From NCBI RefSeq assembly GCF_044324875.1, contig NZ_CP172185.1: a DNA stretch of 64,000 nt; one strand, given 5' to 3'. Source of the DNA: Escherichia coli. GTDB taxonomy: Bacteria > Pseudomonadota > Gammaproteobacteria > Enterobacterales > Enterobacteriaceae. How positions within the stretch are numbered: the first letter of the stretch is position 1; the number at the start of each line of letters is the position of its first letter. The notes beneath the pieces are model-generated. The model was not told where the DNA came from, searched no databases, and worked only from the letters and a program-made list of their open reading frames with translations. Below, piece after piece: positions 1-64,000 of the stretch. Made by a program: the position numbers and the translations under genes.

Positions 1-1199
1 CCGTGCTGCCGGTGGCGCTCTGGCATGTGAAGCGGATTGGTTGTGTGTTTATATTCATGTGTGCTGCGCGGATGTTGCGCCACACACTGCCCCTTGTGCC
101 AGAGCTGTACCACCGACTGCCCCGCCTTCAGTGACAGACGCTGACCGACCAGTTCGTGTGGAACGGAGTACCAGTGACGGGCATATTCAACGTGGTAGTC
201 AGGGCCAACCTTCACAGCTTTGTATTCCGTGTATTCATAAGGTGCCAGAGGCAGCGGAGAGAGTGCTGGCGCATCCAGTATGCGGAAGCGTTCTGCACGG
301 GTTTGATTGCCGTACCCCTTCATTGGCCGGTTATTCATGTCTGTCAGTAACTCCCTAAGGCGCGCATTCAGCGCCCTGAGCGTGTGGAAGGTTTCATTAC
401 GGATGCGGGCAAGAAGCCATCGTTCAACGATGAGGACGCCGTTTTCTGCTTTTGGTTTATCTTTAGGTTTGCGTGGTCGGGCCGGGATGATAACCGTGCC
501 ATAGTGCTCAGCCAGTGCCTGATAACTGTCGTTGATGACAGGCTCATATCGATCGGCCTTTTTCACTGCGCTTCTGAGGTTATCGGGGATGAGCAGCTTC
601 GGTACGCCGCCCAGGAAGGTCAGGCAACGGCTGTGGGCATTTAACCATGACATCATGTCCTGACCTTCGCACGCTTCAACGTAGGTATAGTTGGACGCCC
701 CCATTACGGCCACGAAGATTGCCACGCGGCGTATCTCACCGGTGTCCGGATTAATAACAGGAACCGTAGGACCACAGAAGTCGATAAAAAGCTTTTCGCC
801 GGCACGATGCTCCTGGCGCATGGAGAGACGTCGCGTTTTTTTCCACTCCCGGTAGCAACGGCAGAAGTGCGAGTATCCCATCGCTTTGTTACCCGCCTGT
901 GCCTTGTATTCCATCCACAACAGTTGCCGCGTCACACCTGGTTTTCTCATTTCCGTATCGAAGTACAACATGTCAGGCATTACAAGCTCTGATGCAAAGG
1001 TGTCTTTGGGCGGAAAAATGAGTTTCTCCAGCGTGTCATGGGATATATCAGCAGGTAATGGCCATGACAGAGAAGAGGCTTTGAAGCGGGCAAGAACCTC
1101 AAAAACGGTTGAGGCGCTGATGTGTAACGTCAGTCCGATACAACGGTTAGTCAGCTTCTTGTCGAACTTGAGCTGAAGGATCTTAAAACAGGTTTCCAT
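1..1199 (-). CDS. istA: IS21-family transposase IstA, C-terminus beyond window edge
   Basis: Minus-strand ATG at 1197-1199 (METCFKILQL...), HTH-like N-terminus, ...MGYSHFCRCYREWKK... and ...PRKPKDKPKAENGV... resembling the IstA DDE region; frame open to position 1. Not in the supplied ORF track because no stop lies in the window. Confidence 0.75.
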   Translation of the reverse strand, partial: METCFKILQLKFDKKLTNRCIGLTLHISASTVFEVLARFKASSLSWPLPADISHDTLEKLIFPPKDTFASELVMPDMLYFDTEMRKPGVTRQLLWMEYKAQAGNKAMGYSHFCRCYREWKKTRRLSMRQEHRAGEKLFIDFCGPTVPVINPDTGEIRRVAIFVAVMGASNYTYVEACEGQDMMSWLNAHSRCLTFLGGVPKLLIPDNLRSAVKKADRYEPVINDSYQALAEHYGTVIIPARPRKPKDKPKAENGVLIVERWLLARIRNETFHTLRALNARLRELLTDMNNRPMKGYGNQTRAERFRILDAPALSPLPLAPYEYTEYKAVKVGPDYHVEYARHWYSVPHELVGQRLSLKAGQSVVQLWHKGQCVAQHPRSTHEYKHTTNPLHMPERHRQH

Positions 1200-1310
1200 A
1201 GTGCTCCTGGATTTTCTCTTTCTGGACATTGACGTCTCCACTGGTTTAAACACGGCAATGGAGACTGTGGTGAAAAGAGTTAATTCCCGGAGTGACTGGC
1301 AGGATGCCAA

Positions 1311-1431
1311 TCAATGATCGGAAGCATGCCAAATCGTGATCGATTGTGATGCCAAACTGTGATCGGAGATGGATGCCAAATCATGATCGATTCGAATGCC
1401 AAACTGCGATCGATTCAGATGCCATTTTGCA
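1311..1431. repeat. IS21-type terminal multiple direct repeats (about 22-bp period)
   Basis: Units atgccaatcaatgatcgga / catgccaaatcgtgatcga / gatgccaaactgtgatcgg / gatgccaaatcatgatcga / aatgccaaactgcgatcga / gatgccattttgca read directly. Confidence 0.7.
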
Positions 1432-1569
1432 GTTCCCCGTTCTTTACATTCAGGCACTTCCGTTTCCTTTAACGTTTTCGTTACTCTCTGAAGCTTGTGG
1501 TATCTGTGATGGCTGATTCCTGCCGTCATACTGCGAAATTCCGGATATCAGACCGTGGAGGATTCTGCC

Positions 1570-2142
1570 ATGCAACGCTGGTTTCTGCCTTTTCTTTCGA
1601 CTCTGTTGCTGTTACAGGGTTGTGTTGCCGCTGCGCTGGTCGGTACGGCTGCTGTGGGTACTAAAGTGTCAGTGGACCCCCGAAGTGCTGGAACGCAGAT
1701 TGATGATGAAATTCTGGAAGCAAGGGTCAGCCGTGTGCTGTCGAAGGACTCACAACTCAGGGGGGATGCGCGAATCATCGTCACAGCATACCAGGGCACT
1801 GTACTGCTGACAGGGCAGGTACCAGACCGTAGTGAAGGTGAAAAAGCCCGTCAGATTGCAGATGGTGTTGAGGGGACTGTGCAGGTATGGAATGAAATAA
1901 GGACGGGAAAACCACTTCGTGCTGATAAAACAGCTACTGATGCGTGGCTGACCACAAAAATCCGGGCACAGTTACTGAAGAGCAGCAGGGTGAAACTGTC
2001 AGATGTTAAGGTACTGACGGAGAATGGTGAAGTCTTTCTTATGGGGAGAGTTACAGAGAAGGAAGGACAGGCTGCAGCTGATATCGCCAGTCGCGTGGCG
2101 GGGGTGAAACACGTCATCACCGCATTCAGTTATATACGCTGA
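1570..2142 (+). CDS. BON-domain lipoprotein, DolP/YraP-like paralogue
   Basis: GGAGG RBS 8 bp before ATG 1570; lipobox LLLQGC; recalled strong similarity to E. coli YraP/DolP (CVAAA.VGTAAVGT..., TENGEVFLMG..., AAADIASRV.GVK). Confidence 0.8.
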   Translation: MQRWFLPFLSTLLLLQGCVAAALVGTAAVGTKVSVDPRSAGTQIDDEILEARVSRVLSKDSQLRGDARIIVTAYQGTVLLTGQVPDRSEGEKARQIADGVEGTVQVWNEIRTGKPLRADKTATDAWLTTKIRAQLLKSSRVKLSDVKVLTENGEVFLMGRVTEKEGQAAADIASRVAGVKHVITAFSYIR

Positions 2143-2147
2143 GTATG

Positions 2148-2170
2148 GAGAGCCCGTTCGTTCGGGCTCT
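2148..2170. terminator. Hairpin between convergent genes (bidirectional terminator candidate)
   Basis: gagagcccg-ttcgtt-cgggctct followed by T-rich tgtattt; lies between the DolP-like (+) and YebF-like (-) genes. Confidence 0.45.
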
Positions 2171-2188
2171 GTATTTAGCTTCATTCGT

Positions 2189-2542
2189 TCATCCCTGGCG
2201 TTGCCAGGTGGCACTTCCGTTCTTACAGTCAACGCTCACACGGTACTGAATATCTGCTTTCTTTCCACGGGCAGTGAGATGCACTGTGATGACATTATCA
2301 CCTTTATTTACCGGCTCACGAAGATTCACCCAGACAACGGGACGCTGCTGACCGAGAATTTCCTGGTCATCTTTCCACTGAAACACCTGTTTCTGGAGAT
2401 AGTCCCGTTTGACGCTGGCTGCAACAGCTGATGCTTCCTGTCCTTCACATCGTGGAAAACTGACGGTTCTGTTTTTTTCAGCGGCCAGTGATGATGCGCA
2501 GATACCGAAGATGAGCAGAATGGAAGAGAGTGCTTTGTTCAT
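2189..2542 (-). CDS. YebF-family small secreted protein (paralogue)
   Basis: Signal peptide; ...VSFPRCEG...ASVKRDY...VSVDCK... pattern recalled from E. coli YebF. Confidence 0.65.
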   Translation of the reverse strand: MNKALSSILLIFGICASSLAAEKNRTVSFPRCEGQEASAVAASVKRDYLQKQVFQWKDDQEILGQQRPVVWVNLREPVNKGDNVITVHLTARGKKADIQYRVSVDCKNGSATWQRQG

Positions 2543-2857
2543 TTACAGGACCTCCACAGGGGATAGTTTCATTGCGGAGTTACATTTTAACAACGTAAAA
2601 CAGCATTTCCCGTAACAATCCTCACATAACGTCTTATCCCGTCACTTCCCGTTTCACATGGACAGAACAGTCTGTTTTTTAACCCGTTTTTTCAGTCATT
2701 TCCATAAACAAATCTTCGCTGACGATAAATCTTTTTTCTGCTTAATGATCGATTTTGTCGATCGATACGATATGTACAATTCATTTTACCAATGAGAAAT
2801 CCGTCTTAAAATTGGACAAATTCATATGTCTGAAGGAAACATCAGGAGAGGTGGATT

Positions 2858-3601
2858 GTGAAAAAGTTACTGGCACTCACTGCGGTAGCTGCGCTTACCG
2901 GTACGTTTTCAACGCTGACGCTGGCAGATGCGGATAAAACCGGTTTCTATATCACGGGTAAGGCTGGTGCATCTGTTATCACTCAGGATAATCAGCGCTT
3001 TAGTCAGGACTTTGGGGATGATGTTTATAAGTATAAAGGCGGTGACAAGAGCGATACGGTTTTTGGTGCTGGCCTTGCGGTGGGATACGACTTTTATCAG
3101 CACTACAATGTCCCTGTACGCACGGAAGTTGAATTCTATGGTCGCGGCTCTGCGAATTCCCGCTATCCACTGGATACATGGGAGTCCCCATTTGGAGATA
3201 GTGGCCGGGAAGACACACAAAACAGGCTCAGCGTGAATACCCTGATGGTGAACACGTATTATGATTTCCGAAACAGCAGTGCTTTCACTCCGTGGGTATC
3301 AGCCGGACTGGGCTATGCGCGGGTACATCATAAGGCAACATACACCGATACCTACTGGAATAAATCAGGCGAAGTAAGTACTTCTGCATTACATTACTCG
3401 GGATATGATAACAATTTCGCATGGAGCCTTGGTGTTGGCGTGAAATATGATGTCACTCCGGATTTCAGTCTTGACCTTGCTTATCGCTATCTTGATGCAG
3501 GTGATTCAACCCTGACGTATAAAGACGGGCAGGATACATATAAATCCTCTGTTGATGTCAGAAGTAACGAATTTACGTTAGGCGCTACATACAGCTTCTG
3601 A
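2858..3601 (+). CDS. tia: Tia/Hek/Hra1-family outer-membrane beta-barrel protein (invasin/adhesin type)
   Basis: Signal peptide, FYITGKAGASV, RTEVEFY, SVNTLMVNTYYDFRNSSAFTPWVSAGLGYARVHHK, NFAWSLGVGVKYDVTPD, LDLAYRYLDAGDS, C-terminal ...TYSF; adjacent to a leoCBA-like operon as in the ETEC tia island (recalled). Confidence 0.6.
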   Translation: MKKLLALTAVAALTGTFSTLTLADADKTGFYITGKAGASVITQDNQRFSQDFGDDVYKYKGGDKSDTVFGAGLAVGYDFYQHYNVPVRTEVEFYGRGSANSRYPLDTWESPFGDSGREDTQNRLSVNTLMVNTYYDFRNSSAFTPWVSAGLGYARVHHKATYTDTYWNKSGEVSTSALHYSGYDNNFAWSLGVGVKYDVTPDFSLDLAYRYLDAGDSTLTYKDGQDTYKSSVDVRSNEFTLGATYSF

Positions 3602-3612
3602 ATGTAATATCT

Positions 3613-3651
3613 GACTACACGTTGTTAAATTCAAAATCGCAGCGTGTAGTC
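3613..3651 (+). terminator. Long-loop hairpin downstream of tia-like gene
   Basis: gactacacg ... cgtgtagtc inverted repeat (9-bp stem, 21-nt loop) followed by tgatttgatagttt. Confidence 0.3.
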
Positions 3652-3687
3652 TGATTTGATAGTTTAATACAACAGACAGGTACCTTC

Positions 3688-3882
3688 ATGGCACTTCCTC
3701 AGCCCCCGGTTACGTTCATTTGTACCAGATGTAAGTGGCGTAAAACCATTGTCCATATGGGATGTACTACTGGATTTTCACATTGTCCTCAATGTGGCAG
3801 TAATTCGGTAAAACGGGAAAATGCTGGTGTTGTTACTTCATTATTTTCCTCCCTTTCATCCGTTTTCATGAAAAAATCCTGA
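3688..3882 (+). CDS. Small zinc-ribbon-like protein (CxxC...CxxC), hypothetical
   Basis: 64-aa ORF with CTRC ... CPQC pairs; directly upstream of the leo-like operon. Confidence 0.3.
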   Translation: MALPQPPVTFICTRCKWRKTIVHMGCTTGFSHCPQCGSNSVKRENAGVVTSLFSSLSSVFMKKS

Positions 3883-3983
3883 CTGCTGTTATTTTTATAT
3901 TGCTGGTACTTTATTAAAATCCGCTAAGGTTTTGTATCAGAAATAATTCTCAGACAGTAATCGTCATTCCATTCCGGGGATTT

Positions 3984-4652
3984 ATGAATACGAAAGAACA
4001 ATTCAACCAGCTTTATGATGATATCAGTAATCAGATACGCCAGACTGTGAATGATATTTCGCAACTGAGTGTTGAGAATGAAAAAGGACAGATACATCTC
4101 AATAAAATACGGGAACAACTACAGGCATTACATGATAACTTCAATCATAAGCTGGATTACCTGAAGGAGCATGCCGAATGGGACAGGTTTACTGTCGCTT
4201 TTTTTGGCGAAACGAATGCTGGTAAAAGTACCATAATTGAGTCGTTGAGAATATTATTTGATGAAACAACCCGTCGTGAATTCCTGAATAATAATCAAAA
4301 AGATTTACAAAAGTCAGAACAGGAGTTAAGTAAAAACCTGGAACAGTTAAGCCATGATTTGGAATGCGTTTATGGTGATATTGTCGATAAATTCCGTGAC
4401 ATTAGTTTGTCTGTCATGCAGTTACGACAAATTGTTGCTGATGAGAGCGCATTACGTATAAAAATGGAAGAAGATGAAAAGAATGCCCGTCTCCTTACAG
4501 AACAGAATGAAAGTCAGGCCCGGCTGAATATTTTACAGCAACAGACGAATACCAAAGCACGTTTCAGATTATTTGTGACGGCAATTATCAGCATGATTGT
4601 GGGAGGATGTGGATTTCTGTTGCTGAATCAAGTATTCGGGAGCTTACAATGA
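3984..4652 (+). CDS. leoC: LeoC-like: P-loop (G1) fragment of a split dynamin-like protein with C-terminal TM segment
   Basis: GETNAGKST Walker A/G1, coiled-coil-like middle, hydrophobic C-terminus; stop TGA overlaps the next ATG (ATGA at 4649-4652). Confidence 0.55.
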   Translation: MNTKEQFNQLYDDISNQIRQTVNDISQLSVENEKGQIHLNKIREQLQALHDNFNHKLDYLKEHAEWDRFTVAFFGETNAGKSTIIESLRILFDETTRREFLNNNQKDLQKSEQELSKNLEQLSHDLECVYGDIVDKFRDISLSVMQLRQIVADESALRIKMEEDEKNARLLTEQNESQARLNILQQQTNTKARFRLFVTAIISMIVGGCGFLLLNQVFGSLQ

Positions 4653-6373
4653 GTAATATTCCATGTTCTGCAGATAATAATCCGGAAAAATATCCGGAAA
4701 CTGTCTGTCAGGAATATAATTGCACAGGCGGCGCGGATGATATCAGGTTCTTTTTTAAAAAAAGTCTGGAGCGTACTGTTAGTTCCGTTATCCGGACCGA
4801 AACATTAAGAAATACTGCAAAACGTGTGGATGGCCTGATCATCGGAACCGGTGAGGCTGATTTTACCAAAGACAACACACACTATAATTTACGCATTGAC
4901 GATAAAGATTTTCAGTTGATTGATGTTCCGGGTATTGAAGGTAATGAAACCTGCTACACACATCTTGTTAAAAAAGCCATTGCGCAGGCTCATCTGGTGG
5001 TTTACGTCAACGGTACCAATAAAAAGCCTGAAACAAGCACCGCAAAGAAGATCAAATCTTATCTGGAATATGGCACTCAGGTTTATCCGTTGATCAATGT
5101 ACGCGGTTATTCTGATGACTATGAATTTGAGGAAGATCGTGTCGCTCTCGAACAACAGGGTAGGGGCGGTGAGGCTTTATGCCAGACTGTTGGGGTGCTC
5201 GCTTCCGTATTAGGGGCGGATGTGTTGCTGAATGGGAACTGTGTACAGGGATTACTGGCATTTTCAGCGTTGGCTTATGACGACAATACACACAGAACAA
5301 CCATTCATCCGTTACGTGATCGAAATCTGGCGGTATATCAACGTGGTTTTTTTAATGTATTTCCTTCCCGTCAGGAAATGCTGACATTCAGCCAGATTGA
5401 TGCCGTCGCTCAGACAATTAAAAATAAGGTCGCAACGTTCCGTGAGGATATTATCGAAAGTAATAAATATAAAGTTCGTGAGACTCTGGATCAATACTTA
5501 CAGGTACTTGAAGAGCAATTAAACAGCCATCACTGCTTTTTACAAAAGACAATACCGGAATTTGAAAAATGCCGGACTGCGTTCAAAAATGCGACTGGTG
5601 AATTTGAACGCCGTATTGCGAACAGTCGTCGCAATCGCTGGAATAGCCTTTTTAATGACCTAGGGAATGCCTGTGATGGTATTGTCGAACATAATTTTGG
5701 TGACAGCAGTGCTATTTCCACACTGATACGTAATGAGTATGAAAAGCGCCGTAAAATGATGGAACAAATGATGCAGGAGGATACTGAAGAGAGTGTAAAG
5801 GTATTACAAGAGCAAACTCTTCAGGCGGTAAATCGTTTGCTGGAAGATATTCACAATGTGGAACTTCAACACCCCCTCAGTTTTGCTAACAGCCGCAGCA
5901 TCGAGTTTAGTGGAGAGATGGTACCTGGTTACGAGCTGGGGATGGCTGATTTCAGTTCAATGGTTTTAAAAATTGGCAGCTATGCAATGTCAGGCAGTGC
6001 AATTGGCAGCATCTTTCCCGTTATTGGTACGCTTGTTGGCTCTGCGGTTGGTGCGTTGCTTGGCATAATAATGACTATTGCGGGTATTTTTACCAGTAAA
6101 GCGTCAAAAATCCGCAAAGCACAAGGAAAAATACGCAACAAGCTGGAGGAAGTGCGGGATAAATCTCTCTGCAGCATACCTGATGAAACCCGCCTCCTGG
6201 TTGCAGCTATTGAAAAAGAACTTGAGTGTGGCCTGCTGCAAAAACTCAACGATATGCAGGTGGATCTGCAACAGCCTGTTGCCATATTCGAAACTCAAAT
6301 CAGTCGAATCACAACATTAAAGAAACAATTGGAGAAAATGCCTTATGGAACAATTCAAACAGTTCAGTATTGA
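4649..6373 (+). CDS. leoB: LeoB-like: remainder of the split dynamin-like protein
   Basis: Translationally coupled to the upstream gene; DVPGI (G3-like) motif; long helical regions and hydrophobic stretch near C-terminus. Confidence 0.55.
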   Translation: MSNIPCSADNNPEKYPETVCQEYNCTGGADDIRFFFKKSLERTVSSVIRTETLRNTAKRVDGLIIGTGEADFTKDNTHYNLRIDDKDFQLIDVPGIEGNETCYTHLVKKAIAQAHLVVYVNGTNKKPETSTAKKIKSYLEYGTQVYPLINVRGYSDDYEFEEDRVALEQQGRGGEALCQTVGVLASVLGADVLLNGNCVQGLLAFSALAYDDNTHRTTIHPLRDRNLAVYQRGFFNVFPSRQEMLTFSQIDAVAQTIKNKVATFREDIIESNKYKVRETLDQYLQVLEEQLNSHHCFLQKTIPEFEKCRTAFKNATGEFERRIANSRRNRWNSLFNDLGNACDGIVEHNFGDSSAISTLIRNEYEKRRKMMEQMMQEDTEESVKVLQEQTLQAVNRLLEDIHNVELQHPLSFANSRSIEFSGEMVPGYELGMADFSSMVLKIGSYAMSGSAIGSIFPVIGTLVGSAVGALLGIIMTIAGIFTSKASKIRKAQGKIRNKLEEVRDKSLCSIPDETRLLVAAIEKELECGLLQKLNDMQVDLQQPVAIFETQISRITTLKKQLEKMPYGTIQTVQY

Positions 6374-8078
6374 AAAACTGGCTGCGATTAATTCGCTATC
6401 ACAGTTGCGCGGAATGTTAGAAATGTTGGGAGATTTGGGGATAGACATCAGTGACGATTTACAAAAAATTACTTATGCAATTAATTCCATCGAATCTGAT
6501 GTTCTGCGTATTGCTTTGTTGGGGGCGTTTTCTGATGGCAAAACCAGCGTTATCGCTGCATGGATGGGTAAGATAATGGATGATATGAATATTTCCATGG
6601 ATGAGTCCTCTGATCGGTTGAGTATTTACAAACCGGAAGGTCTGCCAGACCAGTGTGAAATTGTTGATACACCCGGGCTGTTTGGTGATAAAGAGCGTGA
6701 GGTGGACGGGAAACAGGTGATGTATGAAGACCTGACCAAACGCTATATATCTGAAGCTCATCTGATTTTATACGTGGTTGATGCCACTAACCCGCTAAAG
6801 GAGAGCCACAACGACATCGTAAAATGGGTATTGCGCGATTTGAATAAACTCTCTTCAACCATTTTTGTTATCAATAAAATGGATGAAGTGACTGATCTGA
6901 CAGAGCAGGCGCTGTTTGACGAGCAGGCAGCAATTAAAAAGGCGAATCTTAAAGGTAAATTGCAGCGTGCAGCTGCTCTTACCGCTCAGGAGTGTGATCA
7001 GCTAAATATCGTCTGCATTGCTTCAAACCCAAACGGTCGTGGCTTAACGTACTGGTTTGATAAACCAGAACATTATGAAAGTCGTTCGCGCATTAACGAT
7101 CTTAAAAATGCTGCCACCGACATACTGAAAACTAATGTGCCAGAGGTATTGTTAGCGAAAACAGGTATGGACGTGGTGAAAGATATTGTCATTCAGCGTG
7201 CCACCCAGGCAAGCAGACAGTTCGATGAACTGAATCTGTTTGTTGAGAAGAATGACGAGGACATGTGTCGTTTTCAGAACGACATTAAGCAAAGTCGCAT
7301 TGAGGTTAAACGGCTGGCCGGAGAGTTATTTGAAGAGCTGAACCTGATGGAAAAAAAGCTGATGAGTCAACTGCGTTCACTCGATCTGGACGATATCCGC
7401 CCGTTTATGGACGATGAGCTGGGATATACAGAAGATGGGGTTGGCTTTAAGCTTCATCTGCGCATTGAGCAGTCAGTTCATCGTTTTTTCGAACAGTCGA
7501 AAGCGGTCTCGCAACGCTTATCTGATGATATCACTTGTCAGTTGAGCTCCAGCGAGAGCTTTCTAAGTGGCTTAGGCGAAGGCGCATTTCGTTCTTTAGG
7601 CGGGACCTTTAAGGGAGTGTCGAAAATTAGTCCGGCGACGCTCAAAACGACTATTTTGACCGCACGCGATACGATTGGCAAACTAACGGGATATACCTAT
7701 AAATTTAAACCCTGGGAGGCCACGAAACTGGCCGGAAGCATTTCCAAATGGGCTGGTCCTGTGGGTGCAGTGTTTACGATTGGTTCTGATCTATGGGATG
7801 CCTATAAAGCACACGAGCGGGAGCAGGAGCTGAAAAAAGTAAAAGAATCGCTGGCGAAAATCATTAAAGAGCAGTTTGAATATATCTATGACGTACTGAG
7901 TTCTGATGAGAAAATATTCGCCTTTTTTGCACCGCAGATCCAAAAAATGGAGCAGGTTGTTACTGAGCTGGCAGAGAAAAGCCAGGCTATTCGCGACAAC
8001 CGGCAGAAACTGAGCATTATTCAGACGCAGCTTGCACAACTAATGGTTCCAGCCACAGAAAACCATACTGTCAGATAG
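6345..8078 (+). CDS. leoA: Bacterial dynamin-like GTPase, LeoA-like
   Basis: G1 GAFSDGKTS, G3 DTPGL, G4 NKMD in order; 577 aa; overlaps the end of the upstream gene (operon). Confidence 0.75.
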   Translation: MEQFKQFSIEKLAAINSLSQLRGMLEMLGDLGIDISDDLQKITYAINSIESDVLRIALLGAFSDGKTSVIAAWMGKIMDDMNISMDESSDRLSIYKPEGLPDQCEIVDTPGLFGDKEREVDGKQVMYEDLTKRYISEAHLILYVVDATNPLKESHNDIVKWVLRDLNKLSSTIFVINKMDEVTDLTEQALFDEQAAIKKANLKGKLQRAAALTAQECDQLNIVCIASNPNGRGLTYWFDKPEHYESRSRINDLKNAATDILKTNVPEVLLAKTGMDVVKDIVIQRATQASRQFDELNLFVEKNDEDMCRFQNDIKQSRIEVKRLAGELFEELNLMEKKLMSQLRSLDLDDIRPFMDDELGYTEDGVGFKLHLRIEQSVHRFFEQSKAVSQRLSDDITCQLSSSESFLSGLGEGAFRSLGGTFKGVSKISPATLKTTILTARDTIGKLTGYTYKFKPWEATKLAGSISKWAGPVGAVFTIGSDLWDAYKAHEREQELKKVKESLAKIIKEQFEYIYDVLSSDEKIFAFFAPQIQKMEQVVTELAEKSQAIRDNRQKLSIIQTQLAQLMVPATENHTVR

Positions 8079-8190
8079 ATGCATAATGCAGTTCCGTACA
8101 TCCGAATTTGAATAACGAATACTCTTTCAGAACTATCTGGATTGAAAGGATGCCTTCTGCTAATCATCGGAAATATGGCTTACTTAAGAC

Positions 8191-8400
8191 ATGAGGGATA
8201 AATCAGTGAGATTATTGTTAAAGGGACTGACTGGAATGGTTATGGCCTGGTTGGTGATCTATTTTGGTATGAAATTATTTTTTCTCACAGATCAGATTCA
8301 TCCGGCATTAAGAACTCTTGTCATGCTGGGGATGTTATTTATGTTGATAATGATTCCCTGTGTAATATGTGGTTCTTTTTTACGAAAGAGGCAGAAATGA
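8191..8400 (+). CDS. Small membrane protein (two predicted TM helices), hypothetical
   Basis: 69-aa ORF, hydrophobic segments, basic C-terminus. Confidence 0.3.
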   Translation: MRDKSVRLLLKGLTGMVMAWLVIYFGMKLFFLTDQIHPALRTLVMLGMLFMLIMIPCVICGSFLRKRQK

Positions 8401-8485
8401 TAATTCGTCCTGTAATAATGACGAATCAACAAGAAAAATTGATGCATAAGAATGATACATATACTTATCTGTATTAAAGGATGAT

Positions 8486-8971
8486 TTGATGAACATAAAA
8501 AATATTTTTCTGTTTCTTTTTTTTAGTTTATTAGCAGGTAATGCCTTTGCTGCTGCAACAGTGATGGGGTATTGTGAACTGAAGAATGGAAAAACGCTTT
8601 CTGTATGGGCTGGTGATAATGGAAGTTATAATTATACTTTATATGGCAAAAGTGGGACGACAGAGTTACAGCTAAAAGAAGGATTGTTTGGCGTCAGAGC
8701 TTTTCACTATTATCATTCCATACGTGATGGAGTGGGAGCGTTCAAGTACCTCCGGTTTAATAAAGGTGAATATGATTATGTTGTCATGTCGTATGAGGAT
8801 GGTCGTTCCCCCTATTTTGATGGTGTGATAGTATTCAGAAATGGAAACCGAATTGCTCGTCTCGAATGTGCCCATCCATTTACAGGAGCATTTTCTGTTG
8901 AAGAACTGGATGCAGGACATAATCAGGACAGTGAAGATATGGCTGAATATATTATGAGTAATTTTACCTGA
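8486..8971 (+). CDS. Secreted protein of unknown function
   Basis: N-terminal signal peptide (FLFLFFSLLAGNAFAAA); no recognised motif. Confidence 0.5.
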   Translation: MMNIKNIFLFLFFSLLAGNAFAAATVMGYCELKNGKTLSVWAGDNGSYNYTLYGKSGTTELQLKEGLFGVRAFHYYHSIRDGVGAFKYLRFNKGEYDYVVMSYEDGRSPYFDGVIVFRNGNRIARLECAHPFTGAFSVEELDAGHNQDSEDMAEYIMSNFT

Positions 8972-9105
8972 ATATAATAAATTTAAATATATCAGAATAT
9001 TTTCTGACGATATTGCAATGAAAACTGAATATAATTTTCAGTGGATGAGAAAAACGGACTGATGAAATTATGGTTCTCAGTCCGTTTCATCATAAACTTT
9101 ATCAA

Positions 9106-9870
9106 TCAATCCAGTGTGATTTCTGCAGCCAGTTCTTCTGAGTCTGCATTTGCTATTTTGCTACGTAAGACTGCAACATAAATTACGGCAGGTATTGTAA
9201 CCCTGTAGGCTGTACCACCAACATCCACAAGAGTCCAGATTGCGGTAATCGCCCATCCTACAGGACCAGTTAATACAGCCATTGTTCTGGTCAAAATAGT
9301 ATTACCGGCAAAACTTAATCCTCTTCCGATTAAAGCTTTTAAAATAGCATTAGCCATAATTAATGTAAGCTGATACGATTTGAATCCACCTGCTTTAAAT
9401 ATGAACTGGAATGTTGAAACAAGTGCTTTCGGTGTAAGCCCATCGAGTTTTTTTACACCAATCTCTCGCGCAAATTCTTTCAGTTCATCATCACTCATTT
9501 TTTCAAATGCATCATTGAGTATTTTCAACATGAGGCATTGTTCTATATTTTCAATTGTGCTATTTTTGTTATAGTTAACTTTTAGTTTATCACAAACATC
9601 GGTAAGCACCTCTCTGTATTTAACACCTCGTCCTCCTCTGAGAAGTGTCGCAAAAGTATTACCGCCAAAGCATTGAATTTCAGCTGCAATTTCTCGCCAG
9701 TACTTACTGTGCTGAGGATTATATCTTTTGTAATATTCATTTCCAGAAAGTTCTTCAGTAAAGCGTTTCTTTCCGTCCTTATCATATATTAAGCAATCAA
9801 CCAAATCATTCAGTTCTGCATCAGAACATTTTGATAAAAACTCAAGGTCTTCATCATAACGATATGCCAT
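9106..9870 (-). CDS. YaaW/UPF0174-family protein
   Basis: C-terminal ...GPVGWAITAIWTLVDVGGTAYRVTIPAVIYVAVLR... recalled as characteristic of the YaaW family. Confidence 0.55.
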   Translation of the reverse strand: MAYRYDEDLEFLSKCSDAELNDLVDCLIYDKDGKKRFTEELSGNEYYKRYNPQHSKYWREIAAEIQCFGGNTFATLLRGGRGVKYREVLTDVCDKLKVNYNKNSTIENIEQCLMLKILNDAFEKMSDDELKEFAREIGVKKLDGLTPKALVSTFQFIFKAGGFKSYQLTLIMANAILKALIGRGLSFAGNTILTRTMAVLTGPVGWAITAIWTLVDVGGTAYRVTIPAVIYVAVLRSKIANADSEELAAEITLD

Positions 9871-11051
9871 AAAATTTCCTATTTAAAGGTCAGGTGTTAA
9901 TGCTGACATGCGATTTTGAGACGTATAAATAGTCCTTGTCTATTATATTCTTATCAATTTTATTTTCAATGTTTTTATCTTCTTTTTATACACTCTTAAA
10001 AAGAACCGATTTTATTACCTGAGCATGTAATGTAAAAGTATATGTGTGATGATTAAAGTTTTTATCCTTATTTTTCCTGTAAGGACGAGCTTTCCGTGGT
10101 TGCTGTTCTCGTATGTATGCGGGGTATTACTTTCACTAATGGTTAAAATTCTTTCCTTCCGGTTAAAGCATTCATGTGTTTGTATTTTTCTTTGCTATTT
10201 GTTTTTTAGTACAGAATTTAATTAGTGTGGTTGTGATTTTTGTTGATATCACCACGCGCATTTTATATGAAATAGCCACATAACTTTCAACAAAATATAA
10301 AAATAAAATTATGCTATAGTAAACAACAGATTTTTATGTTTATGAAAGATGACCACTTTTTTAATTTGACTGAATTTTTTAAGATGCTTTTGAGTTGTGA
10401 AATATATTTTTCTTTATTGCTTTTTGGAATGTTGACGGGGCGTAGTTATGATTAATATAACAGAAGTTTCAGGAACGCTTTTTTCTTTTAAATGCCTGCG
10501 CATGACTTGTTCAATAATGTGTTTTCATCATATTTTTTTGGCATCAATACAATAATTAAAGATATAACGTTAAAATATTATTTATTGGCTTTTCCTGATG
10601 GAGTAAAAACAAATGTAACAACTAACTGCATGATAAATAAGTAGAATGGTCAGTATCATGTATATTATTTGGGTATAAGTGGTATTTGTAAAGAATCAGT
10701 TGTGTTACTCCGGAATATATCTCTTTGAGAGAGCAGAAGTGAAACAGATATTCTCTTGAAAGTATTGCATTATCGTTACCGTTTTTATATCAGAGGCTGA
10801 AAATACGTATTTTTATAAACAGGGTGGAGGCATTTTTGTGTTATGTATGGATTTTCAAACCGGGTGAATCATCCAGACAGGTAATAATATAATAAGAAAT
10901 GTTGCTGCCAGGCTAAAACAGGAACGTGTACTTCTGTGAAAATGTTGATGCGAAGCTACCATTATTTGGGGTAGGGTATCTTCGCTCATCAGATGATATT
11001 GAATATGGTCGCCTGAAATCAGAAATTAAAAAATACAAATGGTAGTTAACT

Positions 11052-11078
11052 CCCCACCAACCGCTGTGGTTGGTGGGG
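11052..11078 (-). terminator. Perfect 11-bp-stem hairpin immediately downstream of int, followed by a G8 tract
   Basis: ccccaccaacc-gctgt-ggttggtgggg, then gggggggg; T-run only 15 nt further on the minus strand, so not a canonical intrinsic terminator. Confidence 0.3.
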
Positions 11079-11087
11079 GGGGATGGC

Positions 11088-12281
11088 TTATTTCGTTTGT
11101 ACGTTTTTCTCCATAAGTGAATCAATGTAATCAGCGTACCACTGCATCATTTCACGACGTCCATCGAGATACAGGGCATGATTATAGGTACCCCTGATGG
11201 AGTTTTTATCCACATGCGCTAACTGCATTTCAATCCAGGCAGAATTAAAGCCCTGTTCGTGCAGAATTGTGCTCATTGTGTGACGAAAACCATGGCCGGT
11301 TGCTCTGCCATCGTAACCGATGCGTTTTAGTACCATATTGATGCTGGCTTCACTCATCGGTTTGTTAACATCGCAACGTCCGGGGAATATAAGGCGATAC
11401 TGCCCGGTAAAACGATGCAATTCCTGCAGCAGTGAAATGGCCTGGCGTGACAGAGGAACAATATGATGCCTGCGCATTTTCATTCGCTCTTCAGGGATAT
11501 GCCAGAGTGCGTTGTCAGAATCAATTTCTGACCATTCGGCCAGCCGCAATTCAATCGTTCTGAGTCCGGTCAGCATCAGCAGGCTCGTCGCCATACGGGT
11601 GACAGGACTGCCATGATAGTCAGCGAGCTTCCGGAGAAAAACAGGAAGTTCATCCGCTCTCAGATGGGGAAAATGTGCGGTTTTTGGTGCCGCCAGCGTA
11701 CTGGTCAGTTCTGATGCAGGATTGACAGTGGCACGTCCTGTGGCAATGGCATAACGGAAAATCTGATTGCAGTATTGACGGACCTTGCGTAATTTTTCCA
11801 GAGAGCCACGTTTTTCAATACGACGCAAAATCTCCAGCATTTCCAGCGGGAGGATATCAGTCACGCTCCGGTTGCTCAGATACGGGAAAACGTCTTTATC
11901 CAGCGCTTCCAGTACGCTTCTGGCGTAACTGTCAGACCATGATAAAGATTTATGATGATGCCATTCCATTGCGAGAGCATGAAAGGTGTTGGTGACAGAG
12001 ATTTTCTGAGAGAGTTTTTCCCTTCGCTTCTTTTCACCGGGATCTCCACCCTCGGATATAATTTTTCGTGCATCGTCGCGTCTGGTTCTGGCTTCAGCAA
12101 GGGAGACGTCAGGATAGACGCCGAGGGACAGTTTTTTCTCCTTTCCTGCTGTTCTGTACTTAAGGCGCCAGTAGCGTGCTCCCGTGGTTTTTACCAGCAG
12201 ATATAAACCACGTTCATCAGAAAGTTTATAATCTTTGTCTTTAGGTCTTGCCGTTTCGACCTGTCTGGCTGTAAGTGCCAT
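11088..12281 (-). CDS. int: P4-type tyrosine integrase
   Basis: MALTARQVETARPKDKDYKLSDERGLYLLV...RYWRLKYR...KLSLGVYP N-terminal domain typical of P4/CP4-57 IntA integrases; RBS-supported ATG at 12281; adjacent to tRNA-derived att. Confidence 0.9.
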   Translation of the reverse strand: MALTARQVETARPKDKDYKLSDERGLYLLVKTTGARYWRLKYRTAGKEKKLSLGVYPDVSLAEARTRRDDARKIISEGGDPGEKKRREKLSQKISVTNTFHALAMEWHHHKSLSWSDSYARSVLEALDKDVFPYLSNRSVTDILPLEMLEILRRIEKRGSLEKLRKVRQYCNQIFRYAIATGRATVNPASELTSTLAAPKTAHFPHLRADELPVFLRKLADYHGSPVTRMATSLLMLTGLRTIELRLAEWSEIDSDNALWHIPEERMKMRRHHIVPLSRQAISLLQELHRFTGQYRLIFPGRCDVNKPMSEASINMVLKRIGYDGRATGHGFRHTMSTILHEQGFNSAWIEMQLAHVDKNSIRGTYNHALYLDGRREMMQWYADYIDSLMEKNVQTK

Positions 12282-12457
12282 ATGGGGGCCCCTTAAACTG
12301 ACCGAACACAATGAGCCCCCAAATGTGCCCCCATTTAATGCTTGATTCAGGGGGTGTTCAATAGAATTCGGTGGAGTTCAAAATGTCCGGAACGATTATA
12401 AATCAGTGATTATACATGAATTTCGTGGAGTGCGGGGGATGTGTGTAGAAGTGAAGG

Positions 12458-12507
12458 TGGTGCCCTGACTCGGAATCGAACCAAGGAAACGGGGATTTTC
12501 AATCCCC
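12458..12507 (-). other. att core: 50-nt copy of the 3' end of tRNA-Phe (no D-arm or 5' acceptor strand), not a full tRNA gene
   Basis: Minus-strand read GGGGATTGAAAATCCCCGTTTCCTTGGTTCGATTCCGAGTCAGGGCACCA matches the anticodon arm to CCA end of E. coli tRNA-Phe (recalled) with 2 mismatches; upstream sequence does not fold as a tRNA. Confidence 0.75.
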
Positions 12508-12558
12508 GTGCCATAATTGGCTGTGTCAGTTGGTTACACACCATTGAGGTGTGTACTA

Positions 12559-13437
12559 ATGAAAATACTGCCCGTTGTCTCCACAAAAGGTGGCGAAGGT
12601 AAATCAACACAATCCGCAAACCTGGCTGGTTTTCTCGCCGATGCAGGTATCCGTACCCTGCTGATTGACGGAGATCATGCTCAGCCCACGGCAAGCAACA
12701 TCTTTCCGCTGACATATGAAGCGTCAGCCGGTCTTTTTGAGTTGCTGATGCGCACGGCTGACCTCAGTCATCCCGATAACATCATTTCCCGCACGGCTAT
12801 CGACGGACTCGATCTGATAGTCTCCAATGACCCTCATGAGCAGTTAAAAACTGCGATGCTTCACGCCCCGGATGGTCGTCTGCGCCTCCGGAATGTCCTG
12901 CAGCATCCGCTTTTTCTGAACAACTACGATGTCATTGTAGTTGATTCTCAGGGAGCACGTTCTGTCATGCTCGAAATGATTGTGCTGTCGGCCACTGATT
13001 CGGTTGTCGGGATGGTCAATCCGGTACTCCCTGATGTGCGCGAGTTTATTCGGGGCACTGTCAATGTTATGGAGAACCTGCTGCCTTACCGGGAGCTGGG
13101 GATACCCCTGCCGAAAGTACGCACGCTGGTTAACTGCATGGATTATACGGCACTGGCCAGGAAGACGCTGGATGAGCTGGCCGGAATTATTCAGACCGGT
13201 CGTTACAGCAGACAGTTACCTGAAGGTGCGGTTTCCCTTCTTTCCACACAGATTTACGACCTGAATATTTACAAGCAGGGGCATGCGGCTGGTCAACCCG
13301 TACATCGTCTCGAAAAAGAATCCACACGTCGCAGTGATTCCGCGCTTGTCACGATGCACAGCCTGGCCTGTGAACTCTTTCCTGAGTGGAAACAGGCGTT
13401 TGACGGGCTGCTGGCGAACGGGGGAATACGTCAGTGA
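12559..13437 (+). CDS. parA: ParA/Soj-family partition ATPase of the ICE
   Basis: Deviant Walker A VVSTKGGEGKST; first gene after att, as in pKLC102/PAPI-1-type elements. Confidence 0.85.
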   Translation: MKILPVVSTKGGEGKSTQSANLAGFLADAGIRTLLIDGDHAQPTASNIFPLTYEASAGLFELLMRTADLSHPDNIISRTAIDGLDLIVSNDPHEQLKTAMLHAPDGRLRLRNVLQHPLFLNNYDVIVVDSQGARSVMLEMIVLSATDSVVGMVNPVLPDVREFIRGTVNVMENLLPYRELGIPLPKVRTLVNCMDYTALARKTLDELAGIIQTGRYSRQLPEGAVSLLSTQIYDLNIYKQGHAAGQPVHRLEKESTRRSDSALVTMHSLACELFPEWKQAFDGLLANGGIRQ

Positions 13438-13504
13438 TTCAGGTTAAGCGAGAACCATGCAGCTCCGTTACCCTGGCTTATGGACGTTATCAATACCGGA
13501 CAAT

Positions 13505-14020
13505 ATGACGAGAAGGATTAACCCTATGAATAACAGCAGCAATACCACAACCCGTAATACGCTTTCACCCGTTGAGTCAGCCTGTCATGCCTTACTGGAT
13601 TTTATTGCCCGGGAAGTTTTTGAGAATAAAGCACCGGAAGAGGACGTCAGGGAACGTTGCAAAGTATTTACAGCGCTGCTTAACGAAGGATTTAAAGCCC
13701 TGCTTGATGAGGCAGGGCTGAATCTGTCAAACCTTCGTAAACAGTGTGAGGAACTGGAATCTCAGATAACCAGACTTGATTCTCAGTCCGATGCTATTTG
13801 TCGCAGAGGTGCTCAAATTGAACGCTTCATTGGTCACCATTTACCTTTTTTCGATTTGAACAAAGTTTTTGATACTGCCAGTCAGTCATGTGAACCAGCG
13901 CCTTCTCCGGCTCAGTCGGCTGTGTCCAGTAGTCAGCCCAGTAATCTGTCAGAGCAAGGGACATCTCAGCGGGTGTCATCTGTTCAACCGTTGCAGGGAG
14001 CCAGTGATGTTGATGAATAA
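13505..14020 (+). CDS. Hypothetical ICE protein
   Basis: ORF between soj and dnaB; start uncertain; low-complexity S/Q-rich C-terminus. Confidence 0.35.
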   Translation: MTRRINPMNNSSNTTTRNTLSPVESACHALLDFIAREVFENKAPEEDVRERCKVFTALLNEGFKALLDEAGLNLSNLRKQCEELESQITRLDSQSDAICRRGAQIERFIGHHLPFFDLNKVFDTASQSCEPAPSPAQSAVSSSQPSNLSEQGTSQRVSSVQPLQGASDVDE

Positions 14021-14378
14021 GAGCAAACTTAACGGCTTGTTGAACGCTGATACTGTTATCGTCCAGAAAAAACCAGCGGCGGCTGTTAATCAGCCAGTGT
14101 CCGAGCCAGCAAAGTCGGTAAGCGAGCTTCCGGTCAGCTCCGGGAAAGATTTCTGTTCCCTGGTCAAAGAAGGTTTTGCACCGTTCCACATCGTCGGTGC
14201 TCATACCTCCGACTTTCCAGTTTTCATAATATTTTGCCATGTTGCCATCCTCATCATGGTTGTTATCAATGCCGGACGGCAGTTGCTGATGATTTGTGTT
14301 CATAAGGTATTTCTCTTCGTAAACATGTTGATTATGAGCGCAAATATGCTGTACGTACCTTCTGACCGGGGTCGGCAA
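13827..14378 (-). CDS. Hypothetical protein (Trp-rich), convergent with and overlapping the previous ORF
   Basis: 183-aa ORF with globular-looking composition; fills an otherwise 490-bp gap before dnaB; cannot decide from sequence alone which overlapping frame is real. Confidence 0.3.
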   Translation of the reverse strand: MPTPVRRYVQHICAHNQHVYEEKYLMNTNHQQLPSGIDNNHDEDGNMAKYYENWKVGGMSTDDVERCKTFFDQGTEIFPGADRKLAYRLCWLGHWLINSRRWFFLDDNSISVQQAVKFALIHQHHWLPATVEQMTPAEMSLALTDYWADYWTQPTEPEKALVHMTDWQYQKLCSNRKKVNGDQ

Positions 14379-14511
14379 ACTTACCGGTCGGAAAATGTAC
14401 AGAAAGTTATGGGCCTTTTATGCCCTGCAACTGTTCGTCCGGCACCCGTTTTCGTTTTTTTGCATGGTGGGTTTGCTGTGAAACAGGCTCCGTTTGCCCG
14501 GGAGGTGGCGT

Positions 14512-15900
14512 ATGTCTGAACGCTATATTCCACGCTCCGTTGATGCAGAGCAGGCCGTGCTGGGCGGCCTGATGCTCGATAATGAACGCTGGGATGAGGT
14601 GGTACTGATGCTCCGGGGGGAGGATTTTTCTCTGGCCGCACACCGGGTGATATTCCGCACCATGTCAGAGCTGGCAACCAGCGGTCAGCCGTTCGACCTC
14701 ATCACGCTGAGTGAGCATATTGAGAAAACAAACAATATTGAGGCACTGGGTGGTTTCGCTTATCTGGCTGAACTCAGCAAAAATACGCCTTCTGCAGCCA
14801 ATATTATCGCTTATGCCCGTATTGTTGCTGAAAAGAGCATGCTGCGTCAGTTGCAGGAGACGGGGAATGCGCTGATTACGGATGTGGCCGCACCGGATGC
14901 GACACCACGCACTGTTCTTGAATCCGCTGAACGTCGGCTCTTTTCACTTTCACAGACTGGCATGTTGCATGAGCGATGTGAAGTCAGTCTCACCTCGGCT
15001 ATGGAGCTGGCGCTGCGTCAACTGGAAGAGGGACTGAACGCCGGCGGGATGACGGGCACGCCCACGGGATTTGATGAACTGGATGAGATGACCTGTGGTC
15101 TGCAGCCCGGCGACCTCATTCTTCTGGCTGCACGCCCGTCTATGGGGAAAACAGCGCTGGGCCTTACCTTCTGTCTTAATGCCCTGTGTAACCGGACCGA
15201 TGAAACGGTATTTCTTTTCAGTATCGAAATGTCCCGGGAGCAGCTGATTCTGCGTGTCCTGTCAATGCTCTCCAGGGTGGAGCTGACACGTCTTCGCAGC
15301 AGCATGATGGATGATGAAGAGTGGGCGAGAGTCACGGCAACCATGGGACGCTTCATGAATGAAGCGTCATTCATCGGAGATGGAAACCGCCTGATAATTG
15401 ATGACACCTCCTTCCAGACGCCGTCATCGCTGCGTGCCAGCGCCCGTCGTTATGTCCGTCTGTATGGCAGACCTTCCCTGATAATGGTTGATTACCTCCA
15501 GCTGATTCGTTCTCCGGACCAGGAGAACCGAACGCAGGAAATTGCGGAAATATCCCGCGCCCTTAAGGCGTTAGGTAAAGAGCTGGGATGCCCGGTACTG
15601 GCACTGTCTCAGCTTAACCGTCAGGTGGAGCAGCGGGCGGATAAGCGCCCCAATAACGGTGACCTGCGTGATTCCGGGGCGCTGGAGCAGGATGCTGACC
15701 TCATTATGTTTATTTACCGTGATGAGGTTTATAACTCTGGCACGCTGGATAAGGGCGTTGCTGAAATCATTGTGAGCAAACAGCGGCAGGGGCCAACCGG
15801 AACGATACGGGTGAACTTCGACGGCCGCTACACCCTGTTTTCACCGTTTGAACGTGGATGGAATTTTGACCGTGCCGGAGGAAATGCGTATGTCAATTAA
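14512..15900 (+). CDS. dnaB: Replicative DNA helicase DnaB homologue
   Basis: GGAGG RBS; DnaB N-terminal domain (SVDAEQAVLGGLMLDN), Walker A ...AARPSMGKTALGLTF... Confidence 0.9.
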   Translation: MSERYIPRSVDAEQAVLGGLMLDNERWDEVVLMLRGEDFSLAAHRVIFRTMSELATSGQPFDLITLSEHIEKTNNIEALGGFAYLAELSKNTPSAANIIAYARIVAEKSMLRQLQETGNALITDVAAPDATPRTVLESAERRLFSLSQTGMLHERCEVSLTSAMELALRQLEEGLNAGGMTGTPTGFDELDEMTCGLQPGDLILLAARPSMGKTALGLTFCLNALCNRTDETVFLFSIEMSREQLILRVLSMLSRVELTRLRSSMMDDEEWARVTATMGRFMNEASFIGDGNRLIIDDTSFQTPSSLRASARRYVRLYGRPSLIMVDYLQLIRSPDQENRTQEIAEISRALKALGKELGCPVLALSQLNRQVEQRADKRPNNGDLRDSGALEQDADLIMFIYRDEVYNSGTLDKGVAEIIVSKQRQGPTGTIRVNFDGRYTLFSPFERGWNFDRAGGNAYVN

Positions 15901-17539
15901 ACGAAATCATTCCGTTGATCTGGGAGCTGCCATCATGCAACCGGGCCGTCAGACCAGCACGACGGGTAACGTGGTGGCGCTGGGGGAAACACCGATGATT
16001 CTGACGCTGGATCAACTGCGCCCCAACCCGGATAACCCGAGGACCACGCGTAATCCCCGGTACGACGATATTAAAAGTTCAATTTTCTCCCGTGGACTGG
16101 ATACGGTGCCCAAAGTCACCCGGATACCTGAGAGTGAGCCGGATATCTATATTTTCAGCGATGGTGGTAACACGCGATATCAGATCCTGAAAGAGCTGTG
16201 GGAGGAGACCGGCGATCAGCGTTTCTATCGTATTCATGTGCTTTTCAAGCCATGGCCGGGACGGCTTCAGTGCGTCATTGGTCACCTGGCTGAGAATGAA
16301 GTCAGGGGCGAACTGACGTTTATTGAAAAGGCCCGGGGTATCCATAACGCCCGGATGATTTATGAGGAGTCGATGCAGCGAACCGTGACGATCAGGGAAC
16401 TGGCGTCACTGCTGACGGATGAAGGACTTCCGGTAAGCCACTCATCTGTCAGCAGGATGGAGCATACTCTGAAATATCTGTATCCGTGGATCCCCGATCT
16501 TCTGGAATCAGGATTAGGAAGACCGCAGATCAATTCACTGTTGTCTCTCCGGCAGGATGCGGAACGCATCTGGGGACAGTTTGCGGTGGCAACAGAGAAC
16601 GGGGCGGATTTTGACCGCGTGTTTGGTGAATGCTGCAGCAAATTCAATTCACCGGAGCTCTGGTCACTGGAGATGTTCCGGGATGAGCTGATTGGTGATC
16701 TGCTGAAAGCGTTACCACATCCGGTGCTGGATTATGACCGCTGGTTGCTTGAACTGGATCCGCGGGAGCGTAACCGACGTCACCATTTTGGCGAACCTGA
16801 GCCGGTGCTCATTCCCGCAGACAGTGATGCGATGCCAGAGCCTGCGACTGACGGTGTGTCGGCAGTGACGGCGGAGAAGAACAGCGGAAGGGAGCAGTCT
16901 GTGATTTCCGCACCGGCTGACCATGACACAGTCATGAATACGGAGCAATCCCCGGCTGGAAAGGCGGAGAGTTCAGTTATCGAACAACGCGAAGAACGCC
17001 GTAGAAAGGAAGTCCAGCCGGATATGTATGGTGGTGAAGAAACATACAGCGGCGATTACGAAGAGGATGGCGATACCCGTGATGCTGCGGATCTGCCGGT
17101 AACGTCACCGGAAGAGGGGGCTCAGCAGAGCAGCGGTGAAATATTCAGTGAGCCGGTATTCAGTGTTGGTGAACTGGATGATATCGAATATCTGCAGAAT
17201 GAGGCATTTCACCTGGCATGGGAGCTGGCGTCACACACAGGCTGTGTCGATGAGCTGGCTATGGACAGGGAAAGCGAACTGTCTGCGGGATTCGGCGCGG
17301 CAGAGGCGAATTGTTCTCCGGTCATGGCATTTCTTGTCAGGCTGACCGGTGAGGAGGTTCTGCGGGTTAATCCGGTTTCTCTTGATGCACTGATGATTGG
17401 TGGCAGTACTGAAGAAGAGCCACCACTGCTGGATGATGAGCATGCCGGGAAGTTACTCCGTCTGCTTGGGGTGTTGCGTCGTCTGCGGGGGCTGCAGCGC
17501 CAGGTGGAAGAAGAGAACGTGGAGGGGCGTGATGAATAA
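15890..17539 (+). CDS. parB: ParB-like nuclease-domain protein of the ICE
   Basis: ...LTLDQLRPNPDNPR... ParB N-terminal motif; acidic C-terminal half; position after dnaB conserved in this ICE family. Confidence 0.8.
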   Translation: MSIKRNHSVDLGAAIMQPGRQTSTTGNVVALGETPMILTLDQLRPNPDNPRTTRNPRYDDIKSSIFSRGLDTVPKVTRIPESEPDIYIFSDGGNTRYQILKELWEETGDQRFYRIHVLFKPWPGRLQCVIGHLAENEVRGELTFIEKARGIHNARMIYEESMQRTVTIRELASLLTDEGLPVSHSSVSRMEHTLKYLYPWIPDLLESGLGRPQINSLLSLRQDAERIWGQFAVATENGADFDRVFGECCSKFNSPELWSLEMFRDELIGDLLKALPHPVLDYDRWLLELDPRERNRRHHFGEPEPVLIPADSDAMPEPATDGVSAVTAEKNSGREQSVISAPADHDTVMNTEQSPAGKAESSVIEQREERRRKEVQPDMYGGEETYSGDYEEDGDTRDAADLPVTSPEEGAQQSSGEIFSEPVFSVGELDDIEYLQNEAFHLAWELASHTGCVDELAMDRESELSAGFGAAEANCSPVMAFLVRLTGEEVLRVNPVSLDALMIGGSTEEEPPLLDDEHAGKLLRLLGVLRRLRGLQRQVEEENVEGRDE

Positions 17540-18263
17540 TGATGCAGCACGTCAGGAGCAACTGATTAAACGGATAAGAAAACTGCTGGCGCTGAGCCGG
17601 AATAACAGTAATCCACATGAGGCAGGTCAGGCTCTTTCCCGCGCACAGGCGCTGATGCGGAAGCATGGTATCACCGAACTGGATGCTGATATTTCGGTGA
17701 TAAAAACCTCATCATCAAAGGGAGCACCGTCAGAAGCGGAAAAAGTTCCGGTATGGATGGGGCGTCTTATGAATGTTGTTGCAGGGGCATTCGGATGCCA
17801 TACATACCTGGACTGGCGTATCACAACCGGAGGATACTGGCGGCGGATTGTCACATTTTATGGTTTTGGGGAGCGTCCGGTTGTGGCTGCGTATGCCTTT
17901 GATGTTCTCTGCCGGCAGATGCAAAAGGCGACAAAAGAGTATCTCTCAACCCAGAGCCGGAAATTAAAACACTCAACCCGTCGTGCAAGAGCTGCGATGT
18001 TTCGTGACGGCTGGGTTTATGGGGTGCGTGATGTGGTGGATGCATTCCGGCTCACGGAAGATGAGACGCGTGTAATGAATACGTGGCTGCAGAACCAGCA
18101 ATTTGAGGGAATGGTCGTCTTCCGGGAGGTAAAGGACTGCCATGGCGGTGACCATGCACGCTGGCAGGGATACAACGAGGGGAAAAAGGCAACGCTGAAT
18201 CACGGTGTTGGTTCCCGGGATCTGAGACCGGAAAGCCTGATATCGGGCGGAGGTGAGGTATGA
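17532..18263 (+). CDS. DUF2786-like hypothetical ICE protein
   Basis: RBS-supported ATG 17532; N-terminus IKRIRKLLALSRNNSNPHEAGQALSRAQALMRKHGITE resembles the DUF2786 motif (recalled). Confidence 0.6.
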   Translation: MNNDAARQEQLIKRIRKLLALSRNNSNPHEAGQALSRAQALMRKHGITELDADISVIKTSSSKGAPSEAEKVPVWMGRLMNVVAGAFGCHTYLDWRITTGGYWRRIVTFYGFGERPVVAAYAFDVLCRQMQKATKEYLSTQSRKLKHSTRRARAAMFRDGWVYGVRDVVDAFRLTEDETRVMNTWLQNQQFEGMVVFREVKDCHGGDHARWQGYNEGKKATLNHGVGSRDLRPESLISGGGEV

Positions 18264-18838
18264 GTAACAACTTATCACAGGCCACCAACGGGCTGTTGAT
18301 GCAACTGGTGATGGATCTCAAGAGTGGCTATCTGCGGCGATGTGAAGCGCTGGGGCTTTCCCGGGAAGAAATGCAGATGCTGCAGGGGCTGAGCATTGAA
18401 GAAATTCACTATCTGTCAAATTCAGAAGTGTCGGTGCTGCGGCTGGATATTAACCACAACAATCTTGTGCGCATGTTGCAGCAGGCGCGGACTGAACAGA
18501 AACGTCTGCAGCGAATCGATCGCGCTCTGGCGCTGGGTGGGTCTATCGAACTCATGGCGTTTTATTTTGGTCTTTCCAGCGTGGATGTGGCTGCGCGGCG
18601 TCGTATCTCCGGTATTGATGTTCGTCCCGGAAGGGGGATCACCCTGAGTGACGATGAGAATTCTGAACTCTGGCGGTTGTGGCAGAAAGCCGGGATCAAT
18701 GATGTGGAGAGTGTGGATGGGCTGGATGTCATGATGCTTTGTGCTGAACAGATGAACATTCCACTGACGGCCATCTGGCATGCCGTCAGAGGGTGGCATA
18801 CAACCGGAAATCCGGATCAGGTAAGGAGTGCGTCATGA
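18260..18838 (+). CDS. Hypothetical ICE regulatory-region protein
   Basis: 192-aa ORF, start overlaps upstream stop; no recognised motif. Confidence 0.55.
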   Translation: MSNNLSQATNGLLMQLVMDLKSGYLRRCEALGLSREEMQMLQGLSIEEIHYLSNSEVSVLRLDINHNNLVRMLQQARTEQKRLQRIDRALALGGSIELMAFYFGLSSVDVAARRRISGIDVRPGRGITLSDDENSELWRLWQKAGINDVESVDGLDVMMLCAEQMNIPLTAIWHAVRGWHTTGNPDQVRSAS

Positions 18839-19083
18839 AGATGACAGAACTGGTTCCCGGAGTGCTGACAAGTCCGGGCGTCCCTCCCACCAGTCAGCGT
18901 AAGGCGGTTGAACTGGTCAATCGCTTCCGTCGTGGAGAGCGGAATTATCATGAACTGAAGGAAAGAGGATTTGGTTATTTCAAGATTGATGTTGGTCCTG
19001 ACTGGCGGTTACTGAGCCGGAATAAAGGGCTGACCTGGGCCCTGTTGAGTCATGAACGATACAACAACATGAGACTGAAGTGA
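18835..19083 (+). CDS. Small hypothetical protein
   Basis: AAGGAG RBS, ATG 18835; 82 aa. Confidence 0.5.
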   Translation: MKMTELVPGVLTSPGVPPTSQRKAVELVNRFRRGERNYHELKERGFGYFKIDVGPDWRLLSRNKGLTWALLSHERYNNMRLK

Positions 19084-19092
19084 GGTGGAAAG

Positions 19093-19350
19093 ATGAGTAA
19101 TGCAGCAAGACTCCAGCTGGGTTTTTCTCCGTTTTCAAAAACTATCGTGCTGGCAAAAATGCGTAATCTTGACGACGGAACCAGTCTTCGTGTCGGTAAT
19201 GATCCCGGTCGCGATGTAACCAATGAGGCGGCTCAGCTTGTCTGGCATCTGGTCATGGCAGAAGGTGGTGAAATTATGTGGGAAATGGACGATGGCTCCC
19301 GCATGGTGCTGAAGGCTGAAAGTCAGGAGGCAACCAGTGAGCAAGATTAA
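19093..19350 (+). CDS. Small hypothetical protein
   Basis: 85-aa ORF, same strand, compact spacing. Confidence 0.45.
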   Translation: MSNAARLQLGFSPFSKTIVLAKMRNLDDGTSLRVGNDPGRDVTNEAAQLVWHLVMAEGGEIMWEMDDGSRMVLKAESQEATSEQD

Positions 19351-19945
19351 CTACCAGGCACTGCGTGAGGCGGCAGAGCAGGCAATGCATGACGACTGGG
19401 GATTTGACACGGATCTTTTCCATGAGCTGGTAACACCATCGATTGTGCAGGCACTGCTGGATGAACGGGAAGCCCAAAGCAAACACGTAGCTGAACTGGA
19501 GGCTAATTTATCGGCGATGACCGAAGACCACCAGAAAGCGACTGAGTCAATTAAGCAGGCTGATTCGGCTGTTAAGTTGGCACACGAGACGTTTTCGGCG
19601 CTGGCGGCGGAGAATGCAAAGCTGAAGAAGTTCTGCAAAGACGCTGCATTCGATGCCGATTACGAAGCAGAGTCAGGTATGGAGCGTGGTGGATTCAGTG
19701 ATGCGCTTAACGAAATCAAAATCACAGCCACCGACGCTTTCCTGGCTGAAGTACGGGCGCAGGGGGTGGATGCTGCTATAGACGCTGCAAAAAATCTGGT
19801 GGCTCAGGAATATGAGTATAAGGATTTCAAAGCGGCGCAGAGTGATTGCTGTATGTTTCCTGGTTCAGACCTGGTAGGGAAGGTTGAAATGACCGAGTGG
19901 TTAGTTGACTTTGCCGCAGAGCTTCGCAAAGGAGGCAACCAGTGA
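19337..19945 (+). CDS. Ead/Ea22-like prophage-type protein
   Basis: N-terminal ...INYQALREAAEQA... and coiled-coil middle, recalled as typical of Ea22-like proteins of lambdoid prophages. Confidence 0.5.
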   Translation: MSKINYQALREAAEQAMHDDWGFDTDLFHELVTPSIVQALLDEREAQSKHVAELEANLSAMTEDHQKATESIKQADSAVKLAHETFSALAAENAKLKKFCKDAAFDADYEAESGMERGGFSDALNEIKITATDAFLAEVRAQGVDAAIDAAKNLVAQEYEYKDFKAAQSDCCMFPGSDLVGKVEMTEWLVDFAAELRKGGNQ

Positions 19946-20256
19946 ACAAGATTGACTATCAGGCACTGCGTGAGGCGGCAGAAGCAATAAAAATAGCAGC
20001 CACACCACAAAAATTGCTGGCATTTCGTATGAAAGTCACACCTCAGGTTGTGCTGGCGCTGCTGGATGAGCTGGAAACCAAAGAAGAACAGCGAGCTAAC
20101 TTGCAGGGACCAGAAGGATTGATTAAAGCAGTGCGCTTCTATGAACAGGTTAAGCGTGAAAATCCGCCAGTCGAAACCGGAGTATGGAAAGACGCTGTTG
20201 ACTGGGTGCTCAAAGAGGCTTGCCAGGCTGTAAACATTGGCATCAAAGGAGAGTGA
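19942..20256 (+). CDS. Ea22-like short paralogue
   Basis: N-terminus MNKIDYQALREAAEA repeats that of the upstream gene; ends ...IGIKGE. Confidence 0.5.
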   Translation: MNKIDYQALREAAEAIKIAATPQKLLAFRMKVTPQVVLALLDELETKEEQRANLQGPEGLIKAVRFYEQVKRENPPVETGVWKDAVDWVLKEACQAVNIGIKGE

Positions 20257-20258
20257 GA

Positions 20259-20750
20259 GTGCAGATTTCACCGGTTACTCTTCGTGTTGCGAAGGCGTTT
20301 ATATCCAGACATCACCGACACAATAAACCCCCGGTGGGGCATAAATTCAGCATTGGTCTGAGAAATGATGCCGGAGAATTGATAGGTGTGGCGACAGCCG
20401 GTCGACCTGTAGCACGACATTTGGATGATGGATTAACGCTTGAAGTAAATCGCACATGTACCACAGGAGAACGCAACGCTAACAGCGCGCTTTATGGTGC
20501 TGTCTGGCGGGCAGCAAAAGCTATGGGTTATCAACGTTGTATTACGTACACCCGGGCAGATGAATCAGGAGCATCTCTTCGCGCAACTGGTTTTGTTCGT
20601 GTGAAAGAGCTTCCTCCAAGAAAAAGCTGGGCGGAATCAAGCGTCGCCCTGCGGAGTAAACGCGATCCAGTCGGAAACGGTGGTGTTCCTCGTGTGCTCT
20701 GGGAAATCAGGAGAATGAGTACCACTGGTATTCGCATCAAAGGAGAGTGA
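20259..20750 (+). CDS. XF1762-like hypothetical protein (possible acetyltransferase-like fold)
   Basis: GTG start 20259 after AAGGAGAG; ...ISRHHRHNKPPVGHKFSIGL...; ends ...GIRIKGE. Confidence 0.45.
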   Translation: MQISPVTLRVAKAFISRHHRHNKPPVGHKFSIGLRNDAGELIGVATAGRPVARHLDDGLTLEVNRTCTTGERNANSALYGAVWRAAKAMGYQRCITYTRADESGASLRATGFVRVKELPPRKSWAESSVALRSKRDPVGNGGVPRVLWEIRRMSTTGIRIKGE

Positions 20751-20751
20751 T

Positions 20752-21267
20752 ATGGCGTTAACACACCACGAACTCTGTCAGATTGCGTACAAGTTCCTTA
20801 AGCGCAACGGGTTCAAGGTTTGCTTTCATGACCGCTTTATAGCTGTAACCAGTACCGGAGAACAGCCAGATGCTATGGGATTCAGAAATTCAGCATCATG
20901 CCTGATAGAGGCGAAGTGTTCTCGTGCTGACTTGTTGGCAGATAGAAAAAAGCGTTTCCGTAAAAATCCCTCACTTGGCATGGGCGACTGGCGATTCTTT
21001 ATTAGTGAGCCGGAAATTATTTCAGTTGAGGATTTACCTCCCGGCTGGGGATTACTTCACGTTGTTAACGGAAGAGTACGGAAAGTACATGGATGGCCCA
21101 GGGGTAATTGCTGTTGGGGTAATCCTGACGATAAGCCATTTACTGGGAATAAGCAGGTTGAATGCGATTACATGTTATCTGCATTAAGGCGCATGGAGCT
21201 AAGAGGACACCTTAATGAAATATATGACGGTGTAATTGTTAATAAGAAAGAAGGAAACGCAGCATGA
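20752..21267 (+). CDS. MmcB-like PD-(D/E)XK nuclease-fold protein
   Basis: ...PDAMGF...CLIEAKCS... D-x(n)-ExK arrangement; recalled similarity to the MmcB family. Confidence 0.5.
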   Translation: MALTHHELCQIAYKFLKRNGFKVCFHDRFIAVTSTGEQPDAMGFRNSASCLIEAKCSRADLLADRKKRFRKNPSLGMGDWRFFISEPEIISVEDLPPGWGLLHVVNGRVRKVHGWPRGNCCWGNPDDKPFTGNKQVECDYMLSALRRMELRGHLNEIYDGVIVNKKEGNAA

Positions 21268-21513
21268 CCACTTTAACCGACAAAGAACTAATTAAAGAAA
21301 TCAGAGAGCGAATACCCCGCCTTGCCAGCGTCGGTAGTGCCTGAAGGACTGGTTAAAGCAGTGCGTTTCTATGAACAGGTAAAGCGTGAGAATCCGCCAG
21401 TCGAAACCGGAGCATGGAAATACGCTGTTGACTGGGTATTACAGGAAGCATGTCAGGCTGTTCATTGGTGCCGACAGATATCAGCCCTTCAGGAACAGGA
21501 GAATCATTCATGA
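21264..21513 (+). pseudogene. Frameshifted remnant of an Ea22-like paralogue
   Basis: 27-codon N-terminal piece (MTTLTDKELIKEIRERIPRL...) followed, in another frame, by ...LVKAVRFYEQVKRENPPVETGAWKYAVDWVLQEACQAV, nearly identical to the C-terminus of the 19942-20256 product. Confidence 0.4.
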
Positions 21514-21725
21514 GAAAAATCAGTGGAATGTTGAATCTGGAGAAGGCCAGGATGCAGTTGCGTGTTTTGTTATCTGGACCTGTTCCTGCAATCACTCCGA
21601 TGGCGCATGCCGTGGCAATAAAAGTTGTGCTTGATGCTCTGGATGCGAGTGAGCGGAGGGTGGCTGAACTGGAACAGGTCTGCACTGCCGCGGGTATTCG
21701 TATCAAAGGGGAACAAGTGAAATGA
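21510..21725 (+). CDS. Small hypothetical protein
   Basis: AGGAG RBS, ATG 21510; ends ...AAGIRIKGE with the same junction motif as neighbours. Confidence 0.4.
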   Translation: MRKISGMLNLEKARMQLRVLLSGPVPAITPMAHAVAIKVVLDALDASERRVAELEQVCTAAGIRIKGEQVK

Positions 21726-21943
21726 AACGGAAAATGCAGACAATTTCGGGTCCTGTGATTATCGACAGTAATGAGGTGACACAGTTTTACCCGGACCATG
21801 AAAGTGGAGGGGAACTCACCGCTGTTGAGTACCTTGCTGACGGGGGAAGAATCACCGCGAGGGTGAGGCACTCTTTTTATCAGGTTGCTGCGGCACTTGC
21901 CGGGGCATGGCGTGCGGATGATGCATCAAAAAGCGGTGGGTGA
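21722..21943 (+). CDS. Small hypothetical protein
   Basis: 73-aa ORF coupled to upstream stop. Confidence 0.4.
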   Translation: MKRKMQTISGPVIIDSNEVTQFYPDHESGGELTAVEYLADGGRITARVRHSFYQVAAALAGAWRADDASKSGG

Positions 21944-22203
21944 GGACTGTGCCGGAATGATTGTCTGTTCCGAAGCTGCTGAGCCGCGACATAAATTTTT
22001 TATGTTGCGGTGAAGCAGCCGACAAACGAAGAGCGTCAGCGTATCAACAGTTAAGGAAAATATCTTCTGAAGCCGGACGCGACAGTCAGTCCGGTGGTGC
22101 TCGTGTGGTGAAGTGTTTAGCCTGCATCTTTGACAGGGTTCAGTTATAAGCATTTCGGAAACCGTTCCCCGGGGCAGTCTGCCGGGATTTAAGGAGTTTA
22201 TTT

Positions 22204-23469
22204 ATGGCGCTACCTGCAGAAAGCCTTATTGCGCATACGCTCAGAAAAATGAAGGCCAGCATGGCAGAGAAAGCCAGTCGTGAGGACGGGAGGATACGCA
22301 GTGGGCTGTTGTTTACCGGCAATGTTCACGATTCGTATCCCCGCAGGCTGTTGCTGGATACGCGCCTTTCTCCCCTTGATAAAACTGCGTGGATGATGAT
22401 TCGTCTGCATGCCCTGAATAATGAGGGCGCAGTATTTCCGACGTACGATGAACTGCAGTTACAACTGGCATCTCCCGGGCGCGGGAAGGCGTCCCGTGAA
22501 ACAGTGAGCCGGGTGCTGACAATGCTGCGGCTTACGGGCTGGCTGAGTCTGTGTAAGCGGGTCAGGGATGAAAAAGGGCGGGTCCGGGGGAATATTTACG
22601 CCCTGCATGATGAGCCACTGACCTGCTGTGATGCAGAAAAGTTTGACCCACGATACCTGGATATGGTTCTGGATACTGTGAGCAGGAGCCGGAACAAGAC
22701 AATCCGGCACACAGCCAGTGAAGTGCTCAGTGATATCAAAAATGAGCCCGGTATGCGGCATTACCACAGCCATATCACTCTGTTTGAATCGCGTATGGGG
22801 GCAGCACAGACACCTGGTCAGCTGGCGGCGCGTCAGCGGGTGAACCCGATGGTGAATGAAAACACAGGCAGAGAGAGTGGTTCGGATTCCGTACATACCC
22901 CTGCACCTGTCGTGCAGGTAAACGAACTCAGTGATCCATTAATCGAACTCAGTGAAAAACAGGAAATGAGCCCACTCAGTTCGGATTCCGTACTGCCTGA
23001 AAAATCAGCAACTTATTACTCGGTTCGGAAACCGAACAATTACGTACGTAATATCACACACAGTGTGATTAAAAATACGTACGTATTGCCTGAGTCGGTG
23101 AAATCGCAAATCAGCGCAGAAGACACGGACATGCTGACAAAACAACTGCAGGCGTTGCCGGAAGAACTGGCAGGTAGTGTGCTGAGCAGCCTGTTACAGA
23201 TGCTCAGCAAAAACACGCTCCAGAATCCGGTTGGCTGGATGCTGGCTGTGATGAAACTTGCGCGTGAGGGACGTTTTAATACGCCGGATATGTCCGTGCA
23301 TGAATCCCGGTCGCCAGCCCGTGCACCATATCAGCCTGTGTACAACCGTGATGAACGTGAACGTCGTCGCGGGAAAGTGGCGTCACCTGAAACGGTGAGC
23401 AACATTGTCGCAGAATTCCGGGCCAGCCTGAAACGTGCAAATGCTGCCCGTCTGGCGGCGCGTGTGTGA
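22204..23469 (+). CDS. STY4528-type pathogenicity-island replication protein (putative replication initiator)
   Basis: 421 aa, immediately upstream of the iteron array; family assignment recalled from SPI-7-type islands. Confidence 0.65.
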   Translation: MALPAESLIAHTLRKMKASMAEKASREDGRIRSGLLFTGNVHDSYPRRLLLDTRLSPLDKTAWMMIRLHALNNEGAVFPTYDELQLQLASPGRGKASRETVSRVLTMLRLTGWLSLCKRVRDEKGRVRGNIYALHDEPLTCCDAEKFDPRYLDMVLDTVSRSRNKTIRHTASEVLSDIKNEPGMRHYHSHITLFESRMGAAQTPGQLAARQRVNPMVNENTGRESGSDSVHTPAPVVQVNELSDPLIELSEKQEMSPLSSDSVLPEKSATYYSVRKPNNYVRNITHSVIKNTYVLPESVKSQISAEDTDMLTKQLQALPEELAGSVLSSLLQMLSKNTLQNPVGWMLAVMKLAREGRFNTPDMSVHESRSPARAPYQPVYNRDERERRRGKVASPETVSNIVAEFRASLKRANAARLAARV

Positions 23470-23483
23470 TGGTTAAAAGTCAA

Positions 23484-23808
23484 TCTATGGCGCTACTGGC
23501 ACCATAGTACAAAAAATAAGCGATGGTGCCACTGGCACCATAGTACAAAAAATGAGCGATGGTGCCACTGGCACCACGGTATAAAAAATGAGCGATGGTG
23601 CCACTGGCACCACGGTATAAAAAATGAGCGATGGTGACGCTGGCACCATAGTACAAAAAATAAGCGATGGTGCCACTGGCACCACGGTACAAAAAATAAG
23701 CGATGGTGCCACTGGCACCATAGTACAAAAAATGAGCGATGGTGCCACTGGCACCATAGTACAAAAAATGAGCGATGGTGCCACTGGCACCATAGTATAA
23801 AAACGAAC
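23484..23808. repeat. Iteron array: 9 tandem copies of a 36-bp unit (GCGATGGTGCCACTGGCACCATAGTACAAAAAATGA)
   Basis: Unit starts at 23520, 23556, 23592, 23628, 23664, 23700, 23736, 23772 (exact 36-bp period) plus a partial first copy; only minor variants (cacGgtaTaa, gtgaCGctgg). Confidence 0.9.
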
Positions 23809-23935
23809 GCAATTCATACGCTCAATCCCGTTAATTTTAAAAGGTTCAAATCTGTTTTCCTGTTGTTGTTAATCCGGTTCTTTCTGACGATCTCACACTC
23901 AACTGGTGTTATTTCTGGTACTGAGTGGAGGTCAT

Positions 23936-24616
23936 ATGACTGATGAGAAAAAGACTGAACCTGGCGTGTTAAAAAGCTCCCTGACAATTAATATTCACAC
24001 TTATTACGCTATTCGGTTGTGGAACGGTCGCAAGCCTGAGACTGGTGCTGATAAGTCGGAACGTCGGCGCAGGATCATTGGCATGCCCGGGGTTATTTCC
24101 CGTGCGGGTATCGCAACAAAAGATTCTGAGAACAATAATCCGTGGGCGGATGAATTTTTGTTCAGCCTTGAGGAAAAGCTGAATCACTCAAAGCAAAAGA
24201 TTAATGACCTGGTTGAGCAGTTAAATGATGTTTTACGGGATGTGCCAGGGGATATTTGTATTTCTGAAATATCATCAACCAGTCCAGTAAATATTGGTGT
24301 GCACAGTCGTTCACCTCTTGGTTACAAATGTGTATGGCTGCTTGTCGGGTACGATGAACTGGTGCTTAAAGCCTTTCAGGCTTTCCACTATGGACTGATT
24401 GCCCGATCACGTCGTGATGAAATACTTAATGCCGGAGGGCATGCTGTACGTCAGATTTGTGCTCTTGCCCAGGGATATAAAACTGTACCTGCAACGAGGG
24501 GTGATATTTCTTCTGGCTCACAAAAAGGAAAAGATGCGATCAGCCGCTATGGCATGCCTGATCCTGACATCCTTACCGGGAAGAAACGGTCCTCCTTTTC
24601 TGCACCGCTGAAATAA
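23936..24616 (+). CDS. Hypothetical ICE protein
   Basis: GGAGG RBS, ATG 23936; position upstream of topB conserved in this ICE family (recalled). Confidence 0.55.
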   Translation: MTDEKKTEPGVLKSSLTINIHTYYAIRLWNGRKPETGADKSERRRRIIGMPGVISRAGIATKDSENNNPWADEFLFSLEEKLNHSKQKINDLVEQLNDVLRDVPGDICISEISSTSPVNIGVHSRSPLGYKCVWLLVGYDELVLKAFQAFHYGLIARSRRDEILNAGGHAVRQICALAQGYKTVPATRGDISSGSQKGKDAISRYGMPDPDILTGKKRSSFSAPLK

Positions 24617-24628
24617 TCTGGTAACTCT

Positions 24629-26647
24629 ATGCGTCTCTATTTATGTGAAAAACCTTCACAGGCCGCTGATATAGCCAGAGTACTTGGGGCTGCCAGACGT
24701 GGTGATGGTGCGATTGAAGGTAAGGACTTTGTTGTGACCTGGGCCTTTGGTCACTTGCTGGAGCAGGCGCCACCGGAGGCGTATGGTGAACAGTTTGGCA
24801 GCCCCTGGAAAATTGACGTTTTGCCGGTCTTTCCTAAACAGTGGAAGATGGTGGTGAAGGATAATGTCGGGAAGCAGTTTAATGTGATCAGCCGCCTTCT
24901 CCGTAAGACTGATGAAGTGGTGATTGCCACTGACGCCGATCGTGAAGGCGAAATTATCGCAAGGGAACTGCTGGATTATTGTGGTTATACCGGCGTTGTG
25001 CGCCGTCTCTGGCTGTCCGCACTGGATGAGAGCAGTATCAGGGAGGCGCTGGACAGAATACTGCCCGGAGAGGAGACCGAGAAGTTATATGAAGCCGGTA
25101 AGGGACGCAGCCGGGCTGACTGGCTGACGGGGATCAACCTGACGCGTCTGTATACCCTGAAAGCCAGGGGGTGTGGTGTGTCCGGCGTCCTCTCTGTTGG
25201 CAGGGTGCAGACGCCCACGCTTGCGATGGTGGTCAGACGGGACGCGGAAATAAAAAATTTTATTCCGGTACCTTACTGGCAACTGTATCTCTGGCTGGAG
25301 AAGGATAATGTGCGTTTTCGTACCACCTGGATTGCGGCAGCGCAGTACTGCGATACTGAAAAACGGTGTGTGAATGTGCAGGCGGCAACAGCCGTCCTGT
25401 CACAGTGTCGTCAGGCAGGTGTTGCTGTTGTCAGGGATGTCAGCAGCAGACGGGAGAAAAAGCAGCCTCCGCTGTGTTTTTCGCTCGGAACGTTGCAGGA
25501 GGTCTGTTCGCGCAAATTTGGCCTCGGAGCGCAGGCTGTTCTTGATATAGCCCAGTCGCTGTACGAAAAGCATAAGGCGACAACATATCCGCGTACAGAT
25601 TGCGGTTATCTGCCGGTATCAATGCACAAAGAAGTGCCTGACGTACTGGCGGCGCTGGAAAAAACCGATCCGGATATTGCCACGGAGCTGGCAAAACTCA
25701 GTCCTGATATTGTGTCGGGGATCTGGAACGACAGGAAGATCACCGCGCATCATGCGATAATCCCCACCCGTCAGCCGTTTAATATTGTGGCGCTGAGTGA
25801 TAATGAGCTTAAGGTGTACCGGTTAATTCGTCAGCATTATCTGGCTCAGTTTTTACCCATGCAGGAGTCGGATGTCACAGAGGCCACATTTCTTGTTGCG
25901 GGGCAGTTGTTCGGAACGCGGGGACGGGTGGAGGTTGTCAGGGGATGGCGTGCGCTTTTTGTGTCAGATTCGGCGGGAGAGGAAGAGGATGTTGCAGACG
26001 ATGAGCAGGCGATGCCCCTTCCCGTACTGGCAAAAGGTGATGAATGTCGTCCTGCTGAAGCTGAACTCAAAGAGATGCAGACCACGCCACCACGTCATTA
26101 TACGGAAGGCACGCTGATTGCGGCGATGAAAAATGCTGCGGGTATGGTGAGTGATCCGGCACTGAAAAAAGTGTTACGCGAAAATGCGGGGCTGGGTACT
26201 GAAGCGACCCGCGCAGAAATACTGGAAACGTTGTTCACCCGCAAATATATCGAGAAGCAGGGTAAGCATATCCGTGCCACGCAACTGGGGGCGGAGCTGA
26301 TAGCGGGATTGCCGGAGGCGCTGACCAGTCCGGGAACAACGGCGCTGTGGGAACAGGCTCTGGATGATATTGCACAGGGTAAACTGTCACTGTCGTCATT
26401 TATGGAGAAGCAGAAACAGTGGCTTAACCACCTGGTGGCCGGTGCAAGGCAGCAGCCACTGCAGATCACGGCACCGGTTACGCCTGCATGCCCTCTTTGC
26501 AGGGGAAGAATGCGGAAGGTGAAGATGAAAAGCGGGAAAGGGGAATTCTGGAGTTGTCAGCGTTATCCGGAGTGTAAGGGAGTGATTTCAGAGCAGAAAC
26601 CGACATCCGGGAAACGGGGCGGCAGAAAAATTAAAAAGCGTGGATGA
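24629..26647 (+). CDS. topB: DNA topoisomerase III
   Basis: Toprim N-terminus MRLYLCEKPSQAADIARVLG...; type IA topoisomerase length; C-terminal zinc-ribbon cysteines (CPLC...CQRYPEC). Confidence 0.9.
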   Translation: MRLYLCEKPSQAADIARVLGAARRGDGAIEGKDFVVTWAFGHLLEQAPPEAYGEQFGSPWKIDVLPVFPKQWKMVVKDNVGKQFNVISRLLRKTDEVVIATDADREGEIIARELLDYCGYTGVVRRLWLSALDESSIREALDRILPGEETEKLYEAGKGRSRADWLTGINLTRLYTLKARGCGVSGVLSVGRVQTPTLAMVVRRDAEIKNFIPVPYWQLYLWLEKDNVRFRTTWIAAAQYCDTEKRCVNVQAATAVLSQCRQAGVAVVRDVSSRREKKQPPLCFSLGTLQEVCSRKFGLGAQAVLDIAQSLYEKHKATTYPRTDCGYLPVSMHKEVPDVLAALEKTDPDIATELAKLSPDIVSGIWNDRKITAHHAIIPTRQPFNIVALSDNELKVYRLIRQHYLAQFLPMQESDVTEATFLVAGQLFGTRGRVEVVRGWRALFVSDSAGEEEDVADDEQAMPLPVLAKGDECRPAEAELKEMQTTPPRHYTEGTLIAAMKNAAGMVSDPALKKVLRENAGLGTEATRAEILETLFTRKYIEKQGKHIRATQLGAELIAGLPEALTSPGTTALWEQALDDIAQGKLSLSSFMEKQKQWLNHLVAGARQQPLQITAPVTPACPLCRGRMRKVKMKSGKGEFWSCQRYPECKGVISEQKPTSGKRGGRKIKKRG

Positions 26648-26924
26648 TGATTACATGCTTTTTTTTATTTGTTAAAGTGCATACGCTTTGATGCGTACCC
26701 TGCTGACCACAGTAAAGAGCGGGCAGCTCTTCGGTCCGGTGATCGGCTCTACACACCAGCTGGATCACAAGGCGCATAAACTCCGTGAAAACCGCGCCGG
26801 GAGAAATCCCCGGAGACTGATGAGATAAACTACAGGGCTGGTAACCCCGGGCACCGTTTTTACGGTGCCCTTTTTATTTTGGTATTGACTTTCTTTGTGT
26901 GAGCTTTAAATATGGCAGGGCTAA

Positions 26925-27238
26925 CTTGTCGCTCCGGCGACCACCAATGTTCCATAGTGGCCTGTGAGGAACGCCTTCGGGTGGCCCATGTCGCTTCAGC
27001 GACCACCAATGTTCCATGTGGCCTGTGAGGAACGCCTTCGGGTGGCCCACGTCGCTCCGGCGACCACCAATGCTTCATCTGACCTGTGAGGAGCGCCTTC
27101 GGGTGGTCAGTTTTACACCTCCTGAGCCTGAAAGGAGCTGTGCGTACTGAAGGGATATATTCCCGGAAGTACGGGCAAATCTGCACACCTTTGAGAGCAG
27201 ATGTCACTGCGGTTTTCCGTGATGATGAAGGCTTTTTT
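26925..27238 (+). repeat. Structured repeat element, copy 1 (3 tandem ~60-bp subunits plus ~130-bp conserved tail ending in a T-run)
   Basis: Subunits GTCGCTCCGGCGACCACCAATGTTCCAT(a)GTGGCCTGTGAGGAACGCCTTCGGGTGGCCCA(t/c); tail ...TTTTACACCTCCTGAGCCTGAAAGGAGCTG...GATGATGAAGGCTTTTTTT; near-identical copies at 60942 and 63735. Confidence 0.85.
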
Positions 27239-27357
27239 TACTGCACAGACAGCCGGAAATTCAGCTGATTCCGGCATCCCCGACGGGAACTATCACTCCC
27301 GTCAGGGCTGGTGATGTTCTCCGTCATATCTTTTTTTCACTCCATGGAGAAATCATC

Positions 27358-27822
27358 ATGTCTGCAACTAACTCTACTTCTGCAAAAACTGAATACTTCA
27401 ACCTGACCATGAAAGGTCTTGGGTATCTCAGCAATGTACGTCAGGTTAACCATCAGAACGGTTCGTTCCTCAGCTGTGTGATTAACGCACTGAGTGGACC
27501 AACGGACAATCCGTCCTATACGCGTTTTGATGTTACGGTTGCCGGTAAAGAGGCGACCACCCTGATCTCCCGCTGCCAGAAAGCAGTGGATGAGGACCGC
27601 AAGGTACTGCTTGGTTTTACGTTAAGCAACCTTGCCACCGACATTTTCACCCTGAACAAGGGGGAGCATGCCGGTGAGCAACGCGTCAGCCTGAAAGCCC
27701 GCCTGATCAAGGTGGACTGGATAAAAATAGGCCAGGAGCAGGTCTATAAGGCTGAAAAAGCGGAGTCCCAGCCACCGAGCCATGGCACCACAAAACGTGA
27801 ATACGCAGAAGACTCCTTCTGA
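27358..27822 (+). CDS. STY4534/DUF3577-like ICE protein
   Basis: 154-aa ORF between topB and ssb; family assignment recalled. Confidence 0.6.
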   Translation: MSATNSTSAKTEYFNLTMKGLGYLSNVRQVNHQNGSFLSCVINALSGPTDNPSYTRFDVTVAGKEATTLISRCQKAVDEDRKVLLGFTLSNLATDIFTLNKGEHAGEQRVSLKARLIKVDWIKIGQEQVYKAEKAESQPPSHGTTKREYAEDSF

Positions 27823-27921
27823 TCGCGTATTTTTCTCACTGCCTCCCTGATAAAGAAAACAGACCACCATCAGGGAGGTCTGTTTTCTTATTGTGTTTAC
27901 TGAACTTTAAGGAAACAAATT

Positions 27922-28125
27922 ATGACTTCTACAAACGGTATTCTCGCAGCTGCGGCAGGTTATACATTACCTCTGGAAATACTCAAAAGTGGGCGCGGAT
28001 ATTATATTGGCACTCAGTGTTGTGAGGGGCCGGTATCCCGTGAATCAGAAGAGTATTTCAAAAAATATGAGCAGGCTGAGCGGGCGCTGAAAAATGGCAC
28101 CTGGACACAACGTCATGCCTGGTAA
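27922..28125 (+). CDS. Small hypothetical protein
   Basis: 67-aa ORF with RBS-like AAGGAAA upstream. Confidence 0.4.
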   Translation: MTSTNGILAAAAGYTLPLEILKSGRGYYIGTQCCEGPVSRESEEYFKKYEQAERALKNGTWTQRHAW

Positions 28126-28137
28126 TGAGGAGGTGCT

Positions 28138-28695
28138 ATGGCTTCACGTGGCGTAAACAAAGTTATCCTGATAGGACATCTGGGGCAGGATCCGGATATC
28201 CGGTATTTCCCCAATGGCGGTGGCGTTGTGGCGAATCTGTCACTGGCGACCAGCGACACCTGGCGGGATAAACAGAGCGGTGAAATGAAGGAAGTCACTG
28301 AATGGCACCGCGTTGTTCTCTATGGAAAACTGGCTGAAGTTGCCTGCGAGTACCTGCATAAGGGGTCGCAGGTGTATATAGAAGGCCAGCTTAAAACCCG
28401 TAAATGGTTTGACCAGCAGAATGGTGTGGACCGTTATTCAACTGAGGTTGTTGTGGGCGTGAATGGTGTCATGCAGATGCTGGGTTCATCGCGTCAGCAG
28501 GGCGCTTCCGGTAATGGTGCTTCAGCACCGGCACAAGGGGGCCAGGGACAGCCGCCGAAGACGACCGGACAGACTGGTCGTGCTACCCGGACAACTTCAA
28601 CAGGTAATGGTGCTCCACCTGTGGACTTTGACGATGATATCCCCTTTATGGGGATCGGGTATGGCATGGAACGGCGAATTATTCATGCCATGTAA
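28138..28695 (+). CDS. ssb: Single-stranded DNA-binding protein with 15-aa extension past the DDDIPF tip
   Basis: OB-fold N-terminus [28 protein letters not shown]..., Gly/Gln-rich linker, ...DFDDDIPF followed by [15 protein letters not shown] before the stop. Confidence 0.9.
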
Positions 28696-28741
28696 TATTA
28701 ACCATGGGGCGATACGCCCCACTTTTTTATCCGGAGGTTAC

Positions 28742-29734
28742 GTGAGTGAAAAAGTTAACAAAATCACTATGATTCATGACGGGGCGTTAAAGAAGACGCT
28801 TGAAGATCCCGCAGCAGTAAGGGACTTTCTTGAACAGGTCTTGACACACGATCAGATATCCCGCTGTAATCTTGATACAATAGAAGTTGAAAAGAATTCG
28901 TTCGTGACGGAAAGTTTGCGTCAGCATGCCTGTGATGTTTTGATCAGCATGAAGACAAACGACGGCAGGGACGGATACATTTATACCTTAATCGAGCACC
29001 AGAGTTCGCCGGATAAATTCATCCCGCTGCGTATGATGCGATATATCCTGGCTGTAATGGAGCAACATGTTGAAAAGCATAAGTGTGCACCTGTGGTGAT
29101 CCCCGTGCTGTTTTATCATGGTGCAGTGCGGCCATATCCGTATCCGCTGAACTGGGTGGATTGTCTGGATGACCCGGAGTACGGACGTGAGATTTATGGC
29201 GAGTCAAAGCCATTCAGTCTGGTGGATGTCAGTACGCTTGATGATGATGAAATTGAGCAGTATCGCCGGATGGCGGCGCTGATGTACACCATGAAGTCCG
29301 GAACTCAGGGTGATTTGATTGAGCTGATTGGTAAATCGATCACACTGACGGATAAGTATGGCAGCAGCGTTCACCTGAATACGGTGCTTACTTATCTGAT
29401 GGAACTTTACCAGATGGATGTTGCTGAACTTTTTGAAGCAATATCCACACACTATCCCAGCCACAAGGGGGTGATTATGACGATAGCGGAACAACTGGAA
29501 GAGAAAGGCCTTGAGAAAGGCCGTGCTGAAGGTCTTGCTGAAGGCCGTGCTGAAGGCCGTGCTGAAGGTCTTGCTGAAGGTCTTGCTGAAGGCCGTGCTG
29601 AAGAGCGTCAAAAAGCGCTTGCAGAAACCTATGCATCTGTCCGTCGCATGAGTGATATGGGGATGTCAACAGAAGTTATTAAGCAAGCTCTTCAGCTTTC
29701 TGATGAACAGATTCAGGAAGCGCTTAATAATTAA
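28742..29734 (+). CDS. Rpn/YhgA-like (PD-(D/E)XK transposase_31) recombination-promoting nuclease with internal (R/L)AEG tetrapeptide repeats
   Basis: GTG start 28742 after GGAGG; ...HQSSPDKFIPLRMMRYI... YhgA-like core; seven in-frame 12-nt repeats at about 29517-29600 encoding GRAEGLAEGRAEGRAEGLAEGLAEGRAEE. Confidence 0.65.
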   Translation: MSEKVNKITMIHDGALKKTLEDPAAVRDFLEQVLTHDQISRCNLDTIEVEKNSFVTESLRQHACDVLISMKTNDGRDGYIYTLIEHQSSPDKFIPLRMMRYILAVMEQHVEKHKCAPVVIPVLFYHGAVRPYPYPLNWVDCLDDPEYGREIYGESKPFSLVDVSTLDDDEIEQYRRMAALMYTMKSGTQGDLIELIGKSITLTDKYGSSVHLNTVLTYLMELYQMDVAELFEAISTHYPSHKGVIMTIAEQLEEKGLEKGRAEGLAEGRAEGRAEGLAEGLAEGRAEERQKALAETYASVRRMSDMGMSTEVIKQALQLSDEQIQEALNN

Positions 29735-29924
29735 CCTCACATCGTAATGATGTGGCAGAGCGCGACTGATGCGTCAGAATGCGTGATGCCCTGTGAACAC
29801 AGCGCCTGCCATTGTGCAGGCGTTTTTTTTGTCAACCGGAAATCAGTTGTTCATTGAGCCTCCCCTCACTTCTTCTGCAAATTGACCTCTGACTTTATCA
29901 CTTCACTGCAGAGGTAATTCCCTG

Positions 29925-30503
29925 ATGAAAATATCCCTTCTTTTTTCCGCGCTGTCTGCCTGTGTGTTGCTGGCGGGGTGCCAGAGTCCGCAAAAACTGC
30001 AGCAGAGGGCGGCTGCCGTCCCGGTACCGTCGGTGACAGTCAGCAACAATGTCCGTCCGGCAAATCCGGATGTGTACGCCGGTGCGGCGACACCGGAGGT
30101 GGTGCGTTATGACCGCTATCTGCTGGTTAACACGGCACCGGATACGGTACAGCGTGACCCGCTTTCCCAGGTGATTGACATCCGCATTCCGGCATCACTG
30201 AAGCCGACGGTGGCGGATGCGATGCGTTATGCCCTGAAACAGTCCGGCTACACACTCTGCGCCACGGGGCCTGCCAACGGTGTGCTCTACCGTCAGCCGC
30301 TACCGGCCGTGCAGTACCAGACCGGGCCGGTCAGACTGCGGAGCGCGCTGCAGATGATGGCGGGGCCGGCATGGCAGCTTGAGGTGGATGATGTGCAGCG
30401 CGTGGTCTGTCACAGTCTGCGTGAGGGTTATCAGTTACCGGCACGCCAGCTGGCGCCGGTACCGGCGGTGGTGAAGGTATCCGGTGCGGAGCAGAAAAAA
30501 TGA
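29925..30503 (+). CDS. pilL: PilL-like lipoprotein (type IV pilus/conjugation region)
   Basis: Lipobox LLAGC; position and size as in SPI-7/PFGI-1-type ICEs (recalled). Confidence 0.65.
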   Translation: MKISLLFSALSACVLLAGCQSPQKLQQRAAAVPVPSVTVSNNVRPANPDVYAGAATPEVVRYDRYLLVNTAPDTVQRDPLSQVIDIRIPASLKPTVADAMRYALKQSGYTLCATGPANGVLYRQPLPAVQYQTGPVRLRSALQMMAGPAWQLEVDDVQRVVCHSLREGYQLPARQLAPVPAVVKVSGAEQKK

Positions 30504-31279
30504 GTGAAAAGCAACAGGAGATATCAGCCGCTGCAGGTGGTTCAGGTGGCACCACACCGTCAGGAAGGGTGAAACGGCGTCCCTCTCCCGGTCTGTTCGC
30601 AGGGCTGGTGACGGTGGTGATGATGGCGATCGCGGTTGCCGGTCTGGTTCGTTATACGGGAGAGCAGGACAGGCGAATGACTGCGCTGGCGGTGCAGATG
30701 AAGGCGTATTCTGATGCGCTCGCCTTGTCCGGAACGGAACTGGTACCACTGAGGGAGAGGCTGGCTGAGACCGAAAAACAGCTGAAGAGTGTGGCGGAAC
30801 GTATTTCTCAGCTGGAAAAGCGTCCTGCACTGACGGAGGAAGAGCATGCGCGTACGGGAGAGATGGCCGCCAGCCTGGCATCACTGCAGACCTCACTGGC
30901 GCAACAGGGAGAAACGCTTCGCACGTATGAGCAGCGACTGGAGAAGGTGGAGAAGACTTCAGTCACCCCGGTATCACCGTCATCTGCGAAAGGCGCGGGC
31001 GGGACGATGAAGGGCACAGCGGCGGTTGCGCCACAGAAGAAACGAATGTCTGCCGGCGTGCCGGTGGTCAGTCGTACCGCGCCGTTTGTTCTGACCGGGA
31101 CAGAGCAGCGGGGAGGCCGTACGTATGCGGCAGTGGCCCCCCGTGGATTCAGCAGTCTTGCTGATGTGACGTTACTGGGTGAAGGGGAGAGCACGACAGG
31201 CTGGGTGCTTGAGCGTGCAGGACGTGGCGAGGCCACGTTCCGGGTGAATGGTCGTCAGGTCCGGGTCATGGTGGAGTGA
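30500..31279 (+). CDS. ICE membrane/coiled-coil protein
   Basis: TM segment GLFAGLVTVVMMAIAVAGLV, coiled-coil middle. Confidence 0.55.
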   Translation: MSEKQQEISAAAGGSGGTTPSGRVKRRPSPGLFAGLVTVVMMAIAVAGLVRYTGEQDRRMTALAVQMKAYSDALALSGTELVPLRERLAETEKQLKSVAERISQLEKRPALTEEEHARTGEMAASLASLQTSLAQQGETLRTYEQRLEKVEKTSVTPVSPSSAKGAGGTMKGTAAVAPQKKRMSAGVPVVSRTAPFVLTGTEQRGGRTYAAVAPRGFSSLADVTLLGEGESTTGWVLERAGRGEATFRVNGRQVRVMVE

Positions 31280-31283
31280 GAAA

Positions 31284-32003
31284 ATGAAGCTGAAAAGTCT
31301 GTCACTGGCGCTCATGCTGCTGTCCCTGCAGGCGATGGCCGCCGTACAGGAGAGTACGCAGCAGGGAACGCGCACCTCCTCATCCTCTCAGGTCAGTACC
31401 ACCACACAGGAACTGCAGCAGCAGGCCGGGCAGTGGGGACTCAGTGAGGAAGATTACCGGCGTTACCGTACCCTGATGGAAGGTCCCCGCGGTATTCAGT
31501 CTCCGGGGCTGGACCCGCTGACGGTACTGGGGATTGAAGCGCGGACGGATGCAGAGCGCAGGGTGCTGGCCGAAAAATGGGTTAAAGCTGAGTATGAACG
31601 CACTGAGAAGGAACTGGCTTTCCAGCGTGAAGTGAATGCCGCCTGGAAACGGTTGTATCCGGGGGTGATGCCGGTCAGCCTGGGGAATTCTGCCGGCATC
31701 GCCCGTGACACCGGGGGACGTCTTGCCCTGTTTGTCAGGTCGAAAGACTGCAGTACCTGTGATGCGCGGCTGGCCGCCGTGCTTTCATCCGGTCGTCAGG
31801 TGGATATTTACCTGGTCGACAGTCAGGGAAATGATGAAAAGCTGAGGCAGTGGGCCCGGGAGCACAGTATCCCGGCAGACCGTGTGCGCAGTCGCCACAT
31901 CACGCTGAACCATGACGGCGGTCGCTGGCTGCGGTTTGGGGAGGGGAGAATGCCGGTGGTACTTCAGCAGGGGGCTGACGGATGGCGCGTGGCAGCCTTC
32001 TGA
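31284..32003 (+). CDS. ICE periplasmic protein
   Basis: Signal peptide MKLKSLSLALMLLSLQAMAA; RBS-supported start. Confidence 0.55.
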   Translation: MKLKSLSLALMLLSLQAMAAVQESTQQGTRTSSSSQVSTTTQELQQQAGQWGLSEEDYRRYRTLMEGPRGIQSPGLDPLTVLGIEARTDAERRVLAEKWVKAEYERTEKELAFQREVNAAWKRLYPGVMPVSLGNSAGIARDTGGRLALFVRSKDCSTCDARLAAVLSSGRQVDIYLVDSQGNDEKLRQWAREHSIPADRVRSRHITLNHDGGRWLRFGEGRMPVVLQQGADGWRVAAF

Positions 32004-32638
32004 TGTCGCTGCTGCTGATGGCAGTCAGCATTCCGGCGGGGGCGGCGCTGCATGATATCCCGGAGGGATACGTGCGTGTGGCGGAACAGCATGGTGTTCC
32101 GGCAGAAGTACTCTATGCCGTCTCGCTGACCGAGACGGCCATGGTCCCCTCCGCCATTGGTGCTGTAATGAAAAAACGGAATGAGGATTACAGGGTACCA
32201 GCAGTGGCACGTCCCTGGCCCTGGACCATCAATGTGGCGGGCCGGGGATACCGCTATGCCAGTCGACTGGAGGCCTGGCAGGCCCTCCAGGTTTTTCTGA
32301 AACGATATCCGGCCCGACGGATTGATGTGGGGATAGCCCAGGTCAATCTGGGCTGGAACGGGCACCGTTTTGCGTCCACATGGGCGGCATTTGACCCGTA
32401 CACCAGTCTGAACACGGCGGCGGTCATCCTGAGAGAATGTCGCCGTCGCCATCCTGACAGCTGGCTGCAGGCTGCCGGCTGTTATCACCATCCGGCAGGC
32501 GGCGCACCCGCAGTACGCTACATCGCGCTGGTGAGGCGGCATATTGACCGCCTCCACCGTGATGCGGTCAGTACGTCAGGTGTGACTGCCATGAATCCCC
32601 GTTATATCCGGACAGAACCCCGGGAGTTAACCCCATGA
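32003..32638 (+). CDS. Lytic transglycosylase (SLT domain)
   Basis: ...LYAVSLTETAM... SLT catalytic motif; signal peptide; TGATG overlap with upstream stop. Confidence 0.75.
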   Translation: MSLLLMAVSIPAGAALHDIPEGYVRVAEQHGVPAEVLYAVSLTETAMVPSAIGAVMKKRNEDYRVPAVARPWPWTINVAGRGYRYASRLEAWQALQVFLKRYPARRIDVGIAQVNLGWNGHRFASTWAAFDPYTSLNTAAVILRECRRRHPDSWLQAAGCYHHPAGGAPAVRYIALVRRHIDRLHRDAVSTSGVTAMNPRYIRTEPRELTP

Positions 32639-33162
32639 AACGATTTAAACGATATGTCATGACGACCGCAACGGGTCTGTTGCTGTGCGCGGCTCAGGCC
32701 GGCGCGGAGCTCAGGGTGATTGCTGACCTTGGTGGCAGTGATGCCGGCAGGTTTTATGAAGCAATAAACCGCCAGGCGGACAGCGGAACGTCGTCGCCTG
32801 TCACGGCGCTGCTGCCGCAGGGGGAGAGTGCGATGCTGCCGGTGTCCACACCGGAAATGTCTCCCGGAGAGGTGACGCCGAGATCACTGCAGTTACCGGG
32901 GCTGGGGGCACTGTTCCTCGTGGGGGATGATGCACTCTCCCGTCAGTGGCTGCAGACGAATGCGGCCGCGCTGCTTGAAAGGAAGGCTGCCGGTATGGTG
33001 GTGAGCGTGACGAATGAGAGCGGTCTGCAGGCGCTGCGGGCGCTGGCTCCCGGTGTGATGATGGTACCGGCTTCCGGTTCAGCACTGGCCCGCCGTCTGC
33101 AGCTTGACCACTGGCCGGTGCTGATAACGGACAGTGGTATCAGCAGTGTGGTGATGCCGTGA
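32635..33162 (+). CDS. ICE periplasmic protein
   Basis: Signal peptide; ATGA coupling. Confidence 0.55.
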   Translation: MKRFKRYVMTTATGLLLCAAQAGAELRVIADLGGSDAGRFYEAINRQADSGTSSPVTALLPQGESAMLPVSTPEMSPGEVTPRSLQLPGLGALFLVGDDALSRQWLQTNAAALLERKAAGMVVSVTNESGLQALRALAPGVMMVPASGSALARRLQLDHWPVLITDSGISSVVMP

Positions 33163-33752
33163 TGCAGAGACAACTGACGGACCTGTTACAGGAAGGCACG
33201 TGGCACGGCATTCTGCTGTGCGTACTGGTCGTGCTGTTTCTGTTTTTTCCGCTCCTGTGGGGGCGATGCAGACGTCGTGAACGCGCCAGTGAGCGTCGTC
33301 ACCGCCGTTACCGCGCTGCGGCTGAACGTGTGCTGACAAAGCTGCCGGAAGGTGGGGCGGGTGTGAAATACCTGCGAAAAATTAACCCGTATGTGTTTGA
33401 AGAACTGCTGCTTCTGGCGTTTGAACGCAGGGGGATGGCGGTCATCCGTAACACACGTTACAGCGGAGATGGTGGCCTGGATGGTCAGGTGCTGATTGAC
33501 GGCGAGCGGTGGCTGATTCAGGCCAAACGTTACGGACGGACCATCCGTCCGTCACATATTGATGATTTTGGTGACCTGCTGCGCCGTGAAGGCTGCCGTG
33601 GATTTTTTATTCACACCGGTCGTACGGGACCGGCCAGCCGGGCACGGCTGGCGCTGTGGCCGGATATTGAGCTGGTCAGCGGGCAGCGTCTGCTGAAACT
33701 GCTGAACGGGGCATTGCTGCCGGATGAACTTACCAGAGGAGCGCGGAGATGA
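33159..33752 (+). CDS. Membrane-anchored restriction-endonuclease-like (Mrr_cat-type) domain protein
   Basis: N-terminal TM helix, then ...FEELLLLAFERRGMAVIRNTRYSGDGGLDGQVLIDGERWLIQAKRY... PD-(D/E)XK-like motif. Confidence 0.55.
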   Translation: MMQRQLTDLLQEGTWHGILLCVLVVLFLFFPLLWGRCRRRERASERRHRRYRAAAERVLTKLPEGGAGVKYLRKINPYVFEELLLLAFERRGMAVIRNTRYSGDGGLDGQVLIDGERWLIQAKRYGRTIRPSHIDDFGDLLRREGCRGFFIHTGRTGPASRARLALWPDIELVSGQRLLKLLNGALLPDELTRGARR

Positions 33753-34261
33753 TGACGGTAAAACGGATGTTTATGTTTTTATTCAGAATAACGATTGTCT
33801 GGCCATCCATGCTGACAGGATGCGTGATGATGCTGTATTTCGCGGAGGTCGCCGGCGGTGGTGTGGCGGGACTGGAGCAGCGTTACGGGGTGGAATCCGC
33901 CCGCTGGCGTGATGCGCCGGAAGGGATGGTGATGACAGCGCAGTGCCCGTCGCGTCCCTTTATGGCGCCTGTGAGTGCCGGGGAGTGGCGTGCACTGGCT
34001 GCATCTGATGATGAATGCAGCCAGGTTCCGCGCTCTTTCAGAGAAGCTGCAGAGGGCGATGTGCAGTCGCTGCGCAGAGTGGCACTGACACTTCTGCTGG
34101 CATCCGTGGTTCTGGAAGCGCTTTCAGCCTGCATTCTGCGCCGGGTAACGGCATCCGTCCGGGTATCACCACACTGTGGATATGGCTGCGGACGTGGTGC
34201 GGTGGCGCACTGGCCAGAGAGTCGCGTTCACGCTGCACCGGAGAAAGGAGAGCGGGTGTGA
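33749..34261 (+). CDS. ICE membrane protein
   Basis: Hydrophobic N-terminus; operon position. Confidence 0.5.
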   Translation: MMTVKRMFMFLFRITIVWPSMLTGCVMMLYFAEVAGGGVAGLEQRYGVESARWRDAPEGMVMTAQCPSRPFMAPVSAGEWRALAASDDECSQVPRSFREAAEGDVQSLRRVALTLLLASVVLEALSACILRRVTASVRVSPHCGYGCGRGAVAHWPESRVHAAPEKGERV

Positions 34262-35043
34262 ACGTTTCATTTACTGAACAGGTGCAGAGGGATATGCCGC
34301 AATGGGCGAATGACCCGTTACTGGCATGGGATGCCACCGCGTTTGCGGCAATGTCGGATTTTATTACAGAGCACTACTGGACGGGACAGGGCAGCATCAA
34401 TGTGTTCCGCATTGTGGGAACTGACCATCCACAGTATGCCGGAATGACCTGGCTGGAGCTGCTGGAGCGCGGTAACCGTATGGACATCAATATCCCGTTA
34501 CTGGAAAAAAATCCGGGATACTACACGCAGGCAGAGCAACAGCATGCCGGGATGAGTTTTGTCAGCACGGATGGCGTTGACTGGTATGTCAGTACAGACG
34601 GCAATCACCGCAGTTGCCTGGCACGCTTTCTGTTTCACCTGCAGGGGGAGGAGCGCACACAGCTTCACAACGTGGCACAGAGTATTTATCACACAGACCG
34701 GGCGTTCTGGTCTGCCTGCCGGGAAATCCACAACCTGACTGACGCGCTGTCCCGGCATGGTGTATATATCCGTCTGCAGATCCGACGGCAGTGTGTTGCC
34801 CGCGAAGACCTGGCCTGCTGGAAAGTGGACCGTTTCAGCACAGAGGCGCAGCTGACAGTGGATGACGTGCGTGCCGGCGGACATGATATGCCTGCGGTGT
34901 ATAAGACGTTGCTGCTGAATGCGGCAGACGCATGGCGTGAGGTGATGGTATTACAGCGCAGACTGGAGGCGCTGTCTGCATCACCGGGGAACGATTTGCC
35001 ACGCACATGGTGGCGACGTCTTTTACGGAAGGGGGACATGTAA
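34258..35043 (+). CDS. Hypothetical ICE protein
   Basis: GTG start 34258 after GAGAAAGGAG; frame chosen for coupling to traD (TAATG overlap at 35041-35045). Confidence 0.5.
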   Translation: MNVSFTEQVQRDMPQWANDPLLAWDATAFAAMSDFITEHYWTGQGSINVFRIVGTDHPQYAGMTWLELLERGNRMDINIPLLEKNPGYYTQAEQQHAGMSFVSTDGVDWYVSTDGNHRSCLARFLFHLQGEERTQLHNVAQSIYHTDRAFWSACREIHNLTDALSRHGVYIRLQIRRQCVAREDLACWKVDRFSTEAQLTVDDVRAGGHDMPAVYKTLLLNAADAWREVMVLQRRLEALSASPGNDLPRTWWRRLLRKGDM

Positions 35044-37160
35044 TGAGCAACCGCTATGTCATTGAGGCATTGCTGAGACCGGCTGTGGAGTTCAATACGG
35101 CAGTGGTGGCAGCAACAGCAGCATGTATCTGTGTGACAGCCCCCTGGGCGGTGGCGCTGGCACCCACCGTCAGTTACGCCACTGCCGGTGGATTTGCCCT
35201 GCTGGCCGTGGTGCGTTTCCGGCAGGGGATGAACATCATCCGGTATCGCCGTAATCTGCGCCGGCTGCCCCGCTATGTGATGAGTACACGGCAGATCCCG
35301 CTCAGCCGTCAGCGGCTGTTTCTGGGGCGGGGATTTCGCTGGACCCAGAAGCATACCCAGCGTCTCCAGGATACGCTGCGACCGGAGGTGGCACACTATC
35401 TGCAGCCGGGCGGACTTTACCGGCTGGCGCGCTGGCTGGAAATGAAAACGGAACACCGTCTGCCCGCGCTGGGGAAACTGCTCCGGCATGAGTCGTCGCT
35501 GAATCCTGTGCGTCCTCTGCCGCCGGTGGGGGGAAATCCCGCCCTGCATGGTATTGAGCCGGATGAACAGGATGTGACGCTGGCTCTGGGGGAGCGTGTG
35601 GGGCATACCATTGTCTACGGCACCACCCGTGTCGGTAAAACCCGCCTGGCAGAACTGCTGGTCACTCAGGATATTCGCAGGGGAGAGGTGACCATTGTTT
35701 TTGATCCCAAAGGTGATGCTGATCTGCTGCTGCGTGTCTGGGCGGAAGCACACCGTGCCGGGCGGGGTGATGAACTGTATATTTTCCATCTGGGATGGCC
35801 GGAAATTTCGGCCCGATATAATGCGGTGGGACGCTTCGGGCGTGTTTCGGAAGTGGCTTCCCGTGTGGCCGGGCAGTTGTCCGGTGAAGGGAACTCGGCG
35901 GCTTTCCGCGAGTTCGCCTGGCGGTTCGTCAACATCATTTCCCGCGCCCTGGTGGCACTCGGTGAGCGCCCGGACTACCTGCTGATTGTGCGGTATGTGA
36001 ACAACATAGCCGATCTCTATATCCGCTATGCCGGAAAGGTGATCCGCGAGCGCATGCCGGAACTGGAGCAGGCGATTGCGAATAACCAGAATGTGATCAG
36101 CGAGGAGGATGTTCCCCGCACCATGCAGAACCAGCCGGATGCGGTACGTATCTGGTCCATCGAGATGGCCCTGAGCAGTGAGGAGGGTAAAAAAATTTAC
36201 GATCCGATCCTGGACGGGCTTCGCAGTGCGGTCCGCTATGACCGTACCTATTTTGACAAAATCGTGGCGTCCCTGCTGCCGCTGCTGGAAAAACTCACCA
36301 CGGGCAGGATCGCAGAGCTGCTGGCACCGGACTATCTGGACATGAACGATGCGCGACCGATTTTTGACTGGGAACAGGTGATCCGTAAAAAGGCGGTGGT
36401 CTATATCGGCCTGGATGCACTCAGCGACAGTGTGGTAGCCAGTGCTGTGGGGAATTCGATGTTTGCGGACCTGGTGAGCGTGGCGGGGCATATCTACAAG
36501 CACGGCATGCATGCCGGTCTGCCCGGTAAGGGGGAAGGCAAAAATGTGGTGAACCTGCACTGCGATGAGTTTAACGAACTGATGGGGGATGAGTTTATTC
36601 CGCTCATTAACAAGGGGGGCGGTGCCGGTATGCAGGTCACCGCGTACACCCAGACATCGTCAGATATTGAAGCGCGTATCGGTAATGCAGCCAAAACGGC
36701 GCAGGTTCAGGGAAACTTCAACAACATGATCATGCTGCGTGTCAGGGAGAACAGGACGGCAGAGCTGCTGACCACACAACTGCCTCAGGTGGAGATCTAC
36801 ACCAAGACGCTGGTCTCCGGTCACCAGGATACGGCGGACGTGTCTGCCGGTCAGGATTTCACGTCCAGCACCCAGGATCGTGTCGGCACGGTGAAGGTAC
36901 CTCTGCTGGAGCCGTCAGATATTGTCACCCTGCCCAAGGGACAGGCGTTTGCCCTGCTGGAAGGGGGGCAGCTGTGGAAAATCCGGATGCCGCTGCCGGC
37001 AGGGGATACGGATGACGTGCTGATGCCGGAGAACATTGCCCGGGTGGCAGAGGCGATGAGACAGAACTATCACACCGGTGAAGGATGGTGGAATGAGCCG
37101 CCGTCAGCGCAGGCCGCCGGAACAGATGAAGGAGGCGGATATGGCGGAAGCGCGTCGTGA
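35043..37160 (+). CDS. traD: Type IV coupling protein TraD (ICE type)
   Basis: Two N-terminal TM helices; Walker A ...TIVYGTTRVGKTRLAEL...; about 700 aa. Confidence 0.85.
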   Translation: MSNRYVIEALLRPAVEFNTAVVAATAACICVTAPWAVALAPTVSYATAGGFALLAVVRFRQGMNIIRYRRNLRRLPRYVMSTRQIPLSRQRLFLGRGFRWTQKHTQRLQDTLRPEVAHYLQPGGLYRLARWLEMKTEHRLPALGKLLRHESSLNPVRPLPPVGGNPALHGIEPDEQDVTLALGERVGHTIVYGTTRVGKTRLAELLVTQDIRRGEVTIVFDPKGDADLLLRVWAEAHRAGRGDELYIFHLGWPEISARYNAVGRFGRVSEVASRVAGQLSGEGNSAAFREFAWRFVNIISRALVALGERPDYLLIVRYVNNIADLYIRYAGKVIRERMPELEQAIANNQNVISEEDVPRTMQNQPDAVRIWSIEMALSSEEGKKIYDPILDGLRSAVRYDRTYFDKIVASLLPLLEKLTTGRIAELLAPDYLDMNDARPIFDWEQVIRKKAVVYIGLDALSDSVVASAVGNSMFADLVSVAGHIYKHGMHAGLPGKGEGKNVVNLHCDEFNELMGDEFIPLINKGGGAGMQVTAYTQTSSDIEARIGNAAKTAQVQGNFNNMIMLRVRENRTAELLTTQLPQVEIYTKTLVSGHQDTADVSAGQDFTSSTQDRVGTVKVPLLEPSDIVTLPKGQAFALLEGGQLWKIRMPLPAGDTDDVLMPENIARVAEAMRQNYHTGEGWWNEPPSAQAAGTDEGGGYGGSAS

Positions 37161-37902
37161 TGCGGAACGCAGCCCGCAGTCCCGGGCGCCCCGTCAGCAT
37201 GGTCTGCTGTACAATCTGGTGTGGGGCTGGCCGTGGGCACTGGTGGGGCTGATTTTATCCTCCCTGCTGCTGAGTCTGTTGATTGAGTATGCCGGTATGA
37301 CGTTTTTCTGGAGTGAGGAGGGGGCGGCGCACAGCCGCGCTGTCATGAACACGGAGCTGGGCTGGCTGTCAACGGAGTTCACCCGCAGTCTGCTGCTTTC
37401 CGCGCCGGCAGAAACGGTGCCTGCGTGGATTTCCGCCGCGTATCAGTGGCTGTTTGTGGACAGTGGCATGCAGACATGGCTGCATGCACAGCAGGCGGGG
37501 ACGGCGGCAGGCAGAAGCGTGTCTGAATTCAGCAGTGAGCTGAGTCAGTGGCTGGCTTATCATCTTCATGACTACCTGCTGGCGACGGTGTATGTGACGG
37601 TGGTGACGATGGTCAGGGTGGTTATTCTCGTCCTGTCCGTTCCGTTGTTTGTGATGGTGGTTCTGGTGGCCGTTGTGGAGGGGCTGGGGCGCCGTGATTT
37701 GCGGCGTTACGGCGCGGCTTATGAGTCCAGCTTTGTCTATCATCATGCAAAAAAATCAGTCAGACCGGCGATTTATGTCCCCTGCATTATTTACCTTTCC
37801 TGGCCCGGCGCGGTATATCCGAACCTGCTGATATGGCCGGCGGCCATGCTGCTGGGACTGGCGGTTACCGTGACTGTGGCATCGTTCAAAAAATATCTCT
37901 GA
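37141..37902 (+). CDS. ICE integral membrane protein
   Basis: AGGAGG RBS, ATG 37141; multiple TM helices. Confidence 0.55.
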   Translation: MAEARRDAERSPQSRAPRQHGLLYNLVWGWPWALVGLILSSLLLSLLIEYAGMTFFWSEEGAAHSRAVMNTELGWLSTEFTRSLLLSAPAETVPAWISAAYQWLFVDSGMQTWLHAQQAGTAAGRSVSEFSSELSQWLAYHLHDYLLATVYVTVVTMVRVVILVLSVPLFVMVVLVAVVEGLGRRDLRRYGAAYESSFVYHHAKKSVRPAIYVPCIIYLSWPGAVYPNLLIWPAAMLLGLAVTVTVASFKKYL

Positions 37903-38414
37903 TTCATGCGCCGGACACCCCGGTGCAAAACGTGTTTTGTGGCGGGGTGTCGGCAGACAAGCCACGTACTGACTGTCACAGCGCGTCAGCGTAAGAGCAC
38001 CGGCAGCAAGGGAATGACAACAATGGTGATGACGATGATGAGCAGGTTGATGCCCCTGATGACGTCATATAACCAGACAGGGCACTGTGGCTCTTCCCTG
38101 ACGATATATAACACAACAAAAAACCAGGTAAGACTGAACAGGGCCCGGTACGGAAGGGCGGTGAGGAGAAATTCCATGCTGATGTTTCCTCTTTACGGGG
38201 GGTCATTAGCGGGAAACTGTAGTGATGACCTGTTTCAGTAAACAGAAAAAATCATTAAAGATGGAATAAAATTGCGCCCCGGCGCGGGGATATGTTCCGG
38301 CATTCAGCCATGTCCGTTTTCCCTTAAAAATTTTCAGTTTTACAAATAGAGTTTATCGCTGACCGGCACACCTGCCTTCTTCATGCTGTACGCACCCACA
38401 GATTCTTAACGGAG

Positions 38415-38762
38415 GTGCGTATGTTTTCTCTTCCCGCATTTCCCCGGCGTGCCGCTGCCCTGGCAGGTACTACCGGGATGATGCTTCTTGCCATTGTGGC
38501 TGTGCCGGCTCAGGCCGCCGAAAAGGATGAGCTGGCAACGGCCATGCGTCAGCTTGACCAGGTACGGGAGGCGCTTGACCGTGCGAGAACGGTTTCCCTT
38601 CAGGCCACGCCTCATGACGGGCGTTATTTCTTCGACTACCCGCGTGCACAGGCTGACATTCAGACCATACAGGCGGGTATTGACCGTTATCTCACGCCGT
38701 CCCGTGCCCAGCCCCGAAACGGCAGTGCCGTGACCGGTGAATACCGGCGGGAGCGTCCCTGA
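38415..38762 (+). CDS. RAQPRD-family ICE protein
   Basis: Signal peptide; C-terminal ...SRAQPRNGSAVTGEY... matches the RAQPRD signature (recalled). Confidence 0.65.
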   Translation: MRMFSLPAFPRRAAALAGTTGMMLLAIVAVPAQAAEKDELATAMRQLDQVREALDRARTVSLQATPHDGRYFFDYPRAQADIQTIQAGIDRYLTPSRAQPRNGSAVTGEYRRERP

Positions 38763-39004
38763 TGGCGCTGACGTCGGCACAGACCACGGCCTTTATGGCG
38801 GCATCCGGTGGCCTGGCAGTGAATGAGCTGCATCTGACCGCTGTGGGAATACTGGTTGCCGTTCTCTTTCTCTGGGCCGCCTGGGGACTGTCGGATGCAT
38901 GGTCCGGGTGGCGTAACGGTGACGTCAGGGAATCTTCGTTTATCTGGTTTACCGTCCGTACCGCACTGCTGCTTGTCAGCAGTATCTGGATGTTTGCGGG
39001 CTGA
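38762..39004 (+). CDS. Small ICE membrane protein
   Basis: 80 aa, two hydrophobic helices; ATGA coupling. Confidence 0.5.
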   Translation: MALTSAQTTAFMAASGGLAVNELHLTAVGILVAVLFLWAAWGLSDAWSGWRNGDVRESSFIWFTVRTALLLVSSIWMFAG

Positions 39005-39031
39005 TTTTCCGTTTTCTTTAAGGAGACATAC

Positions 39032-39397
39032 ATGTGTAAAAAGGTTTTTACTTTCCGTCACCTGCGTCTGGCGGGAATGGGACTGATTGCTTTTCTGCTG
39101 GGCAGTCTGACCCCGGCACTGGCCGATTTGCCCAAAATTGAGCCGCCATCATCCGGTGGGGGTGGTGGTTTTTTTAATCAACTCAAAGGCTATATCCAGG
39201 ATGGCATTGTGCTGTTTGGTCTGGTAGTTGCAGCGGCGGCCTTTGTGAAGGTGGCGGAGGCTGCCGTTACCACTTTTTCTGAGGTGCGTGACGGCAAGAC
39301 GGGCTGGGGACAGTTCGGGGCCATTATCGTGGTCGGGGTGGTGCTGCTGGTTGCGGTTATCTGGCTGCTCGGCAAATCCGCGAACATCATCCTGTAA
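39032..39397 (+). CDS. ICE membrane protein (pilin-like?)
   Basis: Signal peptide, Gly-run, hydrophobic helices. Confidence 0.5.
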   Translation: MCKKVFTFRHLRLAGMGLIAFLLGSLTPALADLPKIEPPSSGGGGGFFNQLKGYIQDGIVLFGLVVAAAAFVKVAEAAVTTFSEVRDGKTGWGQFGAIIVVGVVLLVAVIWLLGKSANIIL

Positions 39398-39415
39398 TCC
39401 ACCAGAGGGCTGTTT

Positions 39416-39781
39416 ATGGAAACCATTCGTTTTCTGCCCGATCGTCTGAATGCCGAACCGACGGTGTTCCGGGGATTCACCACGCCAGAGCTGGGTCTGG
39501 CCGCACTGAGCGGTGTCTTTCTCGGTCTTCTCTGGACACTGCCACTGATACCGCTGTTCGGCTGGGTGATTATTCCCACCGGTGCCCTGCTCACTCCACT
39601 GCTTCTGGTCTGGACCGGCGGCGTGTGGATCACCCGGCTGAAACGGGGCAAACCGGATAACTGGCTCTGGCAGCGTATTGAAGAGAAAAAAGCGGCGCTG
39701 GGTGTGGGGCGCCCTGCATTTATCAGGGAAGCACAGGGCTGGTCCCTGCGTCGTTCCCGCGTCAGGGGAGGAAAAGGATGA
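39416..39781 (+). CDS. ICE membrane protein (VirB3-like position)
   Basis: 121 aa, hydrophobic core; operon position. Confidence 0.5.
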   Translation: METIRFLPDRLNAEPTVFRGFTTPELGLAALSGVFLGLLWTLPLIPLFGWVIIPTGALLTPLLLVWTGGVWITRLKRGKPDNWLWQRIEEKKAALGVGRPAFIREAQGWSLRRSRVRGGKG

Positions 39782-40425
39782 GTCGTTTTCGTCATGCCCT
39801 GCAGGATCGTGACCAGCATATTTTGACGCTTCGTGTGTTCAGTGGTGTGCTGGCGGGGCTGCTTCTGATGGTCACCCTCGGCTGGATGTCTGCACCTGAC
39901 CGGCTGACCATCCATAATCCACCTGATTTACGTTCCGGCAGTACCCGTCCGTGGTGGGAGGTTCCGCCTTCCACTGTCTATTCCTTTGCGTATTACATTT
40001 TCCAGCAACTGAATGCCTGGCCGAAAAACGGTGAGGTGGATTATCCGGCAAAAATTCATGCCCTGTCGGCCTATCTGACACCGTCGTGCCGGGAAATCCT
40101 TGAAACGGATGCACGACGCCGTAAGGACGCGGGGGAACTGCTGGATCGTGTTCGTGTGGTGTATGAGATCCCTGAGCACGGTTACGGCGGACGTTACAAC
40201 CGTAATCCGGTCACGGTGGAAGGCCGGGACAACTGGCAGGTTCGTCTCGACTTAGTGGTGGATGAGTATTTTCATGCTGAGCCGGTCAAACGGGCGCTGG
40301 TCCGCTATCCGATGAAGGTGGTGCGTATGGAGGGCGATCCGGAACTTAATCCGTTTGCTCTGGCGCTGGACTGTTACAGCTCCACGCCGCAGCGTCTGGA
40401 AGCCGTGAAGGGAGGTGGTGAATGA
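39778..40425 (+). CDS. ICE T4SS protein (VirB8-like position)
   Basis: N-terminal TM helix; ATGA coupling. Confidence 0.55.
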   Translation: MSRFRHALQDRDQHILTLRVFSGVLAGLLLMVTLGWMSAPDRLTIHNPPDLRSGSTRPWWEVPPSTVYSFAYYIFQQLNAWPKNGEVDYPAKIHALSAYLTPSCREILETDARRRKDAGELLDRVRVVYEIPEHGYGGRYNRNPVTVEGRDNWQVRLDLVVDEYFHAEPVKRALVRYPMKVVRMEGDPELNPFALALDCYSSTPQRLEAVKGGGE

Positions 40426-41342
40426 GAACCTGTGTACTGCGCAACCTGCTGCGTCCTGCCGCTGTGATGTTGTCGCTGTCAGTGATGTCCCTGACGGCGC
40501 AGGCAGATGAACTGATGAAGTGGGAGCGTATTCCGCTGGATGTCCCGCTGATGGTGGGGCAGGAGCGGGTCATTTTTGCCGATAAAAACGTGAGGGTGGG
40601 CTTTCCGCCTGCACTGAACGGCAGGCTGCGGGTGCAGAGCACCGGCGGTGCCGTCTACCTGAAAGCGGACAGCGCCTTTCCGAAAACGCGGGTTCAGCTG
40701 CAGGATGTGGAAAGCGGGGAGATGATCCTGCTGGATGTGACGGCCGCAGAAAAGGGGCCCACTGAGCCTGTCCGGATTGTGTATGACGGGGAGGTGAACA
40801 CGGTGAGCCGTGCCGGCGGCAGCGCTCCGGAGAGCGCGAAGGCGGGCAGCAGTGACGGACGTCCCGGGAAAGTCGGTGCGGATGACGGCACGCAGGCCCG
40901 CCGGACCGCCCCCCGTTATGACGAGCCCTTGCCGGTTCTGCTGACCCGGTATGCGGCACAGTCCCTGTATGCTCCGCTGCGCACCCTTGAACCGGTTGCG
41001 GGGATCAGACCGGTGGTGCCACCTCTTCCCCGGCAAATCACCACGCTTTACCCGTCTGAACCCCTGACGGTATCCCCGGTGGCGGCATGGTCCGCCGGCG
41101 GACGAACCGTGGTGGCCCTGAAACTCACCAGTACGGTGAGCCGGCGTATTGTGCTTGATCCGCGAGCCCTGCAGGGCCGTTTTGTGGCGGCCACCTTCCA
41201 GCACCGCTGGCTGGGTGCTGCCGGGACACCGGAAGACACCACAATGCTGTATGTGGTGACGGCAGGCCGCCCGGAGAAGGCCTTTGTGGCAGAGCCTGTG
41301 GCACCGCGCAGGACGGGCGGGGAGGTGAAACATGCAGATTAA
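40422..41342 (+). CDS. ICE T4SS periplasmic protein (VirB9/TraK-like position)
   Basis: Signal peptide; operon position. Confidence 0.55.
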   Translation: MRTCVLRNLLRPAAVMLSLSVMSLTAQADELMKWERIPLDVPLMVGQERVIFADKNVRVGFPPALNGRLRVQSTGGAVYLKADSAFPKTRVQLQDVESGEMILLDVTAAEKGPTEPVRIVYDGEVNTVSRAGGSAPESAKAGSSDGRPGKVGADDGTQARRTAPRYDEPLPVLLTRYAAQSLYAPLRTLEPVAGIRPVVPPLPRQITTLYPSEPLTVSPVAAWSAGGRTVVALKLTSTVSRRIVLDPRALQGRFVAATFQHRWLGAAGTPEDTTMLYVVTAGRPEKAFVAEPVAPRRTGGEVKHAD

Positions 41343-42810
41343 GTCCAATACCCTGGTGAAATTTGTGGTACCTGCTGTGGTACTGGCGGGGCTGGTGATC
41401 ACGATGAAAAGCTGCAGCACACCGGAGAGCGGGAGTGAGAGTACAGCACAGAGCGGTGCGCTGGCCGGATTATCGTCAGAAGAGCTGCGTGCGCTGGGCG
41501 TGGAAGGGGACACGCCGGAGGATACCCTGCGGACCCTGGTTGCCCGCCTGAACCAGGTCAGGGATAACCAGAAAACGCTGGAGAGCCAGAATGCGCAGTT
41601 GCTGAAGGACAACGAACAACTGCGTCGCCGGGGGACGGATGTGTCCGGCCAGGTCAGTGAAGCCGTGGCGGGAATGCAGAAAACCTACGATCAGAAGCAG
41701 CGTGAACTGCAGGAGCAGCAGCGCTCCCTGATGTCGCAGATTGATGTGCTGCGGGGGCAACTGAGTGACCAGCTGACGGGAAGTCACACGAAGCTCAGCG
41801 ATATTCCTGACGGGCTGGGACTGGATTCAGGCAGTGGTTCCGGGTCGTTGATCTCGCAGGGGGCGGACGGGCTGATGTGGGTGAGTCCGGCCGATCAGTC
41901 ACAGGATGATCCGCTGAGCAGCGGCGGAAAGAGCGGTCCGCGTTTTCCGACCTCCTTCCTTGAAGATAACCCCCTGACCCGGCAGAAAGCAGCCTATGAG
42001 CAGCAGGTGAAGGGGTACAGCAATGAGCAGCAGGCGGCCACCACGCAGGCCGTGTACACCCTGCCGGAGAACTCAACCCTGACGGGCAGCCGTGCCATGA
42101 CGGCCCTGCTGGGCAGGGTGCCGGTAAACGGCACGGTGACCGATCCGTATCCGTTCAAGATCCTCGTGGGGCGCGATAACCTCACGGCAAACGGCATTGA
42201 ACTGCCGGATGTGGAGGGGGCTGTGGTGTCAGGGACGGCCAGCGGTGACTGGACGCTTTCCTGTGTGCGCGGACAGGTGAACAGCATCACCTTTGTGTTT
42301 GCTGACGGCACGGTACGCACGCTGCCACAGGCGGATGTGAACGGTACCACCAACAGCAATCAGCAGGCGAAAAACGGGAATAACGCAGGCGGGATTGGCT
42401 GGATTTCGGATGAGGATGGGATCCCGTGTATCAGCGGCACCCGTAAATCCAATGCGTCAACCTACCTGCCGACGATATTCGGGCTGGCCGCAGCCGGCGC
42501 GGCAGGGGATGCCCTGAGTGAGGGGCAGTACACCTCGCAGAACAATGTCAACGGTATAACCTCGACGCTGACCGGCAGTGCCGGTGAAGCGGCGCTGGGT
42601 AAGGCCCTTTCCGGCGGGATGAATGAGACCGCGGACTGGGTAAGACAGCGTTACGGGCAGACCTTTGATGCCATTTATGTGCCGCCGGGAAAAACGCTGG
42701 CCGTTCACATTACCCGTCAGCTGGCGATTGATTATGAAGAGCGTGGACGTCGTGTGCGTTATGACTTCACCCTGCCGGGAGAAGCGGGCGACCGGGGCGG
42801 CCTTGACTGA
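41332..42810 (+). CDS. ICE T4SS protein (VirB10/TraB-like position)
   Basis: N-terminal TM, coiled coil, Gly/Ser-rich linker, C-terminal beta-rich domain. Confidence 0.6.
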   Translation: MQIKSNTLVKFVVPAVVLAGLVITMKSCSTPESGSESTAQSGALAGLSSEELRALGVEGDTPEDTLRTLVARLNQVRDNQKTLESQNAQLLKDNEQLRRRGTDVSGQVSEAVAGMQKTYDQKQRELQEQQRSLMSQIDVLRGQLSDQLTGSHTKLSDIPDGLGLDSGSGSGSLISQGADGLMWVSPADQSQDDPLSSGGKSGPRFPTSFLEDNPLTRQKAAYEQQVKGYSNEQQAATTQAVYTLPENSTLTGSRAMTALLGRVPVNGTVTDPYPFKILVGRDNLTANGIELPDVEGAVVSGTASGDWTLSCVRGQVNSITFVFADGTVRTLPQADVNGTTNSNQQAKNGNNAGGIGWISDEDGIPCISGTRKSNASTYLPTIFGLAAAGAAGDALSEGQYTSQNNVNGITSTLTGSAGEAALGKALSGGMNETADWVRQRYGQTFDAIYVPPGKTLAVHITRQLAIDYEERGRRVRYDFTLPGEAGDRGGLD

Positions 42811-42827
42811 ACAGGGAGAATGAGTCC

Positions 42828-43232
42828 GTGAAACGATTACTGTTCGTGATGAGTGTGGCACTGGTGCTGTCGGGCTGTGCCACCTCTAAAGAAGAGCTGC
42901 TGCCTGCCGGAGAGCAGACGATGCTGGAGCTCTGGCAGGGTAAAACCGCAGGTGGCGGTCAGCGGCATGCGCTGGCCGCCCGGGAAACGTTGCGCCGTCC
43001 CCTTACGGTAACGGAGCAGCAGGGGATGAACGCGGAGGCGTACAGCTACAGCCGGACGCAGGAAAGCGAAATCAGCCAGCAGTTTCCGCGTCTGCCGAAT
43101 CCCGACATGGTGATGTATGTGTTTCCGCATCTGGCCGGCGGTACGTCGCCGGTTCCGGGCTACAGCACGGTATTTCCTTTTTACAGCAGGACGCAGTATG
43201 CGCTGCCAGGTGAGCGTACGGAGGCTCTGTAA
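42828..43232 (+). CDS. ICE conjugal-transfer lipoprotein
   Basis: Lipobox LVLSGC. Confidence 0.55.
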   Translation: MKRLLFVMSVALVLSGCATSKEELLPAGEQTMLELWQGKTAGGGQRHALAARETLRRPLTVTEQQGMNAEAYSYSRTQESEISQQFPRLPNPDMVMYVFPHLAGGTSPVPGYSTVFPFYSRTQYALPGERTEAL

Positions 43233-46081
43233 TGACATTCTCGCTTTTCAGACGCCGTGAGGAAAAAGGTACAGCAGAGACCAGGGAACGACCGGAAGCA
43301 GAAGCGGGGGCATCTTCATCGGCCTTTGTTCCGCCCTGTCCTCCGGGGGCACAGCCCCTGCGACGTCCGGGACAGATGACCCGTGATGCTGAGGCGGCGG
43401 TTTATCATGCCGGTCCGTCGGTTATTGATTTTCTGCCATGGGTGGAATATCTGGATGAGGAGCAGTGTCTGCTGCTTGACGACGGGGTGTCGGTGGGAGC
43501 GGTCTATTCGGTGACGCCGGCCGCAACGGAAGGGCGTACGGAAGAGCGCCTGGCGCAAATCAGGGACATGGTGGAGGATGCCCTGCAGGACAGTTTTGAT
43601 GAGTACGACACGCATCCCTGGGTGGTGCAGTTCTACTGTCAGGATGAAAATGATGTGGATGCGTACCTGGACTATCTGAAGGGGTATGTGAAACCCCACG
43701 CGCAGGGAACGGCATTCACGGAGGCCTGGCTGGGTGAAATGGCCCGCCATCTCAGGGGGATTGCCCGTCCTGAGGGACTGTTTACGGACACCCTGGTCAC
43801 CGGTCAGCCCTGGCGGGGACAGCAGCGACGAACCCGGATGGTGGTTTACCGTCGTATCGGGAAGAACAATAACGATCCGATGTCGCCGGTGGCGATGCTG
43901 AACCAGGTCTGCGACCGCGTGGTGTCCGCACTGGGTGGAGCCGGTATCCGCTGTACCCGGATGAACGGTCAGCAGGTGCACAGCTGGCTGCTGCGGTTAT
44001 TTAATCCGGCACCGGACTGGATTGCCCGTGAAGAGCTGTACCGGATGGCCTCACGGGTTGATCCGCGTGAGCGTGGTGATGATGTGATGCCGGTGATGAC
44101 GGATTTTGCCGAGAGCCTGTGGTTTAACCCGCCGTATTCCGATCCGGAGAACGGGGTGTGGTGGCTGGACGCCATGCCGCACTGTGCCGTGGTGGTGGAA
44201 AAGCTGCGTACGCCGCCGGAGCCGGGGACCATCACCGGAGAGATGCCCCGTGGGGAAAAAACGGTGAATGCGCTGATGGACACCTTTCCGGAGGGAACGG
44301 TGATGTGCATGACCATCGTGGTGCAGCCCCAGGACACCCTGGAGGACCGTTTCACCCGGCTGTCGAAAAATGCGGTGGGTGAGAACACGGAATCCATCCG
44401 GGCGCGTCAGGACGTGAAGGTGGTGAAGGAGCTGCTGGGGAACCGGCACAAGCTGTACCGGGCAGGGCTCACCTTTCTTCTGCGGGCAGAGGATATGGAC
44501 AGCCTGAAACGCCGGCGTGTGGAGCTGACCACGGTGCTTCTGGGGGCTGGTCTGCAGCCGGTGCGGCCTGAGTTTGACGTGGGGCCGCTGAACAGCTGGC
44601 TGCGGGCGCTGCCGATGTGTTTTGATCCGGATACGGACAAAAAGCAGTGGTACACGCGTCTGATGTGGGTACAGCACATGGCAGGATTGTTGCCGGTGAC
44701 CGGCCGGGATACGGGGACCGGACATCCGGGGTTCAGTTTTTTTAACCGGGGTGGTGATGTGCTGACTTTCGATCCGCTGAACAAGCTGGACCGTACCCAG
44801 AACGCGCATCTGCTGCTGTTCGGACCAACGGGGGCCGGTAAATCGGCCACGCTGTGTGCTTCACTGTCGCAGGTGATGGCAGTACACCGTCCCCGCCTGT
44901 TCATTGCCGAAGCGGGGAACTCGTTTGGTCTGCTGGCCGATTATTTTGAGAGTCTCGGGCTGTCGGTGAACAAAATCAGCGTCAGACCGGGAACCGGTGT
45001 GACCCTGCCGCCGTTTGCAGATGCGCATAAACTGGTTGAGGAAGGGCAGGATCTGCAGTGCGTGGATGAGCACTCACTGCCTGATATTGAGGATGAAGCC
45101 GGGGATGAAGGGGAGGATAAACGAGACATTCTGGGCGAGATGGAAATCTCAGCCAGGATGATGATCACCGGGGGGGACCCGAAAGAAGAGGCCGCGCTGA
45201 AGCGTGCGGACAGGGCGATGATCCGCGAGGCGCTGCTGATGGCCACACACCGGACATACCGTGAGGGGCGGCAGATGCTGCCGGAGGATTTGCAGTCCGC
45301 CCTGTGGGAGATCTCCCGTGACAGCAGCCGTAACGATGTGCGCAATGCAAAGGCGGCGGAGATGGCGGAGTCTCTGGGGATGTTCACCCAGAAGGGGAGT
45401 TTTGAGGCGGAGTTGTTCAACCGTGAGGGCGAACTGTGGCCGGAAGCGGATGTGACGCTGATTGACCTGGGGCATCTGGCCCGTGAGGGGTATGAGGCAC
45501 AGATGGCGCTGACCATGGTGTCGATGACCAACATGATCAATAACATTGCCGAACGTGATCAGTATCTGGGGCGTGACATCGTGTTTGCGGTGGATGAGGC
45601 GCATATCGTGACGGTCAATCCGCTGCTTTCGCCGTACATGACGAAGGTTGTGAAGATGTGGCGTAAGCTGGGAGCGTGGCTGTGGCTGGCGACACAGAAC
45701 CTGAAGGATTATCCGGATGTGTCGGAGAAGATGCTGAATATGGCGGAATGGTGGGTGTGTCTGACGATGCCACCGGAGGAAGTGAACAACATTGCACGCT
45801 TTAAATCACTGACGGAAGAGCAGAAAGCGGTGCTGATGTCGGCGAGTAAGCTGTCCGGCTGTTATACCGAAGGCGTGGTGCTGGCGAAACAGATTGAGGC
45901 GCTGTTTCGTGCGGTGCCGCCAAGTCTCTATCTGGCGCTGGGCATGACGGAGAAAGAAGAGAAGGCTGAGCGGCGCATGCTGATGAAGGAACATAACTGC
46001 AGCGAACTGGAGGCGGCGTTCCATGTGGCGCGTAAGCTGGACAGGCTGCGTGGTCTGTCGGCCATGGAGGCGGATGTATGA
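43232..46081 (+). CDS. Conjugative transfer ATPase (VirB4/TraC-like)
   Basis: 949 aa; Walker A ...LLLFGPTGAGKSATL...; Walker B-like ...IVFAVDEAH... Confidence 0.9.
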   Translation: MTFSLFRRREEKGTAETRERPEAEAGASSSAFVPPCPPGAQPLRRPGQMTRDAEAAVYHAGPSVIDFLPWVEYLDEEQCLLLDDGVSVGAVYSVTPAATEGRTEERLAQIRDMVEDALQDSFDEYDTHPWVVQFYCQDENDVDAYLDYLKGYVKPHAQGTAFTEAWLGEMARHLRGIARPEGLFTDTLVTGQPWRGQQRRTRMVVYRRIGKNNNDPMSPVAMLNQVCDRVVSALGGAGIRCTRMNGQQVHSWLLRLFNPAPDWIAREELYRMASRVDPRERGDDVMPVMTDFAESLWFNPPYSDPENGVWWLDAMPHCAVVVEKLRTPPEPGTITGEMPRGEKTVNALMDTFPEGTVMCMTIVVQPQDTLEDRFTRLSKNAVGENTESIRARQDVKVVKELLGNRHKLYRAGLTFLLRAEDMDSLKRRRVELTTVLLGAGLQPVRPEFDVGPLNSWLRALPMCFDPDTDKKQWYTRLMWVQHMAGLLPVTGRDTGTGHPGFSFFNRGGDVLTFDPLNKLDRTQNAHLLLFGPTGAGKSATLCASLSQVMAVHRPRLFIAEAGNSFGLLADYFESLGLSVNKISVRPGTGVTLPPFADAHKLVEEGQDLQCVDEHSLPDIEDEAGDEGEDKRDILGEMEISARMMITGGDPKEEAALKRADRAMIREALLMATHRTYREGRQMLPEDLQSALWEISRDSSRNDVRNAKAAEMAESLGMFTQKGSFEAELFNREGELWPEADVTLIDLGHLAREGYEAQMALTMVSMTNMINNIAERDQYLGRDIVFAVDEAHIVTVNPLLSPYMTKVVKMWRKLGAWLWLATQNLKDYPDVSEKMLNMAEWWVCLTMPPEEVNNIARFKSLTEEQKAVLMSASKLSGCYTEGVVLAKQIEALFRAVPPSLYLALGMTEKEEKAERRMLMKEHNCSELEAAFHVARKLDRLRGLSAMEADV

Positions 46082-46464
46082 TGTGTCTGAAATACCCGAA
46101 ACCGGAGGTGATGACAGAGGTCATGCCCGGGGGCAGCGTGTTTTTTCTGCCGCCGCAGGGAAAACCGGGTGTTGCGGATCTGGCGCAACCGCATCTGCAG
46201 CGCCTGCGGTCACAGCTTGAACGCAGGCTGGGTACGCTGCATCGTGTGGTGTGTCAGCCCCAGCGGGTGGGGCAGAGCAGCAGTGTGGCCGTGACAGCAG
46301 AAGGGGCGTGTGGCGAGGTGCATCTTCTGCTGACAGTAGGGGGGCATGAGAGCTGGCCCTCTGAAGAGGAATACCGGCATCCGCGCTGGTATATCCAGGT
46401 GGTGGATGCGGCCGATCTGTTCTACCTGCTGCTCTGGCTGTGTGATGGCGGGCAGGAAGCGTGA
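46078..46464 (+). CDS. Hypothetical ICE protein (3' end duplicated downstream of the receptor insertion)
   Basis: 128-aa ORF coupled to ATPase stop; last 63 bp repeated at 48806-48867. Confidence 0.5.
   Translation: MMCLKYPKPEVMTEVMPGGSVFFLPPQGKPGVADLAQPHLQRLRSQLERRLGTLHRVVCQPQRVGQSSSVAVTAEGACGEVHLLLTVGGHESWPSEEEYRHPRWYIQVVDAADLFYLLLWLCDGGQEA
46398..46460 (+). repeat. Left copy of a 62-bp imperfect direct repeat flanking the TonB-dependent receptor module
   Basis: GTGGTGGATGCGGCCGATCTGTTCTACCTGCTGCTCTGGCTGTGTGATGGCGGGCAGGAAGC versus the same at 48806-48867 with 3 substitutions. Confidence 0.85.
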
Positions 46465-46550
46465 AGTAAAAATACTTCCACTGGCAAACTGCTCCAGTGG
46501 AAGTGTATGTAATGTTTTGTTGTTTATTTTAATTTCTTGTAAAACACAAA

Positions 46551-46571
46551 CACTAATTATTCTCATTATTG
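46551..46571 (+). promoter_or_regulatory. Candidate Fur box upstream of the receptor gene
   Basis: ACTAATTATTCTCATTATTG, about 13/19 matches to GATAATGATAATCATTATC consensus (recalled), roughly 50-70 bp upstream of ATG 46620. Confidence 0.35.
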
Positions 46572-46619
46572 TTTAGATTTGTGTATCTTTCGCCCGATTA
46601 ATATAATCGGAGAGAAGAT

Positions 46620-48707
46620 ATGCGAATAACCACTCTGGCTTCAGTAGCCATCCCTTGTCTCGGATTTTCAGTCAGCAGCATGGCTGCGGAAGATGTGATG
46701 ATAGTCACCGCATCCGGCTATGAAAAAAAATTAACCAGTGCAGCTGCGAGTGTTTCGGTGATCAGTCAGGAGGACTTGCGATCCAGCCAGTATCATGATC
46801 TTGGGGAGGCACTGAGATCCGTAGAGGGGGTGGATGTTGAAAGCGGTACGGGTAAAACCGGTGGACTGGAAATCAGCATCCGTGGAATGCCTGCCAGTTA
46901 TACGCTGATACTGATTGATGGTGTCCGTCAGGGCGGGAGCAGAGACGTAACCCCGAACGGTTTTTCTGCCATGAACACGGGGTTTATGCCACCTCTGGCC
47001 GCCATCGAACGTATTGAGATTATCAGGGGCCCCATGTCCACTCTGTACGGCTCTGATGCCATGGGGGGCGTGGTGAATATCATCACCAAAAAGAATGCAG
47101 ACAAATGGCATTCTTCAGTTAATGCCGGGCTGAACCTGCAGGAAAGTAACAAATGGGGGAACAGCAGCCAGTTTAATTTCTGGAGCAGCGGCCCCCTGGT
47201 GGATAATTCTCTCAGCCTGCAGGTACGTGGCAGCACGCAGCAGCGACAGGGCTCATCGGTCACATCACTGAGCGGCACCTCAGCCACGCGCATCCCTTAT
47301 CCAACAGAGTCACAGAATTATAATGCAGGTGCTCGTCTTGACTGGAAAGCAACGGACAAGGATATGTTCTGGCTTGATATGGATACTGCACGACAGCGTT
47401 ATGATAACCGGGACGGCCAGCTGGGCAGCCTTACTGGCGGTTATGATCGTACCCTGCGCTATGAACGTAATAAAATTTCGGCAGGTTATGATCATGCATT
47501 CACCTTCGGAACCTGGAAGTCATCCCTGAACTGGAATGAGACGGAAAATAAAGGCCGTCAGCTTGTACGCAGCGTACTGAAGCGTGATAAATGGGGACTT
47601 GCCGGCCAGCCGAGGGAGCTTAAGGAGTCGAATTTTATCCTGAATTCCTTACTGCTTGCACCTGTGGGTGAATCTCACCTGGTTACTGTCGGTGGTGAGT
47701 ACCAGAACTCATCCATGAAAGACGGGGTTGTTCTCACCAGTACAGGCGAAACCTTCCGGCAGAAAAGCTGGTCGGCATTTGTTGAGGATGAGTGGCATAT
47801 CACGGATGCGGTTGCACTGACTGTGGGCAGTCGTTATGAACATCATGAGGTGTTCGGAGGACACCTCAGTCCGCGGGCATATATGGTCTGGGATGTGGCT
47901 GATGAGTGGACGCTGAAAGGTGGGGTGACCACGGGATATAAGGCACCCGGCATGGGGCAGTTACATAAGGGGATCAGCGGTGTGTCCGGTCAGGGGCGTA
48001 CGAATCTTCTCGGTAACCCGGACCTGAAGCCGGAGGAGAGTGTCAGCTATGAAGCGGGCGTGTATTACGATAATCATGCCGGTCTGAACGCCAATATCAC
48101 GGGCTTTATGACAGAGTTCTCCAACAAGATCGTATCTTATTCTATTGATGATAATACCCGCAGCTATACAAACAGCGGAAAGGCCAGGACTCAGGGTGTG
48201 GAGTTTGCCGGCACACTGCCTCTGTGGTCAGAGGATGTGACGCTGTCTCTGAATTATACCTGGACGCAGAGTGAACAACGGGATGGGGATAATAAAGGTG
48301 CACCACTGAGTTACACCCCTGAGCATATGGTGAATGCGAAACTGAACTGGCAGATTACTGAAGATGTGTCATCATGGCTGGGTGCCCGTTACCGCGGGAA
48401 AACGCCACGTTTCACCCAGAATTATTCGTCACTCTCAGCTGTACAGAAGAAAGTGTATGATGAGAAAGGTGAATATCTGAAAGCCTGGACGGTACTGGAT
48501 GCGGGCATGTCGTGGAAAGTGACGGATGCACTGACGCTGAATGCAGCGGTGAATAATGTGCTTAACAAGGATTACAGTGACGTAAGTCTGTATCGTGCCG
48601 GCAGTGGTACGCTTTATGCGGGTGATTACTTCCAGACGGGGGCATCGACAACAGGTTATGTGATACCGGAGAGAAATTACTGGATGTCGCTGAGCTATCA
48701 GTTCTGA
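46620..48707 (+). CDS. iha: TonB-dependent outer-membrane siderophore receptor, Iha/IrgA-like
   Basis: Signal peptide, TonB box region ...EDVMIVTASGYEK..., plug ...IERIEIIRGPMSTLYGSDAMGGVVNIITKK..., C-terminal ...YWMSLSYQF; N-terminus MRITTLASV... recalled as Iha-like. Confidence 0.75.
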   Translation: MRITTLASVAIPCLGFSVSSMAAEDVMIVTASGYEKKLTSAAASVSVISQEDLRSSQYHDLGEALRSVEGVDVESGTGKTGGLEISIRGMPASYTLILIDGVRQGGSRDVTPNGFSAMNTGFMPPLAAIERIEIIRGPMSTLYGSDAMGGVVNIITKKNADKWHSSVNAGLNLQESNKWGNSSQFNFWSSGPLVDNSLSLQVRGSTQQRQGSSVTSLSGTSATRIPYPTESQNYNAGARLDWKATDKDMFWLDMDTARQRYDNRDGQLGSLTGGYDRTLRYERNKISAGYDHAFTFGTWKSSLNWNETENKGRQLVRSVLKRDKWGLAGQPRELKESNFILNSLLLAPVGESHLVTVGGEYQNSSMKDGVVLTSTGETFRQKSWSAFVEDEWHITDAVALTVGSRYEHHEVFGGHLSPRAYMVWDVADEWTLKGGVTTGYKAPGMGQLHKGISGVSGQGRTNLLGNPDLKPEESVSYEAGVYYDNHAGLNANITGFMTEFSNKIVSYSIDDNTRSYTNSGKARTQGVEFAGTLPLWSEDVTLSLNYTWTQSEQRDGDNKGAPLSYTPEHMVNAKLNWQITEDVSSWLGARYRGKTPRFTQNYSSLSAVQKKVYDEKGEYLKAWTVLDAGMSWKVTDALTLNAAVNNVLNKDYSDVSLYRAGSGTLYAGDYFQTGASTTGYVIPERNYWMSLSYQF

Positions 48708-64000: not shown

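Follow-up and report, generated by a model that had tools for sequence, protein, structure and literature searches.

Divergent extra copies of dolP and yebF carried as cargo on Escherichia coli genomic islands

The locus and its flanks

The window analysed here is a stretch of 64,000 nucleotides of Escherichia coli DNA (contig NZ_CP172185.1). Close to its first letter it carries two small genes, here called dolP2 and yebF2, which encode a BON-domain lipoprotein of the DolP family and a small protein of the YebF family. An earlier note, made from the letters of the sequence, had placed this pair convergently between an IS21 terminus and a tia-like gene; the open reading frames, together with the extent of the insertion sequence (1–1431) and of the Tia-like gene (2858–3601), bear this out. 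The features of the region are as follows.

1–1431, minus strand: left portion of an insertion sequence (IS) of the IS21 family, comprising istA and a terminal end with multiple repeats
3–1199, running off the window, minus strand: istA, with rve and Mu-transposase C domains
1303–1431: IS21-family terminal end, with repeated GATGCCAAA...TGATCG terminal motifs as direct repeats
1432–1569, plus strand: 138 bp left over from the conserved sequence that precedes dolP2, including the ribosome-binding site
1570–2142, plus strand: dolP2, encoding a predicted 190-aa dual-BON outer-membrane lipoprotein, a divergent paralogue (xenologue) of DolP/YraP by PDB, profile and alignment matches
2138–2179, no strand assigned: GC-rich hairpin between the convergent dolP2 and yebF2, likely a shared terminator
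2189–2542, minus strand: yebF2, encoding a 117-aa YebF-family protein with a predicted Sec signal peptide and two conserved cysteines, by profile, PDB and alignment matches
2543–2857, no strand assigned: spacer between the divergently oriented yebF2 and tia-like genes, with a mosaic breakpoint at about 2679
2858–3601, plus strand: tia-like gene, encoding a 247-aa outer-membrane beta-barrel (Pfam OMP_b-brl); outside the minimal cassette
3984–4652, plus strand: leoC, after the RefSeq annotation of strain CM2; context, not cassette
4649–6373, plus strand: leoB, a dynamin-like GTPase gene; context, not cassette
6345–8078, plus strand: leoA, whose product matches PDB 4AUR along its whole length; context, not cassette

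Repeated terminal motifs are typical of the IS21 family, and many chromosomes and plasmids of E. coli carry IS21-family copies to which positions 1–1431 are 100% identical. Homology to island relatives in other genomes starts exactly at 1432. The nearest of these relatives is the chicken strain CM2, which is 99.7% identical to the window over 1432–9000. When CM2 is compared with strains AR_0085 and LH50-c, the conserved block reaches about 444 bp upstream of dolP2; about 305 bp of this region has been displaced in the window by the IS21-family element, so that expression of dolP2 may here be weak or aberrant. Both genes are intact in the window and have strong ribosome-binding sites, that of dolP2 being a GGAGGA Shine–Dalgarno sequence (1557–1562) located 7 nt 5′ of the ATG of an open reading frame of 190 codons.

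The stop codons of the two convergent genes lie 46 bp apart, and the spacer contains the hairpin. Its predicted folding energy is -25.3 kcal/mol (z = -5.64), and none of 200 shuffled sequences was equally stable. This hairpin is likely to be a transcription terminator shared by dolP2 and yebF2; it was missed by a consensus terminator scan because its T-run is short. Scans for sigma-70 promoters and for terminators performed at background level, and no sigma-70 consensus was found upstream of dolP2. A promoter-like site was returned at 2785–2812, in the spacer that separates yebF2 from the tia-like gene. Expression of the core dolP gene is sigmaE-dependent. A crude scan for the sigmaE consensus gave no hit upstream of dolP2, nor upstream of K-12 dolP either; a sigmaE promoter candidate picked out by eye upstream of dolP2 was lost in this same scan. 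No Rfam family matched within positions 1–13000, and no tRNA gene was found within the window. A further ORF of 190 codons, at 54475–55047, was considered as a second DolP copy and rejected, as it has no BON domain.

DolP2 is a divergent member of the DolP family

DolP is a virulence-relevant envelope-integrity factor and belongs to the family of a meningococcal vaccine antigen. DolP2 contains the Pfam BON domain (PF04972) in two stretches (117 bits), scores 275.5 bits against the NCBIfam DolP equivalog NF008247, well above the cutoff of 184, and matches the DolP structure PDB 7A2D over residues 19–190 (E = 2e-61). The alignment with K-12-type DolP is free of gaps over 185 aa, with 62% identity, and the two proteins agree in length to within 1 aa. 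The N-terminus of DolP2 reads MQRWFLPFLSTLLLLQGC followed by VAA; its lipobox (LLQGC), the cysteine predicted to be lipidated and the valine at position +2 are all as in K-12 DolP, and this +2 residue suits sorting to the outer membrane. DolP2 is thus like DolP of K-12 in length, lipobox, the possession of two BON domains, key residues and passage of the equivalog cutoff.

In DolP, residues C19, Y75, G83, W127, L137 and G160 have been reported to be important, and two of these, W127 and L137, lie in the extended first helix of BON2 (alpha-1), where they are determinants of binding to anionic phospholipid (PMC7806268). In the alignment, DolP2 keeps the equivalents of all six. Within BON2 alpha-1, W126 and L136 of DolP2 align with W127 and L137 of DolP, and K131, R133 and Q135 are also retained. 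The N-terminal half of the same lipid-binding helix is altered with respect to DolP (G120D, E121K, S123A, N124T and T126A), which suggests that lipid binding or localisation could differ between the two proteins.

The earlier note had called the lipoprotein one that closely resembles DolP. Its place in the family stands (NF008247); the closeness was stated slightly generously, because 62% identity is the distance seen between different families of Enterobacterales. For scale, the DolPs of K-12 and Proteus are 65% identical, while DolP2 is 62% identical to the K-12 protein and 56% identical to that of Proteus.

YebF2 belongs with YebF

YebF is a small protein released to the medium via the porins OmpF, OmpC and OmpX. 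It is widely used as a secretion carrier, and the literature found treats it in that way. YebF2, with 117 aa against 118 aa for the K-12 protein, is 52% identical to K-12 YebF. It scores 96.5 bits on Pfam YebF (PF13995; cutoff 27) and 117.5 bits on NCBIfam NF041240 (YebF_not_Cmi; cutoff 110), and falls below the cutoff of the older PRK13680 equivalog (124.7 versus 147). The YebF structure PDB 2LQV is matched with E = 1e-28. By NF041240 and NF008247, respectively, this protein and DolP2 pass the cutoffs of their families, in agreement with the identification of a DolP-like BON lipoprotein and a YebF-like protein, for which secretion is predicted, in the earlier note.

YebF2 and K-12 YebF have in common the AASVKRDY and VDC motifs, the cysteine pair and the signal peptide. 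When YebF2 is aligned with K-12 YebF, its cysteines C32 and C106 fall on cysteines of the latter; they are predicted to form a disulfide. The N-terminus is hydrophobic and ends in SLA/A, an A-x-A-like site at which cleavage is predicted; it thus resembles the cleavable signal peptide of YebF. Matches to the structures of Cmi (4AEQ and 2XGL), the immunity protein against colicin-M-type toxin, are weak (E = 0.013–0.015).

The pair as extra copies

The core dolP of E. coli lies in the order lpoA-yraN-diaA-dolP-yraQ and the core yebF in the order yebE-yebF-yebG-purT. The window shows neither of these contexts: dolP2 is instead on a genomic island, and yebF2 too lies away from the yebE-yebF-yebG-purT neighbourhood. 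In a sensitive blastn search, core dolP, which has about 70% nucleotide identity to dolP2, was found in 5424 of 5426 complete E. coli genomes, whereas island dolP2 (at least 95% identity) was present in about 18 (18–19) of the same set. The pair as a whole occurs in about 18 of the 5426, mostly from chicken or poultry, as raw counts that ignore kinship between strains, and yebF2-like DNA occurs in 51 complete genomes. CM2 contains four places that match the dolP2–yebF2 pair by blastn.

By their non-core contexts and the near-universality of core dolP, dolP2 and yebF2 are extra copies, which coexist with core dolP in the species; for the genome of the window itself, this status rests on a proxy, namely the nearest relative CM2 and the near-universal presence of core dolP. 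The proposal that divergent extra copies are carried here as island cargo outside their core contexts is accordingly upheld, and the pair does not represent the only dolP and yebF genes in their normal chromosomal neighbourhood. The comparison with chromosomal copies that had been suggested gives 62% identity for DolP and 52% for YebF against K-12, and for the window's own genome it was possible by the same proxy only (CM2 and species-wide dolP).

The named members of the DolP2 and YebF2 protein clusters are all from E. coli and lie on more than 1000 contigs. In tblastn searches against plasmids, no carriage on genuine plasmids was found, and only core-type dolP and yebF were matched. The sequences concerned are mislabelled chromosomes or chromosome fragments, among them an Enterobacter ‘plasmid’ that carries the normal lpoA-yraN-diaA-dolP context, and hence give no evidence of plasmid carriage. 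RefSeq already names the island genes ‘dolP’ and ‘yebF’. The literature searched yielded no description of DolP or YebF paralogues on islands, and a review of BON-domain proteins makes no mention of mobile copies.

Origin and selection

Chromosomal DolPs of the Enterobacteriaceae are 84–90% identical to K-12 DolP. DolP2 falls outside this range: it is 61–65% identical to all of them, and its long branch in a neighbour-joining tree lies outside the whole group of chromosomal DolPs. Similarly, chromosomal YebFs are 58–87% identical to each other, while YebF2 is only 47–54% identical to them. A collection of 5.8 billion proteins has no member whose identity to DolP2 is between 68% and 98%; for YebF2 the corresponding gap, confirmed by alignment, extends from 58% to 82%. 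A search by peptide patterns in one genome per GTDB species returned no relatives of YebF2. As judged from these comparisons, both proteins lie outside the chromosomal diversity of Enterobacteriaceae, and no donor was detected. They could have come from a distant, unsampled donor within the Enterobacterales, or could have evolved fast after capture; either origin would fit.

The two main alleles of dolP2 differ by 13 synonymous and 7 non-synonymous changes (dN/dS 0.15–0.17 at a dS of about 0.09), and no disrupted copy was among the five alleles examined. With a dN/dS of about 0.16, purifying selection acts on dolP2. When YebF2 is compared with a variant of 82% identity, dN/dS is 0.13 at a dS of about 0.7, which indicates that it has been constrained historically. 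In contrast to YebF of K-12, yebF2 is often a pseudogene in its carriers: it is broken by a stop codon in CM2 and by a frameshift in LH50-c, and solitary yebF2 variants of 88% identity are broken in strains SFE8 and PK8261. The loss of yebF2 in several carriers speaks against strong selection on the role of one half of the cassette, if not more.

Mosaic islands and the link to tia and leo

The dolP2–yebF2 pair travels as a mosaic block of about 1.55 kb among different E. coli islands, in at least three island contexts. The block common to CM2 and AR_0085 begins 444 bp upstream of dolP2 and ends about 150 bp beyond the tia-like gene. That common to CM2 and LH50-c has the same left end and stops 137 bp upstream of yebF2 (about 2679 in the window; CM2 locus 16248), while CM2 and SFE8 have yebF2 alone in common. 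The position at about 2679, between yebF2 and the tia-like gene, is thus a mosaic breakpoint at which relatives of the LH50-c and SFE8 types stop matching. The neighbours to the right of the pair differ between carriers.

Window and CM2: tia-like gene, leoCBA, a DUF3944 gene, an integrase gene and an SPI-7-type element
AR_0085 and CFSAN061770: tia-like gene, EcsC gene and integrase gene, with sitABCD and DoxX to the left
LH50-c: polysaccharide deacetylase gene, GT4 gene, cptA and lpxM

The islands around the pair are littered with IS fragments and pseudogenes. The company that it keeps is envelope-related cargo: sodC, sitABCD, DoxX, the Tia-like porin and modifiers of LPS or lipid A.

In enterotoxigenic E. 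coli H10407 the tia locus is a five-gene island, tia-leoC-leoB-leoA-orf5, and LeoABC promote the release of vesicles (PMC4159319). The gene order from the tia-like gene through leoA is the same in the window, where the Tia-like protein is 77% identical to an annotated Tia, the leo gene products have DLP_helical and Dynamin_N domains, and LeoA, as listed above, matches 4AUR. The leo region of the window has about 88% nucleotide identity to canonical tia–leo loci. These canonical loci, found in hundreds of genomes, differ in that matching to the window starts inside tia, with no dolP or yebF upstream; the window and CM2, on the other hand, have the pair upstream of a 77%-identical Tia variant. 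The same tia-like allele follows dolP2–yebF2 in 15 complete genomes. Besides the window, however, the full order dolP2-yebF2-tia-like-leoCBA occurs in one of the 5426 complete genomes, that of CM2, so the pair is not a conserved component of tia-leoCBA loci. The G+C content is about 50% in dolP2–yebF2 compared with 38–44% in leo. Variable neighbours, the breakpoint, the rarity of the full order and this difference in G+C together argue that adjacency to tia and leo is island patchwork. The suggestion that the pair supports outer-membrane or vesicle functions of the neighbouring tia and leo genes consequently finds the synteny of related islands, with the full order in one of 5426 genomes, against it.

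A second mobile clade of DolP

A second clade of DolP paralogues (P0003, P0012 and P0014) is found in E. coli in the cargo region of conjugative elements of the SPI-7 type. Its members are 71–76% identical to K-12 DolP and 64–68% identical to DolP2. A DUF465 gene adjoins them, UvrD, TraI_2 and int genes lie near, and they are situated among anti-restriction, Kiwa and toxin–antitoxin genes. Like DolP2, they are extra, mobile, dual-BON lipoproteins, here of 191 aa, which branch outside the chromosomal clade; unlike DolP2, which is paired with yebF2, they are never next to a yebF gene. The existence of a second, independent clade makes ‘mobile DolP’ a recurrent theme.

Interpretation

The pair is real but fairly ordinary island cargo, made up of members of known families. 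The account that we consider probable, while holding it with some reserve, is that dolP2–yebF2 forms a two-gene accessory cassette of old, horizontally acquired xenologues, in which DolP2 acts in the manner of DolP and YebF2 in the manner of YebF, and whose adjacency to tia and leo stems from mosaicism. DolP2 would be made as an outer-membrane lipoprotein sorted by the Lol system. [quoted passage not shown] Several observations on DolP bear on this. DolP supports BamA and the biogenesis of outer-membrane proteins (OMPs), and when BamA over-accumulates, extra DolP is beneficial in a dose-dependent manner (PMC8081527). An E. coli dolP deletion is complemented by DolP homologues as distant as that of Neisseria (PMC7806268). 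Given this complementation and the effect of dose, a DolP2 of 62% identity is likely to add DolP capacity. YebF2 is probably exported by Sec, disulfide-bonded and released in the way of YebF; since the gene is so often a pseudogene, it appears to be dispensable. The position of the pair beside the tia-like gene, leoCBA and the IS21 end would be due to island mosaicism and IS insertion, with no functional unit at the level of an operon.

An alternative that deserves some weight, while being rather unlikely, is that both genes are neutral hitch-hikers, the decaying remnants of a donor chromosome or of an older island, kept by linkage. The pseudogenes of yebF2 in several lineages and the abundance of IS fragments and pseudogenes in the surrounding islands would fit such decay, as would an IS21-family element 138 bp upstream of a dolP2 gene for which no recognisable promoter was found. 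Decay is harder to reconcile with dolP2 itself, intact in five of five alleles, with critical residues retained and a dN/dS of about 0.16 at a dS of about 0.09, or with the dN/dS of 0.13 that YebF2 shows over a dS of about 0.7; nor would it explain why the block has been kept across at least three island contexts and more than 1000 contigs. It is unlikely, too, that the pair is a functional accessory of the Tia-like porin and LeoABC, in which DolP2 would assemble or stabilise the barrel or the vesiculating membrane and YebF2 would be a cargo or carrier released through it. Such a partnership would draw together genes that all relate to the outer membrane, the aid that DolP gives to BamA and OMP biogenesis (PMC8081527) and the promotion of vesicle release by LeoABC (PMC4159319), and it would suit the 15 complete genomes in which one tia-like allele follows the pair. 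The linkage to leoCBA, however, recurs in a single genome out of 5426 besides the window, and in that genome, CM2, the only one to share the full arrangement, yebF2 is a pseudogene. The pair is absent from hundreds of canonical tia-leoCBA loci, is found with the tia-like gene and without leo in AR_0085 and CFSAN061770, and elsewhere does without the tia-like gene as well, beside deacetylase, GT4, cptA and lpxM genes; both the breakpoint between yebF2 and the tia-like gene and the differing G+C separate it further from these partners.

Two other readings concern one protein each. DolP2 might have a new role that benefits a mobile element, such as the buffering of envelope stress from conjugation or secretion, or a surface change that bears on phage or exclusion. 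The independent DolP clade in SPI-7-type cargo among anti-restriction, Kiwa and toxin–antitoxin genes points circumstantially in this direction, as do the long branch of DolP2 and the altered first half of its lipid-binding helix. We regard this as distinctly improbable, given that the core determinants of DolP are kept, that distant homologues can stand in for one another in E. coli (PMC7806268) and that DolP2 lies outside the backbone of the conjugative element. It is more improbable by far that YebF2 serves in the periplasm as an immunity protein of the Cmi kind, directed against a toxin of the colicin M type. Speaking for it are the structural homology of Cmi with YebF and the weak matches of YebF2 to 4AEQ and 2XGL (E = 0.013–0.015). 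The match to YebF (1e-28 for 2LQV, against about 1e-2 for Cmi) is much stronger, the profile NF041240, which was built to separate YebF from Cmi, is passed, the N-terminus with its SLA/A site is like the cleavable signal peptide of YebF, and no ColM-like toxin gene was present in any context examined.

Wider meaning

For the study of virulence islands, the case of dolP2–yebF2 illustrates that adjacency in mosaic islands is a poor guide to function. Because annotation pipelines give them the names ‘dolP’ and ‘yebF’, the island copies could be confused with the core genes in studies of the pan-genome or of essentiality. As mobile paralogues that are diverged yet constrained, they are natural variants from which one can read where DolP and YebF tolerate substitution; the lipid-binding helix is an example, being variable in its first half and constant at W127 and L137. 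On a more speculative note, and doubtful as we consider it, the capture of DolP paralogues by mobile elements of E. coli may be a repeated event, and an extra copy could buffer the stress placed on BAM and the outer membrane by element-encoded OMPs and by secretion or conjugation machinery, in which case dolP2–yebF2 would be a mobile envelope-homeostasis cassette that is of advantage in the gut of birds or in niches outside the intestine. The mobile paralogues of DolP and YebF hint, more generally, that mobile elements may tune the homeostasis of the outer membrane.

Conjugative element and flanking regions

Most of the window (12517-54000) is taken up by an integrative conjugative element of the SPI-7/PAPI-1 type, which encodes ParA, dnaB-PI and ParB. 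No tRNA genes were found in the whole 64,000-nt window. Features of the element and of the adjoining integrase are as follows.

Integrase and conjugation genes
11088-12311, minus strand: P4-type integrase, directly adjoining parA
35007-37160: coupling protein
43232-46081: TraC-like ATPase

Amid the conjugative-transfer genes lies a complete TonB-dependent receptor gene with Plug and barrel domains (46620-48707), so that the mobile cargo includes a further outer-membrane protein. The ~1.1 kb that separate the DUF3944 gene from the integrase (9900-11050) have a very low G+C content of 29-33% and contain no ORFs of at least 120 aa. The far end of the window (55641-58879) holds a defence and addiction cluster, in which a repeated ‘LLLVACC’ motif occurs inside an ORF at 57928-58341.

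Defence and addiction genes
55641-56813: endonuclease with GmrSD_N and HNH domains
56829-57983: EcoRI-type adenine methyltransferase
58212-58879: ccdA/ccdB pair

Between yebF2 and the tia-like gene, the intergenic region carries TGATCGATTTTGTCGATCGAT (2740-2775), which resembles TGATCGAT, the core of the IS21-family terminal repeats (1303-1431). This likeness could be due to chance, or could be the relic of an older IS end.

A second clade of DolP paralogues

Extra DolP paralogues of E. coli also form a second clade, separate from DolP2, whose members share 71-76% identity with K-12 DolP and 64-68% with DolP2.

Second-clade DolP paralogues in other E. coli genomes (coordinates local to each locus)
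L006, 8001-8576
L007, 6687-7262
L016, 8001-8576
L017, 834-1409

SPI-7-type conjugative elements carry these genes in their cargo region, always with a DUF465 gene immediately upstream. ArdC-like, DUF1281, Kiwa and TacAT genes are among their neighbours, with UvrD, TraI_2 and integrase genes close by.

yebF2 outside the window

Solitary yebF2 variants (82-88% nt) are in the majority pseudogenes. In two unrelated strains they are adjoined by an AbgT-family transporter gene (L011:9006-10352 and L021:3391-6354) and, in strain SFE8, by cybC; this AbgT/cybC neighbourhood may represent an older context of the yebF2 lineage. Downstream of the SFE8 variant, the deacetylase, GT4 and PEtN-transferase genes known from strain LH50-c recur as pseudogenes. 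In LH50-c (L010:11961-16754), the dolP2-yebF2 block is followed, in place of the tia-like gene, by genes for a polysaccharide deacetylase and a GT4 glycosyltransferase, by cptA and by an additional lpxM; in this set, too, the island cargo consists of paralogues of the envelope housekeeping type.

Follow-up and report, generated by a model that had tools for sequence, protein, structure and literature searches.

A diverged tia-leoCBA allele on an Escherichia coli genomic island, with a dynamin-like protein divided between LeoC and LeoB

The locus and its neighbours

The window analysed is a 64,000-nucleotide stretch of Escherichia coli contig NZ_CP172185.1 (assembly GCF_044324875.1). Segment 2858-8078, part of a genomic island, holds the known tia-leoCBA cluster in a diverged allelic form. 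The features of the locus and its surroundings are as follows.

2858..3601, + strand: gene for a Tia-like eight-stranded outer-membrane beta-barrel, 247 aa
3613..3651, + strand: terminator-like stem-loop of 13 bp, directly 3' of the tia stop codon
3688..3882, + strand: unannotated CxxC...CxxC zinc-ribbon ORF, 64 aa, upstream of leoC
3984..4652, + strand: leoC, 222 aa
4649..6373, + strand: leoB, 574 aa
6345..8078, + strand: leoA, soluble dynamin-like GTPase, 577 aa
8191..8400, + strand: membrane ORF, 69 aa, 3' of leoA
9106..9870, - strand: JukA-family (DUF3944) gene
11088..12311, - strand: tyrosine integrase (PGAP annotation; context only)

The initial annotation had placed a Tia-like gene beside a leoCBA-like operon, and open reading frames are present at 2858-3601, 3984-4652, 4607/4649-6373 and 6345-8078 as it described. 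The four products are homologues of Tia, LeoC, LeoB and LeoA. Identity to the PGAP-named E. coli proteins is 77% for the Tia-like protein (full length), 54% for LeoC, 82% for LeoB and 91% for LeoA, and the PADLOC models for LeoC (PDLC03843, 4.4e-71), LeoB (PDLC03842, 1.7e-218) and LeoA (PDLC03840, 5.3e-280) match far beyond chance; low similarity to the Leo proteins, which had been named as grounds for abandoning the assignment, is not what we find. LeoC and LeoB also match the LeoBC model PDLC03841. Against NCBIfam NF041922, whose cut-off is 325 bits, LeoA reaches 614 bits, and against PDB entry 4AUR 1161 bits; the canonical motifs noted in the initial annotation are in place: G1 GAFSDGKTS at residues 60-68, G3 DTPG at 108-111 and G4 NKMD at 177-180.

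The closest described counterpart is the LeoABC system of enterotoxigenic E. coli (ETEC) H10407 (Michie et al. 2014, PLoS One, PMC4159319; LeoA structure PDB 4AUR), with which the present locus shares the order tia, leoC, leoB, leoA, a 29-nt overlap of leoB and leoA, and the division of motifs that puts P-loop and tail anchor on LeoC and DxxG and paddle on LeoB. The two differ in LeoC, which here is 17 aa longer and contains a 22-residue stretch absent from canonical E. coli LeoC (most Enterobacterales LeoC proteins have about 220 aa), and in the first 57 residues of LeoB, which are 27-45% identical. They also differ at the leoC/leoB junction: in the canonical locus the two genes are in the same frame with a 9-nt gap, a stop codon plus 6 nt, whereas here they lie in different frames and overlap in ATGA. 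Unlike the canonical proteins, LeoB and LeoC of this allele are not recognised by PGAP, which calls them "hypothetical". About 130 public E. coli contigs encode exactly these proteins. Their LeoC and LeoB go under the names "hypothetical", "DUF1269" or "YtxH", and tools that rely on product names will overlook the system.

The Tia-like protein has the sequence hallmarks of the Tia/Hek/Hra1 group, with full-length similarity, a predicted signal peptide (N-terminal MKKLLALTAVAALTG...A) and a C-terminal ...TYSF that resembles an aromatic beta-signal. The hairpin behind its gene folds at -23.1 kcal/mol (z = -4.4 against shuffles in RNA folding); it was missed by a simple terminator scan because its loop is 13 nt long. 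An identical tia-like allele is present in 15 complete E. coli genomes, strain 135 has it without leo genes, and among the 88 Leo loci examined tia was found in those of E. coli only. We regard tia as an independent neighbour that stands outside the Leo system.

The leo genes lie in a low-GC block (GC 0.31-0.45 between about 2500 and 11000) bounded by the integrase and by SPI-7-type ICE genes. The distribution is patchy: of 5426 complete E. coli genomes, only about 66 gave a match to canonical leoC. Two small ORFs flank the operon. In a tblastn comparison the 69-aa membrane ORF matches the canonical locus (L002) at the equivalent place with 57% identity; it drew no family match. The 64-aa zinc-ribbon ORF likewise has a homologue at the same place in the canonical locus, and further homologues adjoin Leo operons in distant proteobacteria and occur in other defence islands; C12, C15, W17, C33 and P34 are invariant. 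No fitting family was found for it in Pfam, NCBIfam or PADLOC, and its exact sequence has no gene call in the public records looked up. We consider it a candidate accessory or regulatory gene.

The JukA-family gene lies 1 kb downstream of leoA on the strand opposite to leoCBA (PADLOC JukA, 1.1e-68; phrog_13238, 2.7e-119). Its product clearly belongs to the JukA family of the JukAB jumbo-phage killer system, in which a JukA sensor and a JukB effector share one operon, but the vicinity yielded no JukB: neither the ORF at 8191-8400 nor that at 8486-8971 matches a PADLOC model, and between 9870 and 10913 there is no ORF of at least 60 aa. Some JukA genes stand alone (Li et al. 2022 preprint), and JukA homologues adjoin Leo-type or other dynamin-like pairs at loci L056, L069 and L090. 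The gene is a defence-island neighbour, and its link to leo is putative.

A dynamin-like protein encoded in two genes

The products of leoC and leoB are the two parts of one dynamin/mitofusin-like protein (LeoBC). The P-loop (G1, GETNAGKST) is found at residues 75-83 of the 222-aa LeoC and the G3/switch 2 motif DVPG at residues 92-95 of LeoB, so that the separation of the two motifs onto different polypeptides, and the hydrophobic tail on the upstream one (residues 193-220; Kyte-Doolittle 19-residue maximum 2.43), stand as the initial annotation described them. Translational coupling is also borne out, with the leoB ATG at 4649-4651 overlapping the leoC TGA at 4650-4652 by 4 nt and a GGGAG Shine-Dalgarno sequence upstream. 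The 588-aa length first given for LeoB needs the ATG at 4607 and is incompatible with ATGA coupling; the protein has 574 aa, because the ATGA-coupled start is the PGAP start and the point at which homologues begin.

Matches to the Pfam Dynamin_N model (168 positions) are complementary, LeoC residues 71-88 aligning to positions 1-18 and LeoB residues 66-140 to positions 81-155. In order, LeoC contains neck helices, beta1, the P-loop, alpha1, a long outgoing helix and the C-terminal hydrophobic tail anchor, and LeoB contains a returning helix, switch 1, DVPG, a degenerate G4, a helical trunk and a Gly-rich membrane paddle (hydropathy 2.21). The fold is dynamin/mitofusin-like, with a GTPase fold and a helical-bundle neck. 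The initial annotation had called for a structure prediction of the LeoC-LeoB complex. AF2 was run on an artificial single-chain concatenation of the two proteins and gave a pLDDT of 76.7 overall; the predicted G domain is well defined (85-97, and about 95 for LeoC beta1 at 69-75 and alpha1 at 81-91), but residues 198-249, the LeoC tail and LeoB N-terminus, fall below 50.

The split might instead be an artefact, with a frameshift or sequencing error interrupting what is really one gene. Unsplit LeoBC homologues exist and leoC and leoB overlap by 4 nt in different frames, as such a pseudogene would allow; however, identity to the unsplit relatives does not exceed about 33%. Many proteobacteria and one Treponema keep the two genes apart: the 34 complete leoC/leoB pairs are independent of one another, each has its own start codon and its own junction (-4 to +57 nt), and every LeoC among them ends in a basic-then-hydrophobic tail. 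LeoC homologues, 779 in number, are nearly always 219-225 aa long, the exact proteins of this allele are found on the contigs counted above, and the H10407 junction was resequenced by Michie et al. (PMC4159319). A frameshift or sequencing error, which the initial annotation had itself raised, is thus very improbable, and the split is both genuine and ancient. Its novelty does not stand: that LeoC and LeoB are one split dynamin-like protein was published with the resequenced H10407 region (Michie et al. 2014, PMC4159319), and the E. coli split was noted again by Millman et al. (2022).

The alignments place the cut in a helical-hairpin insertion that follows G1/helix alpha1 and precedes switch 1, at the tip of the hairpin. 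The 36 unsplit relatives have GETNAGKST...R and DGxIIGxGxxDFT on a single polypeptide, with 25 to 332 residues between them, and many keep this insertion intact. The invariant columns of a 42-sequence alignment are G75-R89 on LeoC and D283...T295 and D314-E322 on LeoB, with no invariant LeoC column beyond R89. The invariant switch-1 threonine is accordingly on LeoB and not on LeoC: switch 1 aligns to DGLIIGTGEADFT of LeoB, including T73, which is invariant in the 42 sequences and is followed 4 residues later by the first strand of a beta-hairpin in the AF2 model, whereas Michie et al. 2014 (PMC4159319) assigned switch 1 to LeoC. The hairpin itself appears to be fast-evolving, as LeoC 96-222 and LeoB 1-57 are 27-45% identical between the E. 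coli alleles and the remaining parts 83-94%.

Of the dynamin G-domain motifs, G1, G2/switch 1 and G3 are present in the LeoBC pair; G4 is present in LeoA but not in LeoB, where NVRG (150-153) stands in place of NKxD. DVPG and N150 are invariant, and an Asp at +3 of G4 was found in no relative sampled, split or unsplit. GTP binding by LeoBC is therefore not to be assumed. Compared with the dynamin-like proteins mitofusin/Fzo1, BDLP, IniA and Cj-DLP1/2, which fuse and tether membranes, Leo differs in having its G domain encoded on two polypeptides, in the helical hairpin inserted between alpha1 and switch 1, and in NVRG where those proteins have (N/T)KxD.

LeoC thus contributes the neck helices, beta1, the P-loop and alpha1, followed by the long helix that ends in the tail-anchor membrane segment, while LeoB contributes the returning helix, both switches (switch 2 being DVPG) and all that remains of the G domain, together with the helical trunk and the Gly-rich paddle. 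The two chains would probably re-form one membrane-anchored nucleotide-binding domain, which may pair with soluble LeoA by heterodimerisation of G domains, and the pair may then remodel the inner membrane in a nucleotide-dependent manner.

Defence, virulence and membrane repair

The initial annotation read the locus as the ETEC virulence module. The Leo identity holds, but virulence as the main role comes from the older literature, and defence is better supported because a LeoA and LeoBC pair has been shown to act against phage. In Millman et al. 2022, cells with such a pair were protected from the jumbo phages AR9 and PBS1, protection was lost when the P-loop of either gene was mutated, and 60% of such operons adjoined known defence systems. 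The name Eleos was given to the system afterwards; it is treated in Millman et al. 2022 and Cury et al. 2022, and PADLOC covers it with models PDLC03839-03843. The present locus resembles Eleos in its LeoA-family gene with the split LeoC and LeoB directly upstream on the same strand, in the intact P-loops of LeoC and LeoA, in its strong PADLOC matches and in a mobile, defence-island-like setting made up of the JukA-family gene, the low-GC block, the integrase and the SPI-7-type ICE genes. It differs from the phage-tested system, which is that of Bacillus vietnamensis, in being the split three-gene proteobacterial form; the Bacillus LeoBC is unsplit and compact and has neither the long insertion nor the tail anchor.

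In the virulence reading, Tia would mediate adhesion and invasion and LeoABC would promote outer-membrane vesicles that release toxin (LT) and other periplasmic cargo. A vesicle or virulence role in E. coli has direct, modest support because H10407 leoA or leoB knockouts cut vesicle-associated secretion by about 50% (measured as Tat-GFP and OmpA released by leoA, leoB and leoAB mutants; Michie et al. 2014, PMC4159319). Periplasmic LeoA foci were reported in the same study, PGAP names LeoA a "toxin secretory dynamin-like GTPase", and in the E. coli loci examined tia lies beside leoCBA. However, the other Leo loci examined are without tia, this tia allele occurs without leo and has a terminator-like hairpin of its own, and no signal peptide is seen in LeoA, LeoB or LeoC nor any hydrophobic segment in the hydropathy profile of LeoA. 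Among complete genomes the best match comes from a chicken isolate, no ETEC toxins were seen within the annotated flanks, and the Leo system is widespread in non-pathogens, with defence genes beside it in 60% of cases. We therefore regard a dedicated virulence module as unlikely, although a vesicle or virulence role and defence are not mutually exclusive.

Leo might also be a general membrane-stress repair system like DynA of B. subtilis, sealing or stabilising a damaged inner membrane with no sensing of a particular phage. The dynamin/mitofusin-like fold would suit such a role, as would the two membrane-binding elements, one being the tail of LeoC and the other the paddle of LeoB, and DynA delays phage lysis through membrane integrity (cited in Millman et al. 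2022). The patchy occurrence on mobile islands and the co-localisation with defence genes argue against it, as does the protection by the tested homologue against two jumbo phages only, and we consider this reading improbable.

Overall, our preferred reading, to which we assign a probability of about 0.7, is a diverged tia-leoCBA allele in which the split LeoBC pairs with LeoA, its best-supported role being anti-phage defence of the Dynamins/Eleos type and not dedicated virulence, with tia independent. The defence is possibly aimed at jumbo phages. A further joint reading is doubtful as a whole: the 64-aa ORF would be a new accessory or regulatory part of Leo/Eleos-type dynamin systems and of other defence islands, the LeoBC hairpin a membrane-anchoring and specificity module, and the JukA-family sensor and the dynamin pair would act together against jumbo phages.

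The main finding is an ordinary one for the field, since LeoABC and its split entered the literature in 2014 and the system was taken up by defence catalogues in 2022. Michie et al. 2014 (PMC4159319) found that LeoB and LeoC resisted purification, that a LeoC-LeoB fusion was obtained in insufficient quantities and that LeoA alone showed no nucleotide binding. The position of the cut guides the design of a functional LeoC-LeoB fusion and tells experimenters which residues to mutate, namely K81 of LeoC and T73 and D92 of LeoB, and the missing G4 Asp across the sampled LeoBC family calls into question specific GTP binding by this half of the pair. The zinc-ribbon ORF and the JukA-family neighbour offer cheap leads on how Eleos systems may be regulated or triggered.

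Gene content of the leo locus

Four ORFs, all on the same strand, lie within 2858-8078 of the window.

ORFs at 2858-8078, with identity to the canonical E. coli tia-leoC-leoB-leoA cluster (strain JNU)
2858-3601, +, Tia-like outer-membrane protein, 247 aa, 77% identity to canonical Tia
3984-4652, +, leoC, 222 aa, 54% identity to canonical LeoC
4649-6373, +, leoB, 574 aa, 82% identity to canonical LeoB
6345-8078, +, leoA, 577 aa, 91% identity to canonical LeoA

These values and the matches to family models bear out the gene assignments of the initial annotation, and all of the motifs it listed were found where expected. LeoA matches NCBIfam NF041922 (614 bits, cut-off 325), PDB 4AUR (1161 bits), and the PADLOC LeoA model (5.3e-280), and LeoC and LeoB match their own PADLOC models at 4.4e-71 and 1.7e-218, respectively. 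Residues 71-88 of LeoC align with positions 1-18 of the Pfam Dynamin_N model and residues 66-140 of LeoB with positions 81-155 of 168, such that the two matches are complementary halves of a single Dynamin_N domain. The family matches and the complementary halves thus confirm the observation, with the length of LeoB corrected to 574 aa. The ATGA coupling stands, as the ATG at 4649 overlaps the leoC stop codon, but the 588 aa first given for LeoB is obtained only with an ATG at 4607. PGAP also chose the 574-aa start; it named leoA alone and left the two middle genes as "hypothetical." The overlap between leoB and leoA is 29 nt.

No NCBIfam model recognizes LeoB or LeoC, which draw weak generic GTPase matches there. 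A PDB sequence search with LeoB alone as the query gave no meaningful match, and a LeoB-type profile gave a weak match to BDLP (E = 0.0016). Over the region examined, the window shares at least 99.9% identity with the chromosome of E. coli CM2 (NZ_CP158308; chicken isolate, Henan), and a plasmid search gave no match.

The divided GTPase

Michie et al. 2014 (PMC4159319) resequenced a leoC/leoB junction and interpreted the two genes as one dynamin-like protein in two parts: the P-loop is on LeoC, together with a membrane anchor of 22 residues, and LeoB has the DxxG motif along with a region that binds membranes. The resulting "LeoBC" was proposed to heterodimerize with LeoA. Millman et al. 2022 also recorded that E. 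coli H10407 has the first gene of the pair divided in two. The split that had been singled out as mechanistically unusual is therefore not new.

Scanning a LeoB-type alignment against one genome per species gave at least 80 loci. Among the loci listed, 34 complete pairs encode a P-loop protein directly 5' of the LeoB-like gene: those of the window and the canonical locus plus 32 more. The hosts of the 34 pairs are one Treponema and proteobacteria of the gamma, beta, and alpha classes. Their LeoC-like proteins are 146-311 aa long, and each terminates in a basic stretch and then a hydrophobic, Gly-rich tail of ~20 residues. The gap from leoC to leoB is between -4 and +57 nt. The canonical E. coli leoC and leoB share a reading frame, with a stop codon plus 6 nt between them, whereas in the window they overlap in different frames; the same split is kept by two distinct junction structures. 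Among public E. coli contigs, about 126-150 carry the exact Leo proteins of the window. A single gene broken by a frameshift or a sequencing error is rejected in view of the 34 pairs, the differing junctions, and the number of contigs, and the split is genuine. A "fused" homologue of 732 aa (P0125; 42% identity) was set aside because its middle part resembles out-of-frame translation. Nearly all of 779 LeoC homologues are 219-225 aa long, so the 222 aa of the window is the usual length and the 205 aa of canonical ETEC LeoC is a shorter form.

Unsplit relatives, represented by 36 of the fetched loci, have the motifs FFGETNAGKSTxIExxR and DGxIIGxGxxDFT on one chain, at a variable distance.

Spacing between the two motifs in unsplit relatives
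Bacteroidales and a Bacilli MAG: 25-26 residues
Many Pseudomonas, Haemophilus, Serratia marcescens, Acidovorax, Luteibacter: 169-173 residues
Providencia: 227 residues
Helicobacter: 290-332 residues
Others: 34 to 143 residues

The insertion between the motifs is helical, and the 169-residue type has at its midpoint an amphipathic Trp/Phe-rich motif (e.g. KWWQRFISLFIP) that aligns with the hydrophobic tail of LeoC. This alignment puts the leoC/leoB cut at the tip of a helical hairpin inserted between helix alpha1 and switch 1.

An AlphaFold2 model was calculated with LeoC joined directly to LeoB as an artificial single chain. The input alignment comprised the query and 12 pairs, each concatenated as LeoC+LeoB (13 sequences), plus 29 natural unsplit relatives. 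The model has a mean pLDDT of 76.7 and a pTM of 0.61, with pLDDT values of 85-97 in the G domain. LeoC forms a long helix at 95-163 followed by a low-confidence tail region; the N terminus of LeoB is disordered, and a confident helix at 29-56 runs into switch 1. Alignment of 42 sequences gave as invariant columns LeoC G75-R89, then LeoB D61, G62, I64, G66, G68, D71, and T73, and then LeoB D92-E100; no LeoC column beyond R89 is invariant. In the model, LeoB T73 sits four residues ahead of the strand that opens the beta-hairpin. The G2 threonine of GTPases occupies this position. From the invariance and placement of T73 and the lack of invariant LeoC columns after R89, we infer that switch 1 is on LeoB, contrary to Michie et al. 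2014 (PMC4159319), who assigned it to LeoC.

At the G4 position, LeoB residues 150-153 read NVRG, compared with the expected (N/T)KxD. Asn150 is invariant, but none of the LeoBC relatives examined, split or unsplit, carries the guanine-reading Asp. LeoA keeps its G4 motif, NKMD.

Identity of the window proteins to canonical E. coli, by region
LeoC G1 region (63-95): 94%
LeoC 96-190: 41%, with a 22-column gap
LeoC tail: 39%
LeoB 1-28: 27%
LeoB 29-57: 45%
LeoB residue 58 onward: 83-92%

By this comparison, the LeoC/LeoB hairpin, tail, and leader form the fast-evolving module, and their rapid evolution is the reason that BLAST-rule naming misses the leoC/leoB allele of the window.

Neighboring genes and the island

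Features flanking the leo genes
3688-3882, +, candidate zinc-ribbon ORF between tia and leoC, 64 aa, unannotated, two CxxC knuckles
8191-8400, +, membrane ORF after leoA, 69 aa, 57% conserved in the canonical locus
8486-8971, +, ORF following the 69-aa ORF, 161 aa, signal-peptide-like N-terminal hydrophobic stretch, no family match
9106-9870, -, JukA-family (DUF3944) gene, opposite in strand to leoA and 1 kb downstream of it, PADLOC 1.1e-68, phrog_13238 2.7e-119

The initial annotation treated tia as a member of the leo module, a view that did not hold. Among 88 loci, tia was seen in those of E. coli only; its stop codon is followed by a hairpin with a 13-bp stem (-23.1 kcal/mol, z = -4.4) that the terminator scan missed; and strain 135 has the same tia-like allele and the same upstream dolP and yebF paralogues without leo genes. 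We conclude that tia is a bystander outside the Leo system. The promoter scan showed no enrichment (13 found versus 14.4 expected from shuffles). The island-borne dolP (+) and yebF (-) paralogues directly upstream of the tia-like gene occupy 1555-2542; PGAP flags an internal stop in this yebF copy, yet its 117-aa ORF is intact in the window.

The candidate zinc-ribbon ORF has a homologue at the identical position in the canonical E. coli locus, and others directly adjoin the Leo genes, either 5' of leoC or 3' of leoA, in Pseudomonas, Paraburkholderia, Achromobacter, Sphingorhabdus, and Shewanella ANA-3. Residues C12, C15, W17, C33, and P34 are invariant in the family. Searches of Pfam, NCBIfam, and PADLOC gave no fitting family, and the exact sequence of the window was never called as a gene in the databases checked. 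An AlphaFold2 model (pLDDT 64) is suggestive of a zinc-ribbon fold. With an HMM, members were found within 6 kb of 13/40 split loci and 7/36 unsplit loci (20/76 Leo loci in total). When ten members from the protein database were looked up in reverse, five lay within 6 kb of dynamin-like genes, two of these at bona fide split Leo loci, and the other five adjoined BrxR/WYL regulators, type I restriction-modification genes, helicases, or Tn7 cargo. A role as a dedicated Leo subunit was downgraded, as most Leo loci lack the ORF and half of the reverse look-ups led to unrelated defense genes; among the loci sampled, the ORF looks instead like a defense-island element enriched near Leo systems, with no obligate place in them. 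A membrane ORF of ~106 aa, often next after the zinc-ribbon gene in other loci, is absent from the window. An unannotated paralogue occurs in two other E. coli islands (comparison loci L002, 18765-18974, and L083, 9627-9848), with an EcsC-family gene on one side and a 117-aa hypothetical gene on the other.

The leo locus sits in a low-GC block with a tyrosine integrase at its end, beyond which come SPI-7-type ICE genes. The integrase (11088-12311, -) diverges from ParA, dnaB-PI, and ParB genes (~12560 onward, +) of an SPI-7/PAPI-1-type integrative element. The 1.2 kb that separate the integrase from the JukA-family gene (9870-11088) have a GC content of ~0.31, and 9870-10913 contains no ORF of at least 60 aa. 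A tRNA scan of the whole 64-kb window found none, so the attachment site of the island was not located.

Defense and secretion as proposed roles of the leo genes

LeoBC and LeoA of Bacillus vietnamensis shield Bacillus subtilis from the jumbo phages AR9 and PBS1, protection is lost when the P-loop of either protein is mutated, and operons of this type adjoin known defense systems in 60% of cases (Millman et al. 2022). The system was given the name Eleos by Cury et al. 2022. JukA is the sensor in the "jumbo-phage killer" system (Li et al. 2022 preprint); no JukB was found in the neighborhood of the JukA-family gene of the window. JukA homologues adjoin Leo-type or other dynamin-like pairs at three comparison loci, L056 (directly upstream, same strand), L069, and L090. 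Eleos and Juk are both linked to jumbo phages. A search of the literature after 2022 found no mechanistic Eleos paper; PMC12922286 was set aside, its subject being the distinct RdcA-like dynamin family.

Anti-phage defense is the best-supported role that our analysis suggests for the leo locus of the window. An ETEC-type function in vesicles and secretion, for which a phenotype is on record in ETEC, could be an alternative to defense or could operate alongside it. The gene identities and the split in the initial annotation are retained, whereas its virulence framing is an older reading that predates the evidence for Eleos as a defense system, available since 2022.

Overall, the leo locus belongs to a known system, of which it is a divergent and poorly annotated member. 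To that system, this analysis adds a refined anatomy of the split, in which the cut and switch 1 are placed by alignment and modeling, the absent G4 Asp, the candidate zinc-ribbon ORF, and the JukA neighbor.

Follow-up and report, generated by a model that had tools for sequence, protein, structure and literature searches.

The gene jukA belongs to the Juk anti-jumbo-phage immune family; in Escherichia it has been reported to be paired with Xre regulators, and JukA alone to be sufficient for immunity (bioRxiv 10.1101/2022.09.17.508391). AT-rich DNA that was acquired horizontally is bound by H-NS, which suppresses spurious promoters there (PMC3923964, PMC7229825, PMC8894471). Here we analysed the DNA between a jukA homolog and a P4-like integrase gene (int) in a 64-kb window of Escherichia coli (the whole stretch studied, 64,000 nucleotides of contig NZ_CP172185.1). 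Like the xre-jukA operons of the Juk family, this locus has a full-length JukA homolog, which adjoins the tract; unlike them, it lacks an intact partner gene and has 1.2 kb of non-coding DNA instead, and its part in defence is predicted from homology. The JukA homolog, at first called "YaaW-like", stands alone next to a defence module of the dynamin type, LeoABC, and its missing Xre partner may have decayed. Taken as a whole, the tract is probably nothing out of the ordinary: an intergenic region within a tRNA-Phe genomic island, made up of several parts and not a single element. The AT-rich DNA seems to be mostly neutral spacer, the hairpin looks like the element that commonly closes integrase genes of this family, and the polymorphism of the G-run has no visible target. 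The tract is of little weight in itself, and the analysis chiefly guards it against over-reading.

The tract (9871-11087; 1217 bp) is bounded by the ATG of the DUF3944 gene (9870, minus) and the stop codon of the integrase (11088-11090, minus). Its GC content is 31.7% (68.3% AT) compared with 50.5% for the 64-kb window, and equally AT-rich 1217-bp windows make up 1.0% of all such windows in the 64 kb. Stop-free stretches reach 64 codons at most, compared with 70.6 +/- 15 for the longest in shuffles of the tract. Because the shuffled tract gives stop-free stretches of like length, the base composition predicts the absence of ORFs exactly, and the gene-free, AT-rich tract of 1.2 kb proposed in the initial annotation is borne out (68% AT, with ORFs at chance level). 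The ten longest stop-free segments of the tract gave no significant match with Pfam or PADLOC, and ARAGORN found no tRNA in the tract. Tandem repeats are absent from the tract, and so, apart from the hairpin, are direct or inverted repeats of any note; no second copy of it was found within the 64-kb window, and searches of plasmid and phage records with the tract gave no match. The 39-aa ORF at 10926-11045 is ruled out as a gene, for it is frameshifted in four related lineages, in one of them with a 4-nt insertion. Comparison of near-identical copies shows that three small ORFs of the tract are also struck by homopolymer indels. In sister islands a TPR gene comes after the module; tblastn gave no sign of a relic of this gene in the tract. 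The features of the locus are collected in Table 1.

Table 1. Features of the tract and its two flanking genes, with positions in the window
Feature	Position	Strand	Basis
DUF3944 / JukA (formerly YaaW) homolog, 254 aa	9106..9870	-	PADLOC JukA E 7e-69; Pfam DUF3944 + Ubiq_cyt_C_chap
Likely jukA promoter and 5' UTR	9871..9969	-	-35 TTGAAA 9969-9964, 16-nt spacer, -10 TATAAT 9947-9942
Candidate decayed 3' end of xre-type HTH gene	9884..10015	-	tblastn of Xre residues 109-152
Octamer site	10016..10028		Alignment; L107 sequence end
AT-rich spacer specific to leoABC/jukA cargo block	about 10030..10831		blastn limits and identity to L110
Module common to a small family of E. coli islands, 78-85% identity	10832..11087	-	blastn boundaries
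Sole clearly constrained block: hairpin, U-rich tail and ~35 nt beyond	10991..11087	-	Identity to L110 and L003
U-rich tail, UUUGUAUUUUUU in int sense	11028..11039	-	Alignment; conserved in all lineages
Perfect 11-bp GC-rich hairpin, 5-nt loop	11052..11078	-	Folding, lineage comparison and related integrases
G8 homopolymer (C8 in int sense)	11075..11082		Overlaps the end of the hairpin 3' arm by its first four G's
P4-like tyrosine integrase, 397 aa	11088..12281	-	Pfam Arm-DNA-bind_3, Phage_int_M, Phage_integrase; annotated in CM2

At the integrase end of the tract, the arms CCCCACCAACC (11052-11062) and GGTTGGTGGGG (11068-11078) pair without mismatch around the loop GCTGT. The fold has -33.4 kcal/mol (z -4.7) on the + strand and -23.3 kcal/mol (z -3.6) on the - strand, which is the int sense, and none of 200 shuffles folded as stably. 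The 64 kb contain only one other perfect hairpin of 10 bp or more, and we estimate the chance expectation for a perfect 11-bp hairpin in 1.2 kb at about 0.002. The perfect hairpin that had been noticed at the tract end therefore lies far beyond chance. Its stem begins 9 nt past the int stop and has stayed the same across 6 lineages except for one C to T in lineage L004, after which a U.G pair is retained only in the int-sense RNA. The 5-nt loop varies in orientation. Loop inversions ("flip-flop") between perfect inverted repeats are well known in chloroplast non-coding DNA, and here too the same stem carries either ACAGC or its reverse complement GCTGT according to the lineage; unlike the chloroplast cases, this one is bacterial, lies within an island, and is explained by one flip event.

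A hairpin of -15 kcal/mol or lower lies within 90 nt of the stop in 64% of 78 integrases that are related to this one and come from other species, while the same criterion is reached in 8% of shuffles and in 17% of the DNA 400 nt further on; the p value of this excess is about 1e-10 to 1e-12. These hairpins are unrelated in sequence and several are followed by T-runs. In 80 loci from other species neither this hairpin nor the shared module was found 3' of int, and most of the loci have unrelated hairpins there. Set against the controls, such unrelated hairpins 3' of related integrases suggest that the stem-loop is an int 3'-end or terminator element, and it is best read as putatively of this kind. 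As in the 3' stem-loops of P4-like (Arm-DNA-bind_3 / DUF4102) integrases, a GC-rich perfect stem lies less than 10 nt from the stop and a U-rich stretch follows.

The stem-loop is stable and GC-rich, and it lies where a transcription unit ends and has counterparts in relatives, as expected of an intrinsic terminator. However, no U-tract begins within ~2 nt of the stem on its 3' side. The int-sense RNA continues from the stem with AGUUAACUACCA and then with UUUGUAUUUUUU; because its U-run begins only 12 nt past the stem, the hairpin departs from the textbook form of an intrinsic terminator. Its tail on the + strand is GGGGAUGGCUUAUUU, with no U-run. This distance differs from canonical intrinsic terminators and fails the rule of the terminator scan, which did not call the main hairpin and called only a weaker overlapping 6-bp stem (11059..11040) with the U-rich tail; termination here is a prediction. 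The suggestion that the hairpin insulates int holds in broad terms, since a family-wide post-stop stem-loop parts int from the co-directional jukA, but not in the sense of a textbook terminator. The strong GC-rich stem-loop and its U-rich tail would mark where the int transcript ends, or protect that end, and the stem-loop may restrict read-through into the cargo.

The hairpin belongs to a module shared by islands whose integrases are at other insertion sites. By blastn, the shared segment extends over 10832-11302 for lineages L002, L004 and L005, and over 10997-11302 for L003. Within 10832-11087, only about 10991-11087, which takes in the hairpin and some 60 nt past it, appears to evolve more slowly than neutral, and purifying selection seems clear there alone: the identity of this block to L110, an 82%-identical ortholog, is 0.93-0.95 compared with 0.695 at the adjoining third-codon positions of int, and the identity to L003 is 95% across 10997-11079, with diverging flanks. 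The ~35 conserved nucleotides beyond the U-run exceed the needs of a terminator, which counts against a plain terminator reading. By eye only, a weak promoter-like CTGAYT-17/18-TATCAT is legible in these ~35 nt.

To the left of 10832, no homology to other E. coli islands was found. This remainder of the tract occurs only with the leoABC/jukA cargo, in one of 5426 complete E. coli genomes, in draft assemblies and in one metagenome ortholog. For int, the identity to L110 at third-codon positions is 0.695, and for jukA it is 0.894; in the tract it is 0.85-0.90 adjoining jukA and 0.65-0.75 in the middle (0.65-0.90 for the spacer overall). Indels of 16-48 nt separate the two sequences in the middle of the tract, those at about 10350-10700 being of 16-41 nt. 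These values suggest that the spacer drifts at about the neutral rate, as judged from a single diverged ortholog and a baseline that is unequal between the flanks. The tract length is kept in the ortholog (1217 vs 1250 bp), which might reflect a function or simply a time too short for deletions to arise. Some 0.9 kb of AT-rich DNA would have arrived with the leoABC/jukA defence cargo and then have undergone near-neutral drift.

The last 100 bp of the tract probably serve the now solitary jukA as a sigma-70-type promoter and ribosome-binding site. The sequence TTGAAA-16-TATAAT matches at 11 of 12 positions and is the best promoter-like site of the region; it lies 72 nt upstream of the jukA ATG (9870-9868), which is preceded by a Shine-Dalgarno AGGA (9880-9877) read from the sequence. 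In L110 the site is retained as TTGAAA-16-TATACT; this ortholog has not kept the alternative promoters of the + strand. We take it as the likely jukA promoter. Expression studies of the defence island could start from this predicted promoter (9969-9942) and from the putative int terminator (11028-11078).

Compatible with the composite reading, and a serious possibility although we hold it at somewhat less than an even chance, is the view, the main one in the initial annotation, that the tract serves above all as a platform for H-NS nucleation and silencing, whose filaments repress jukA, spurious promoters and perhaps int. The tract resembles H-NS-silenced intergenic regions of islands (PMC3923964, PMC8894471) in its AT excess, its many A/T tracts, its excess of promoter-like hexamers and its island location. 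Its AT content is far above that of the host genome (50% GC) and falls among the highest 1% in the window; A/T runs of 5 or more number 21 in the tract, where 5.8 are expected from the window average, and there are 14 promoter-like sites compared with 6.8 +/- 2.4 in shuffles. Unlike in silenced regions, the high-affinity motif is absent: the published TCGATAAATT has no match within 2 mismatches in the tract, compared with 48 in the 64-kb window. Nor is the promoter-like excess kept in the 82%-identical ortholog, which has 4 sites against 6.0 +/- 2.4 expected, and the about neutral evolution of the spacer also speaks against a silencing platform. Binding of H-NS to the tract is a prediction, plausible from its composition only.

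More doubtful is that part of the tract is a decayed xre-type HTH gene which was once co-transcribed with jukA, so that the solitary jukA would now run from a promoter inside the relic; some of the AT-rich spacer may then be the remains of the regulator that precedes jukA in its nearest relatives. The nearest non-identical JukA relatives (80-83% aa identity; E. coli SY3626, Leclercia and Cronobacter) all have a 153-aa Xre gene, which ends 13 nt before jukA, and Serratia liquefaciens has a frameshifted xre pseudogene at that position, which tblastn detected at E 1e-48 as a positive control. In both the window and L110, which are non-independent samples, the best tblastn match (Xre residues 109-152; 20.8-24.6 bits) lies directly upstream of jukA, abutting it on the same strand, and exceeds the shuffles (16.2 +/- 2.0), 3% of which reached the score of the window and 0 of 150 that of L110. 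A second weak match (residues 40-62; 10777-10718) follows on this strand in consistent order, but the two matches are 700 nt apart where 140 nt are expected. The HMM of the xre family gave 5.6 bits in L110 (0 of 200 shuffles as high); in the window its score of 0.0 bits falls short of significance (35% of shuffles as high). Besides, nucleotide homology is absent upstream of the jukA ATG, and AT-rich translations, rich in K, N and I, readily yield weak matches. On this evidence we regard the relic as a tentative and rather unlikely explanation.

The initial annotation had also proposed that the tract might hide a small RNA, and this was not upheld. In a scan of 8000-13000 with Rfam 15 there were 0 matches at E <= 1, no 100-nt folding window across the tract clearly stands out except those with the hairpin, and no conserved promoter-plus-terminator pair was found in the tract. 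A gene for a small regulatory RNA in the constrained block or elsewhere in the tract, such as a 3'-UTR-derived sRNA with the hairpin as its end, is improbable. In favour of such an RNA, the ~97 nt of the block (10991-11087) are conserved at 93-95% where adjoining synonymous sites are at ~70%, and a stable hairpin followed by a U-rich stretch resembles the 3' ends of sRNAs. However, compensatory changes are absent among the few diverged sequences compared, and no covariation is possible in the hairpin because its stem is invariant; the loop is flipped among lineages, which leaves no orientation-specific loop sequence; and beyond the hairpin only 1 of ~100 folding windows has z < -2.5, with a pairing register that is shifted in the ortholog. 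This window, 10171-10270 (+), was rejected as a second structured RNA, since z -2.7 is about what chance gives among ~100 windows, and a compensatory change in it was only apparent, being the register shift.

Next to the stem lies the G-run. The initial annotation placed eight G's after the hairpin and directly at the int stop. The G8 itself is real, but its first four G's belong to the stem, so that only four extra G's lie beyond it, and 5 nt (ATGGC) separate the run from the integrase stop; in int sense the run is downstream of the stop. Of 16 near-identical assemblies, 2 have 7 G's at this place, 9 have 8 and 5 have 9. The A-runs at 10540, 10380 and 10189 vary in length among near-identical assemblies as well. 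In related islands the run is broken up (CAC5, C5, CCTC4, TC6), and in all five related lineages (5 of 5) it is interrupted or shorter, with the stem retained. No ORF beyond chance, and no promoter-like site or predicted -35/-10 spacer, spans the run. The slippage site that had been suspected is therefore a mutational fact, as a G7/G8/G9 polymorphism, while nothing indicates a functional switch. The run may be a slippage-prone by-product of the C/G-rich stem base, whose length variation would leave reading frames and predicted promoters untouched.

We consider it very improbable, though conceivable, that the conserved block is more than a terminator, namely a tunable 3'-end element or, alternatively, the source of a 3'-UTR-derived small RNA. 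As a tunable element, the hairpin, 9 nt from the int stop, would lie inside the footprint of the terminating ribosome, and the slippage-prone C7-9 run would set the distance between hairpin and stop; read-through from int to the jukA side would then depend on the translation of int and on the run-length allele.

The G8 as a contingency (phase-variation) switch, in which slippage alters the hairpin geometry or the stop spacing and hence int 3'-end formation or read-through into the cargo, is highly improbable. Like the contingency loci of Neisseria, Haemophilus and Campylobacter, the run consists of 7 or more identical bases and differs in length among close strains; each of its three alleles occurs in at least 2 independent assemblies that are otherwise near-identical, and it overlaps the stem base and begins 5 nt past the stop. 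Unlike those loci, it lies outside ORFs and promoter spacers and is not conserved in relatives, all of which keep the stem with an interrupted run. Since the stem uses four G's only, lengths of 7 to 9 keep it intact; A-runs elsewhere in the tract are just as polymorphic, and homopolymer sequencing error may explain some of the variation.

Least credible of all is that the hairpin acts as DNA, as a cruciform, protein-binding or recombination site, maybe akin to the integrase-target palindromes CTCCCC...GGGGAG of sister islands: the perfect palindrome has a loop inverted among lineages, which is a DNA-level event, and in some lineages its base reads CTCCCC...GGGGAG like the attB-type palindromes at sister-island junctions, but the resemblance is confined to C4/G4, any perfect inverted repeat can undergo loop flips, the cargo-exchange breakpoints at 10832 and 10997 are away from the hairpin, and the same place holds unrelated hairpins in most integrase relatives, which target tRNA genes.

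A further difference from the ortholog is found near jukA, where the octamer site has a single copy in the window and L110 has a tandem repeat of CTCAGATA in about 7 copies.

The tract between jukA and int (9871-11087; 1217 bp) has a GC content of 31.7%, compared with 50.5% for the window; of all 1217-bp windows in the 64 kb, just 1.0% are equally AT-rich. Its longest run without a stop codon in any of the six frames is 64 codons, within the range of tract shuffles (70.6 ± 15), so the lack of ORFs is just what the composition predicts, and the gene-free AT-rich tract of the initial annotation is confirmed. Overall it is an unremarkable intergenic region of composite make-up: a probable 3' element of int, an apparently neutral AT-rich spacer, which may include an xre relic, and a predicted jukA promoter.

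Features in and around the tract (window coordinates unless stated; identities, except in the last row, are to the ortholog L110)
Feature	Position	Strand	Remark
jukA (254-aa gene)	9106-9870	-	start codon bounds tract on left
Predicted sigma-70-like site, best in tract	9969..9942	-	TTGAAA-16-TATAAT, 11/12 positions, 72 nt upstream of jukA ATG
Hairpin block	10991-11087		identity 0.93-0.95
Hairpin, first arm CCCCACCAACC	11052-11062		perfect stem
Hairpin loop GCTGT	11063-11067
Hairpin, second arm GGTTGGTGGGG	11068-11078		perfect stem
G8 run	11075-11082		first four G's belong to stem
int (tyrosine integrase, 397 aa)	11088-12281	-	stop bounds tract on right
tRNA-Phe 3' remnant, about 48 nt	about 12458-12505	-	between int and ICE ParA gene
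Tract next to jukA			identity 0.85-0.90, equal to local neutral level
Tract middle			identity 0.65-0.75; 41-nt and 16-nt indels
jukA third codon positions			identity 0.894
int third codon positions			identity 0.695
Serratia liquefaciens xre pseudogene	L118 about 2550-2990 (CP011303)		three tblastn pieces, different frames, 68-76% identity

The perfect hairpin reported after int is real. Its folding energy is -33.4 kcal/mol for the + strand (z -4.7) and -23.3 kcal/mol for the - strand (z -3.6), and none of 200 shuffles equalled either value. Only one other perfect stem of 10 bp or more exists in the 64 kb (53936-53963; ATAGCGTTTG / loop / CAAACGCTAT), at a GC drop near 54 kb. In six lineages compared, the only change in the 11-bp stem is one C-to-T in the sister E. 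coli island L004, which leaves int-sense RNA with a U.G pair, while + strand RNA would have a C.A mismatch. Read in int sense, the loop is ACAGC in four lineages; in two it is the reverse complement, GCTGT, between the same stem arms. This difference (window vs the sister islands L004 and L005) is a small inversion of the loop within a perfect inverted repeat. Because the loop flips between perfect arms among lineages, its sequence and orientation are immaterial.

To see if a hairpin after the stop is common in this integrase clade, we surveyed the 90 nt after the stop in 78 integrase relatives from other species. Hairpins at or below -15 kcal/mol are found in 64% (28% at or below -20 kcal/mol), while the frequency at -15 kcal/mol is 8% in shuffled sequences and 17% in DNA 400 nt further on (Mann-Whitney p = 3e-12 and 7e-10, respectively). 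Many of them begin no more than 6 nt past the stop, and T-runs come after several. The hairpin sequences of the relatives are unrelated, so the structure is the conserved thing. This family-wide pattern points to an element that forms the 3' end of int transcripts or terminates them, and the window hairpin is probably an int transcript boundary element typical of its family. The earlier proposal that it insulates int is supported to this extent, but the terminator would be non-canonical, since the conserved UUUGUAUUUUUU (int sense) starts 12 nt after the stem. The one call of a terminator scan here is a weaker 6-bp stem that overlaps the hairpin and is followed by the UUUGUAUUUUUU tail; this 6-bp stem also exists in the ortholog. 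Beyond the U-run, about 35 nt are conserved, which the terminator reading does not explain. A weak promoter-like CTGAYT-17/18-TATCAT was seen there by eye, and would face the TPR gene in sister islands.

The G8 run was described as a potential slippage site that follows the hairpin, directly after the integrase stop. Eight G's are present, but only the last four follow the hairpin, and the gap between run and stop is five bases. In 20 loci from 16 assemblies encoding identical integrase or JukA, the run (C's in int sense) has a length of 7 (2 of 16), 8 (9 of 16) or 9 (5 of 16), each allele occurring in at least two independent assemblies; therefore the run does slip, or is polymorphic at the least. 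Four points speak against a function: neither an ORF nor a promoter-like spacer contains the run, the A-runs at 10540, 10380 and 10189 vary as well among the same assemblies, the stem uses only four of the G's, and every related lineage has the run interrupted (CAC5, C5, CCTC4, TC6) with the stem kept. The G-run thus appears to be a mutational hotspot without a target, and with no visible function.

A roughly 82%-identical ortholog across int, tract, jukA, ORF and leoA comes from a metagenome contig adjoining an intact tRNA-Phe (L107, equal to L110 and L111), in which the tract is 1250 bp. Judged from this alignment, clear constraint in the tract is limited to the hairpin block, of which 83 bp are 95% identical in the sister island L003, where both flanks diverge. 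Window and ortholog also differ by a 48-nt indel at about 10016-10028, where the octamer CTCAGATA has one copy in the window and about 7 tandem copies in L110 (L107 end, about 6930-6958); in the ortholog, this expansion splits the second-best promoter-like site (10036..10009).

The two sides of the tract have different relatives. Homology to the sister islands covers 10832-11302 for L002, L004 and L005 and 10997-11302 for L003; the former takes in about 256 bp of tract and the conserved int 3' end, while the remaining int is only about 68% identical to that of the sister islands. There are 17 E. coli genomes matching the int-proximal part only, and the 80 integrase relatives compared from other species all lack this shared module. 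The dolP-yebF-OMP cargo is common to the window and the sister islands (96–98%); the sister islands carry EcsC/TPR genes at the place of leoABC/jukA. The tract left of 10832, with no match in plasmids or phages, is part of the leoABC/jukA block.

The E. coli sister islands sharing the hairpin module (L002, L003, L004, L115, L116) encode a different integrase. Without exception, the junction on their int side reads ...CTCxCCCC-N3-GGGGA|GGATCTATTG..., located between glnH and glnP, in the ulaE 5' end (in both orientations, in different strains), beside ycjD or beside gcvP, and two of these sites have the identical integrase protein. This integrase appears to target short GC-rich palindromes, not a tRNA gene; the palindromes resemble the E. 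coli boxC repeat.

On the jukA side, AGGA lies 6 nt before the ATG, and the best sigma-70-like site, which reads TTGAAA-16-TATACT in the ortholog, is the predicted jukA promoter. The tract contains 14 promoter-like sites (shuffles 6.8 ± 2.4), the ortholog 4 (6.0 ± 2.4), all in int sense, and three of these four coincide with window sites 9969..9942, 10323..10294 and 10911..10884. H-NS binding is plausible from composition and from what is generally known of H-NS (PMC3923964, PMC7229825, PMC8894471), but the tract has no match to the high-affinity motif within 2 mismatches. The suggested hidden small RNA was not borne out: Rfam gave no match for the tract, and among 100-nt fold windows on both strands only those holding the hairpin stand out. 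One candidate, 10171-10270 (+, z -2.7), was rejected, its pairing being out of register in the ortholog.

According to the Juk study, Escherichia jukA is paired with Xre regulators, and JukA alone is sufficient for immunity (bioRxiv 10.1101/2022.09.17.508391). The nearest non-identical JukA proteins (80–83% identity; E. coli SY3626, Leclercia, Cronobacter) all have a 153-aa Xre-type HTH gene 13 nt upstream. In Serratia liquefaciens a frameshifted xre pseudogene is directly upstream of a jukA homolog (tblastn E 1e-48), showing that partner loss recurs in this JukA clade. In the window, Xre residues 109-152 align weakly at 10015-9884, next to jukA and on the strand expected; the matches score 20.8–24.6 bits in window and ortholog (shuffles 16.2 ± 2.0), reached by 3% of shuffles for the window's and 0 of 150 for the ortholog's. 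Residues 40-62 match weakly at 10777-10718; the distance between the two pieces is 700 nt, against an expected 140 nt. The Xre family HMM gives 5.6 bits in the ortholog (0 of 200 shuffles) and 0.0 bits, not above shuffles, in the window. That part of the spacer is decayed xre is a tentative lead, and a rather doubtful one.

The window is 99.5–99.9% identical to E. coli CM2 (chicken isolate) across the regions compared, and the tract (99.8% identical to the CM2 copy) is present in 1 of 5426 complete E. coli genomes. The left island reads int, tract, DUF3944/jukA, 160-aa ORF, leoC, leoB, leoA, then OMP (outer-membrane protein), yebF and dolP paralogs. The "YaaW-like" label was right: the DUF3944 gene matches PADLOC JukA (E 7e-69; intact partner gene absent), formerly named YaaW, which serves as sensor in the Juk anti-jumbo-phage system (bioRxiv 10.1101/2022.09.17.508391). 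As leoC, leoB and leoA (3984-8078) match PADLOC Leo models (E 4e-71 to 5e-280), the cargo is predicted to be anti-phage defence, a dynamin-type Leo module plus a JukA homolog. Between the convergent jukA and 160-aa ORF (8486-8971), an inverted repeat AACGGACTGA...TCAGTCCGTT (about 9050-9095) looks, by eye, like a bidirectional terminator.

ARAGORN found no intact tRNA in the window. Right of the tRNA-Phe remnant, from 12517 onward, a SPI-7/PAPI-type integrative conjugative element (DnaB-PI, ParB, TraD, conjugative ATPase, iha) occupies most of the remaining window; the remnant lies between it and int, and therefore two elements are in tandem at one tRNA-Phe gene. One ORF of the conjugative element, annotated as hypothetical protein in CM2, contains a 36-bp tandem repeat (23487-23803; 8.8 copies, 92% match), whose copy number appears to differ between window and CM2 from the BLAST pattern. 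A repeat of ~250 bp has three copies in and beyond this element (26989-27238, 60941-61187, 63740-63989; 94–98% identical via CM2).

Follow-up and report, generated by a model that had tools for sequence, protein, structure and literature searches.

The 64,000-nucleotide stretch of Escherichia coli DNA analysed here (the window) is very probably a chromosomal tandem array of two unrelated integrative elements, an ICE and a tia/leo island, at one tRNA-Phe gene. The closest complete genome points by analogy to pheV as this gene, with pheU also possible. An integrase, half-tRNA and soj arrangement produced by tandem insertion is already well known. The two elements meet at a tRNA-Phe remnant, and the features around this junction are as follows.

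11088-12281, minus strand: P4-type tyrosine integrase, intP4 of GI-pheV, 397 aa, with Arm-DNA-bind_3, Phage_int_M and Phage_integrase domains
12282-12457, no strand: spacer from the intP4 start codon to the remnant CCA (island-side att arm), colinear with int-tRNA spacers elsewhere
12458-12507, minus strand: remnant of the tRNA-Phe 3' part, displaced native copy, 50 nt, tRNA positions 27-76, identified by comparison with real pheV and pheU
12458-12480, minus strand: 3'-terminal 23 nt of tRNA-Phe, TTCGATTCCGAGTCaGGGCACCA in tRNA sense, the direct-repeat core of intP4 GI-pheV islands, here with 1 mismatch
12486-12507, minus strand: probable crossover segment of the ICE integrase, tRNA positions 27-48 (anticodon stem-loop and variable loop)
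12508-12558, plus strand: soj-side att arm of the ICE, "type A", GTGCCATAATTGGCTG..., 51 nt from the remnant core to the soj start codon
12559-13437, plus strand: ParA/Soj, 292 aa, the first ICE gene, with the ICE backbone next

The first-pass annotation had placed a 50-nt tRNA-Phe 3'-end copy, with two mismatches and no 5' half, between an integrase and soj, and comparison with real genes (pheV in L006 and L010, pheU in L009) confirmed this at 12458-12507. The remnant extends from the anticodon stem to the CCA, and its tRNA sense lies on the minus strand with the CCA end (12458) toward the integrase and ParA/Soj on the other side. The chance expectation for a 50-nt tRNA-Phe match was 0 in 100 shuffles. 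The two mismatches to E. coli tRNA-Phe lie in the acceptor stem (12466 G>T, tRNA position 68) and in the variable loop (12488 C>A, tRNA position 46). They are more likely lineage SNPs than sequencing errors because other "private" differences of the window, at loci exclusive of 12466 and 12488, are 100% common to independent assemblies. ARAGORN found no tRNA in the 64-kb window, Rfam at the gathering threshold gave no tRNA match in it, and the 23-nt and 50-nt repeats each occur there only once. The exact 50-mer is not found in GTDB representative genomes, and matches across the junction reach at most 95.2% among complete RefSeq E. coli genomes. A promoter and terminator scan of 12150-12700 returned nothing, which neither supports nor opposes a soj promoter in the junction.

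The integrase on the left of the remnant was correctly called P4-type, as can be seen from its domain architecture and its resemblance to PRK09692. The open reading frame reaching 12311 is a mechanical TTG extension only, and the gene is 11088-12281. A P4-type integrase located 3' of tRNA-Phe sequence and a 23-nt core with 1 mismatch, both features of GI-pheV (intP4) islands, are present; TTCGATTCCGAGTCaGGGCACCA is the core reported for these islands (Table 1, PMC11537424). The spacer at 12282-12457 is colinear with the int-pheV spacer in L010, L011 and L014 and the int-pheU spacer in L009, with alignments of 99.8-99.95% through the spacer, and is homologous to the spacer in MEW, CM2 and MS1679. 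To the left of the integrase lies the cargo of the island, named from PGAP annotations in CM2 and MEW, NCBIfam matches and Pfam families on identical loci.

1-1435, minus strand: IS21-family element, istA part, running off the left edge of the window; interrupts or truncates the tia/leo island
1570-9870, no strand: island cargo of GI-pheV type, comprising the next eight features
1570-2142, plus strand: dolP-like BON lipoprotein
2189-2542, minus strand: yebF-like
2858-3601, plus strand: tia
3984-4652, plus strand: leoC
4649-6373, plus strand: leoB
6345-8078, plus strand: leoA
8486-8971, plus strand: hypothetical protein
9106-9870, minus strand: DUF3944 protein

The island is cut at 1435 by the IS21 element, which shows 99.4-99.9% identity to annotated IS21 istA among the best-matching E. 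coli records listed. A 62.9-kb contig (L023, GCA_036632015.1), which does not extend to the far end of the ICE, is 100% identical over window positions 1-12142, and IstA/IstB are called there at the same place as the IS21 element. No second core copy that could serve as the distal direct repeat (attR) of the island was found in the window at up to 3 mismatches; the repeat may be located beyond the left edge of the window, or may have been lost. An attR is missing in 34% of GI-pheV islands (PMC11537424).

On the other side of the remnant, ParA/Soj was proposed to begin an ICE backbone, and backbone genes indeed come after it.

13438-64000, plus strand: ICE backbone and cargo, with NCBIfam matches above curated cut-offs; the ICE continues past the window

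The backbone within the window includes SPI-7-type DnaB (dnaB_SPI-7_type, score 684.6 against an NCBIfam curated cut-off of 655), PFGI-1-type ParB (ICE_PFGI_1_parB, 378 against 143.75), STY4528-family (STY4528_fam, 387.3 against 130) and PFL_4669-family proteins (ICE_PFL4669, 234.3 against 110.7), TopoIII, TraD (conj_TOL_TraD, 1086.7 against 647.55), TraC_PFL_4706 (traC_PFL_4706, 1401.1 against 520.6) and TIGR03755 (546.8 against 270.45). By these signature backbone proteins the ICE is assigned to the PFGI-1 / pKLC102 / SPI-7 / ICEEc2 class. Its cargo in the window consists of a TonB-dependent receptor, an HNH endonuclease with an EcoRI-family methylase, ccdAB and an internal gene with an integrase domain. 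Cargo differs among the relatives of the ICE, and the segment with the HNH endonuclease and EcoRI-type methylase is fully common only to TUM1886.

The far end of the ICE can be seen in these relatives. Window positions 52000-64000 are 99.8% identical to TUM1886, whose element runs 33 kb further and reads [fragment]-ParA ... TraI, a 366-aa XerC/D-like integrase, intact tRNA-Phe and yqgA; relaxase TraI, a type IV pilus and the tRNA-adjacent tyrosine recombinase are all present there. CM2 combines the int-fragment-ParA layout of the window with the far-end integrase beside an intact pheV, the ends being ~86 kb apart, and MS1679 has the same far end with the ICE integrase beside an intact tRNA-Phe. 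The three genomes thus bear out the expectation that soj and int sit at opposite ends of integrated elements of the pKLC102/PAPI-1 type. By analogy, the window's own ICE would end in int-pheV about 33 kb past position 64000. The P4-type integrase and the ICE far-end integrase share 25% identity over 123 aa and have different family matches, and from these comparisons the two are unrelated beyond the catalytic fold.

At least two ICE variants, types A and B, can be distinguished by att arm and integrase, and the type of the soj-side arm co-varies with that of the far-end integrase. The type A arm of the window is identical in CM2, TUM9803, TUM1886 and L013, and over at least its first 40 nt in L017-L022, whatever adjoins on the left. 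TraI-int(type A)-tRNA-Phe was found in 8 complete genomes; seven of these are the complete genomes that carry the window's soj-side arm, all of which (7/7) have the type A integrase.

The ICE and the tia/leo island are independent, as each has been found alone at tRNA-Phe in other genomes. The 397-aa integrase occurs in identical form, together with the same tia/leoCBA island at 99.8-99.96% nucleotide identity, next to an intact pheV-yqgA in three assemblies (L010, L011, L014) and next to pheU in a fourth (L009), and no ICE is seen at any of these junctions. Strain MEW carries a related tia/leo island at pheV without an ICE. The same integrase and island also adjoin two ICE variants, type A in L013 and type B in L012, L015 and L016. 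Conversely, the ICE occurs without the island: its soj-end fragment adjoins an apparent native pheV terminator followed by kps in L017, L019 and L021, or by a gspM-type gene (yghD in the TUM1886 annotation) in L022. TUM1886 has this flank plus an IS110 fragment ahead of kps, and in TUM9803, L020 and MS1679 the fragment adjoins other integrases and islands. By this distribution, its domains and its low identity to the ICE integrase, the 397-aa enzyme is the recombinase of the tia/leo island and not of the ICE. The first-pass annotation had suggested that the tia/leo/IS21 cargo was the far end of a single large element, a view that does not hold when the int-tia/leo unit and the ICE each stand alone elsewhere.

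The T-stem of the tRNA distinguishes the chromosomal copy from the copy borne by the ICE. The pheV beside the ICE integrase (TUM1886, CM2, MS1679) has CT>GG at tRNA positions 49 and 50 and AG>CC at positions 64 and 65, which together make two compensatory T-stem pairs. The native T-stem is always found in the soj-end fragment, and also in the pheV of genomes without an ICE there. The remnant of the window is native at all four diagnostic positions and is therefore a recombinant attR, not attP. The segment 12486-12507, 5' of these four positions, is the only stretch common to the soj-side arm junction and the ICE-type pheV, and the distribution of T-stem variants suggests that the ICE crossover falls within it.

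These observations can be combined into a probable order of yqgA - pheV - ICE (XerC/D-like int, TraI, type IV pilus ... ParB, DnaB, Soj) - 50-nt remnant - GI-pheV (intP4, DUF3944, leoABC, tia ... IS21). The ICE would recombine within the anticodon stem-loop and variable-loop part of tRNA-Phe, its integration swapping the 3' part of the gene for its own functional copy with the compensatory T-stem variant. The native 3' part, together with whatever was downstream, would be pushed to the soj end of the ICE; in this lineage the downstream resident would be the P4-integrase island with tia/leoCBA. The remnant would then serve as attR of the ICE (probable core 12486-12507) and attL of the island (3'-terminal 19-23-bp core, 12458-12480, PMC11537424), and soj and the P4-type integrase would be neighbours through an accident of tandem insertion, not across attP. 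We infer that the ICE entered a pheV already occupied by the island. The island could instead have integrated later into the attR remnant of the ICE, and the local structure alone fits either order of arrival.

A further suggestion, for which the odds are rather low, is that the 50-nt remnant is a working two-in-one att site that couples the fates of both elements, with the ICE integrase using the anticodon-loop half and the P4 integrase the 3'-terminal half. If true, the ICE could bring tia/leo to new hosts through composite excision or Hfr-like transfer, and the occurrence of a 99.9%-identical island at both pheV and pheU could be explained. The two substitutions of the remnant, which in tRNA sense are C68A and G46T, also bear on this. 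The first disrupts acceptor pair G5-C68 and the second is located in the variable loop, so that the pheV left behind by a departing ICE would be defective, making loss of the ICE unfavourable.

Somewhat less probable still is a functional composite formed by accretion, in which the tia/leo island now travels with the ICE as a passenger, both being mobilised together through composite excision or Hfr-like transfer, and the junction survives as a relic inside a single larger mobile element. The int-fragment-soj junction does recur in several assemblies and with two ICE variants, Hfr-like transfer of chromosomal DNA is driven by ICEs at pheV/pheU (PMC13127887), and the near-identity of the islands at pheV and pheU points to recent movement. 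However, both elements are common alone, and the recurrence can be explained by clonal descent and independent ICE arrivals. In addition, the probable core of the ICE (anticodon stem-loop region) lies outside the 19-23-bp distal repeat of GI-pheV islands (PMC11537424), leaving the ICE integrase without an obvious outer site, and the window contains no outer repeat.

The label of an attP-type junction, under which the window would derive from one large ICE in its excised, circular or episomal state, circularisation having joined int and soj, is very improbable. The local order of int, tRNA 3' fragment and soj does resemble the attP of PAPI-1/pKLC102-type elements, and PAPI-1 expresses its soj when in circular form (review PMC2704930). 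A true attP would nevertheless show the ICE-type T-stem arm and the ICE int flank, and the window shows neither: the remnant T-stem is chromosomal, the flank left of the CCA matches the pheV-proximal spacer of the island rather than the ICE int flank, and the adjoining 397-aa integrase is not the 366-aa XerC/D-like enzyme that relatives carry at the far end of the ICE. The soj-side arm adjoining the core is present but common to attP and attR, and hence does not discriminate. Moreover, the soj module had no match in 72,556 plasmid records, and identical junctions are located in multi-Mb chromosomal contigs (L012, CM2). The predicted true attP (ICE-type arm, core and soj arm) had no exact match in JGI metagenome contigs, an uninformative result that supplies no positive control for the circular form. 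A tandem pair of copies of the same ICE, with the left neighbour as the int end of a second copy, is the least credible reading: tandem amplification is known in related elements such as the clc element (as cited in PMC2704930), but the 11 kb left of the junction hold no ICE backbone gene, the left integrase differs from that of the ICE, and the left segment is a stand-alone island at pheV and pheU elsewhere. Of the three alternatives offered earlier, the one retained is thus that of two distinct islands arranged in tandem at a Phe-tRNA site, while the excised or episomal form and tandem copies of one element fall to the foreign integrase, the chromosomal T-stem and the finding of each element alone.

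Arrays of integrative elements at one att site are represented by ICESt1/CIME-type accretion and SXT/R391 tandems. As in these arrays and in that of clc, two site-specific elements here share one tRNA-derived repeat between them. Unlike them, the integrases here would be unrelated and would each use a sub-site of its own within the tRNA 3' part, so the array would not have arisen from one recombination system acting twice.

Both partners resemble described systems. The pheV and pheU genes are insertion hotspots for intP4 GI-pheV islands and for ICEEc2 (PMC11537424), and ICEs at pheV/pheU have been reported in clinical E. coli (PMC13127887). ICEEc2 of E. coli BEN374 is placed in the pKLC102/PAGI-2 family (Roche et al. 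2010, as cited in PMC11537424, PMC6761156 and PMC13127887). By description rather than by sequence, the ICE of the window is like ICEEc2 in its location at an E. coli tRNA-Phe gene, in having ParA/Soj and a XerC-like integrase at opposite ends, the latter beside the tRNA, and in its SPI-7-type DnaB, PFGI-1-type ParB, TopoIII, TraD and TraC_PFL_4706; near-identical relatives also show the type IV pilus and TraI. As in PAPI-1/pKLC102 of Pseudomonas aeruginosa, soj and int lie at opposite ends when integrated and a tRNA 3'-end repeat flanks the element. Only 51 nt separate the soj start codon from the att core, consistent with a dependence of soj expression on sequence across att, as in PAPI-1 (PMC2704930). 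The target here is tRNA-Phe, whereas theirs is tRNA-Lys (PMC6761156), and the junction of the window is not attP but an integrated attR fused to another island.

The island likewise shares with intP4 GI-pheV islands a P4-type integrase directly 3' of tRNA-Phe and a 23-nt 3'-end core (PMC11537424). Its tia and leo cargo is like that of these islands, among which intP4.3 islands are reported to carry tia (PMC11537424), and of the tia/leoA PAI of ETEC H10407 (PMC7545054), although the latter is described at selC and not pheV (PMC7545054). Unlike GI-pheV islands, it adjoins a dead remnant only, with about 85 kb of ICE between it and the presumed live pheV, and its distal attR is not in the window.

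Nothing here is new in kind. For annotation, the value of the locus is that the order int - half-tRNA - soj is not evidence for an episome or circular form; to discriminate, one must ask if the integrase belongs to the element itself and if the tRNA arm is element-borne or chromosomal. The locus also illustrates the build-up of elements at pheV, where a self-transmissible ICE lies beside a small virulence island (tia, leoABC). Given the Hfr-like chromosomal transfer driven by ICEs at pheV/pheU (PMC13127887), this tia/leo neighbour could be mobilised.

Three features define the junction between the left-hand and right-hand elements:

11088-12281, minus strand, P4-type integrase of 397 aa with Arm-DNA-bind_3, Phage_int_M and Phage_integrase domains
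12458-12507, minus strand (tRNA sense), tRNA-Phe remnant, CCA end toward the 397-aa integrase and anticodon end toward ParA/Soj
12559-13437, plus strand, ParA/Soj, followed by the ICE backbone genes

The remnant is the reverse complement of the 3' part of E. coli tRNA-Phe over 50 nt with two mismatches (chance expectation none); it begins in the anticodon stem and runs through CCA (tRNA positions 27-76), and the 5' half is absent. Comparison with real genes (pheV of strain MEW and of three contigs, pheU of one contig) confirmed the copy and its position as described in the first-pass annotation, and domain content bore out the P4-type designation of the integrase. ARAGORN and Rfam called no tRNA gene in the whole window, and no further copy of the remnant repeat occurs within the 64 kb. 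The mismatches are 12466 G>T (tRNA C68>A) and 12488 C>A (tRNA G46>T). Neither variant base is present in the native arm, the ICE-type arm or any relative examined, and the changes suggest that a dead remnant is decaying; C68>A would disrupt the G5-C68 acceptor pair. Eight substitutions (1835, 2746, 2772, 11044, 12466, 12488, 16930, 20411) separate the window from the near-identical locus L013, five of them G:C>T:A transversions (1835, 2772, 12466, 12488, 16930) and two within the remnant. Those within 1-12142 (1835, 2746, 2772, 11044) are 100% common to two independent assemblies, L023 (a 62.9-kb contig of GCA_036632015.1, 100% identical over 1-12142) and L025, and are thus lineage SNPs, not errors.

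From 12559 to the window end, matches above NCBIfam curated cut-offs to SPI-7-type DnaB, PFGI-1-type ParB, the STY4528 and PFL_4669 families, TopoIII, TraD, TraC_PFL_4706 and TIGR03755 assign the right-hand element, on backbone content, to the pKLC102/PAPI-1/SPI-7/ICEEc2 class. The complete chromosome of E. coli TUM1886, 99.8% identical to window 52000-64000, carries an ICE of ~85 kb that has the corresponding 50-nt fragment and ParA at one end; at the other come a type IV pilus operon and TraI, then a 366-aa XerC/D-like integrase, intact tRNA-Phe and yqgA. Soj and the ICE's own integrase therefore lie at opposite ends of the integrated form, in agreement with the placement given at first pass. 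The window's 397-aa integrase shares only 25% identity with the 366-aa ICE integrase, over 123 residues. The order TraI, type A XerC/D-like integrase, tRNA-Phe was found in eight complete genomes, seven of which are exactly those sharing the window's soj-side arm, whereas ICE copies with the other arm (e.g. MS1679) have a different far-end integrase. The arm and the distant integrase therefore vary together, the pattern that an att arm should show with the recombinase acting on it.

The ICE cargo includes a 695-aa TonB-dependent receptor (46620-48707; NCBIfam PRK13486, 1539 bits, full length) between traC and TIGR03755. A segment at 55641-57983 and about 58200-58800, with an HNH endonuclease and EcoRI-family adenine methyltransferase and then ccdAB, is found in TUM1886 and absent from most other ICE copies, which cover only 70% of 52000-64000. 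STAXI (four copies) and EFASI (one copy) RNA motifs exceed the Rfam gathering score on the plus strand (26927-27233, 60945-61117, 61642-61764, 63740-63911); two of the STAXI copies are found downstream of TopoIII, and the remaining motifs lie on either side of an internal gene annotated 'integrase domain-containing' (61883-62839).

The first-pass annotation labelled the junction attP-type, implying a circular or tandem element. In TUM1886, CM2 and MS1679, pheV beside the ICE integrase differs from native tRNA-Phe at positions 49,50 (CT>GG) and 64,65 (AG>CC), two compensatory T-stem pair changes (C49-G65 to G-C, U50-A64 to G-C). Copies of pheV rebuilt in this way lie in three compared loci:

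45793-45868 of L004
6294-6369 of L007
7282-7357 of L008

The soj-end fragment has a native T-stem in every case compared, so the ICE supplies its own functional tRNA-Phe 3' part, displacing the chromosomal one to the soj end. An attP would unite the soj-side arm, the ICE-type T-stem and the ICE integrase flank. The window junction combines the soj-side arm with a native T-stem and the island's integrase-proximal spacer, and the adjoining integrase is not that of the ICE; the attP label was rejected, and the junction is therefore a recombinant attR. The T-stem variant distribution would confine ICE strand exchange to tRNA positions 27-48 (12486-12507). For intP4 islands the reported core takes in the 19-23 nt at the 3' end of tRNA-Phe (PMC11537424), corresponding to 12458-12480. 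With these distinct intervals, the remnant would contain two separate recombination cores; it is at once attR of the ICE and attL of the tia/leo island.

At the type B ICE junction, RefSeq annotates a 78-nt 'tRNA-Ser' composed of tRNA-Phe remnant and ICE arm (MS1679, L005 13344-13421), also in APEC 102026, GPEC673, VTB96937v and FDAARGOS_1287, and as 'tRNA-OTHER' in E24377A. The type B arm start (GCCCGTAAC...) is similar to the 5' strand of the tRNA-Phe acceptor stem. No tRNA is called by ARAGORN at this junction, so the annotation is probably a pseudo-tRNA artefact.

Exact-sequence look-up placed the window's integrase in many assemblies, always with the DUF3944-leoA-leoB-leoC-tia-yebF-like-dolP-like block at 99.8-99.96% nt. 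This island adjoins intact pheV and yqgA without the ICE in L010, L011 and L014, intact pheU in L009 (GCA_017047135.1), the type A ICE arm in L013 (99.957% identical to window 1432-22281) and the type B arm in L012, L015 and L016. The L009 site is identified as pheU by its dsbD side on the K-12 map. Near-identical islands (99.9% nt) at both genes imply recent movement between them or recombination between pheU and pheV. Strain MEW carries a related tia/leoCBA island at pheV with the ICE absent there. This fits the published GI-pheV class, whose defining feature is an intP4 integrase adjacent to pheV; intP4.3 islands are reported to carry tia (PMC11537424). An IS21-family element (1-1435, istA) ends at about 1435, exactly where similarity to CM2 and other island copies starts, and therefore inserted into or truncated the island in the window's lineage; L023 and L025 share the junction. 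In CM2 (L001 1-6000) the island's distal side is continued by sodC, pilin/fimbrial genes that are only partial, and yggE, which is truncated and stands beside argO, suggesting rearrangement or inversion at the island's far end in this strain.

Left neighbours of the ICE soj-end fragment are many and varied: sequence resembling the native pheV terminator, then kps; the same flank with an IS110 fragment ahead of kps (TUM1886); the same flank, then a gspM-type gene (annotated yghD in TUM1886); an island with a 420-aa integrase; and an island for raffinose/sucrose that likewise has an integrase of its own. An incoming ICE thus displaces any DNA downstream of pheV. With the island in four contexts and the ICE beside many neighbours, the two are independent, and the proposal that the tia/leo/IS21 cargo is the distal end of the same large element fails. 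Of the first-pass alternatives only the third, two different islands in tandem at a Phe-tRNA site, holds; each also occurs without the other. The closest complete analogue, CM2, has the order tia/leo, int, fragment, ParA at 95-98% identity, and TraI, XerC/D-like int, pheV, yqgA and speC ~86 kb from that junction, a chromosomal tandem array. The soj module had no match in plasmid records. The window ends inside the ICE, and by analogy its own int-pheV end would lie beyond that edge; the gene may be pheU instead of pheV. Either the ICE inserted into a pheV that already had the P4 island next to it, or the island arrived second and used a native-type remnant; because the same island is found both at intact pheV and next to two ICE variants, the more likely order is a resident island with ICEs incoming later.

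Tandem arrays of this sort, pairing an ICEEc2-like ICE with an intP4 GI-pheV island, belong to a well-documented kind and recur in public genomes. Where pheV has been rebuilt by the ICE, as in L004, L007 and L008, the host therefore expresses an ICE-derived tRNA-Phe variant. The 12466 change sits in the P4-type core and might reduce island excision, effects of a kind discussed in PMC11537424; excision of the ICE would pass C68A on to the restored pheV.

Follow-up and report, generated by a model that had tools for sequence, protein, structure and literature searches.

Shadow ORFs are long open frames that lie codon-aligned antisense to real genes, and antisense overlapping gene pairs have been proposed in E. 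coli and other bacteria, a subject on which the literature is contested. In conjugative elements, cis-antisense pairing over a translation start region is represented by the FinP/traJ type. For plasmid replication genes, control by a leader peptide together with an antisense RNA has been described for R1 tap-repA/CopA, IncI1/IncB repY-repZ/Inc RNA and IncI2 repR-repA (PMC8053102). In ICEHin1056, parA-dnaB-parB correspond to orf1-3 (PMC3739013). Among the papers searched, we came across none that describes an antisense gene, bridging ORF or structured element in the parA-dnaB gap.

The window analyzed here, i.e., the whole 64,000-nt stretch of E. coli contig NZ_CP172185.1, carries the backbone of an SPI-7-type integrative island, in which a tyrosine integrase is followed by ParA, dnaB-PI and ParB, all on one strand. 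The assignment is based on Pfam matches of ParA and DnaB, on PGAP names in genomes of 99.9 % identity and on related islands with an equal gene order. In the gap between parA (soj) and dnaB, the ORF listing confirmed three open frames (+ 13457..14020, − 13827..14378 and + 13869..14519) with a shared open stretch at 13869-14020, as had been described in an earlier, sequence-only reading of this DNA. The start chosen there for the first frame, ATG 13505, is internal to + 13457..14020. The longest ORF forms start at non-conserved codons; the conserved starts are ATG 13526 for ORF1, ATG 14303 for the minus ORF (gene A) and ATG 14007 for ORF2. The ambiguity noticed by that reading is shared by PGAP itself: NZ_CP126926 is annotated with ORF1 and ORF2 and NZ_CP172127 with the minus ORF only, on DNA that is 99.9 % identical, and ORF1 and ORF2 are annotated in 15 of the 20 genomes listed. 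RefSeq gives two mutually exclusive gene models for the same DNA, and neither shows all three frames. Homology was needed to resolve them, as the same reading had anticipated. Our comparative results place genes on both strands of the gap, and all three frames seem to be used: two for conserved small proteins on opposite strands and one as a translated "bridge". Coordinates of the features are collected in Table 1.

Table 1. Features of the parA-dnaB gap and its borders (positions in the window).
Feature	Position	Strand	Description
parA/soj	12559..13437	+	ParA family ATPase, upstream cistron of the + strand chain; Pfam AAA_31/CbiA/ParA; PGAP "ParA family protein", WP_000698645.1
ORF1	13526..14020	+	Small helical protein gene, 164 aa; constrained core from 13526 to ~13826
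Gene A	13827..14303	−	Conserved antisense protein gene, 158 aa, all-alpha, WP_001354423.1
ORF1-stop/ORF2-start overlap	14007..14020	+	AGGGAGccagtgATGttgATGaaTAA; equal junction in L007, L044 and L080
ORF2	14007..14519	+	170 codons, WP_064733473.1; codon-aligned mirror frame of gene A, runs on through the structured element
Structured element, four-way junction	14258..14461	+	Predicted, ~200 nt, inside ORF2; covers the ribosome site of A and its first 12 codons
H1 closing stem	14270-14286 / 14427-14444	+	Four-way junction
H4	14297-14303 / 14334-14340	+	Stem holds CAT (anti-start of gene A); in the loop, TTTCTCTTC is complementary to the SD of A
Gene A Shine-Dalgarno region	14310..14318	−	GAAGAGAAA in the window, AAGGAG in most copies (alignment A1 and upstream sequences)
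H2	14348-14369 / 14384-14407	+	Four-way junction
H3	14411-14414 / 14423-14426	+	Four-way junction
ORF2-stop/dnaB-start overlap	14512..14519	+	ATGTCTGA, preceded by the SD GGGAGGTGG
dnaB-PI	14512..15900	+	SPI-7-type island replicative helicase; Pfam DnaB/DnaB_C; PGAP WP_089619916.1

As judged from the comparison of its copies, gene A is a real, conserved antisense protein-coding gene under purifying selection, placed inside an otherwise + stranded backbone. Its dN/dS is 0.09-0.21 (0.06-0.22 in the part overlapped by ORF1), the Shine-Dalgarno (SD) sequence, the ATG and the N-terminal MNTxxQLPSGID are conserved, and SD and ATG at 14303 are present in every copy. The comparators used in the dN/dS analyses of ORF1, A and ORF2 were 93, 90 and 72-76 % identical, and the comparison of the window with L044, saturated at 54 % nucleotide identity, was left out of the conclusions. 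A profile search yielded 31 representatives of the gene A family; relatives are 20-50 % identical and some lie outside the parA-dnaB context. Relatives antisense beside dnaB-PI were found in the parA-dnaB gap of four further lineages, L017/L030 (Proteus/Providencia), L076 and L079, and in L080 a relative lies antisense between dnaB and a ParB-like gene. For the B-family and P0063/P0065 pairs, dN/dS was 0.28-0.48 in the minus frame vs. 0.84-1.10 in the + frame. The AF2 model of protein A is confident (pLDDT 79), which bears out the earlier impression of a globular minus-strand product. Gene A gave no match in Pfam, NCBIfam, PHROGs, PADLOC or PDB, and a collection of 72,556 plasmids contained no relative of it. 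A sigma-70 scan of the region detected no promoter for gene A and no promoter-like hexamers. Scanning of genome contigs with the 18-mer AATGYCGGACGGCAGTTG returned 31 loci, nearly all of them chance matches in unrelated phyla, the real ones being from Providencia and Proteus only. The minus ORF could also be spurious and the ORF1-ORF2 chain the only coding content of the gap, which is how PGAP annotates most of the listed genomes and which would suit the tiling of the gap by + ORFs with overlapping stops and starts. However, it is the minus frame, and not ORF2, that is under purifying selection, the SD and ATG of the minus gene are conserved, and protein A belongs to a family, with some members in other contexts, and has a confident fold; we hold this explanation to be very improbable.

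ORF1 is, on the same kind of comparison, a real protein-coding gene under purifying selection up to ~13826. The either/or implied by the earlier reading, in which one frame would be real and the others spurious, fails at this point, as the first ~100 codons from ATG 13526 are constrained in addition to the minus frame. Values of dN/dS were 0.12-0.26 for the core and 1.1-5.6 for the tail (13827-14017, the last 64 codons), which is antisense to gene A and unconstrained in its own frame. In the core, substitutions by codon position were 30/22/46, and all indels in the aligned coding stretch (45, 9, 12, 3 and 3 nt) are multiples of 3. ATG 13526 is preceded by the SD GAGAAGGA, and homologues of 55 % and 30 % amino-acid identity each have an SD of their own. 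No profile match was obtained for ORF1 in Pfam, NCBIfam, PHROGs or PADLOC, and no fold match to a solved structure. ORF1 and gene A converge and overlap by 194 nt, with only the frame of A constrained inside the overlap. Given the minus protein, the openness of the ORF1 tail in the window is expected by chance (P ~0.16); selection on the tail was considered and found unconvincing, the probability of no stop being 0.16-0.45 per lineage.

Conservation across related elements, put forward by the sequence-only reading as the way to recognize the real frame, points to the ORF1 core and to the minus ORF; it does not extend to the ORF2 protein, though the marks of translation of that frame are strong. 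Values of dN/dS for ORF2 are 0.8-1.2 opposite A and 0.34-0.9 inside the structured element, position 2 of its codons lies opposite position 2 of those of A, and given the minus protein its openness in the window alone is expected by chance (P ~0.33). A dN/dS near 1, chance-level openness and this classical frame relation are what an ordinary untranslated shadow ORF would present, with the end overlaps as by-products of the LIxxHHWLP motif of A and of the dnaB N-terminus. The ORF1/ORF2 junction indeed coincides with a conserved protein motif of A, and in some backbone genes mirror-frame stops are just as scarce and long shadow ORFs are present. As the window alone is at the level of chance, the more-than-chance case for ORF2 comes from cross-lineage comparisons. 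ORF2 is open in 48/48 unique copies and in six diverged lineages. In all lineages its frame also remains open through ~160 nt that are non-coding on the minus strand (the gene A leader), a stretch with 2-6 stops in the two remaining + frames. In every lineage the GACCGGGG motif shares its reading frame with the antisense start codon and with the conserved + ATG, and therefore all length changes between these two are multiples of 3. This frame-keeping stretch is the 5′ leader of the antisense gene.

Both ends of the frame are tied to neighboring cistrons. In every lineage the SD and ATG of ORF2 overlap the stop of the upstream gene, which may be parA, an 86-aa gene or ORF1, and in M19 and Providencia the ORF2-type start is ATGA at the parA stop. 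At the other end, the frame stop overlaps the next ATG by 4, 8 or 16 nt in 9 of 10 junction types, the downstream genes being of four different, unrelated kinds; the exception is an ORF1-like junction, in which the frame stops ~17 nt before the next ATG without overlap.

A further mark of the frame is stop avoidance. TTA, CTA and TCA in the antisense genes are the codons that would stop the ORF2 frame. In a sample of ten antisense genes, not fully independent of each other, 7 such codons were counted vs. 18.4 expected (P ~0.001), and two control antisense frames had no deficit. Antisense genes also differed from backbone genes in this respect (Fisher P 0.0045); after correction for the higher use of A-ending codons in backbone genes, ~26 would be expected (P ~5e-6). 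The avoidance is specific to these three codons, other A-ending codons in the antisense genes not being avoided. Mirror-frame stop rates are equally low in 3 of 10 backbone genes, and so the test depends on the codon-usage null. The + frame is still open in five antisense alleles with in-frame nonsense codons (products of 17, 21, 30, 54 and 65 aa); two further truncated alleles (121 and 76 aa) were outside the copies scored for the + frame, and no frameshift was noted in any of the seven. The antisense gene of M19 is destroyed by a 390-nt (130-codon) deletion, yet the remaining 113-codon ORF continues to link the stop of parA with the start of dnaB. Although ORF2 is a codon-aligned antisense frame with no amino-acid constraint, its openness is neither fully explained by the antisense gene nor confined to it, and its translation signals are linked to the adjoining cistrons. 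The openness across the non-coding ~160 nt with frame-keeping length changes, the varied partners at both ends, the specific codon avoidance and the survival of the frame after nonsense truncation or deletion of the antisense gene all argue against a plain shadow ORF, which we consider unlikely.

Comparative folding shows that a ~200-nt structured element containing the ribosome-binding region of A and its first 12 codons forms, by prediction, on the + strand. It lies over the 5′ part and leader of the minus ORF and had been missed by the earlier reading. Copies were found in 138 of 5426 E. coli genomes, with at most 3 per parA-dnaB gap and a single one in the window; they are always in one orientation and flank different gene cassettes. 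Seven diverged versions each fold alone to the common architecture (z −4 to −7.6). RNAalifold gave 45 pairs, 12 of them with compensatory changes, the element is 96 % paired vs. 33-43 % in slid controls, and the covariation observed was reached by 0/500 shuffles. The structure was placed on the + strand because of 198 G.T vs. 9 A.C pairs. A cmscan against Rfam over 12300-15000 on both strands, with E up to 1, gave no match. No sequestration of the dnaB ribosome-binding site was found, and the sequence from the element to the dnaB start does not fold better than its shuffled versions (z +0.6). Stems to the right of the antisense SD reach no more than 19 bp. A + strand small antisense RNA with its own promoter and terminator was rejected, as no promoter was found and the Proteus type lacks the U-run that otherwise follows the structure.

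The element might instead act as folded ssDNA, as a single-strand initiation or primosome site, as an ssDNA promoter after conjugative entry or as a recombination site for the exchange of cassettes. With DNA parameters, too, folding of the + strand is good (z −3.3; z −2.5 to −5.9), the uniform orientation of up to three copies per gap beside different cassettes would fit, and the neighbor of the element in the island replication module is a gene for a dedicated helicase; structured ssDNA signals that occur repeatedly have been described for plasmid leading regions (PMC11541004). Yet one-sided changes are nearly all wobbles of the G.U type, as is usual in RNA, the element is part of an ORF held open by selection and extends over a translation start region, and it had 0 matches in the plasmid collection. 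An Frpo-type promoter requires −35/−10 hexamers, of which the region has none, nor were any seen by eye in the hairpin arms, and the stems are too short for it; with the closing stem, in addition, enclosing a gene start codon, an Frpo-like ssDNA promoter was rejected as a lead. For cassette exchange, homologous recombination between 200-bp repeats would be enough to give the mosaic. A role as folded ssDNA is thus a possible but rather doubtful one.

The 3′ third of ORF2 might be the only translated part, as a ~60-codon leader ORF that would start at the conserved ATG 14337, in the 3′ arm of H4, and be coupled to dnaB, with the rest of the frame a plain shadow. In every lineage an in-frame ATG occupies this position and the frame always ends on the start of the next gene, dN/dS within the element is somewhat below 1 (0.34-0.9), and there is a likeness to the plasmid leader peptides Tap, RepY and RepR (PMC8053102). 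However, ATG 14337 is without an SD sequence and its invariance is explained by the H4 pairing with CAT; a short leader would also leave unexplained the upstream in-frame continuity, the stop avoidance across the whole antisense gene and the SD and ATG at the upstream stop. We find a leader of this kind improbable.

Taken from the comparative record, the reading we lean towards, if only by a little, is that a translated bridging cistron couples ORF1 to dnaB across the antisense gene; the translation of ORF2 from the operon mRNA as this bridging cistron is itself judged at even chances or slightly better. Ribosomes ending ORF1 would restart at ATG 14007, read the mirror frame of A and the structured element, and terminate on the dnaB start (ATGTCTGA), so that translation of the + strand would be continuous from ORF1 into dnaB-parB. 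Selection would hold ORF2 open while leaving its amino acids unconstrained. More weakly, continuous translation may guard the operon mRNA against polarity where it crosses the antisense gene, and dnaB expression may be coupled to upstream translation. Since dnaB has a strong SD of its own and no sequestering structure was found, the need for coupling cannot be taken for granted. It is also awkward for the bridging cistron that a stable four-way junction would lie within an ORF under continuous translation. The A and dnaB-parB cistrons might be expected, again more weakly, to interfere with each other, as happens in plasmid control circuits built from a leader peptide and an antisense RNA, because the A transcript would be exactly complementary to the structured leader. 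A still wider proposal, which we put forward only tentatively as an unlikely one, is that the parA-dnaB gap of SPI-7-type islands may be an obligate two-strand coding unit, in which an unconstrained bridging cistron would be maintained in translatable form to let ribosomes pass over the antisense protein gene, and a shared four-way-junction RNA would make the expression of the antisense gene and of dnaB-parB mutually exclusive. If this were true, the island would have a built-in on/off switch for its replicative state.

The use of long antisense overlapping ORFs in bacteria is a long-running dispute, and the locus offers an unusually clean comparative case, in which selection appears to act on the protein of one strand and, for the other, only on the openness of the frame. 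Mutations to test this are easily designed, since what is synonymous on one strand is nonsense on the other. Three uncharacterized parts join the replication/partition module of this widespread family of pathogenicity islands: an antisense protein family, a repeat-bounded cassette slot and a covariation-supported element absent from Rfam.

With respect to known systems, the order of integrase, ParA, dnaB-PI, ParB, DUF2786 and DUF2857 is that of the maintenance module of SPI-7, PAPI-1, ICEclc and ICEHin1056. In the gap, the closest likeness is to replication control of the R1 tap-repA type, where the stop of an upstream ORF overlaps the start of the replication gene, as that of ORF2 does with dnaB. 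A structured leader and an opposite-strand transcript complementary to it would be a second shared trait, predicted here: an A mRNA must be complementary to the element because the SD, ATG and leader of A lie inside it. Unlike the plasmid leaders of 19-29 codons, ORF2 has 170 codons (107-243 in other islands), well outside the ~20-30 codons of a short leader, and is itself proposed to be coupled to the preceding cistron. The complementary transcript would be the 5′ part of a protein-coding mRNA where the plasmids have a dedicated small RNA, a DnaB-type helicase/ParB operon takes the place of the Rep initiator as target, and neither an RBS-sequestering structure nor a pseudoknot was found in the island. 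With FinP/traJ the locus shares a structured RNA strand complementary to the SD and start codon of the opposite strand, with the anti-SD in a hairpin loop; the differences are that no separate small-RNA promoter or terminator was found, that the structured strand is inside the operon mRNA and that conservation of the U-run behind the structure does not extend to the Proteus type. ORF2 resembles shadow ORFs in its frame relation, in dN/dS ~1 and in an openness that comes partly from the rarity of TTA/CTA/TCA, and differs from them in being open beyond the antisense gene, in overlapping the stop and start of its neighbors, in specific stop avoidance and in persisting after loss of the antisense gene. 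As in the proposed antisense pairs, two long ORFs occupy opposite strands of one DNA stretch and each bears marks of use; here, however, one partner is constrained while the other is apparently selected for translatability and not for its product, and the evidence is comparative across mobile elements.

An E. coli island of SPI-7 type is present in the window, with nearly all large ORFs between 12.5 and 54 kb on the + strand. The gap between parA and dnaB matches the chromosomes of 30 E. coli strains, most of them avian pathogenic, at 99.7-99.9 % DNA identity. As the sequence-only reading had described, three overlapping frames in this gap, ORF1 (+), gene A (minus) and ORF2 (+), are all open in the ORF listing. 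The coding is indeed ambiguous: for the same sequence, the NCBI pipeline calls two + ORFs in NZ_CP126926 (WP_001066088.1 and WP_064733473.1) and the minus ORF alone in NZ_CP172127 (WP_001354423.1). No Pfam domains were found in ORF1, A or ORF2. In related islands RefSeq places a 'tRNA-OTHER' between the integrase gene and parA; in the equivalent stretch of the window (10500-13000) ARAGORN detected none.

Coordinates of features in the window and in related loci (L numbers)
Feature	Position	Strand	Remark
Tyrosine integrase	11088-12311	minus	
ParA	12559-13437		then 1.07-kb gap
ORF1	13457/13505/13526-14020	+	alternative starts; 13526 in tiling
Gene A	13827-14378/14303	minus	alternative starts
ORF2	13869/14007-14519	+	alternative starts; from 14007, 14-nt overlap with ORF1
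dnaB-PI, island-type helicase	14512-15900	+	3' of gap; 8-nt overlap with ORF2
parB	from about 15890	+	next to dnaB; 11-nt overlap
Antisense ORF	34689-36560	minus	opposite 35007-37160 (+)
Antisense ORF	40479-41612	minus	
Antisense ORF	43316-45546	minus	opposite 43232-46081 (+)
Antisense ORF	50801-51679	minus	opposite 50618-52039 (+)
Weak element match	57860-57938	+	
Truncated antisense allele	L008 2836-2928		
Truncated antisense allele	L006 3348-3545		
Truncated antisense allele	L006 4431-4661		
Truncated antisense allele	L005 4318-4683		
Truncated antisense allele	L043 3247-3300		
Truncated antisense allele	L040 4513-4578		
Truncated antisense allele	L067 near 3020		
Cassette array	L005 3252-4837		
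Cassette array	L006 2114-4815		
Cassette array	L007 2355-4663		
Cassette array	L008 2488-4385		
Cassette array	L040 1866-4751		
Second convergent pair	L007 3431-4333	+	
Second convergent pair	L007 4089-4487	minus	
Second convergent pair	L008 3156-4058	+	
Second convergent pair	L008 3814-4212	minus	
Module between dnaB and ParB-like gene	L080 2685-3714		reverse-complement coordinates
P0081, relative of protein A	L075 324-599		
tRNA-OTHER	L005 1905-1983		
tRNA-OTHER	L007 1047-1125		

The frames were compared with related islands of 93 %, 90 %, 72-76 % and about 55 % nucleotide identity. Indels within the aligned coding stretch (45, 9, 12, 3 and 3 nt) were all multiples of three. In the comparison at 76 % identity, substitutions at the three codon positions numbered 30/22/46 in ORF1 13526-13826 and 9/5/21 in the minus frame of 13827-14020, where changes hit second positions of ORF1. 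By the Nei-Gojobori method, dN/dS was 0.12-0.26 for the ORF1 core and 1.1-5.6 for its tail, 0.09-0.21 for the whole of A and 0.06-0.22 for its overlapped part, and 0.8-1.2 for ORF2; the + frame opposite each antisense family likewise gave 0.84-1.10, with no amino-acid constraint. By the codon-position pattern and dN/dS, A and the initial ~100 codons of ORF1 genuinely encode proteins, and ORF2 is not a conserved protein. The two genes converge with an overlap of 194 nt, constrained in A's frame only. Conservation, expected to reveal the real gene, thus marks both A and the ORF1 core; the earlier leaning towards the minus ORF was right about A but incomplete. That the minus ORF is spurious remains a very improbable alternative, against which A's dN/dS speaks. 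In a sigma-70 scan no promoter was detected for A.

The ORF1 product is helical and conserved; its relatives reach as low as 30 % identity, and it could be placed in no family. All homologous copies of A have an ATG with a strong SD and encode the N-terminus MNTxxQ(Q)LPSGI(D/E), and the AlphaFold model (24 sequences) is all-helical, with pLDDT 79. Run against 1.8 billion proteins, a profile of the A and B paralogues found 31 representatives; the common motifs are RLxWLGxWL and HxWxPxxVxxM(S/T)xxE. Relatives of A lie antisense in the parA-dnaB gap in Proteus/Providencia, L076 and L079, and between dnaB and a ParB-like gene in L080. Further relatives of about 90 aa are P0081, P0075 and P0082-P0084; the sole context checked, that of P0081, is a 5-kb contig without parA or dnaB. 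P0081 has weak matches to the NCBIfam 'ECs1072 family phage-associated protein' (E 1.3e-7, under the cutoff) and to phrog_5286.

ORF2 is the codon-aligned antisense frame of A and, given A's protein, about 2 stops are expected in it and 1 is observed (P 0.33), as a plain shadow ORF of A would show. This explanation remains; however, cross-lineage comparison of openness, junctions, stop avoidance and surviving alleles changed our initial shadow reading. In all 48 unique copies and every diverged lineage the + frame is open across an entire structured element, about 160 nt of which are non-coding on the minus strand; the remaining two + frames have 2-6 stops there. At 9 of 10 junction types the stop of the ORF2-type frame falls across the start of the + gene that follows, by ATGTCTGA, ATGGCTGA, ATGACTGA or ATGCATAA at dnaB, by ATGA at three unrelated genes and by 16 nt at a fourth. 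At its 5' end this bridging frame has, in every lineage, an SD and an ATG that overlap the stop of the preceding + gene. In M19 and Providencia this is GGGAGG..ATGA at the stop of parA; in L076 and L079 it is ATG..TAA; in UMNK88 and E24377A it is ATGA at the end of a gene of 86 codons; and in the window, L007, L044 and L080 it is AGGGAGccagtgATGttgATGaaTAA at the end of ORF1. The GACCGGGG motif shares its frame with the start codon of A and with the conserved + ATG in every lineage, and therefore each length change between these two codons keeps frame.

Across ten antisense genes TTA/CTA/TCA codons occur 7 times, where synonymous resampling predicts 18.4 (P about 0.001), in a test that rests on a codon-usage null and on lineages that are not fully independent; two control antisense frames showed no stop-codon deficit, and 3 of 10 backbone genes have equally few mirror-frame stops, which favours the plain shadow. 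As a share of Leu plus Ser codons, these three make up 7/222 in the antisense genes and 82/948 in the backbone (Fisher P 0.0045). The antisense genes use the remaining A-ending codons more often than the backbone does (odds ratio 1.39), and with this adjustment about 26 are expected (P about 5e-6). The + frame is intact in five antisense alleles with nonsense truncations (17, 21, 30, 54 and 65 aa); two more (121 and 76 aa) lie outside the copies scored. There were no frameshifts among these seven alleles and no broken + frame among the copies scored. Most of their nonsense changes hit codons for Trp, Tyr or Gly. In many cases the antisense genes seem to be dispensable. In M19, where the antisense gene is down to a 64-codon remnant, a 113-codon + ORF, 130 codons shorter than in Providencia, still links the parA stop to the dnaB start.

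Long antisense ORFs of up to 623 codons also lie opposite large backbone genes elsewhere in the window, and could be ordinary shadows or additional ORF2-like cases. TTA/CTA/TCA codons are very scarce (0.42 per 100) in two of these backbone genes, 35007-37160 and 50618-52039.

Of 5426 complete E. coli genomes, 138 have the element sequence (window 14262-14460) in conserved form, among them some with islands in which parA and dnaB are just about 300 bp apart. Seven diverged versions, folded singly, gave one common + strand architecture (z -4 to -7.6), a 15-19-bp closing stem around three hairpins. In a 21-sequence alignment RNAalifold predicted 45 pairs, 12 with compensatory changes; 96 % of cells pair, vs. 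33-43 % with slid partners, and 0 of 500 shuffles reached the observed covariation. One-sided changes comprise 198 G.T vs. 9 A.C, which places the structure on the + strand, in the same sense as dnaB. That the element acts as single-stranded DNA remains an alternative to an RNA fold. Codons 7-12 of A contain the closing stem's 5' arm. In the adjoining hairpin the stem includes CAT, the anti-start of A, and the loop carries the anti-SD of A. In L079 both arms are altered together by compensatory pairs, and the peptide changes from QLPSGID to QHESDID; in L080 an unrelated sequence pair forms the stem. The fold therefore matters more than the QLPSGID peptide. Neither Rfam nor the plasmids searched gave a match. 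The covariance model weakly matched one further window site (12 bits, E 0.15, 29 % GC), probably by chance.

The window has one element copy; other islands have two or three per gap, always in identical orientation, between differing cassettes with antisense genes of families A, B and C. In other islands of E. coli and Salmonella the gap holds 2-3 cassettes set apart by the ~200-bp copies, and the first 12 residues of all three families are identical and encoded inside the element. Since the copies are mosaics, recombination between them is suggested as the route of cassette exchange. A second convergent pair consists of a 300-codon + gene, the only one annotated by PGAP, over the 3' end of a family C gene (132 aa); the overlap of about 245 nt resembles that of ORF1 and A. 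Family C has too few differences for dN/dS. In L080, a diverged island, an ORF1-like gene, an A-like antisense gene, the bridging frame, which ends with ATGA on the ParB-like start, and the element lie between dnaB and the ParB-like gene, so the module moves as a unit.

Judged from these comparisons, the locus appears to code on both strands as one unit and to include a structured element that is not annotated. In the window the + strand is tiled without break from ORF1 to parB. We infer that ORF2 and the unconstrained ORF1 tail are translated, and that ribosomes pass the antisense gene and element and reach dnaB; translatability, not the product, would be the selected property. The operon would likely benefit in two ways: its mRNA would be shielded from polarity, and expression of dnaB-parB would be tied to translation further upstream. 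A stable RNA fold is in tension with continuous translation through it, and a short leader ORF starting at 14337 remains an alternative. No structure hiding the dnaB ribosome site was found. As the mRNA of A is necessarily the complement of the structured region, A would be expected to interfere with the dnaB-parB cistrons, and they with A. Translational coupling, leader ORFs and cis-antisense pairing are known themes, of which the locus would be a variant; the expected interference recalls the control of plasmid rep genes by leader peptide and antisense RNA (PMC8053102).

Follow-up and report, generated by a model that had tools for sequence, protein, structure and literature searches.

The modular theory is said to go back to Susskind and Botstein in 1978, and boundary (linker) sequences were reportedly described in HK620 by Clark and co-workers in 2001. 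Recombination at boundary sequences in lambdoid mosaics is treated in PMC3029335 with reference to both works. As cited in PMC3029335 and PMC2327257, short conserved sequences at gene borders flank interchangeable modules, and enzymes of the host or of the phage (Red/RecET) are credited with exchanging them by homologous recombination; even homologies that are short or diverged can be used by Red and RecET (PMC2327257). The locus described here has the same arrangement, and lambdoid early-operon accessory genes are involved in both cases. Unlike in those descriptions, the patch can be identified as the 3' end of ea22 with an in-frame Shine-Dalgarno (SD) sequence, is common to prophages, phage-plasmids and ICEs, and is documented inside an ICE slot. 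The boundary-sequence idea is old and the '+GE' tail discussed below is already in the literature; the locus exemplifies a known kind of system clearly and does not add a new one.

Ea22-like proteins are pro-lysogenic in lambda and Stx phages, a phenotype with no obvious meaning in an ICE. Lambda Ea22 and P22 Ead form a family (PF13935) of the exo-xis region, the lambda gene being located between exo and xis. Ea22 proteins have a conserved N-terminus, a coiled-coil, a variable C-domain and a '+GE' tail; all those examined in one study end in K/R-G-E, and the tail was noted there in 2020 as being of unknown significance (PMC7093339). Phage Mu Mom performs a tRNA-Gly-dependent adenine N6 modification, for which R111 and S124 are essential, and an HTH-like insertion at about residues 175-209 is required for its activity (PMC13219725).

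The window, a stretch of 64,000 nucleotides, comes from E. coli TUM1886. According to the PGAP annotation of the identical record, ICE genes lie on both sides of a block of small genes (Table 1), which bears out the ICE context given in the original prediction. The backbone is of the SPI-7/PAPI-1/ICEclc type (dnaB-PI, ParB, STY4528, STY4534, PFL_4669, the TIGR037xx set and TraD in PGAP), and no tRNA genes were found in the window. The block fills a variable slot of this SPI-7/PAPI-1-type ICE, between a ParE-like gene and the STY4528 replication gene, inside the co-directional parA-dnaB-parB…STY4528 gene string. The DUF7446 gene is the last gene common to the closest ICE relatives before the slot, and its stop overlaps the start of Ea22-like gene 1. 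At the other end, 260 nt of non-coding DNA separates the 73-aa gene from the STY4528-family gene. At every border within the block, neighbouring genes either overlap at stop and start or are 1-3 nt apart, a packing by which each gene would probably be translated through coupling to the preceding gene. At 85% identity or more, the block modules are present in 324 phage records, 684 plasmids and 2759 E. coli genomes, whereas the ICE backbone is present in only 65 genomes, in keeping with the prophage-like origin proposed earlier. The small accessory genes in this ICE variable slot form an array of the lambda 'exo-xis/ea-region' type.

Table 1. Genes, patches and junctions of the accessory block (positions in the window)
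Feature	Coordinates	Strand	Description
DUF7446 gene, 85 aa	19093..19350	+	PGAP; phrog_1578 2e-31; 98% identity in sibling ICEs
N-type patch, copy 1	19325..19377	+	AGGAGGCAACCAGTGAGC…; SD, GTG start, codons S-K-I-N-Y-Q-A-L-R-E-A-A-E; repeat family D2
Ea22-like gene 1, 202 aa	19337..19945	+	Pfam Ead_Ea22 PF13935 3.7e-11; phrog_368 3.9e-54
N-type patch, copy 2	19930..19982	+	Repeat family D2
Ea22-like gene 2, 104 aa	19942..20256	+	PF13935 5.1e-7; phrog_26213 1.5e-32 on residues 42-104
Junction 1	20228..20258	+	…ATTGGCATCAAAGGAGAGTGAGA; AAGGAG 7 nt before GTG 20259, TGA stop between
XF1762-family gene, 163 aa	20259..20750	+	NCBIfam NF045478; phrog_1384 'Mom-like' 8.5e-42
Junction 2	20722..20754	+	CCACTGGTATTCGCATCAAAGGAGAGTGATATG; AAGGAG 6 nt before ATG 20752
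PD-(D/E)xK nuclease-fold gene, 171 aa	20752..21267	+	Intact; phrog_9263 5.6e-121
Scar/remnant	21264..21513	+	Two frames; PGAP 'incomplete' for 21313-21513
71-aa gene	21510..21725	+	Ends …AAGIRIKGEQVK; conserved in sibling ICEs
Junction 3, variant	21688..21725	+	GGTATTCGTATCAAAGGGGAACAAGTGAAATGA (…GIRIKGEQVK, stop); ends 71-aa gene; repeat family D3
73-aa gene, last of block	21722..21943	+	phrog_5994 7.2e-26

The two genes predicted to be Ea22-like match the Ea22/Ead family in Pfam and are labelled ead/Ea22-like by PGAP. Gene 1 begins with a lambda-Ea22-type N-terminus (residues 2-51 are 78% identical to lambda Ea22), continues with a coiled-coil and closes with a C-domain whose last residues are …FAAELRKGGNQ; it departs from the common layout in lacking the '+GE' tail. 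Gene 2 joins the Ea22 N-terminus to a VKAVRFYEQVKRENPPVETG C-domain and a …NIGIKGE tail. Their C-domains are unlike that of lambda Ea22, as is their location in an ICE. The recurrence of N- and C-termini between paralogues was also confirmed: the N-terminal repeat D2 pairs 19325-19377 with 19930-19982 (53 nt, 94%), and the C-terminal repeat family D1 pairs 20110-20231 with 21340-21461 (122 nt, 87%). The 16-mer AGGAGGCAACCAGTGA of the N-type patch occurs 115 times in 57 distinct contexts among related loci.

The stretch at 21264-21513 had been described as a frameshifted copy. It is indeed split over two frames, with 26 codons of a MTTLTDKELIKE…-type gene at its 5' end (21264-21344) and, in another frame from 21322, …PASVVPEGLVKAVRFYEQ… leading to an Ea22-like 3' end (…VKAVRFYEQ…HWCRQISALQEQENHS, then a stop). 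The sibling STEC2018-553 ICE has an intact Ea22-like gene of 236 aa, to whose 3' end this 3' part is 88% identical, and a recombination or deletion scar is therefore a better label than a simple frameshift. The N-terminal type of the scar ORF is seen as downstream family D1 in the motif-scan loci (at least 80) described below. No family match was found for the 71-aa gene.

The exact 15-mer ATCAAAGGAGAGTGA is present at 20242-20256 and 20736-20750, with no other copy in 64 kb. Both copies are in frame at the stop codons of adjacent genes (…NIGIKGE and …TGIRIKGE, each followed by the stop), and the next start lies 2 nt past the first copy (GTG 20259) and 1 nt past the second (ATG 20752). The repeated stop/ribosome-binding-site junction is thus seen at the two places expected, and a variant form ends at 21725. 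The variant is 84% identical to the 20722-20746 copy over 25 nt; its SD is weakened, its stop is shifted by 3 codons, and it has an ATGA overlap with the next gene. Read in frame, AAGGAG encodes Lys-Gly-Glu (KGE). The 3' end of lambda ea22 carries the identical junction nucleotides, …GIRIKGE then TGA. Lambda-type ea22 natively ends in this recurrent junction, (G)CTGGCATTCGCATCAAAGGAGAGTGA, which encodes …GIRIKGE and the stop, a point that the original prediction missed. The exact junction is preserved in lambda, where ea22 has no coupled gene downstream, and SD function alone therefore cannot account for its conservation there. A repeated 15-mer is by itself unremarkable, about 2 such pairs being expected somewhere in 64 kb, and a shuffle test of the junction with 3 mismatches was not significant and is uninformative. 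The significance of the junction comes from its position at in-frame stops of adjacent genes and from its recurrence elsewhere, not from the repeat within the window.

Among related phage loci, the 15-mer lies on the coding strand in 136 of 159 and on the other strand in none, and 40 loci have two copies; this sample was picked via two flanking genes and is redundant, and its frequencies describe the sample, not the population. A second sample consists of phage contigs found by the motif alone (at least 80 loci), the frequencies of which are likewise not population estimates. Among the motif-scan loci listed, an upstream ORF of 60 aa or more is present in 75, and in 72 a start codon follows within 16 nt downstream; at least 10 upstream C-domain clusters meet at least 15 downstream families in at least 37 combinations. 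The 98 distinct contexts make 4753 pairs, 3195 of which are unrelated on both sides, while 443 share only the upstream and 467 only the downstream side. The extent of homology beside the junction has a bimodal distribution, with values of 0-15 nt or of at least 65-110 nt. The conserved patch measures about 27-30 nt, and information drops to background on both sides of it. KGE tails are encoded by AAAGGAGAGTGA in 46 of 49 distinct cases. Hundreds of phage, plasmid and genome records contain the motif, which always lies in frame at the end of a gene.

Similarity between relatives begins or ends within about 15 nt of the junction. HSP end-points cluster at about 19320/19375, 19920/19980, 20725/20750 and 21270. 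At copy 1 of the N-type patch, HSP starts and ends peak at 19320 and 19370-19380; at copy 2, starts peak at 19900-19940 and ends at 19970-19980. At junction 2, the peaks lie at 20720-20730 for starts (121 HSPs) and at 20750 for ends (81 HSPs), and at junction 1 megablast matches to E. coli genomes stop at 20256-20258. The segments by which sibling ICEs differ have their edges in conserved patches. The G1/2 ICE is 98.5% identical up to 19375, unrelated over 19376-20724 and 96.6% identical from 20725; similarity of the SF-088 ICE also resumes at 20725, and colinearity of the STEC2018-553 ICE ends at 19983. In the EC19 prophage, a single junction joins an Ea22 gene to the gene for the 171-aa protein, without the XF1762 gene. 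The suggestion that the junction serves as a homology patch holds as regards its recurrence and the coincidence of breakpoints with it; from these we infer crossovers inside the patch.

Homologous exchange at short boundary sequences appears to be the best explanation of these comparative data. Neighbours that are otherwise unrelated have two patches in identical form, the junction (about 27-30 nt) and the Ea22 5' patch (AGGAGGCAACCAGTGA and the codons for INYQALRE), and these would therefore serve as portable boundary sequences. Cassettes would be inserted, deleted or swapped through crossovers of the RecA, Red or RecET type, within the patches or within shared domain-coding stretches, with prophages, phage-plasmids and ICEs as exchange partners. 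Reading frames and downstream translation signals would stay intact after the exchange, and the patch would presumably drive translation of the downstream gene. The in-frame consensus SD, AAGGAG, being read as Lys-Gly-Glu, would also explain the '+GE' tail of Ea22 proteins. Judged from sequence comparisons, homologous cassette exchange at ea22-derived boundary patches in a lambda-type array is given a probability of roughly 0.65. Against it, a patch of 27-30 nt is no longer than about the minimum that RecA needs for efficient pairing, illegitimate recombination with selection would likewise leave breakpoints at gene borders, and the invariant codons could reflect recent common descent instead of nucleotide selection. 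The stronger proposal, that the ea22 3' and Ea22 5' patches are maintained as portable recombination handles of a recombinase-free cassette system, with the '+GE' tail as a by-product, is tentative and may well be wrong.

Gene-border breakpoints of that kind belong to another explanation, according to which the junction is only a translation signal (SD, stop, restart) and the mosaic arose by illegitimate recombination and selection for intact genes (Hendrix model). The signal would then be inherited along with the module that bears it, and the patch would have no share in recombination. The consensus AAGGAG lies 6-7 nt from each start, the tight packing holds at every border of the block, further genes of the region likewise have …KGE, …GGE or …KGD ends, after different residues, and most phage mosaic borders are without boundary sequences (PMC3029335). 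However, the identity takes in about 12 nt before the SD (GGCATTCGCATC) and continues into the stop, without synonymous or SD-variant alternatives; flanks unrelated on both sides, as in 3195 of 4753 pairs, would hardly arise unless crossovers took place in or at the patch; and lambda retains the patch without a coupled downstream gene. A pure translation signal is therefore considered unlikely, and exchange at the patches is preferred.

The XF1762 assignment was upheld by profile search: the protein matches NF045478 with 201.4 bits (E 5.3e-60, residues 3-136), against a curated cut-off of 50 bits. A Mom-like GNAT core from residue 1 to about 152 is followed by the tail …MSTTGIRIKGE, and the match to Pfam Mom PF25680 is partial (1.9e-4). 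In the AF2 model (pLDDT 80.8), residues 155-163 are disordered. Foldseek with this model retrieves GNATs, among which Mu Mom (8bv8) has the highest TMq (0.70-0.72, with E 2.7e-7). The invariant R65 and S76 align with Mom R111 and S124, but the alignments are weak (BLAST E 0.27; hhalign E 0.067). The GNAT fold is common to Mu Mom and the XF1762 protein, and both Pfam Mom and PHROG 'Mom-like' match; Mom, however, has 231 residues against 163, of which about 152 are core, making the XF1762 core about 78 residues shorter, and a com-like regulator is absent near the XF1762 locus. All that the model places between the last strands is a loop (122-142) of about 20 residues with low confidence, and the region matching the HTH-like insertion of Mom is most likely missing. 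The gene product is a putative Mom-like GNAT of the XF1762 family. Its KGE tail is without counterpart in 10 of the 13 orthologue clusters aligned, is full-length only in the E. coli cluster P0122 and takes diverged forms in P0126 and P0153. Since …GIRIKGE is absent in 10 clusters, complete only in E. coli and predicted to be disordered, it is not part of the enzyme.

The behaviour of this tail, together with the use of one codon set, the rare GGA codon included, in 46 of 49 KGE tails and the variant at 21702-21725 that runs on into …GEQVK, argues against a functional C-terminal peptide (…GIRIKGE, '+GE'), for example a degradation or interaction tag, as the shared element with nucleotide identity as a by-product. 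Such a tag would agree with the K/R-G-E end of all Ea22 proteins examined (PMC7093339), with a tail on lambda Ea22 that has no coupled gene downstream and with tails on at least 10 different C-domains, and is judged improbable. A chance repeat or assembly artefact, with which the repeat statistics given above are compatible, is refuted by the in-frame recurrence at gene ends in hundreds of records, and an independent complete genome has the identical sequence, while a second matches it at 98.7%.

The product of the gene after junction 2, the 171-aa protein, had been called MmcB-like. D40, E53 and K55 are invariant in 35 aligned sequences, in line with the D…(D/E)-x-K catalytic motif that the PD-(D/E)xK superfamily bears on its alpha-beta-beta-beta-alpha-beta core, and the PD…E-x-K core is common to MmcB-like (PF06319), Hjc and YraN/UPF0102 nucleases. 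Foldseek PDB matches to the AF2 model (pLDDT 85.4) are nearly all PD-(D/E)xK enzymes, but weak (E at least 0.04); the family profile matches PDB 3dnx at 1e-4 and Hjc weakly. AFDB50 relatives at about 41% identity carry the names MmcB family or YraN. Among 36 distant relatives, MmcB-like (PF06319) is reached by 1 at E<=0.001 and by 9 at E<=0.1, and Hjc by 3 and 15, respectively. The earlier name is right as to the PD-(D/E)xK fold, and distant members graze Hjc, MmcB-like and UPF0102; Pfam MmcB (PF06319) membership is ruled out by the lack of any Pfam match to the protein even at E<=10. The protein is best described as a predicted PD-(D/E)xK nuclease-fold protein of an unnamed family near Hjc, MmcB and YraN. 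An anti-restriction or repair role of the block at ssDNA entry is unsupported, no PADLOC match having been obtained below E 0.009.

The block provides an unusually clean, countable case, with a single patch of about 30 nt, at least 37 module combinations and breakpoints located at the patch, for the old and contested boundary-sequence route to phage mosaicism, and the exchange network extends past phages to ICEs and plasmids. A simple account, an in-frame Shine-Dalgarno sequence and then a stop, is offered for the '+GE' tail of Ea22. Two widespread uncharacterised enzyme families ride on the cassettes, XF1762 with more than 3000 relatives and the PD-(D/E)xK family with more than 3000 cluster representatives. 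If the patches are indeed maintained as recombination handles, an in-frame trade in accessory genes would link prophages, phage-plasmids and SPI-7-type ICEs, and the traded cargo would include Ea22 C-domains, which are polymorphic, and a minimal Mom-like GNAT with a possible role in modifying nucleic acid.

The best-supported reading of the accessory block at 19337-21943 is that it represents an array of accessory genes of the lambda exo-xis/ea type that has been moved into a slot of an ICE. Its genes would be translationally coupled, and two short patches, a junction at gene ends (J) and a second patch at the 5' ends of Ea22-like genes (N), would serve as boundary sequences as proposed for lambdoid mosaics (Susskind and Botstein, 1978; Clark et al., 2001; both via PMC3029335 and PMC2327257). 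Crossovers inside these patches would swap cassettes and leave reading frames and ribosome sites whole. Red and RecET recombine short or diverged homologies (PMC2327257).

The window sequence is identical to that of the E. coli TUM1886 chromosome (NZ_CP128970.1; window 19000 is record 910513), and the gene annotation is that of PGAP for this identical record. In the PGAP order, a kps capsule cluster is followed by the co-directional ICE genes parA, dnaB-PI (named "SPI-7-type island replicative DNA helicase"), parB, DUF2786, DUF2857, ParE-like and DUF7446, and then by the block, downstream of which lie an STY4528-family island replication gene, PFL_4669, topoisomerase III, STY4534, ssb, traD and many TIGR037xx ICE genes. 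Because ICE genes flank both sides, the block is placed inside an ICE of the SPI-7/PAPI-1/ICEclc type. No tRNA gene was found in the 64-kb window. In the PGAP annotation an IS110-family transposase fragment at ~11300-12560 (12280-13560 of the fetched locus L001) separates the kps capsule cluster from parA of the ICE; it may mark one ICE edge or a later rearrangement. A tandem array at 23487-23803, flanked by the STY4528-family 'island replication protein' gene and the ICE gene PFL_4669, consists of 8.8 copies of a 36-nt unit (92% matches) with the palindrome ATGGTGCCAGTGGCACCAT; it looks iteron-like, a candidate ICE origin. Four STAXI RNA matches (26927-27233, 60945-61117 and 63740-63911 given as spans), two of them directly past the topoisomerase III gene, and one EFASI match (61642-61764) exceed the Rfam gathering scores. 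These motifs, which may function in single-stranded DNA form, are typical of the present ICE family. The block itself contains no Rfam family. Eight tightly packed + strand genes are read from the sequence of the block region, and promoter and terminator scans gave no convincing promoter or + strand terminator within the block.

Genes of the block region (positions along the window)
Gene	Position	Strand
DUF7446	19093-19350	+
202-aa Ea22-like gene	19337-19945	+
104-aa Ea22-like gene	19942-20256	+
163-aa XF1762-family gene	20259-20750	+
171-aa PD-(D/E)xK-type gene	20752-21267	+
split piece	21264-21513	+
71-aa gene	21510-21725	+
73-aa gene	21722-21943	+

The junction contains an exact 15-mer, ATCAAAGGAGAGTGA, at 20242-20256 and 20736-20750, with no third copy in the 64-kb window. 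Both copies encode …IKGE followed by a TGA stop, and the AAGGAG is spaced 7 nt from the GTG at 20259 and 6 nt from the ATG at 20752. A variant, …GGTATTCGTATCAAAGGGGAACAAGTGAAATGA (…GIRIKGEQVK*), forms the end of the 71-aa gene and shares 84% identity with the second copy across 25 nt (repeat family D3). An N-terminal repeat (19325-19377 vs 19930-19982, 94%) and a C-terminal repeat (20110-20231 vs 21340-21461, 87%) accompany it. The recurrence of both the stop/ribosome-site junction and the terminal repeats, which the original prediction had described, is confirmed.

The Ea22-like assignment in that prediction is equally borne out: the 202-aa and 104-aa proteins match Pfam Ead_Ea22 (PF13935) at 3.7e-11 and 5.1e-7, and the former is 78% identical to lambda Ea22 in its first 50 residues. 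PDB sequence searches with single block proteins gave nothing meaningful, the 104-aa protein matching designed helical repeats only. [quoted passage not shown] (PMC7093339). In 80 IMG/VR loci (L164-L243), at least eight unrelated C-terminal domains (upstream clusters U0-U7) are found behind the conserved N-terminus and coiled-coil of Ea22-like proteins, one variant having a P-loop-like GFTGCGKS motif and another being Cys/His-rich; this polymorphic architecture is reminiscent, by analogy, of conflict systems. A literature search for 'Ea22-like' with 'mosaic' returned nothing relevant.

The junction recurs in related elements, as had been expected. Among 159 IMG/VR loci fetched via the two genes flanking it, 136 carry the 15-mer on the coding strand, 40 of these in two copies, and none carries it on the other strand. 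An unbiased sample was obtained by scanning for a 17-mer alone; in the 80 loci among the matches listed, the motif ends an ORF of 60 aa or more in 75, a start codon follows within 16 nt in 72, and at least 10 upstream C-terminal-domain clusters meet at least 15 downstream gene families in at least 37 combinations. Comparison of 98 distinct contexts (4753 pairs) showed flanks unrelated on both sides in 3195 pairs, shared only upstream in 443 and shared only downstream in 467, and flank homology either ends 0-15 nt from the motif or extends for at least 65-110 nt. The N patch, AGGAGGCAACCAGTGA plus the codons for S-x-I-N/D-Y-Q-A-L-R-E, behaves likewise, with 115 occurrences in 57 contexts behind 28 different upstream tails. 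In one case (clusters U8-D8, one of L164-L243) the 17-mer links a holin-like membrane protein with what looks like a peptidase-type endolysin, so the junction, or a sequence that looks like it, seems to be present once in a lysis cassette.

One main rival, less probable than the homology-patch reading, holds that the junction is purely a translation signal and that the mosaic arose by illegitimate recombination followed by selection. Against it, identity reaches well past the SD, the conserved patch being ~27-30 nt long (CtGGCATTCGCATCAAAGGAGAGTGAtATG) with information at background level on either side, and lambda retains the patch without a coupled downstream gene. The other main rival, likewise less probable, takes the tail as a functional C-terminal peptide. 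More ORFs in these loci end in KGE than in any other tail, and the KGE codons are close to invariant: AAAGGAGAGTGA encodes 46 of 49 distinct KGE ends, and synonymous variation is essentially nil. Moreover, the tail of the XF1762 protein is confined to a few enterobacterial lineages and is predicted to be disordered there. Ten of its 13 aligned orthologue clusters finish near …RVLWEIR(R), their tails being short and unrelated. A complete …GIRIKGE-type tail is seen in the E. coli cluster only, and diverged tails (…TTAGIKLQIEGE, …AAGIQVIEGEDGE) occur in two others, an uncultured Enterobacter and a Salmonella. This limited distribution, together with the predicted disorder, argues that the tail is junction and no part of the enzyme. 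A chance repeat or an assembly artefact was rejected. The repeated 15-mer alone is within chance expectation for 64 kb, and a motif search of the window with three mismatches allowed was uninformative (18 of 100 shuffles reached three matches); the junction is significant because both copies lie in frame at adjacent gene ends and because it recurs elsewhere.

The places where homology breaks agree with cassette exchange at the patches. When window 20200-20800 was compared with 5,426 E. coli genomes by megablast, matches start at 20722-20739 or stop at 20256-20258 or 20756, and HSP end-points across all fetched loci cluster at 19320, 19370-19380, 19900-19940, 19970-19980, 20720-20730, 20750 and 21270. 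Of the 5,426 genomes, 65 carry the ICE backbone, with a variable slot at the position of the block. Between the window and the ICE of genome G1/2, identity is 98.5% up to 19375 and 96.6% from 20725, the stretch 19376-20724 being unrelated, and these edges coincide exactly with the limits of the N and J patches; SF-088 and NC101 carry other cassette sets in the slot. The original proposal of a homology patch for module exchange thus stands as to the patch, its free association with unrelated neighbours and the breakpoints at it, including those between sibling ICEs; that the crossovers occurred inside the patch, and that its AAGGAG drives translation of the downstream gene, we infer. The modules occur much more often outside ICEs (in 2759 E. 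coli genomes, 324 phage records, many of them Stx phages, and 684 plasmids). In the E. coli prophage EC19, which lacks the XF1762 gene, a single junction joins an Ea22-like gene straight to the 171-aa gene. These cassettes (L162 3974-7622) occupy a nin-like position downstream of the DnaT-like and P replication genes, not one between exo and xis, which indicates that cassettes move between different early operons.

The ICE of STEC2018-553 is colinear with the window to 19983 and then has an intact 236-aa Ea22-like gene, the 3' end of which corresponds to the remnant at window 21326-21513. In the split piece, 26 codons from a MTTLTDKELIKE…-type gene run, in another frame, into the tail of the Ea22-like gene that belongs to the ICE itself, and since the sibling ICE keeps the intact gene with the same 3' end, the piece is better read as a recombination or deletion (truncation) scar. 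It had been called a frameshifted copy; it is split out of frame, but the intact sibling gene rules out a simple frameshift and points to a scar of two genes.

The 163-aa protein was the sole NCBIfam match among the block proteins, scoring 201 bits against NF045478 (cut-off 50 bits), in agreement with its earlier description as XF1762-like. It matches PHROG 1384, "Mom-like DNA modification protein" (8.5e-42), and partially Pfam Mom (1.9e-4). Its AlphaFold model (pLDDT 80.8) has a GNAT fold, and among the structural neighbours Mu Mom (8bv8) has the best TM-score (0.70-0.72) and the second-best E-value. Its invariant R65 and S76 fall, in weak alignments only, on Mom R111 and S124, which are essential (PMC13219725; residue numbers +10 relative to the GenBank translation). 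In contrast to Mu Mom, the core is ~78 residues shorter and the HTH-like insertion needed for Mom activity is most likely absent, which makes the protein a Mom-like GNAT rather than a Mom orthologue. A nucleic-acid-modifying role is conceivable from the predicted fold. A full-text literature search for 'XF1762' found no paper.

The 171-aa protein had no Pfam match even at E<=10, and MmcB membership was rejected on this test. Its family is large (3226 representatives at E<=0.001). Its members are all named "hypothetical", and D40, E53 and K55 are invariant. With its model (pLDDT 85.4), Foldseek gave no PDB match at E<=0.001; the weak matches are nearly all PD-(D/E)xK proteins (R2 endonuclease domain, Hjc, AF1548, HincII), and a profile built from distant members matched PDB 3dnx at 1e-4. 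Scanned singly (E<=0.001), 3 of 36 distant members matched Hjc, one MmcB-like and one UPF0102, and AFDB relatives at ~41% identity bear automatic names such as "MmcB family" and "YraN". The invariant residues, fold matches and profile match place the protein in an unnamed family of PD-(D/E)xK nucleases close to Hjc, MmcB and YraN, and the label 'MmcB-like' holds for this neighbourhood only. In at least four genomes (among them the window; L161 6074-6589; L162 6059-6570) the PGAP annotation covers just the initial 179 nt of the gene and labels them a 'frameshifted' pseudogene; the ORF is intact and conserved across Enterobacterales, and the call is probably an annotation artefact. No support was found for the suggested anti-restriction or repair role at DNA entry, PADLOC defence models giving no match to block proteins below E 0.009.

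PGAP had already labelled the XF1762 gene and the Ea22-like genes, and both the +GE tail and boundary sequences had been described in the literature. What may be new is the explanation of the +GE tail as an in-frame SD/stop junction, the expression of junction combinatorics in numbers and the observation that the same patches bound cassette replacements in ICEs.
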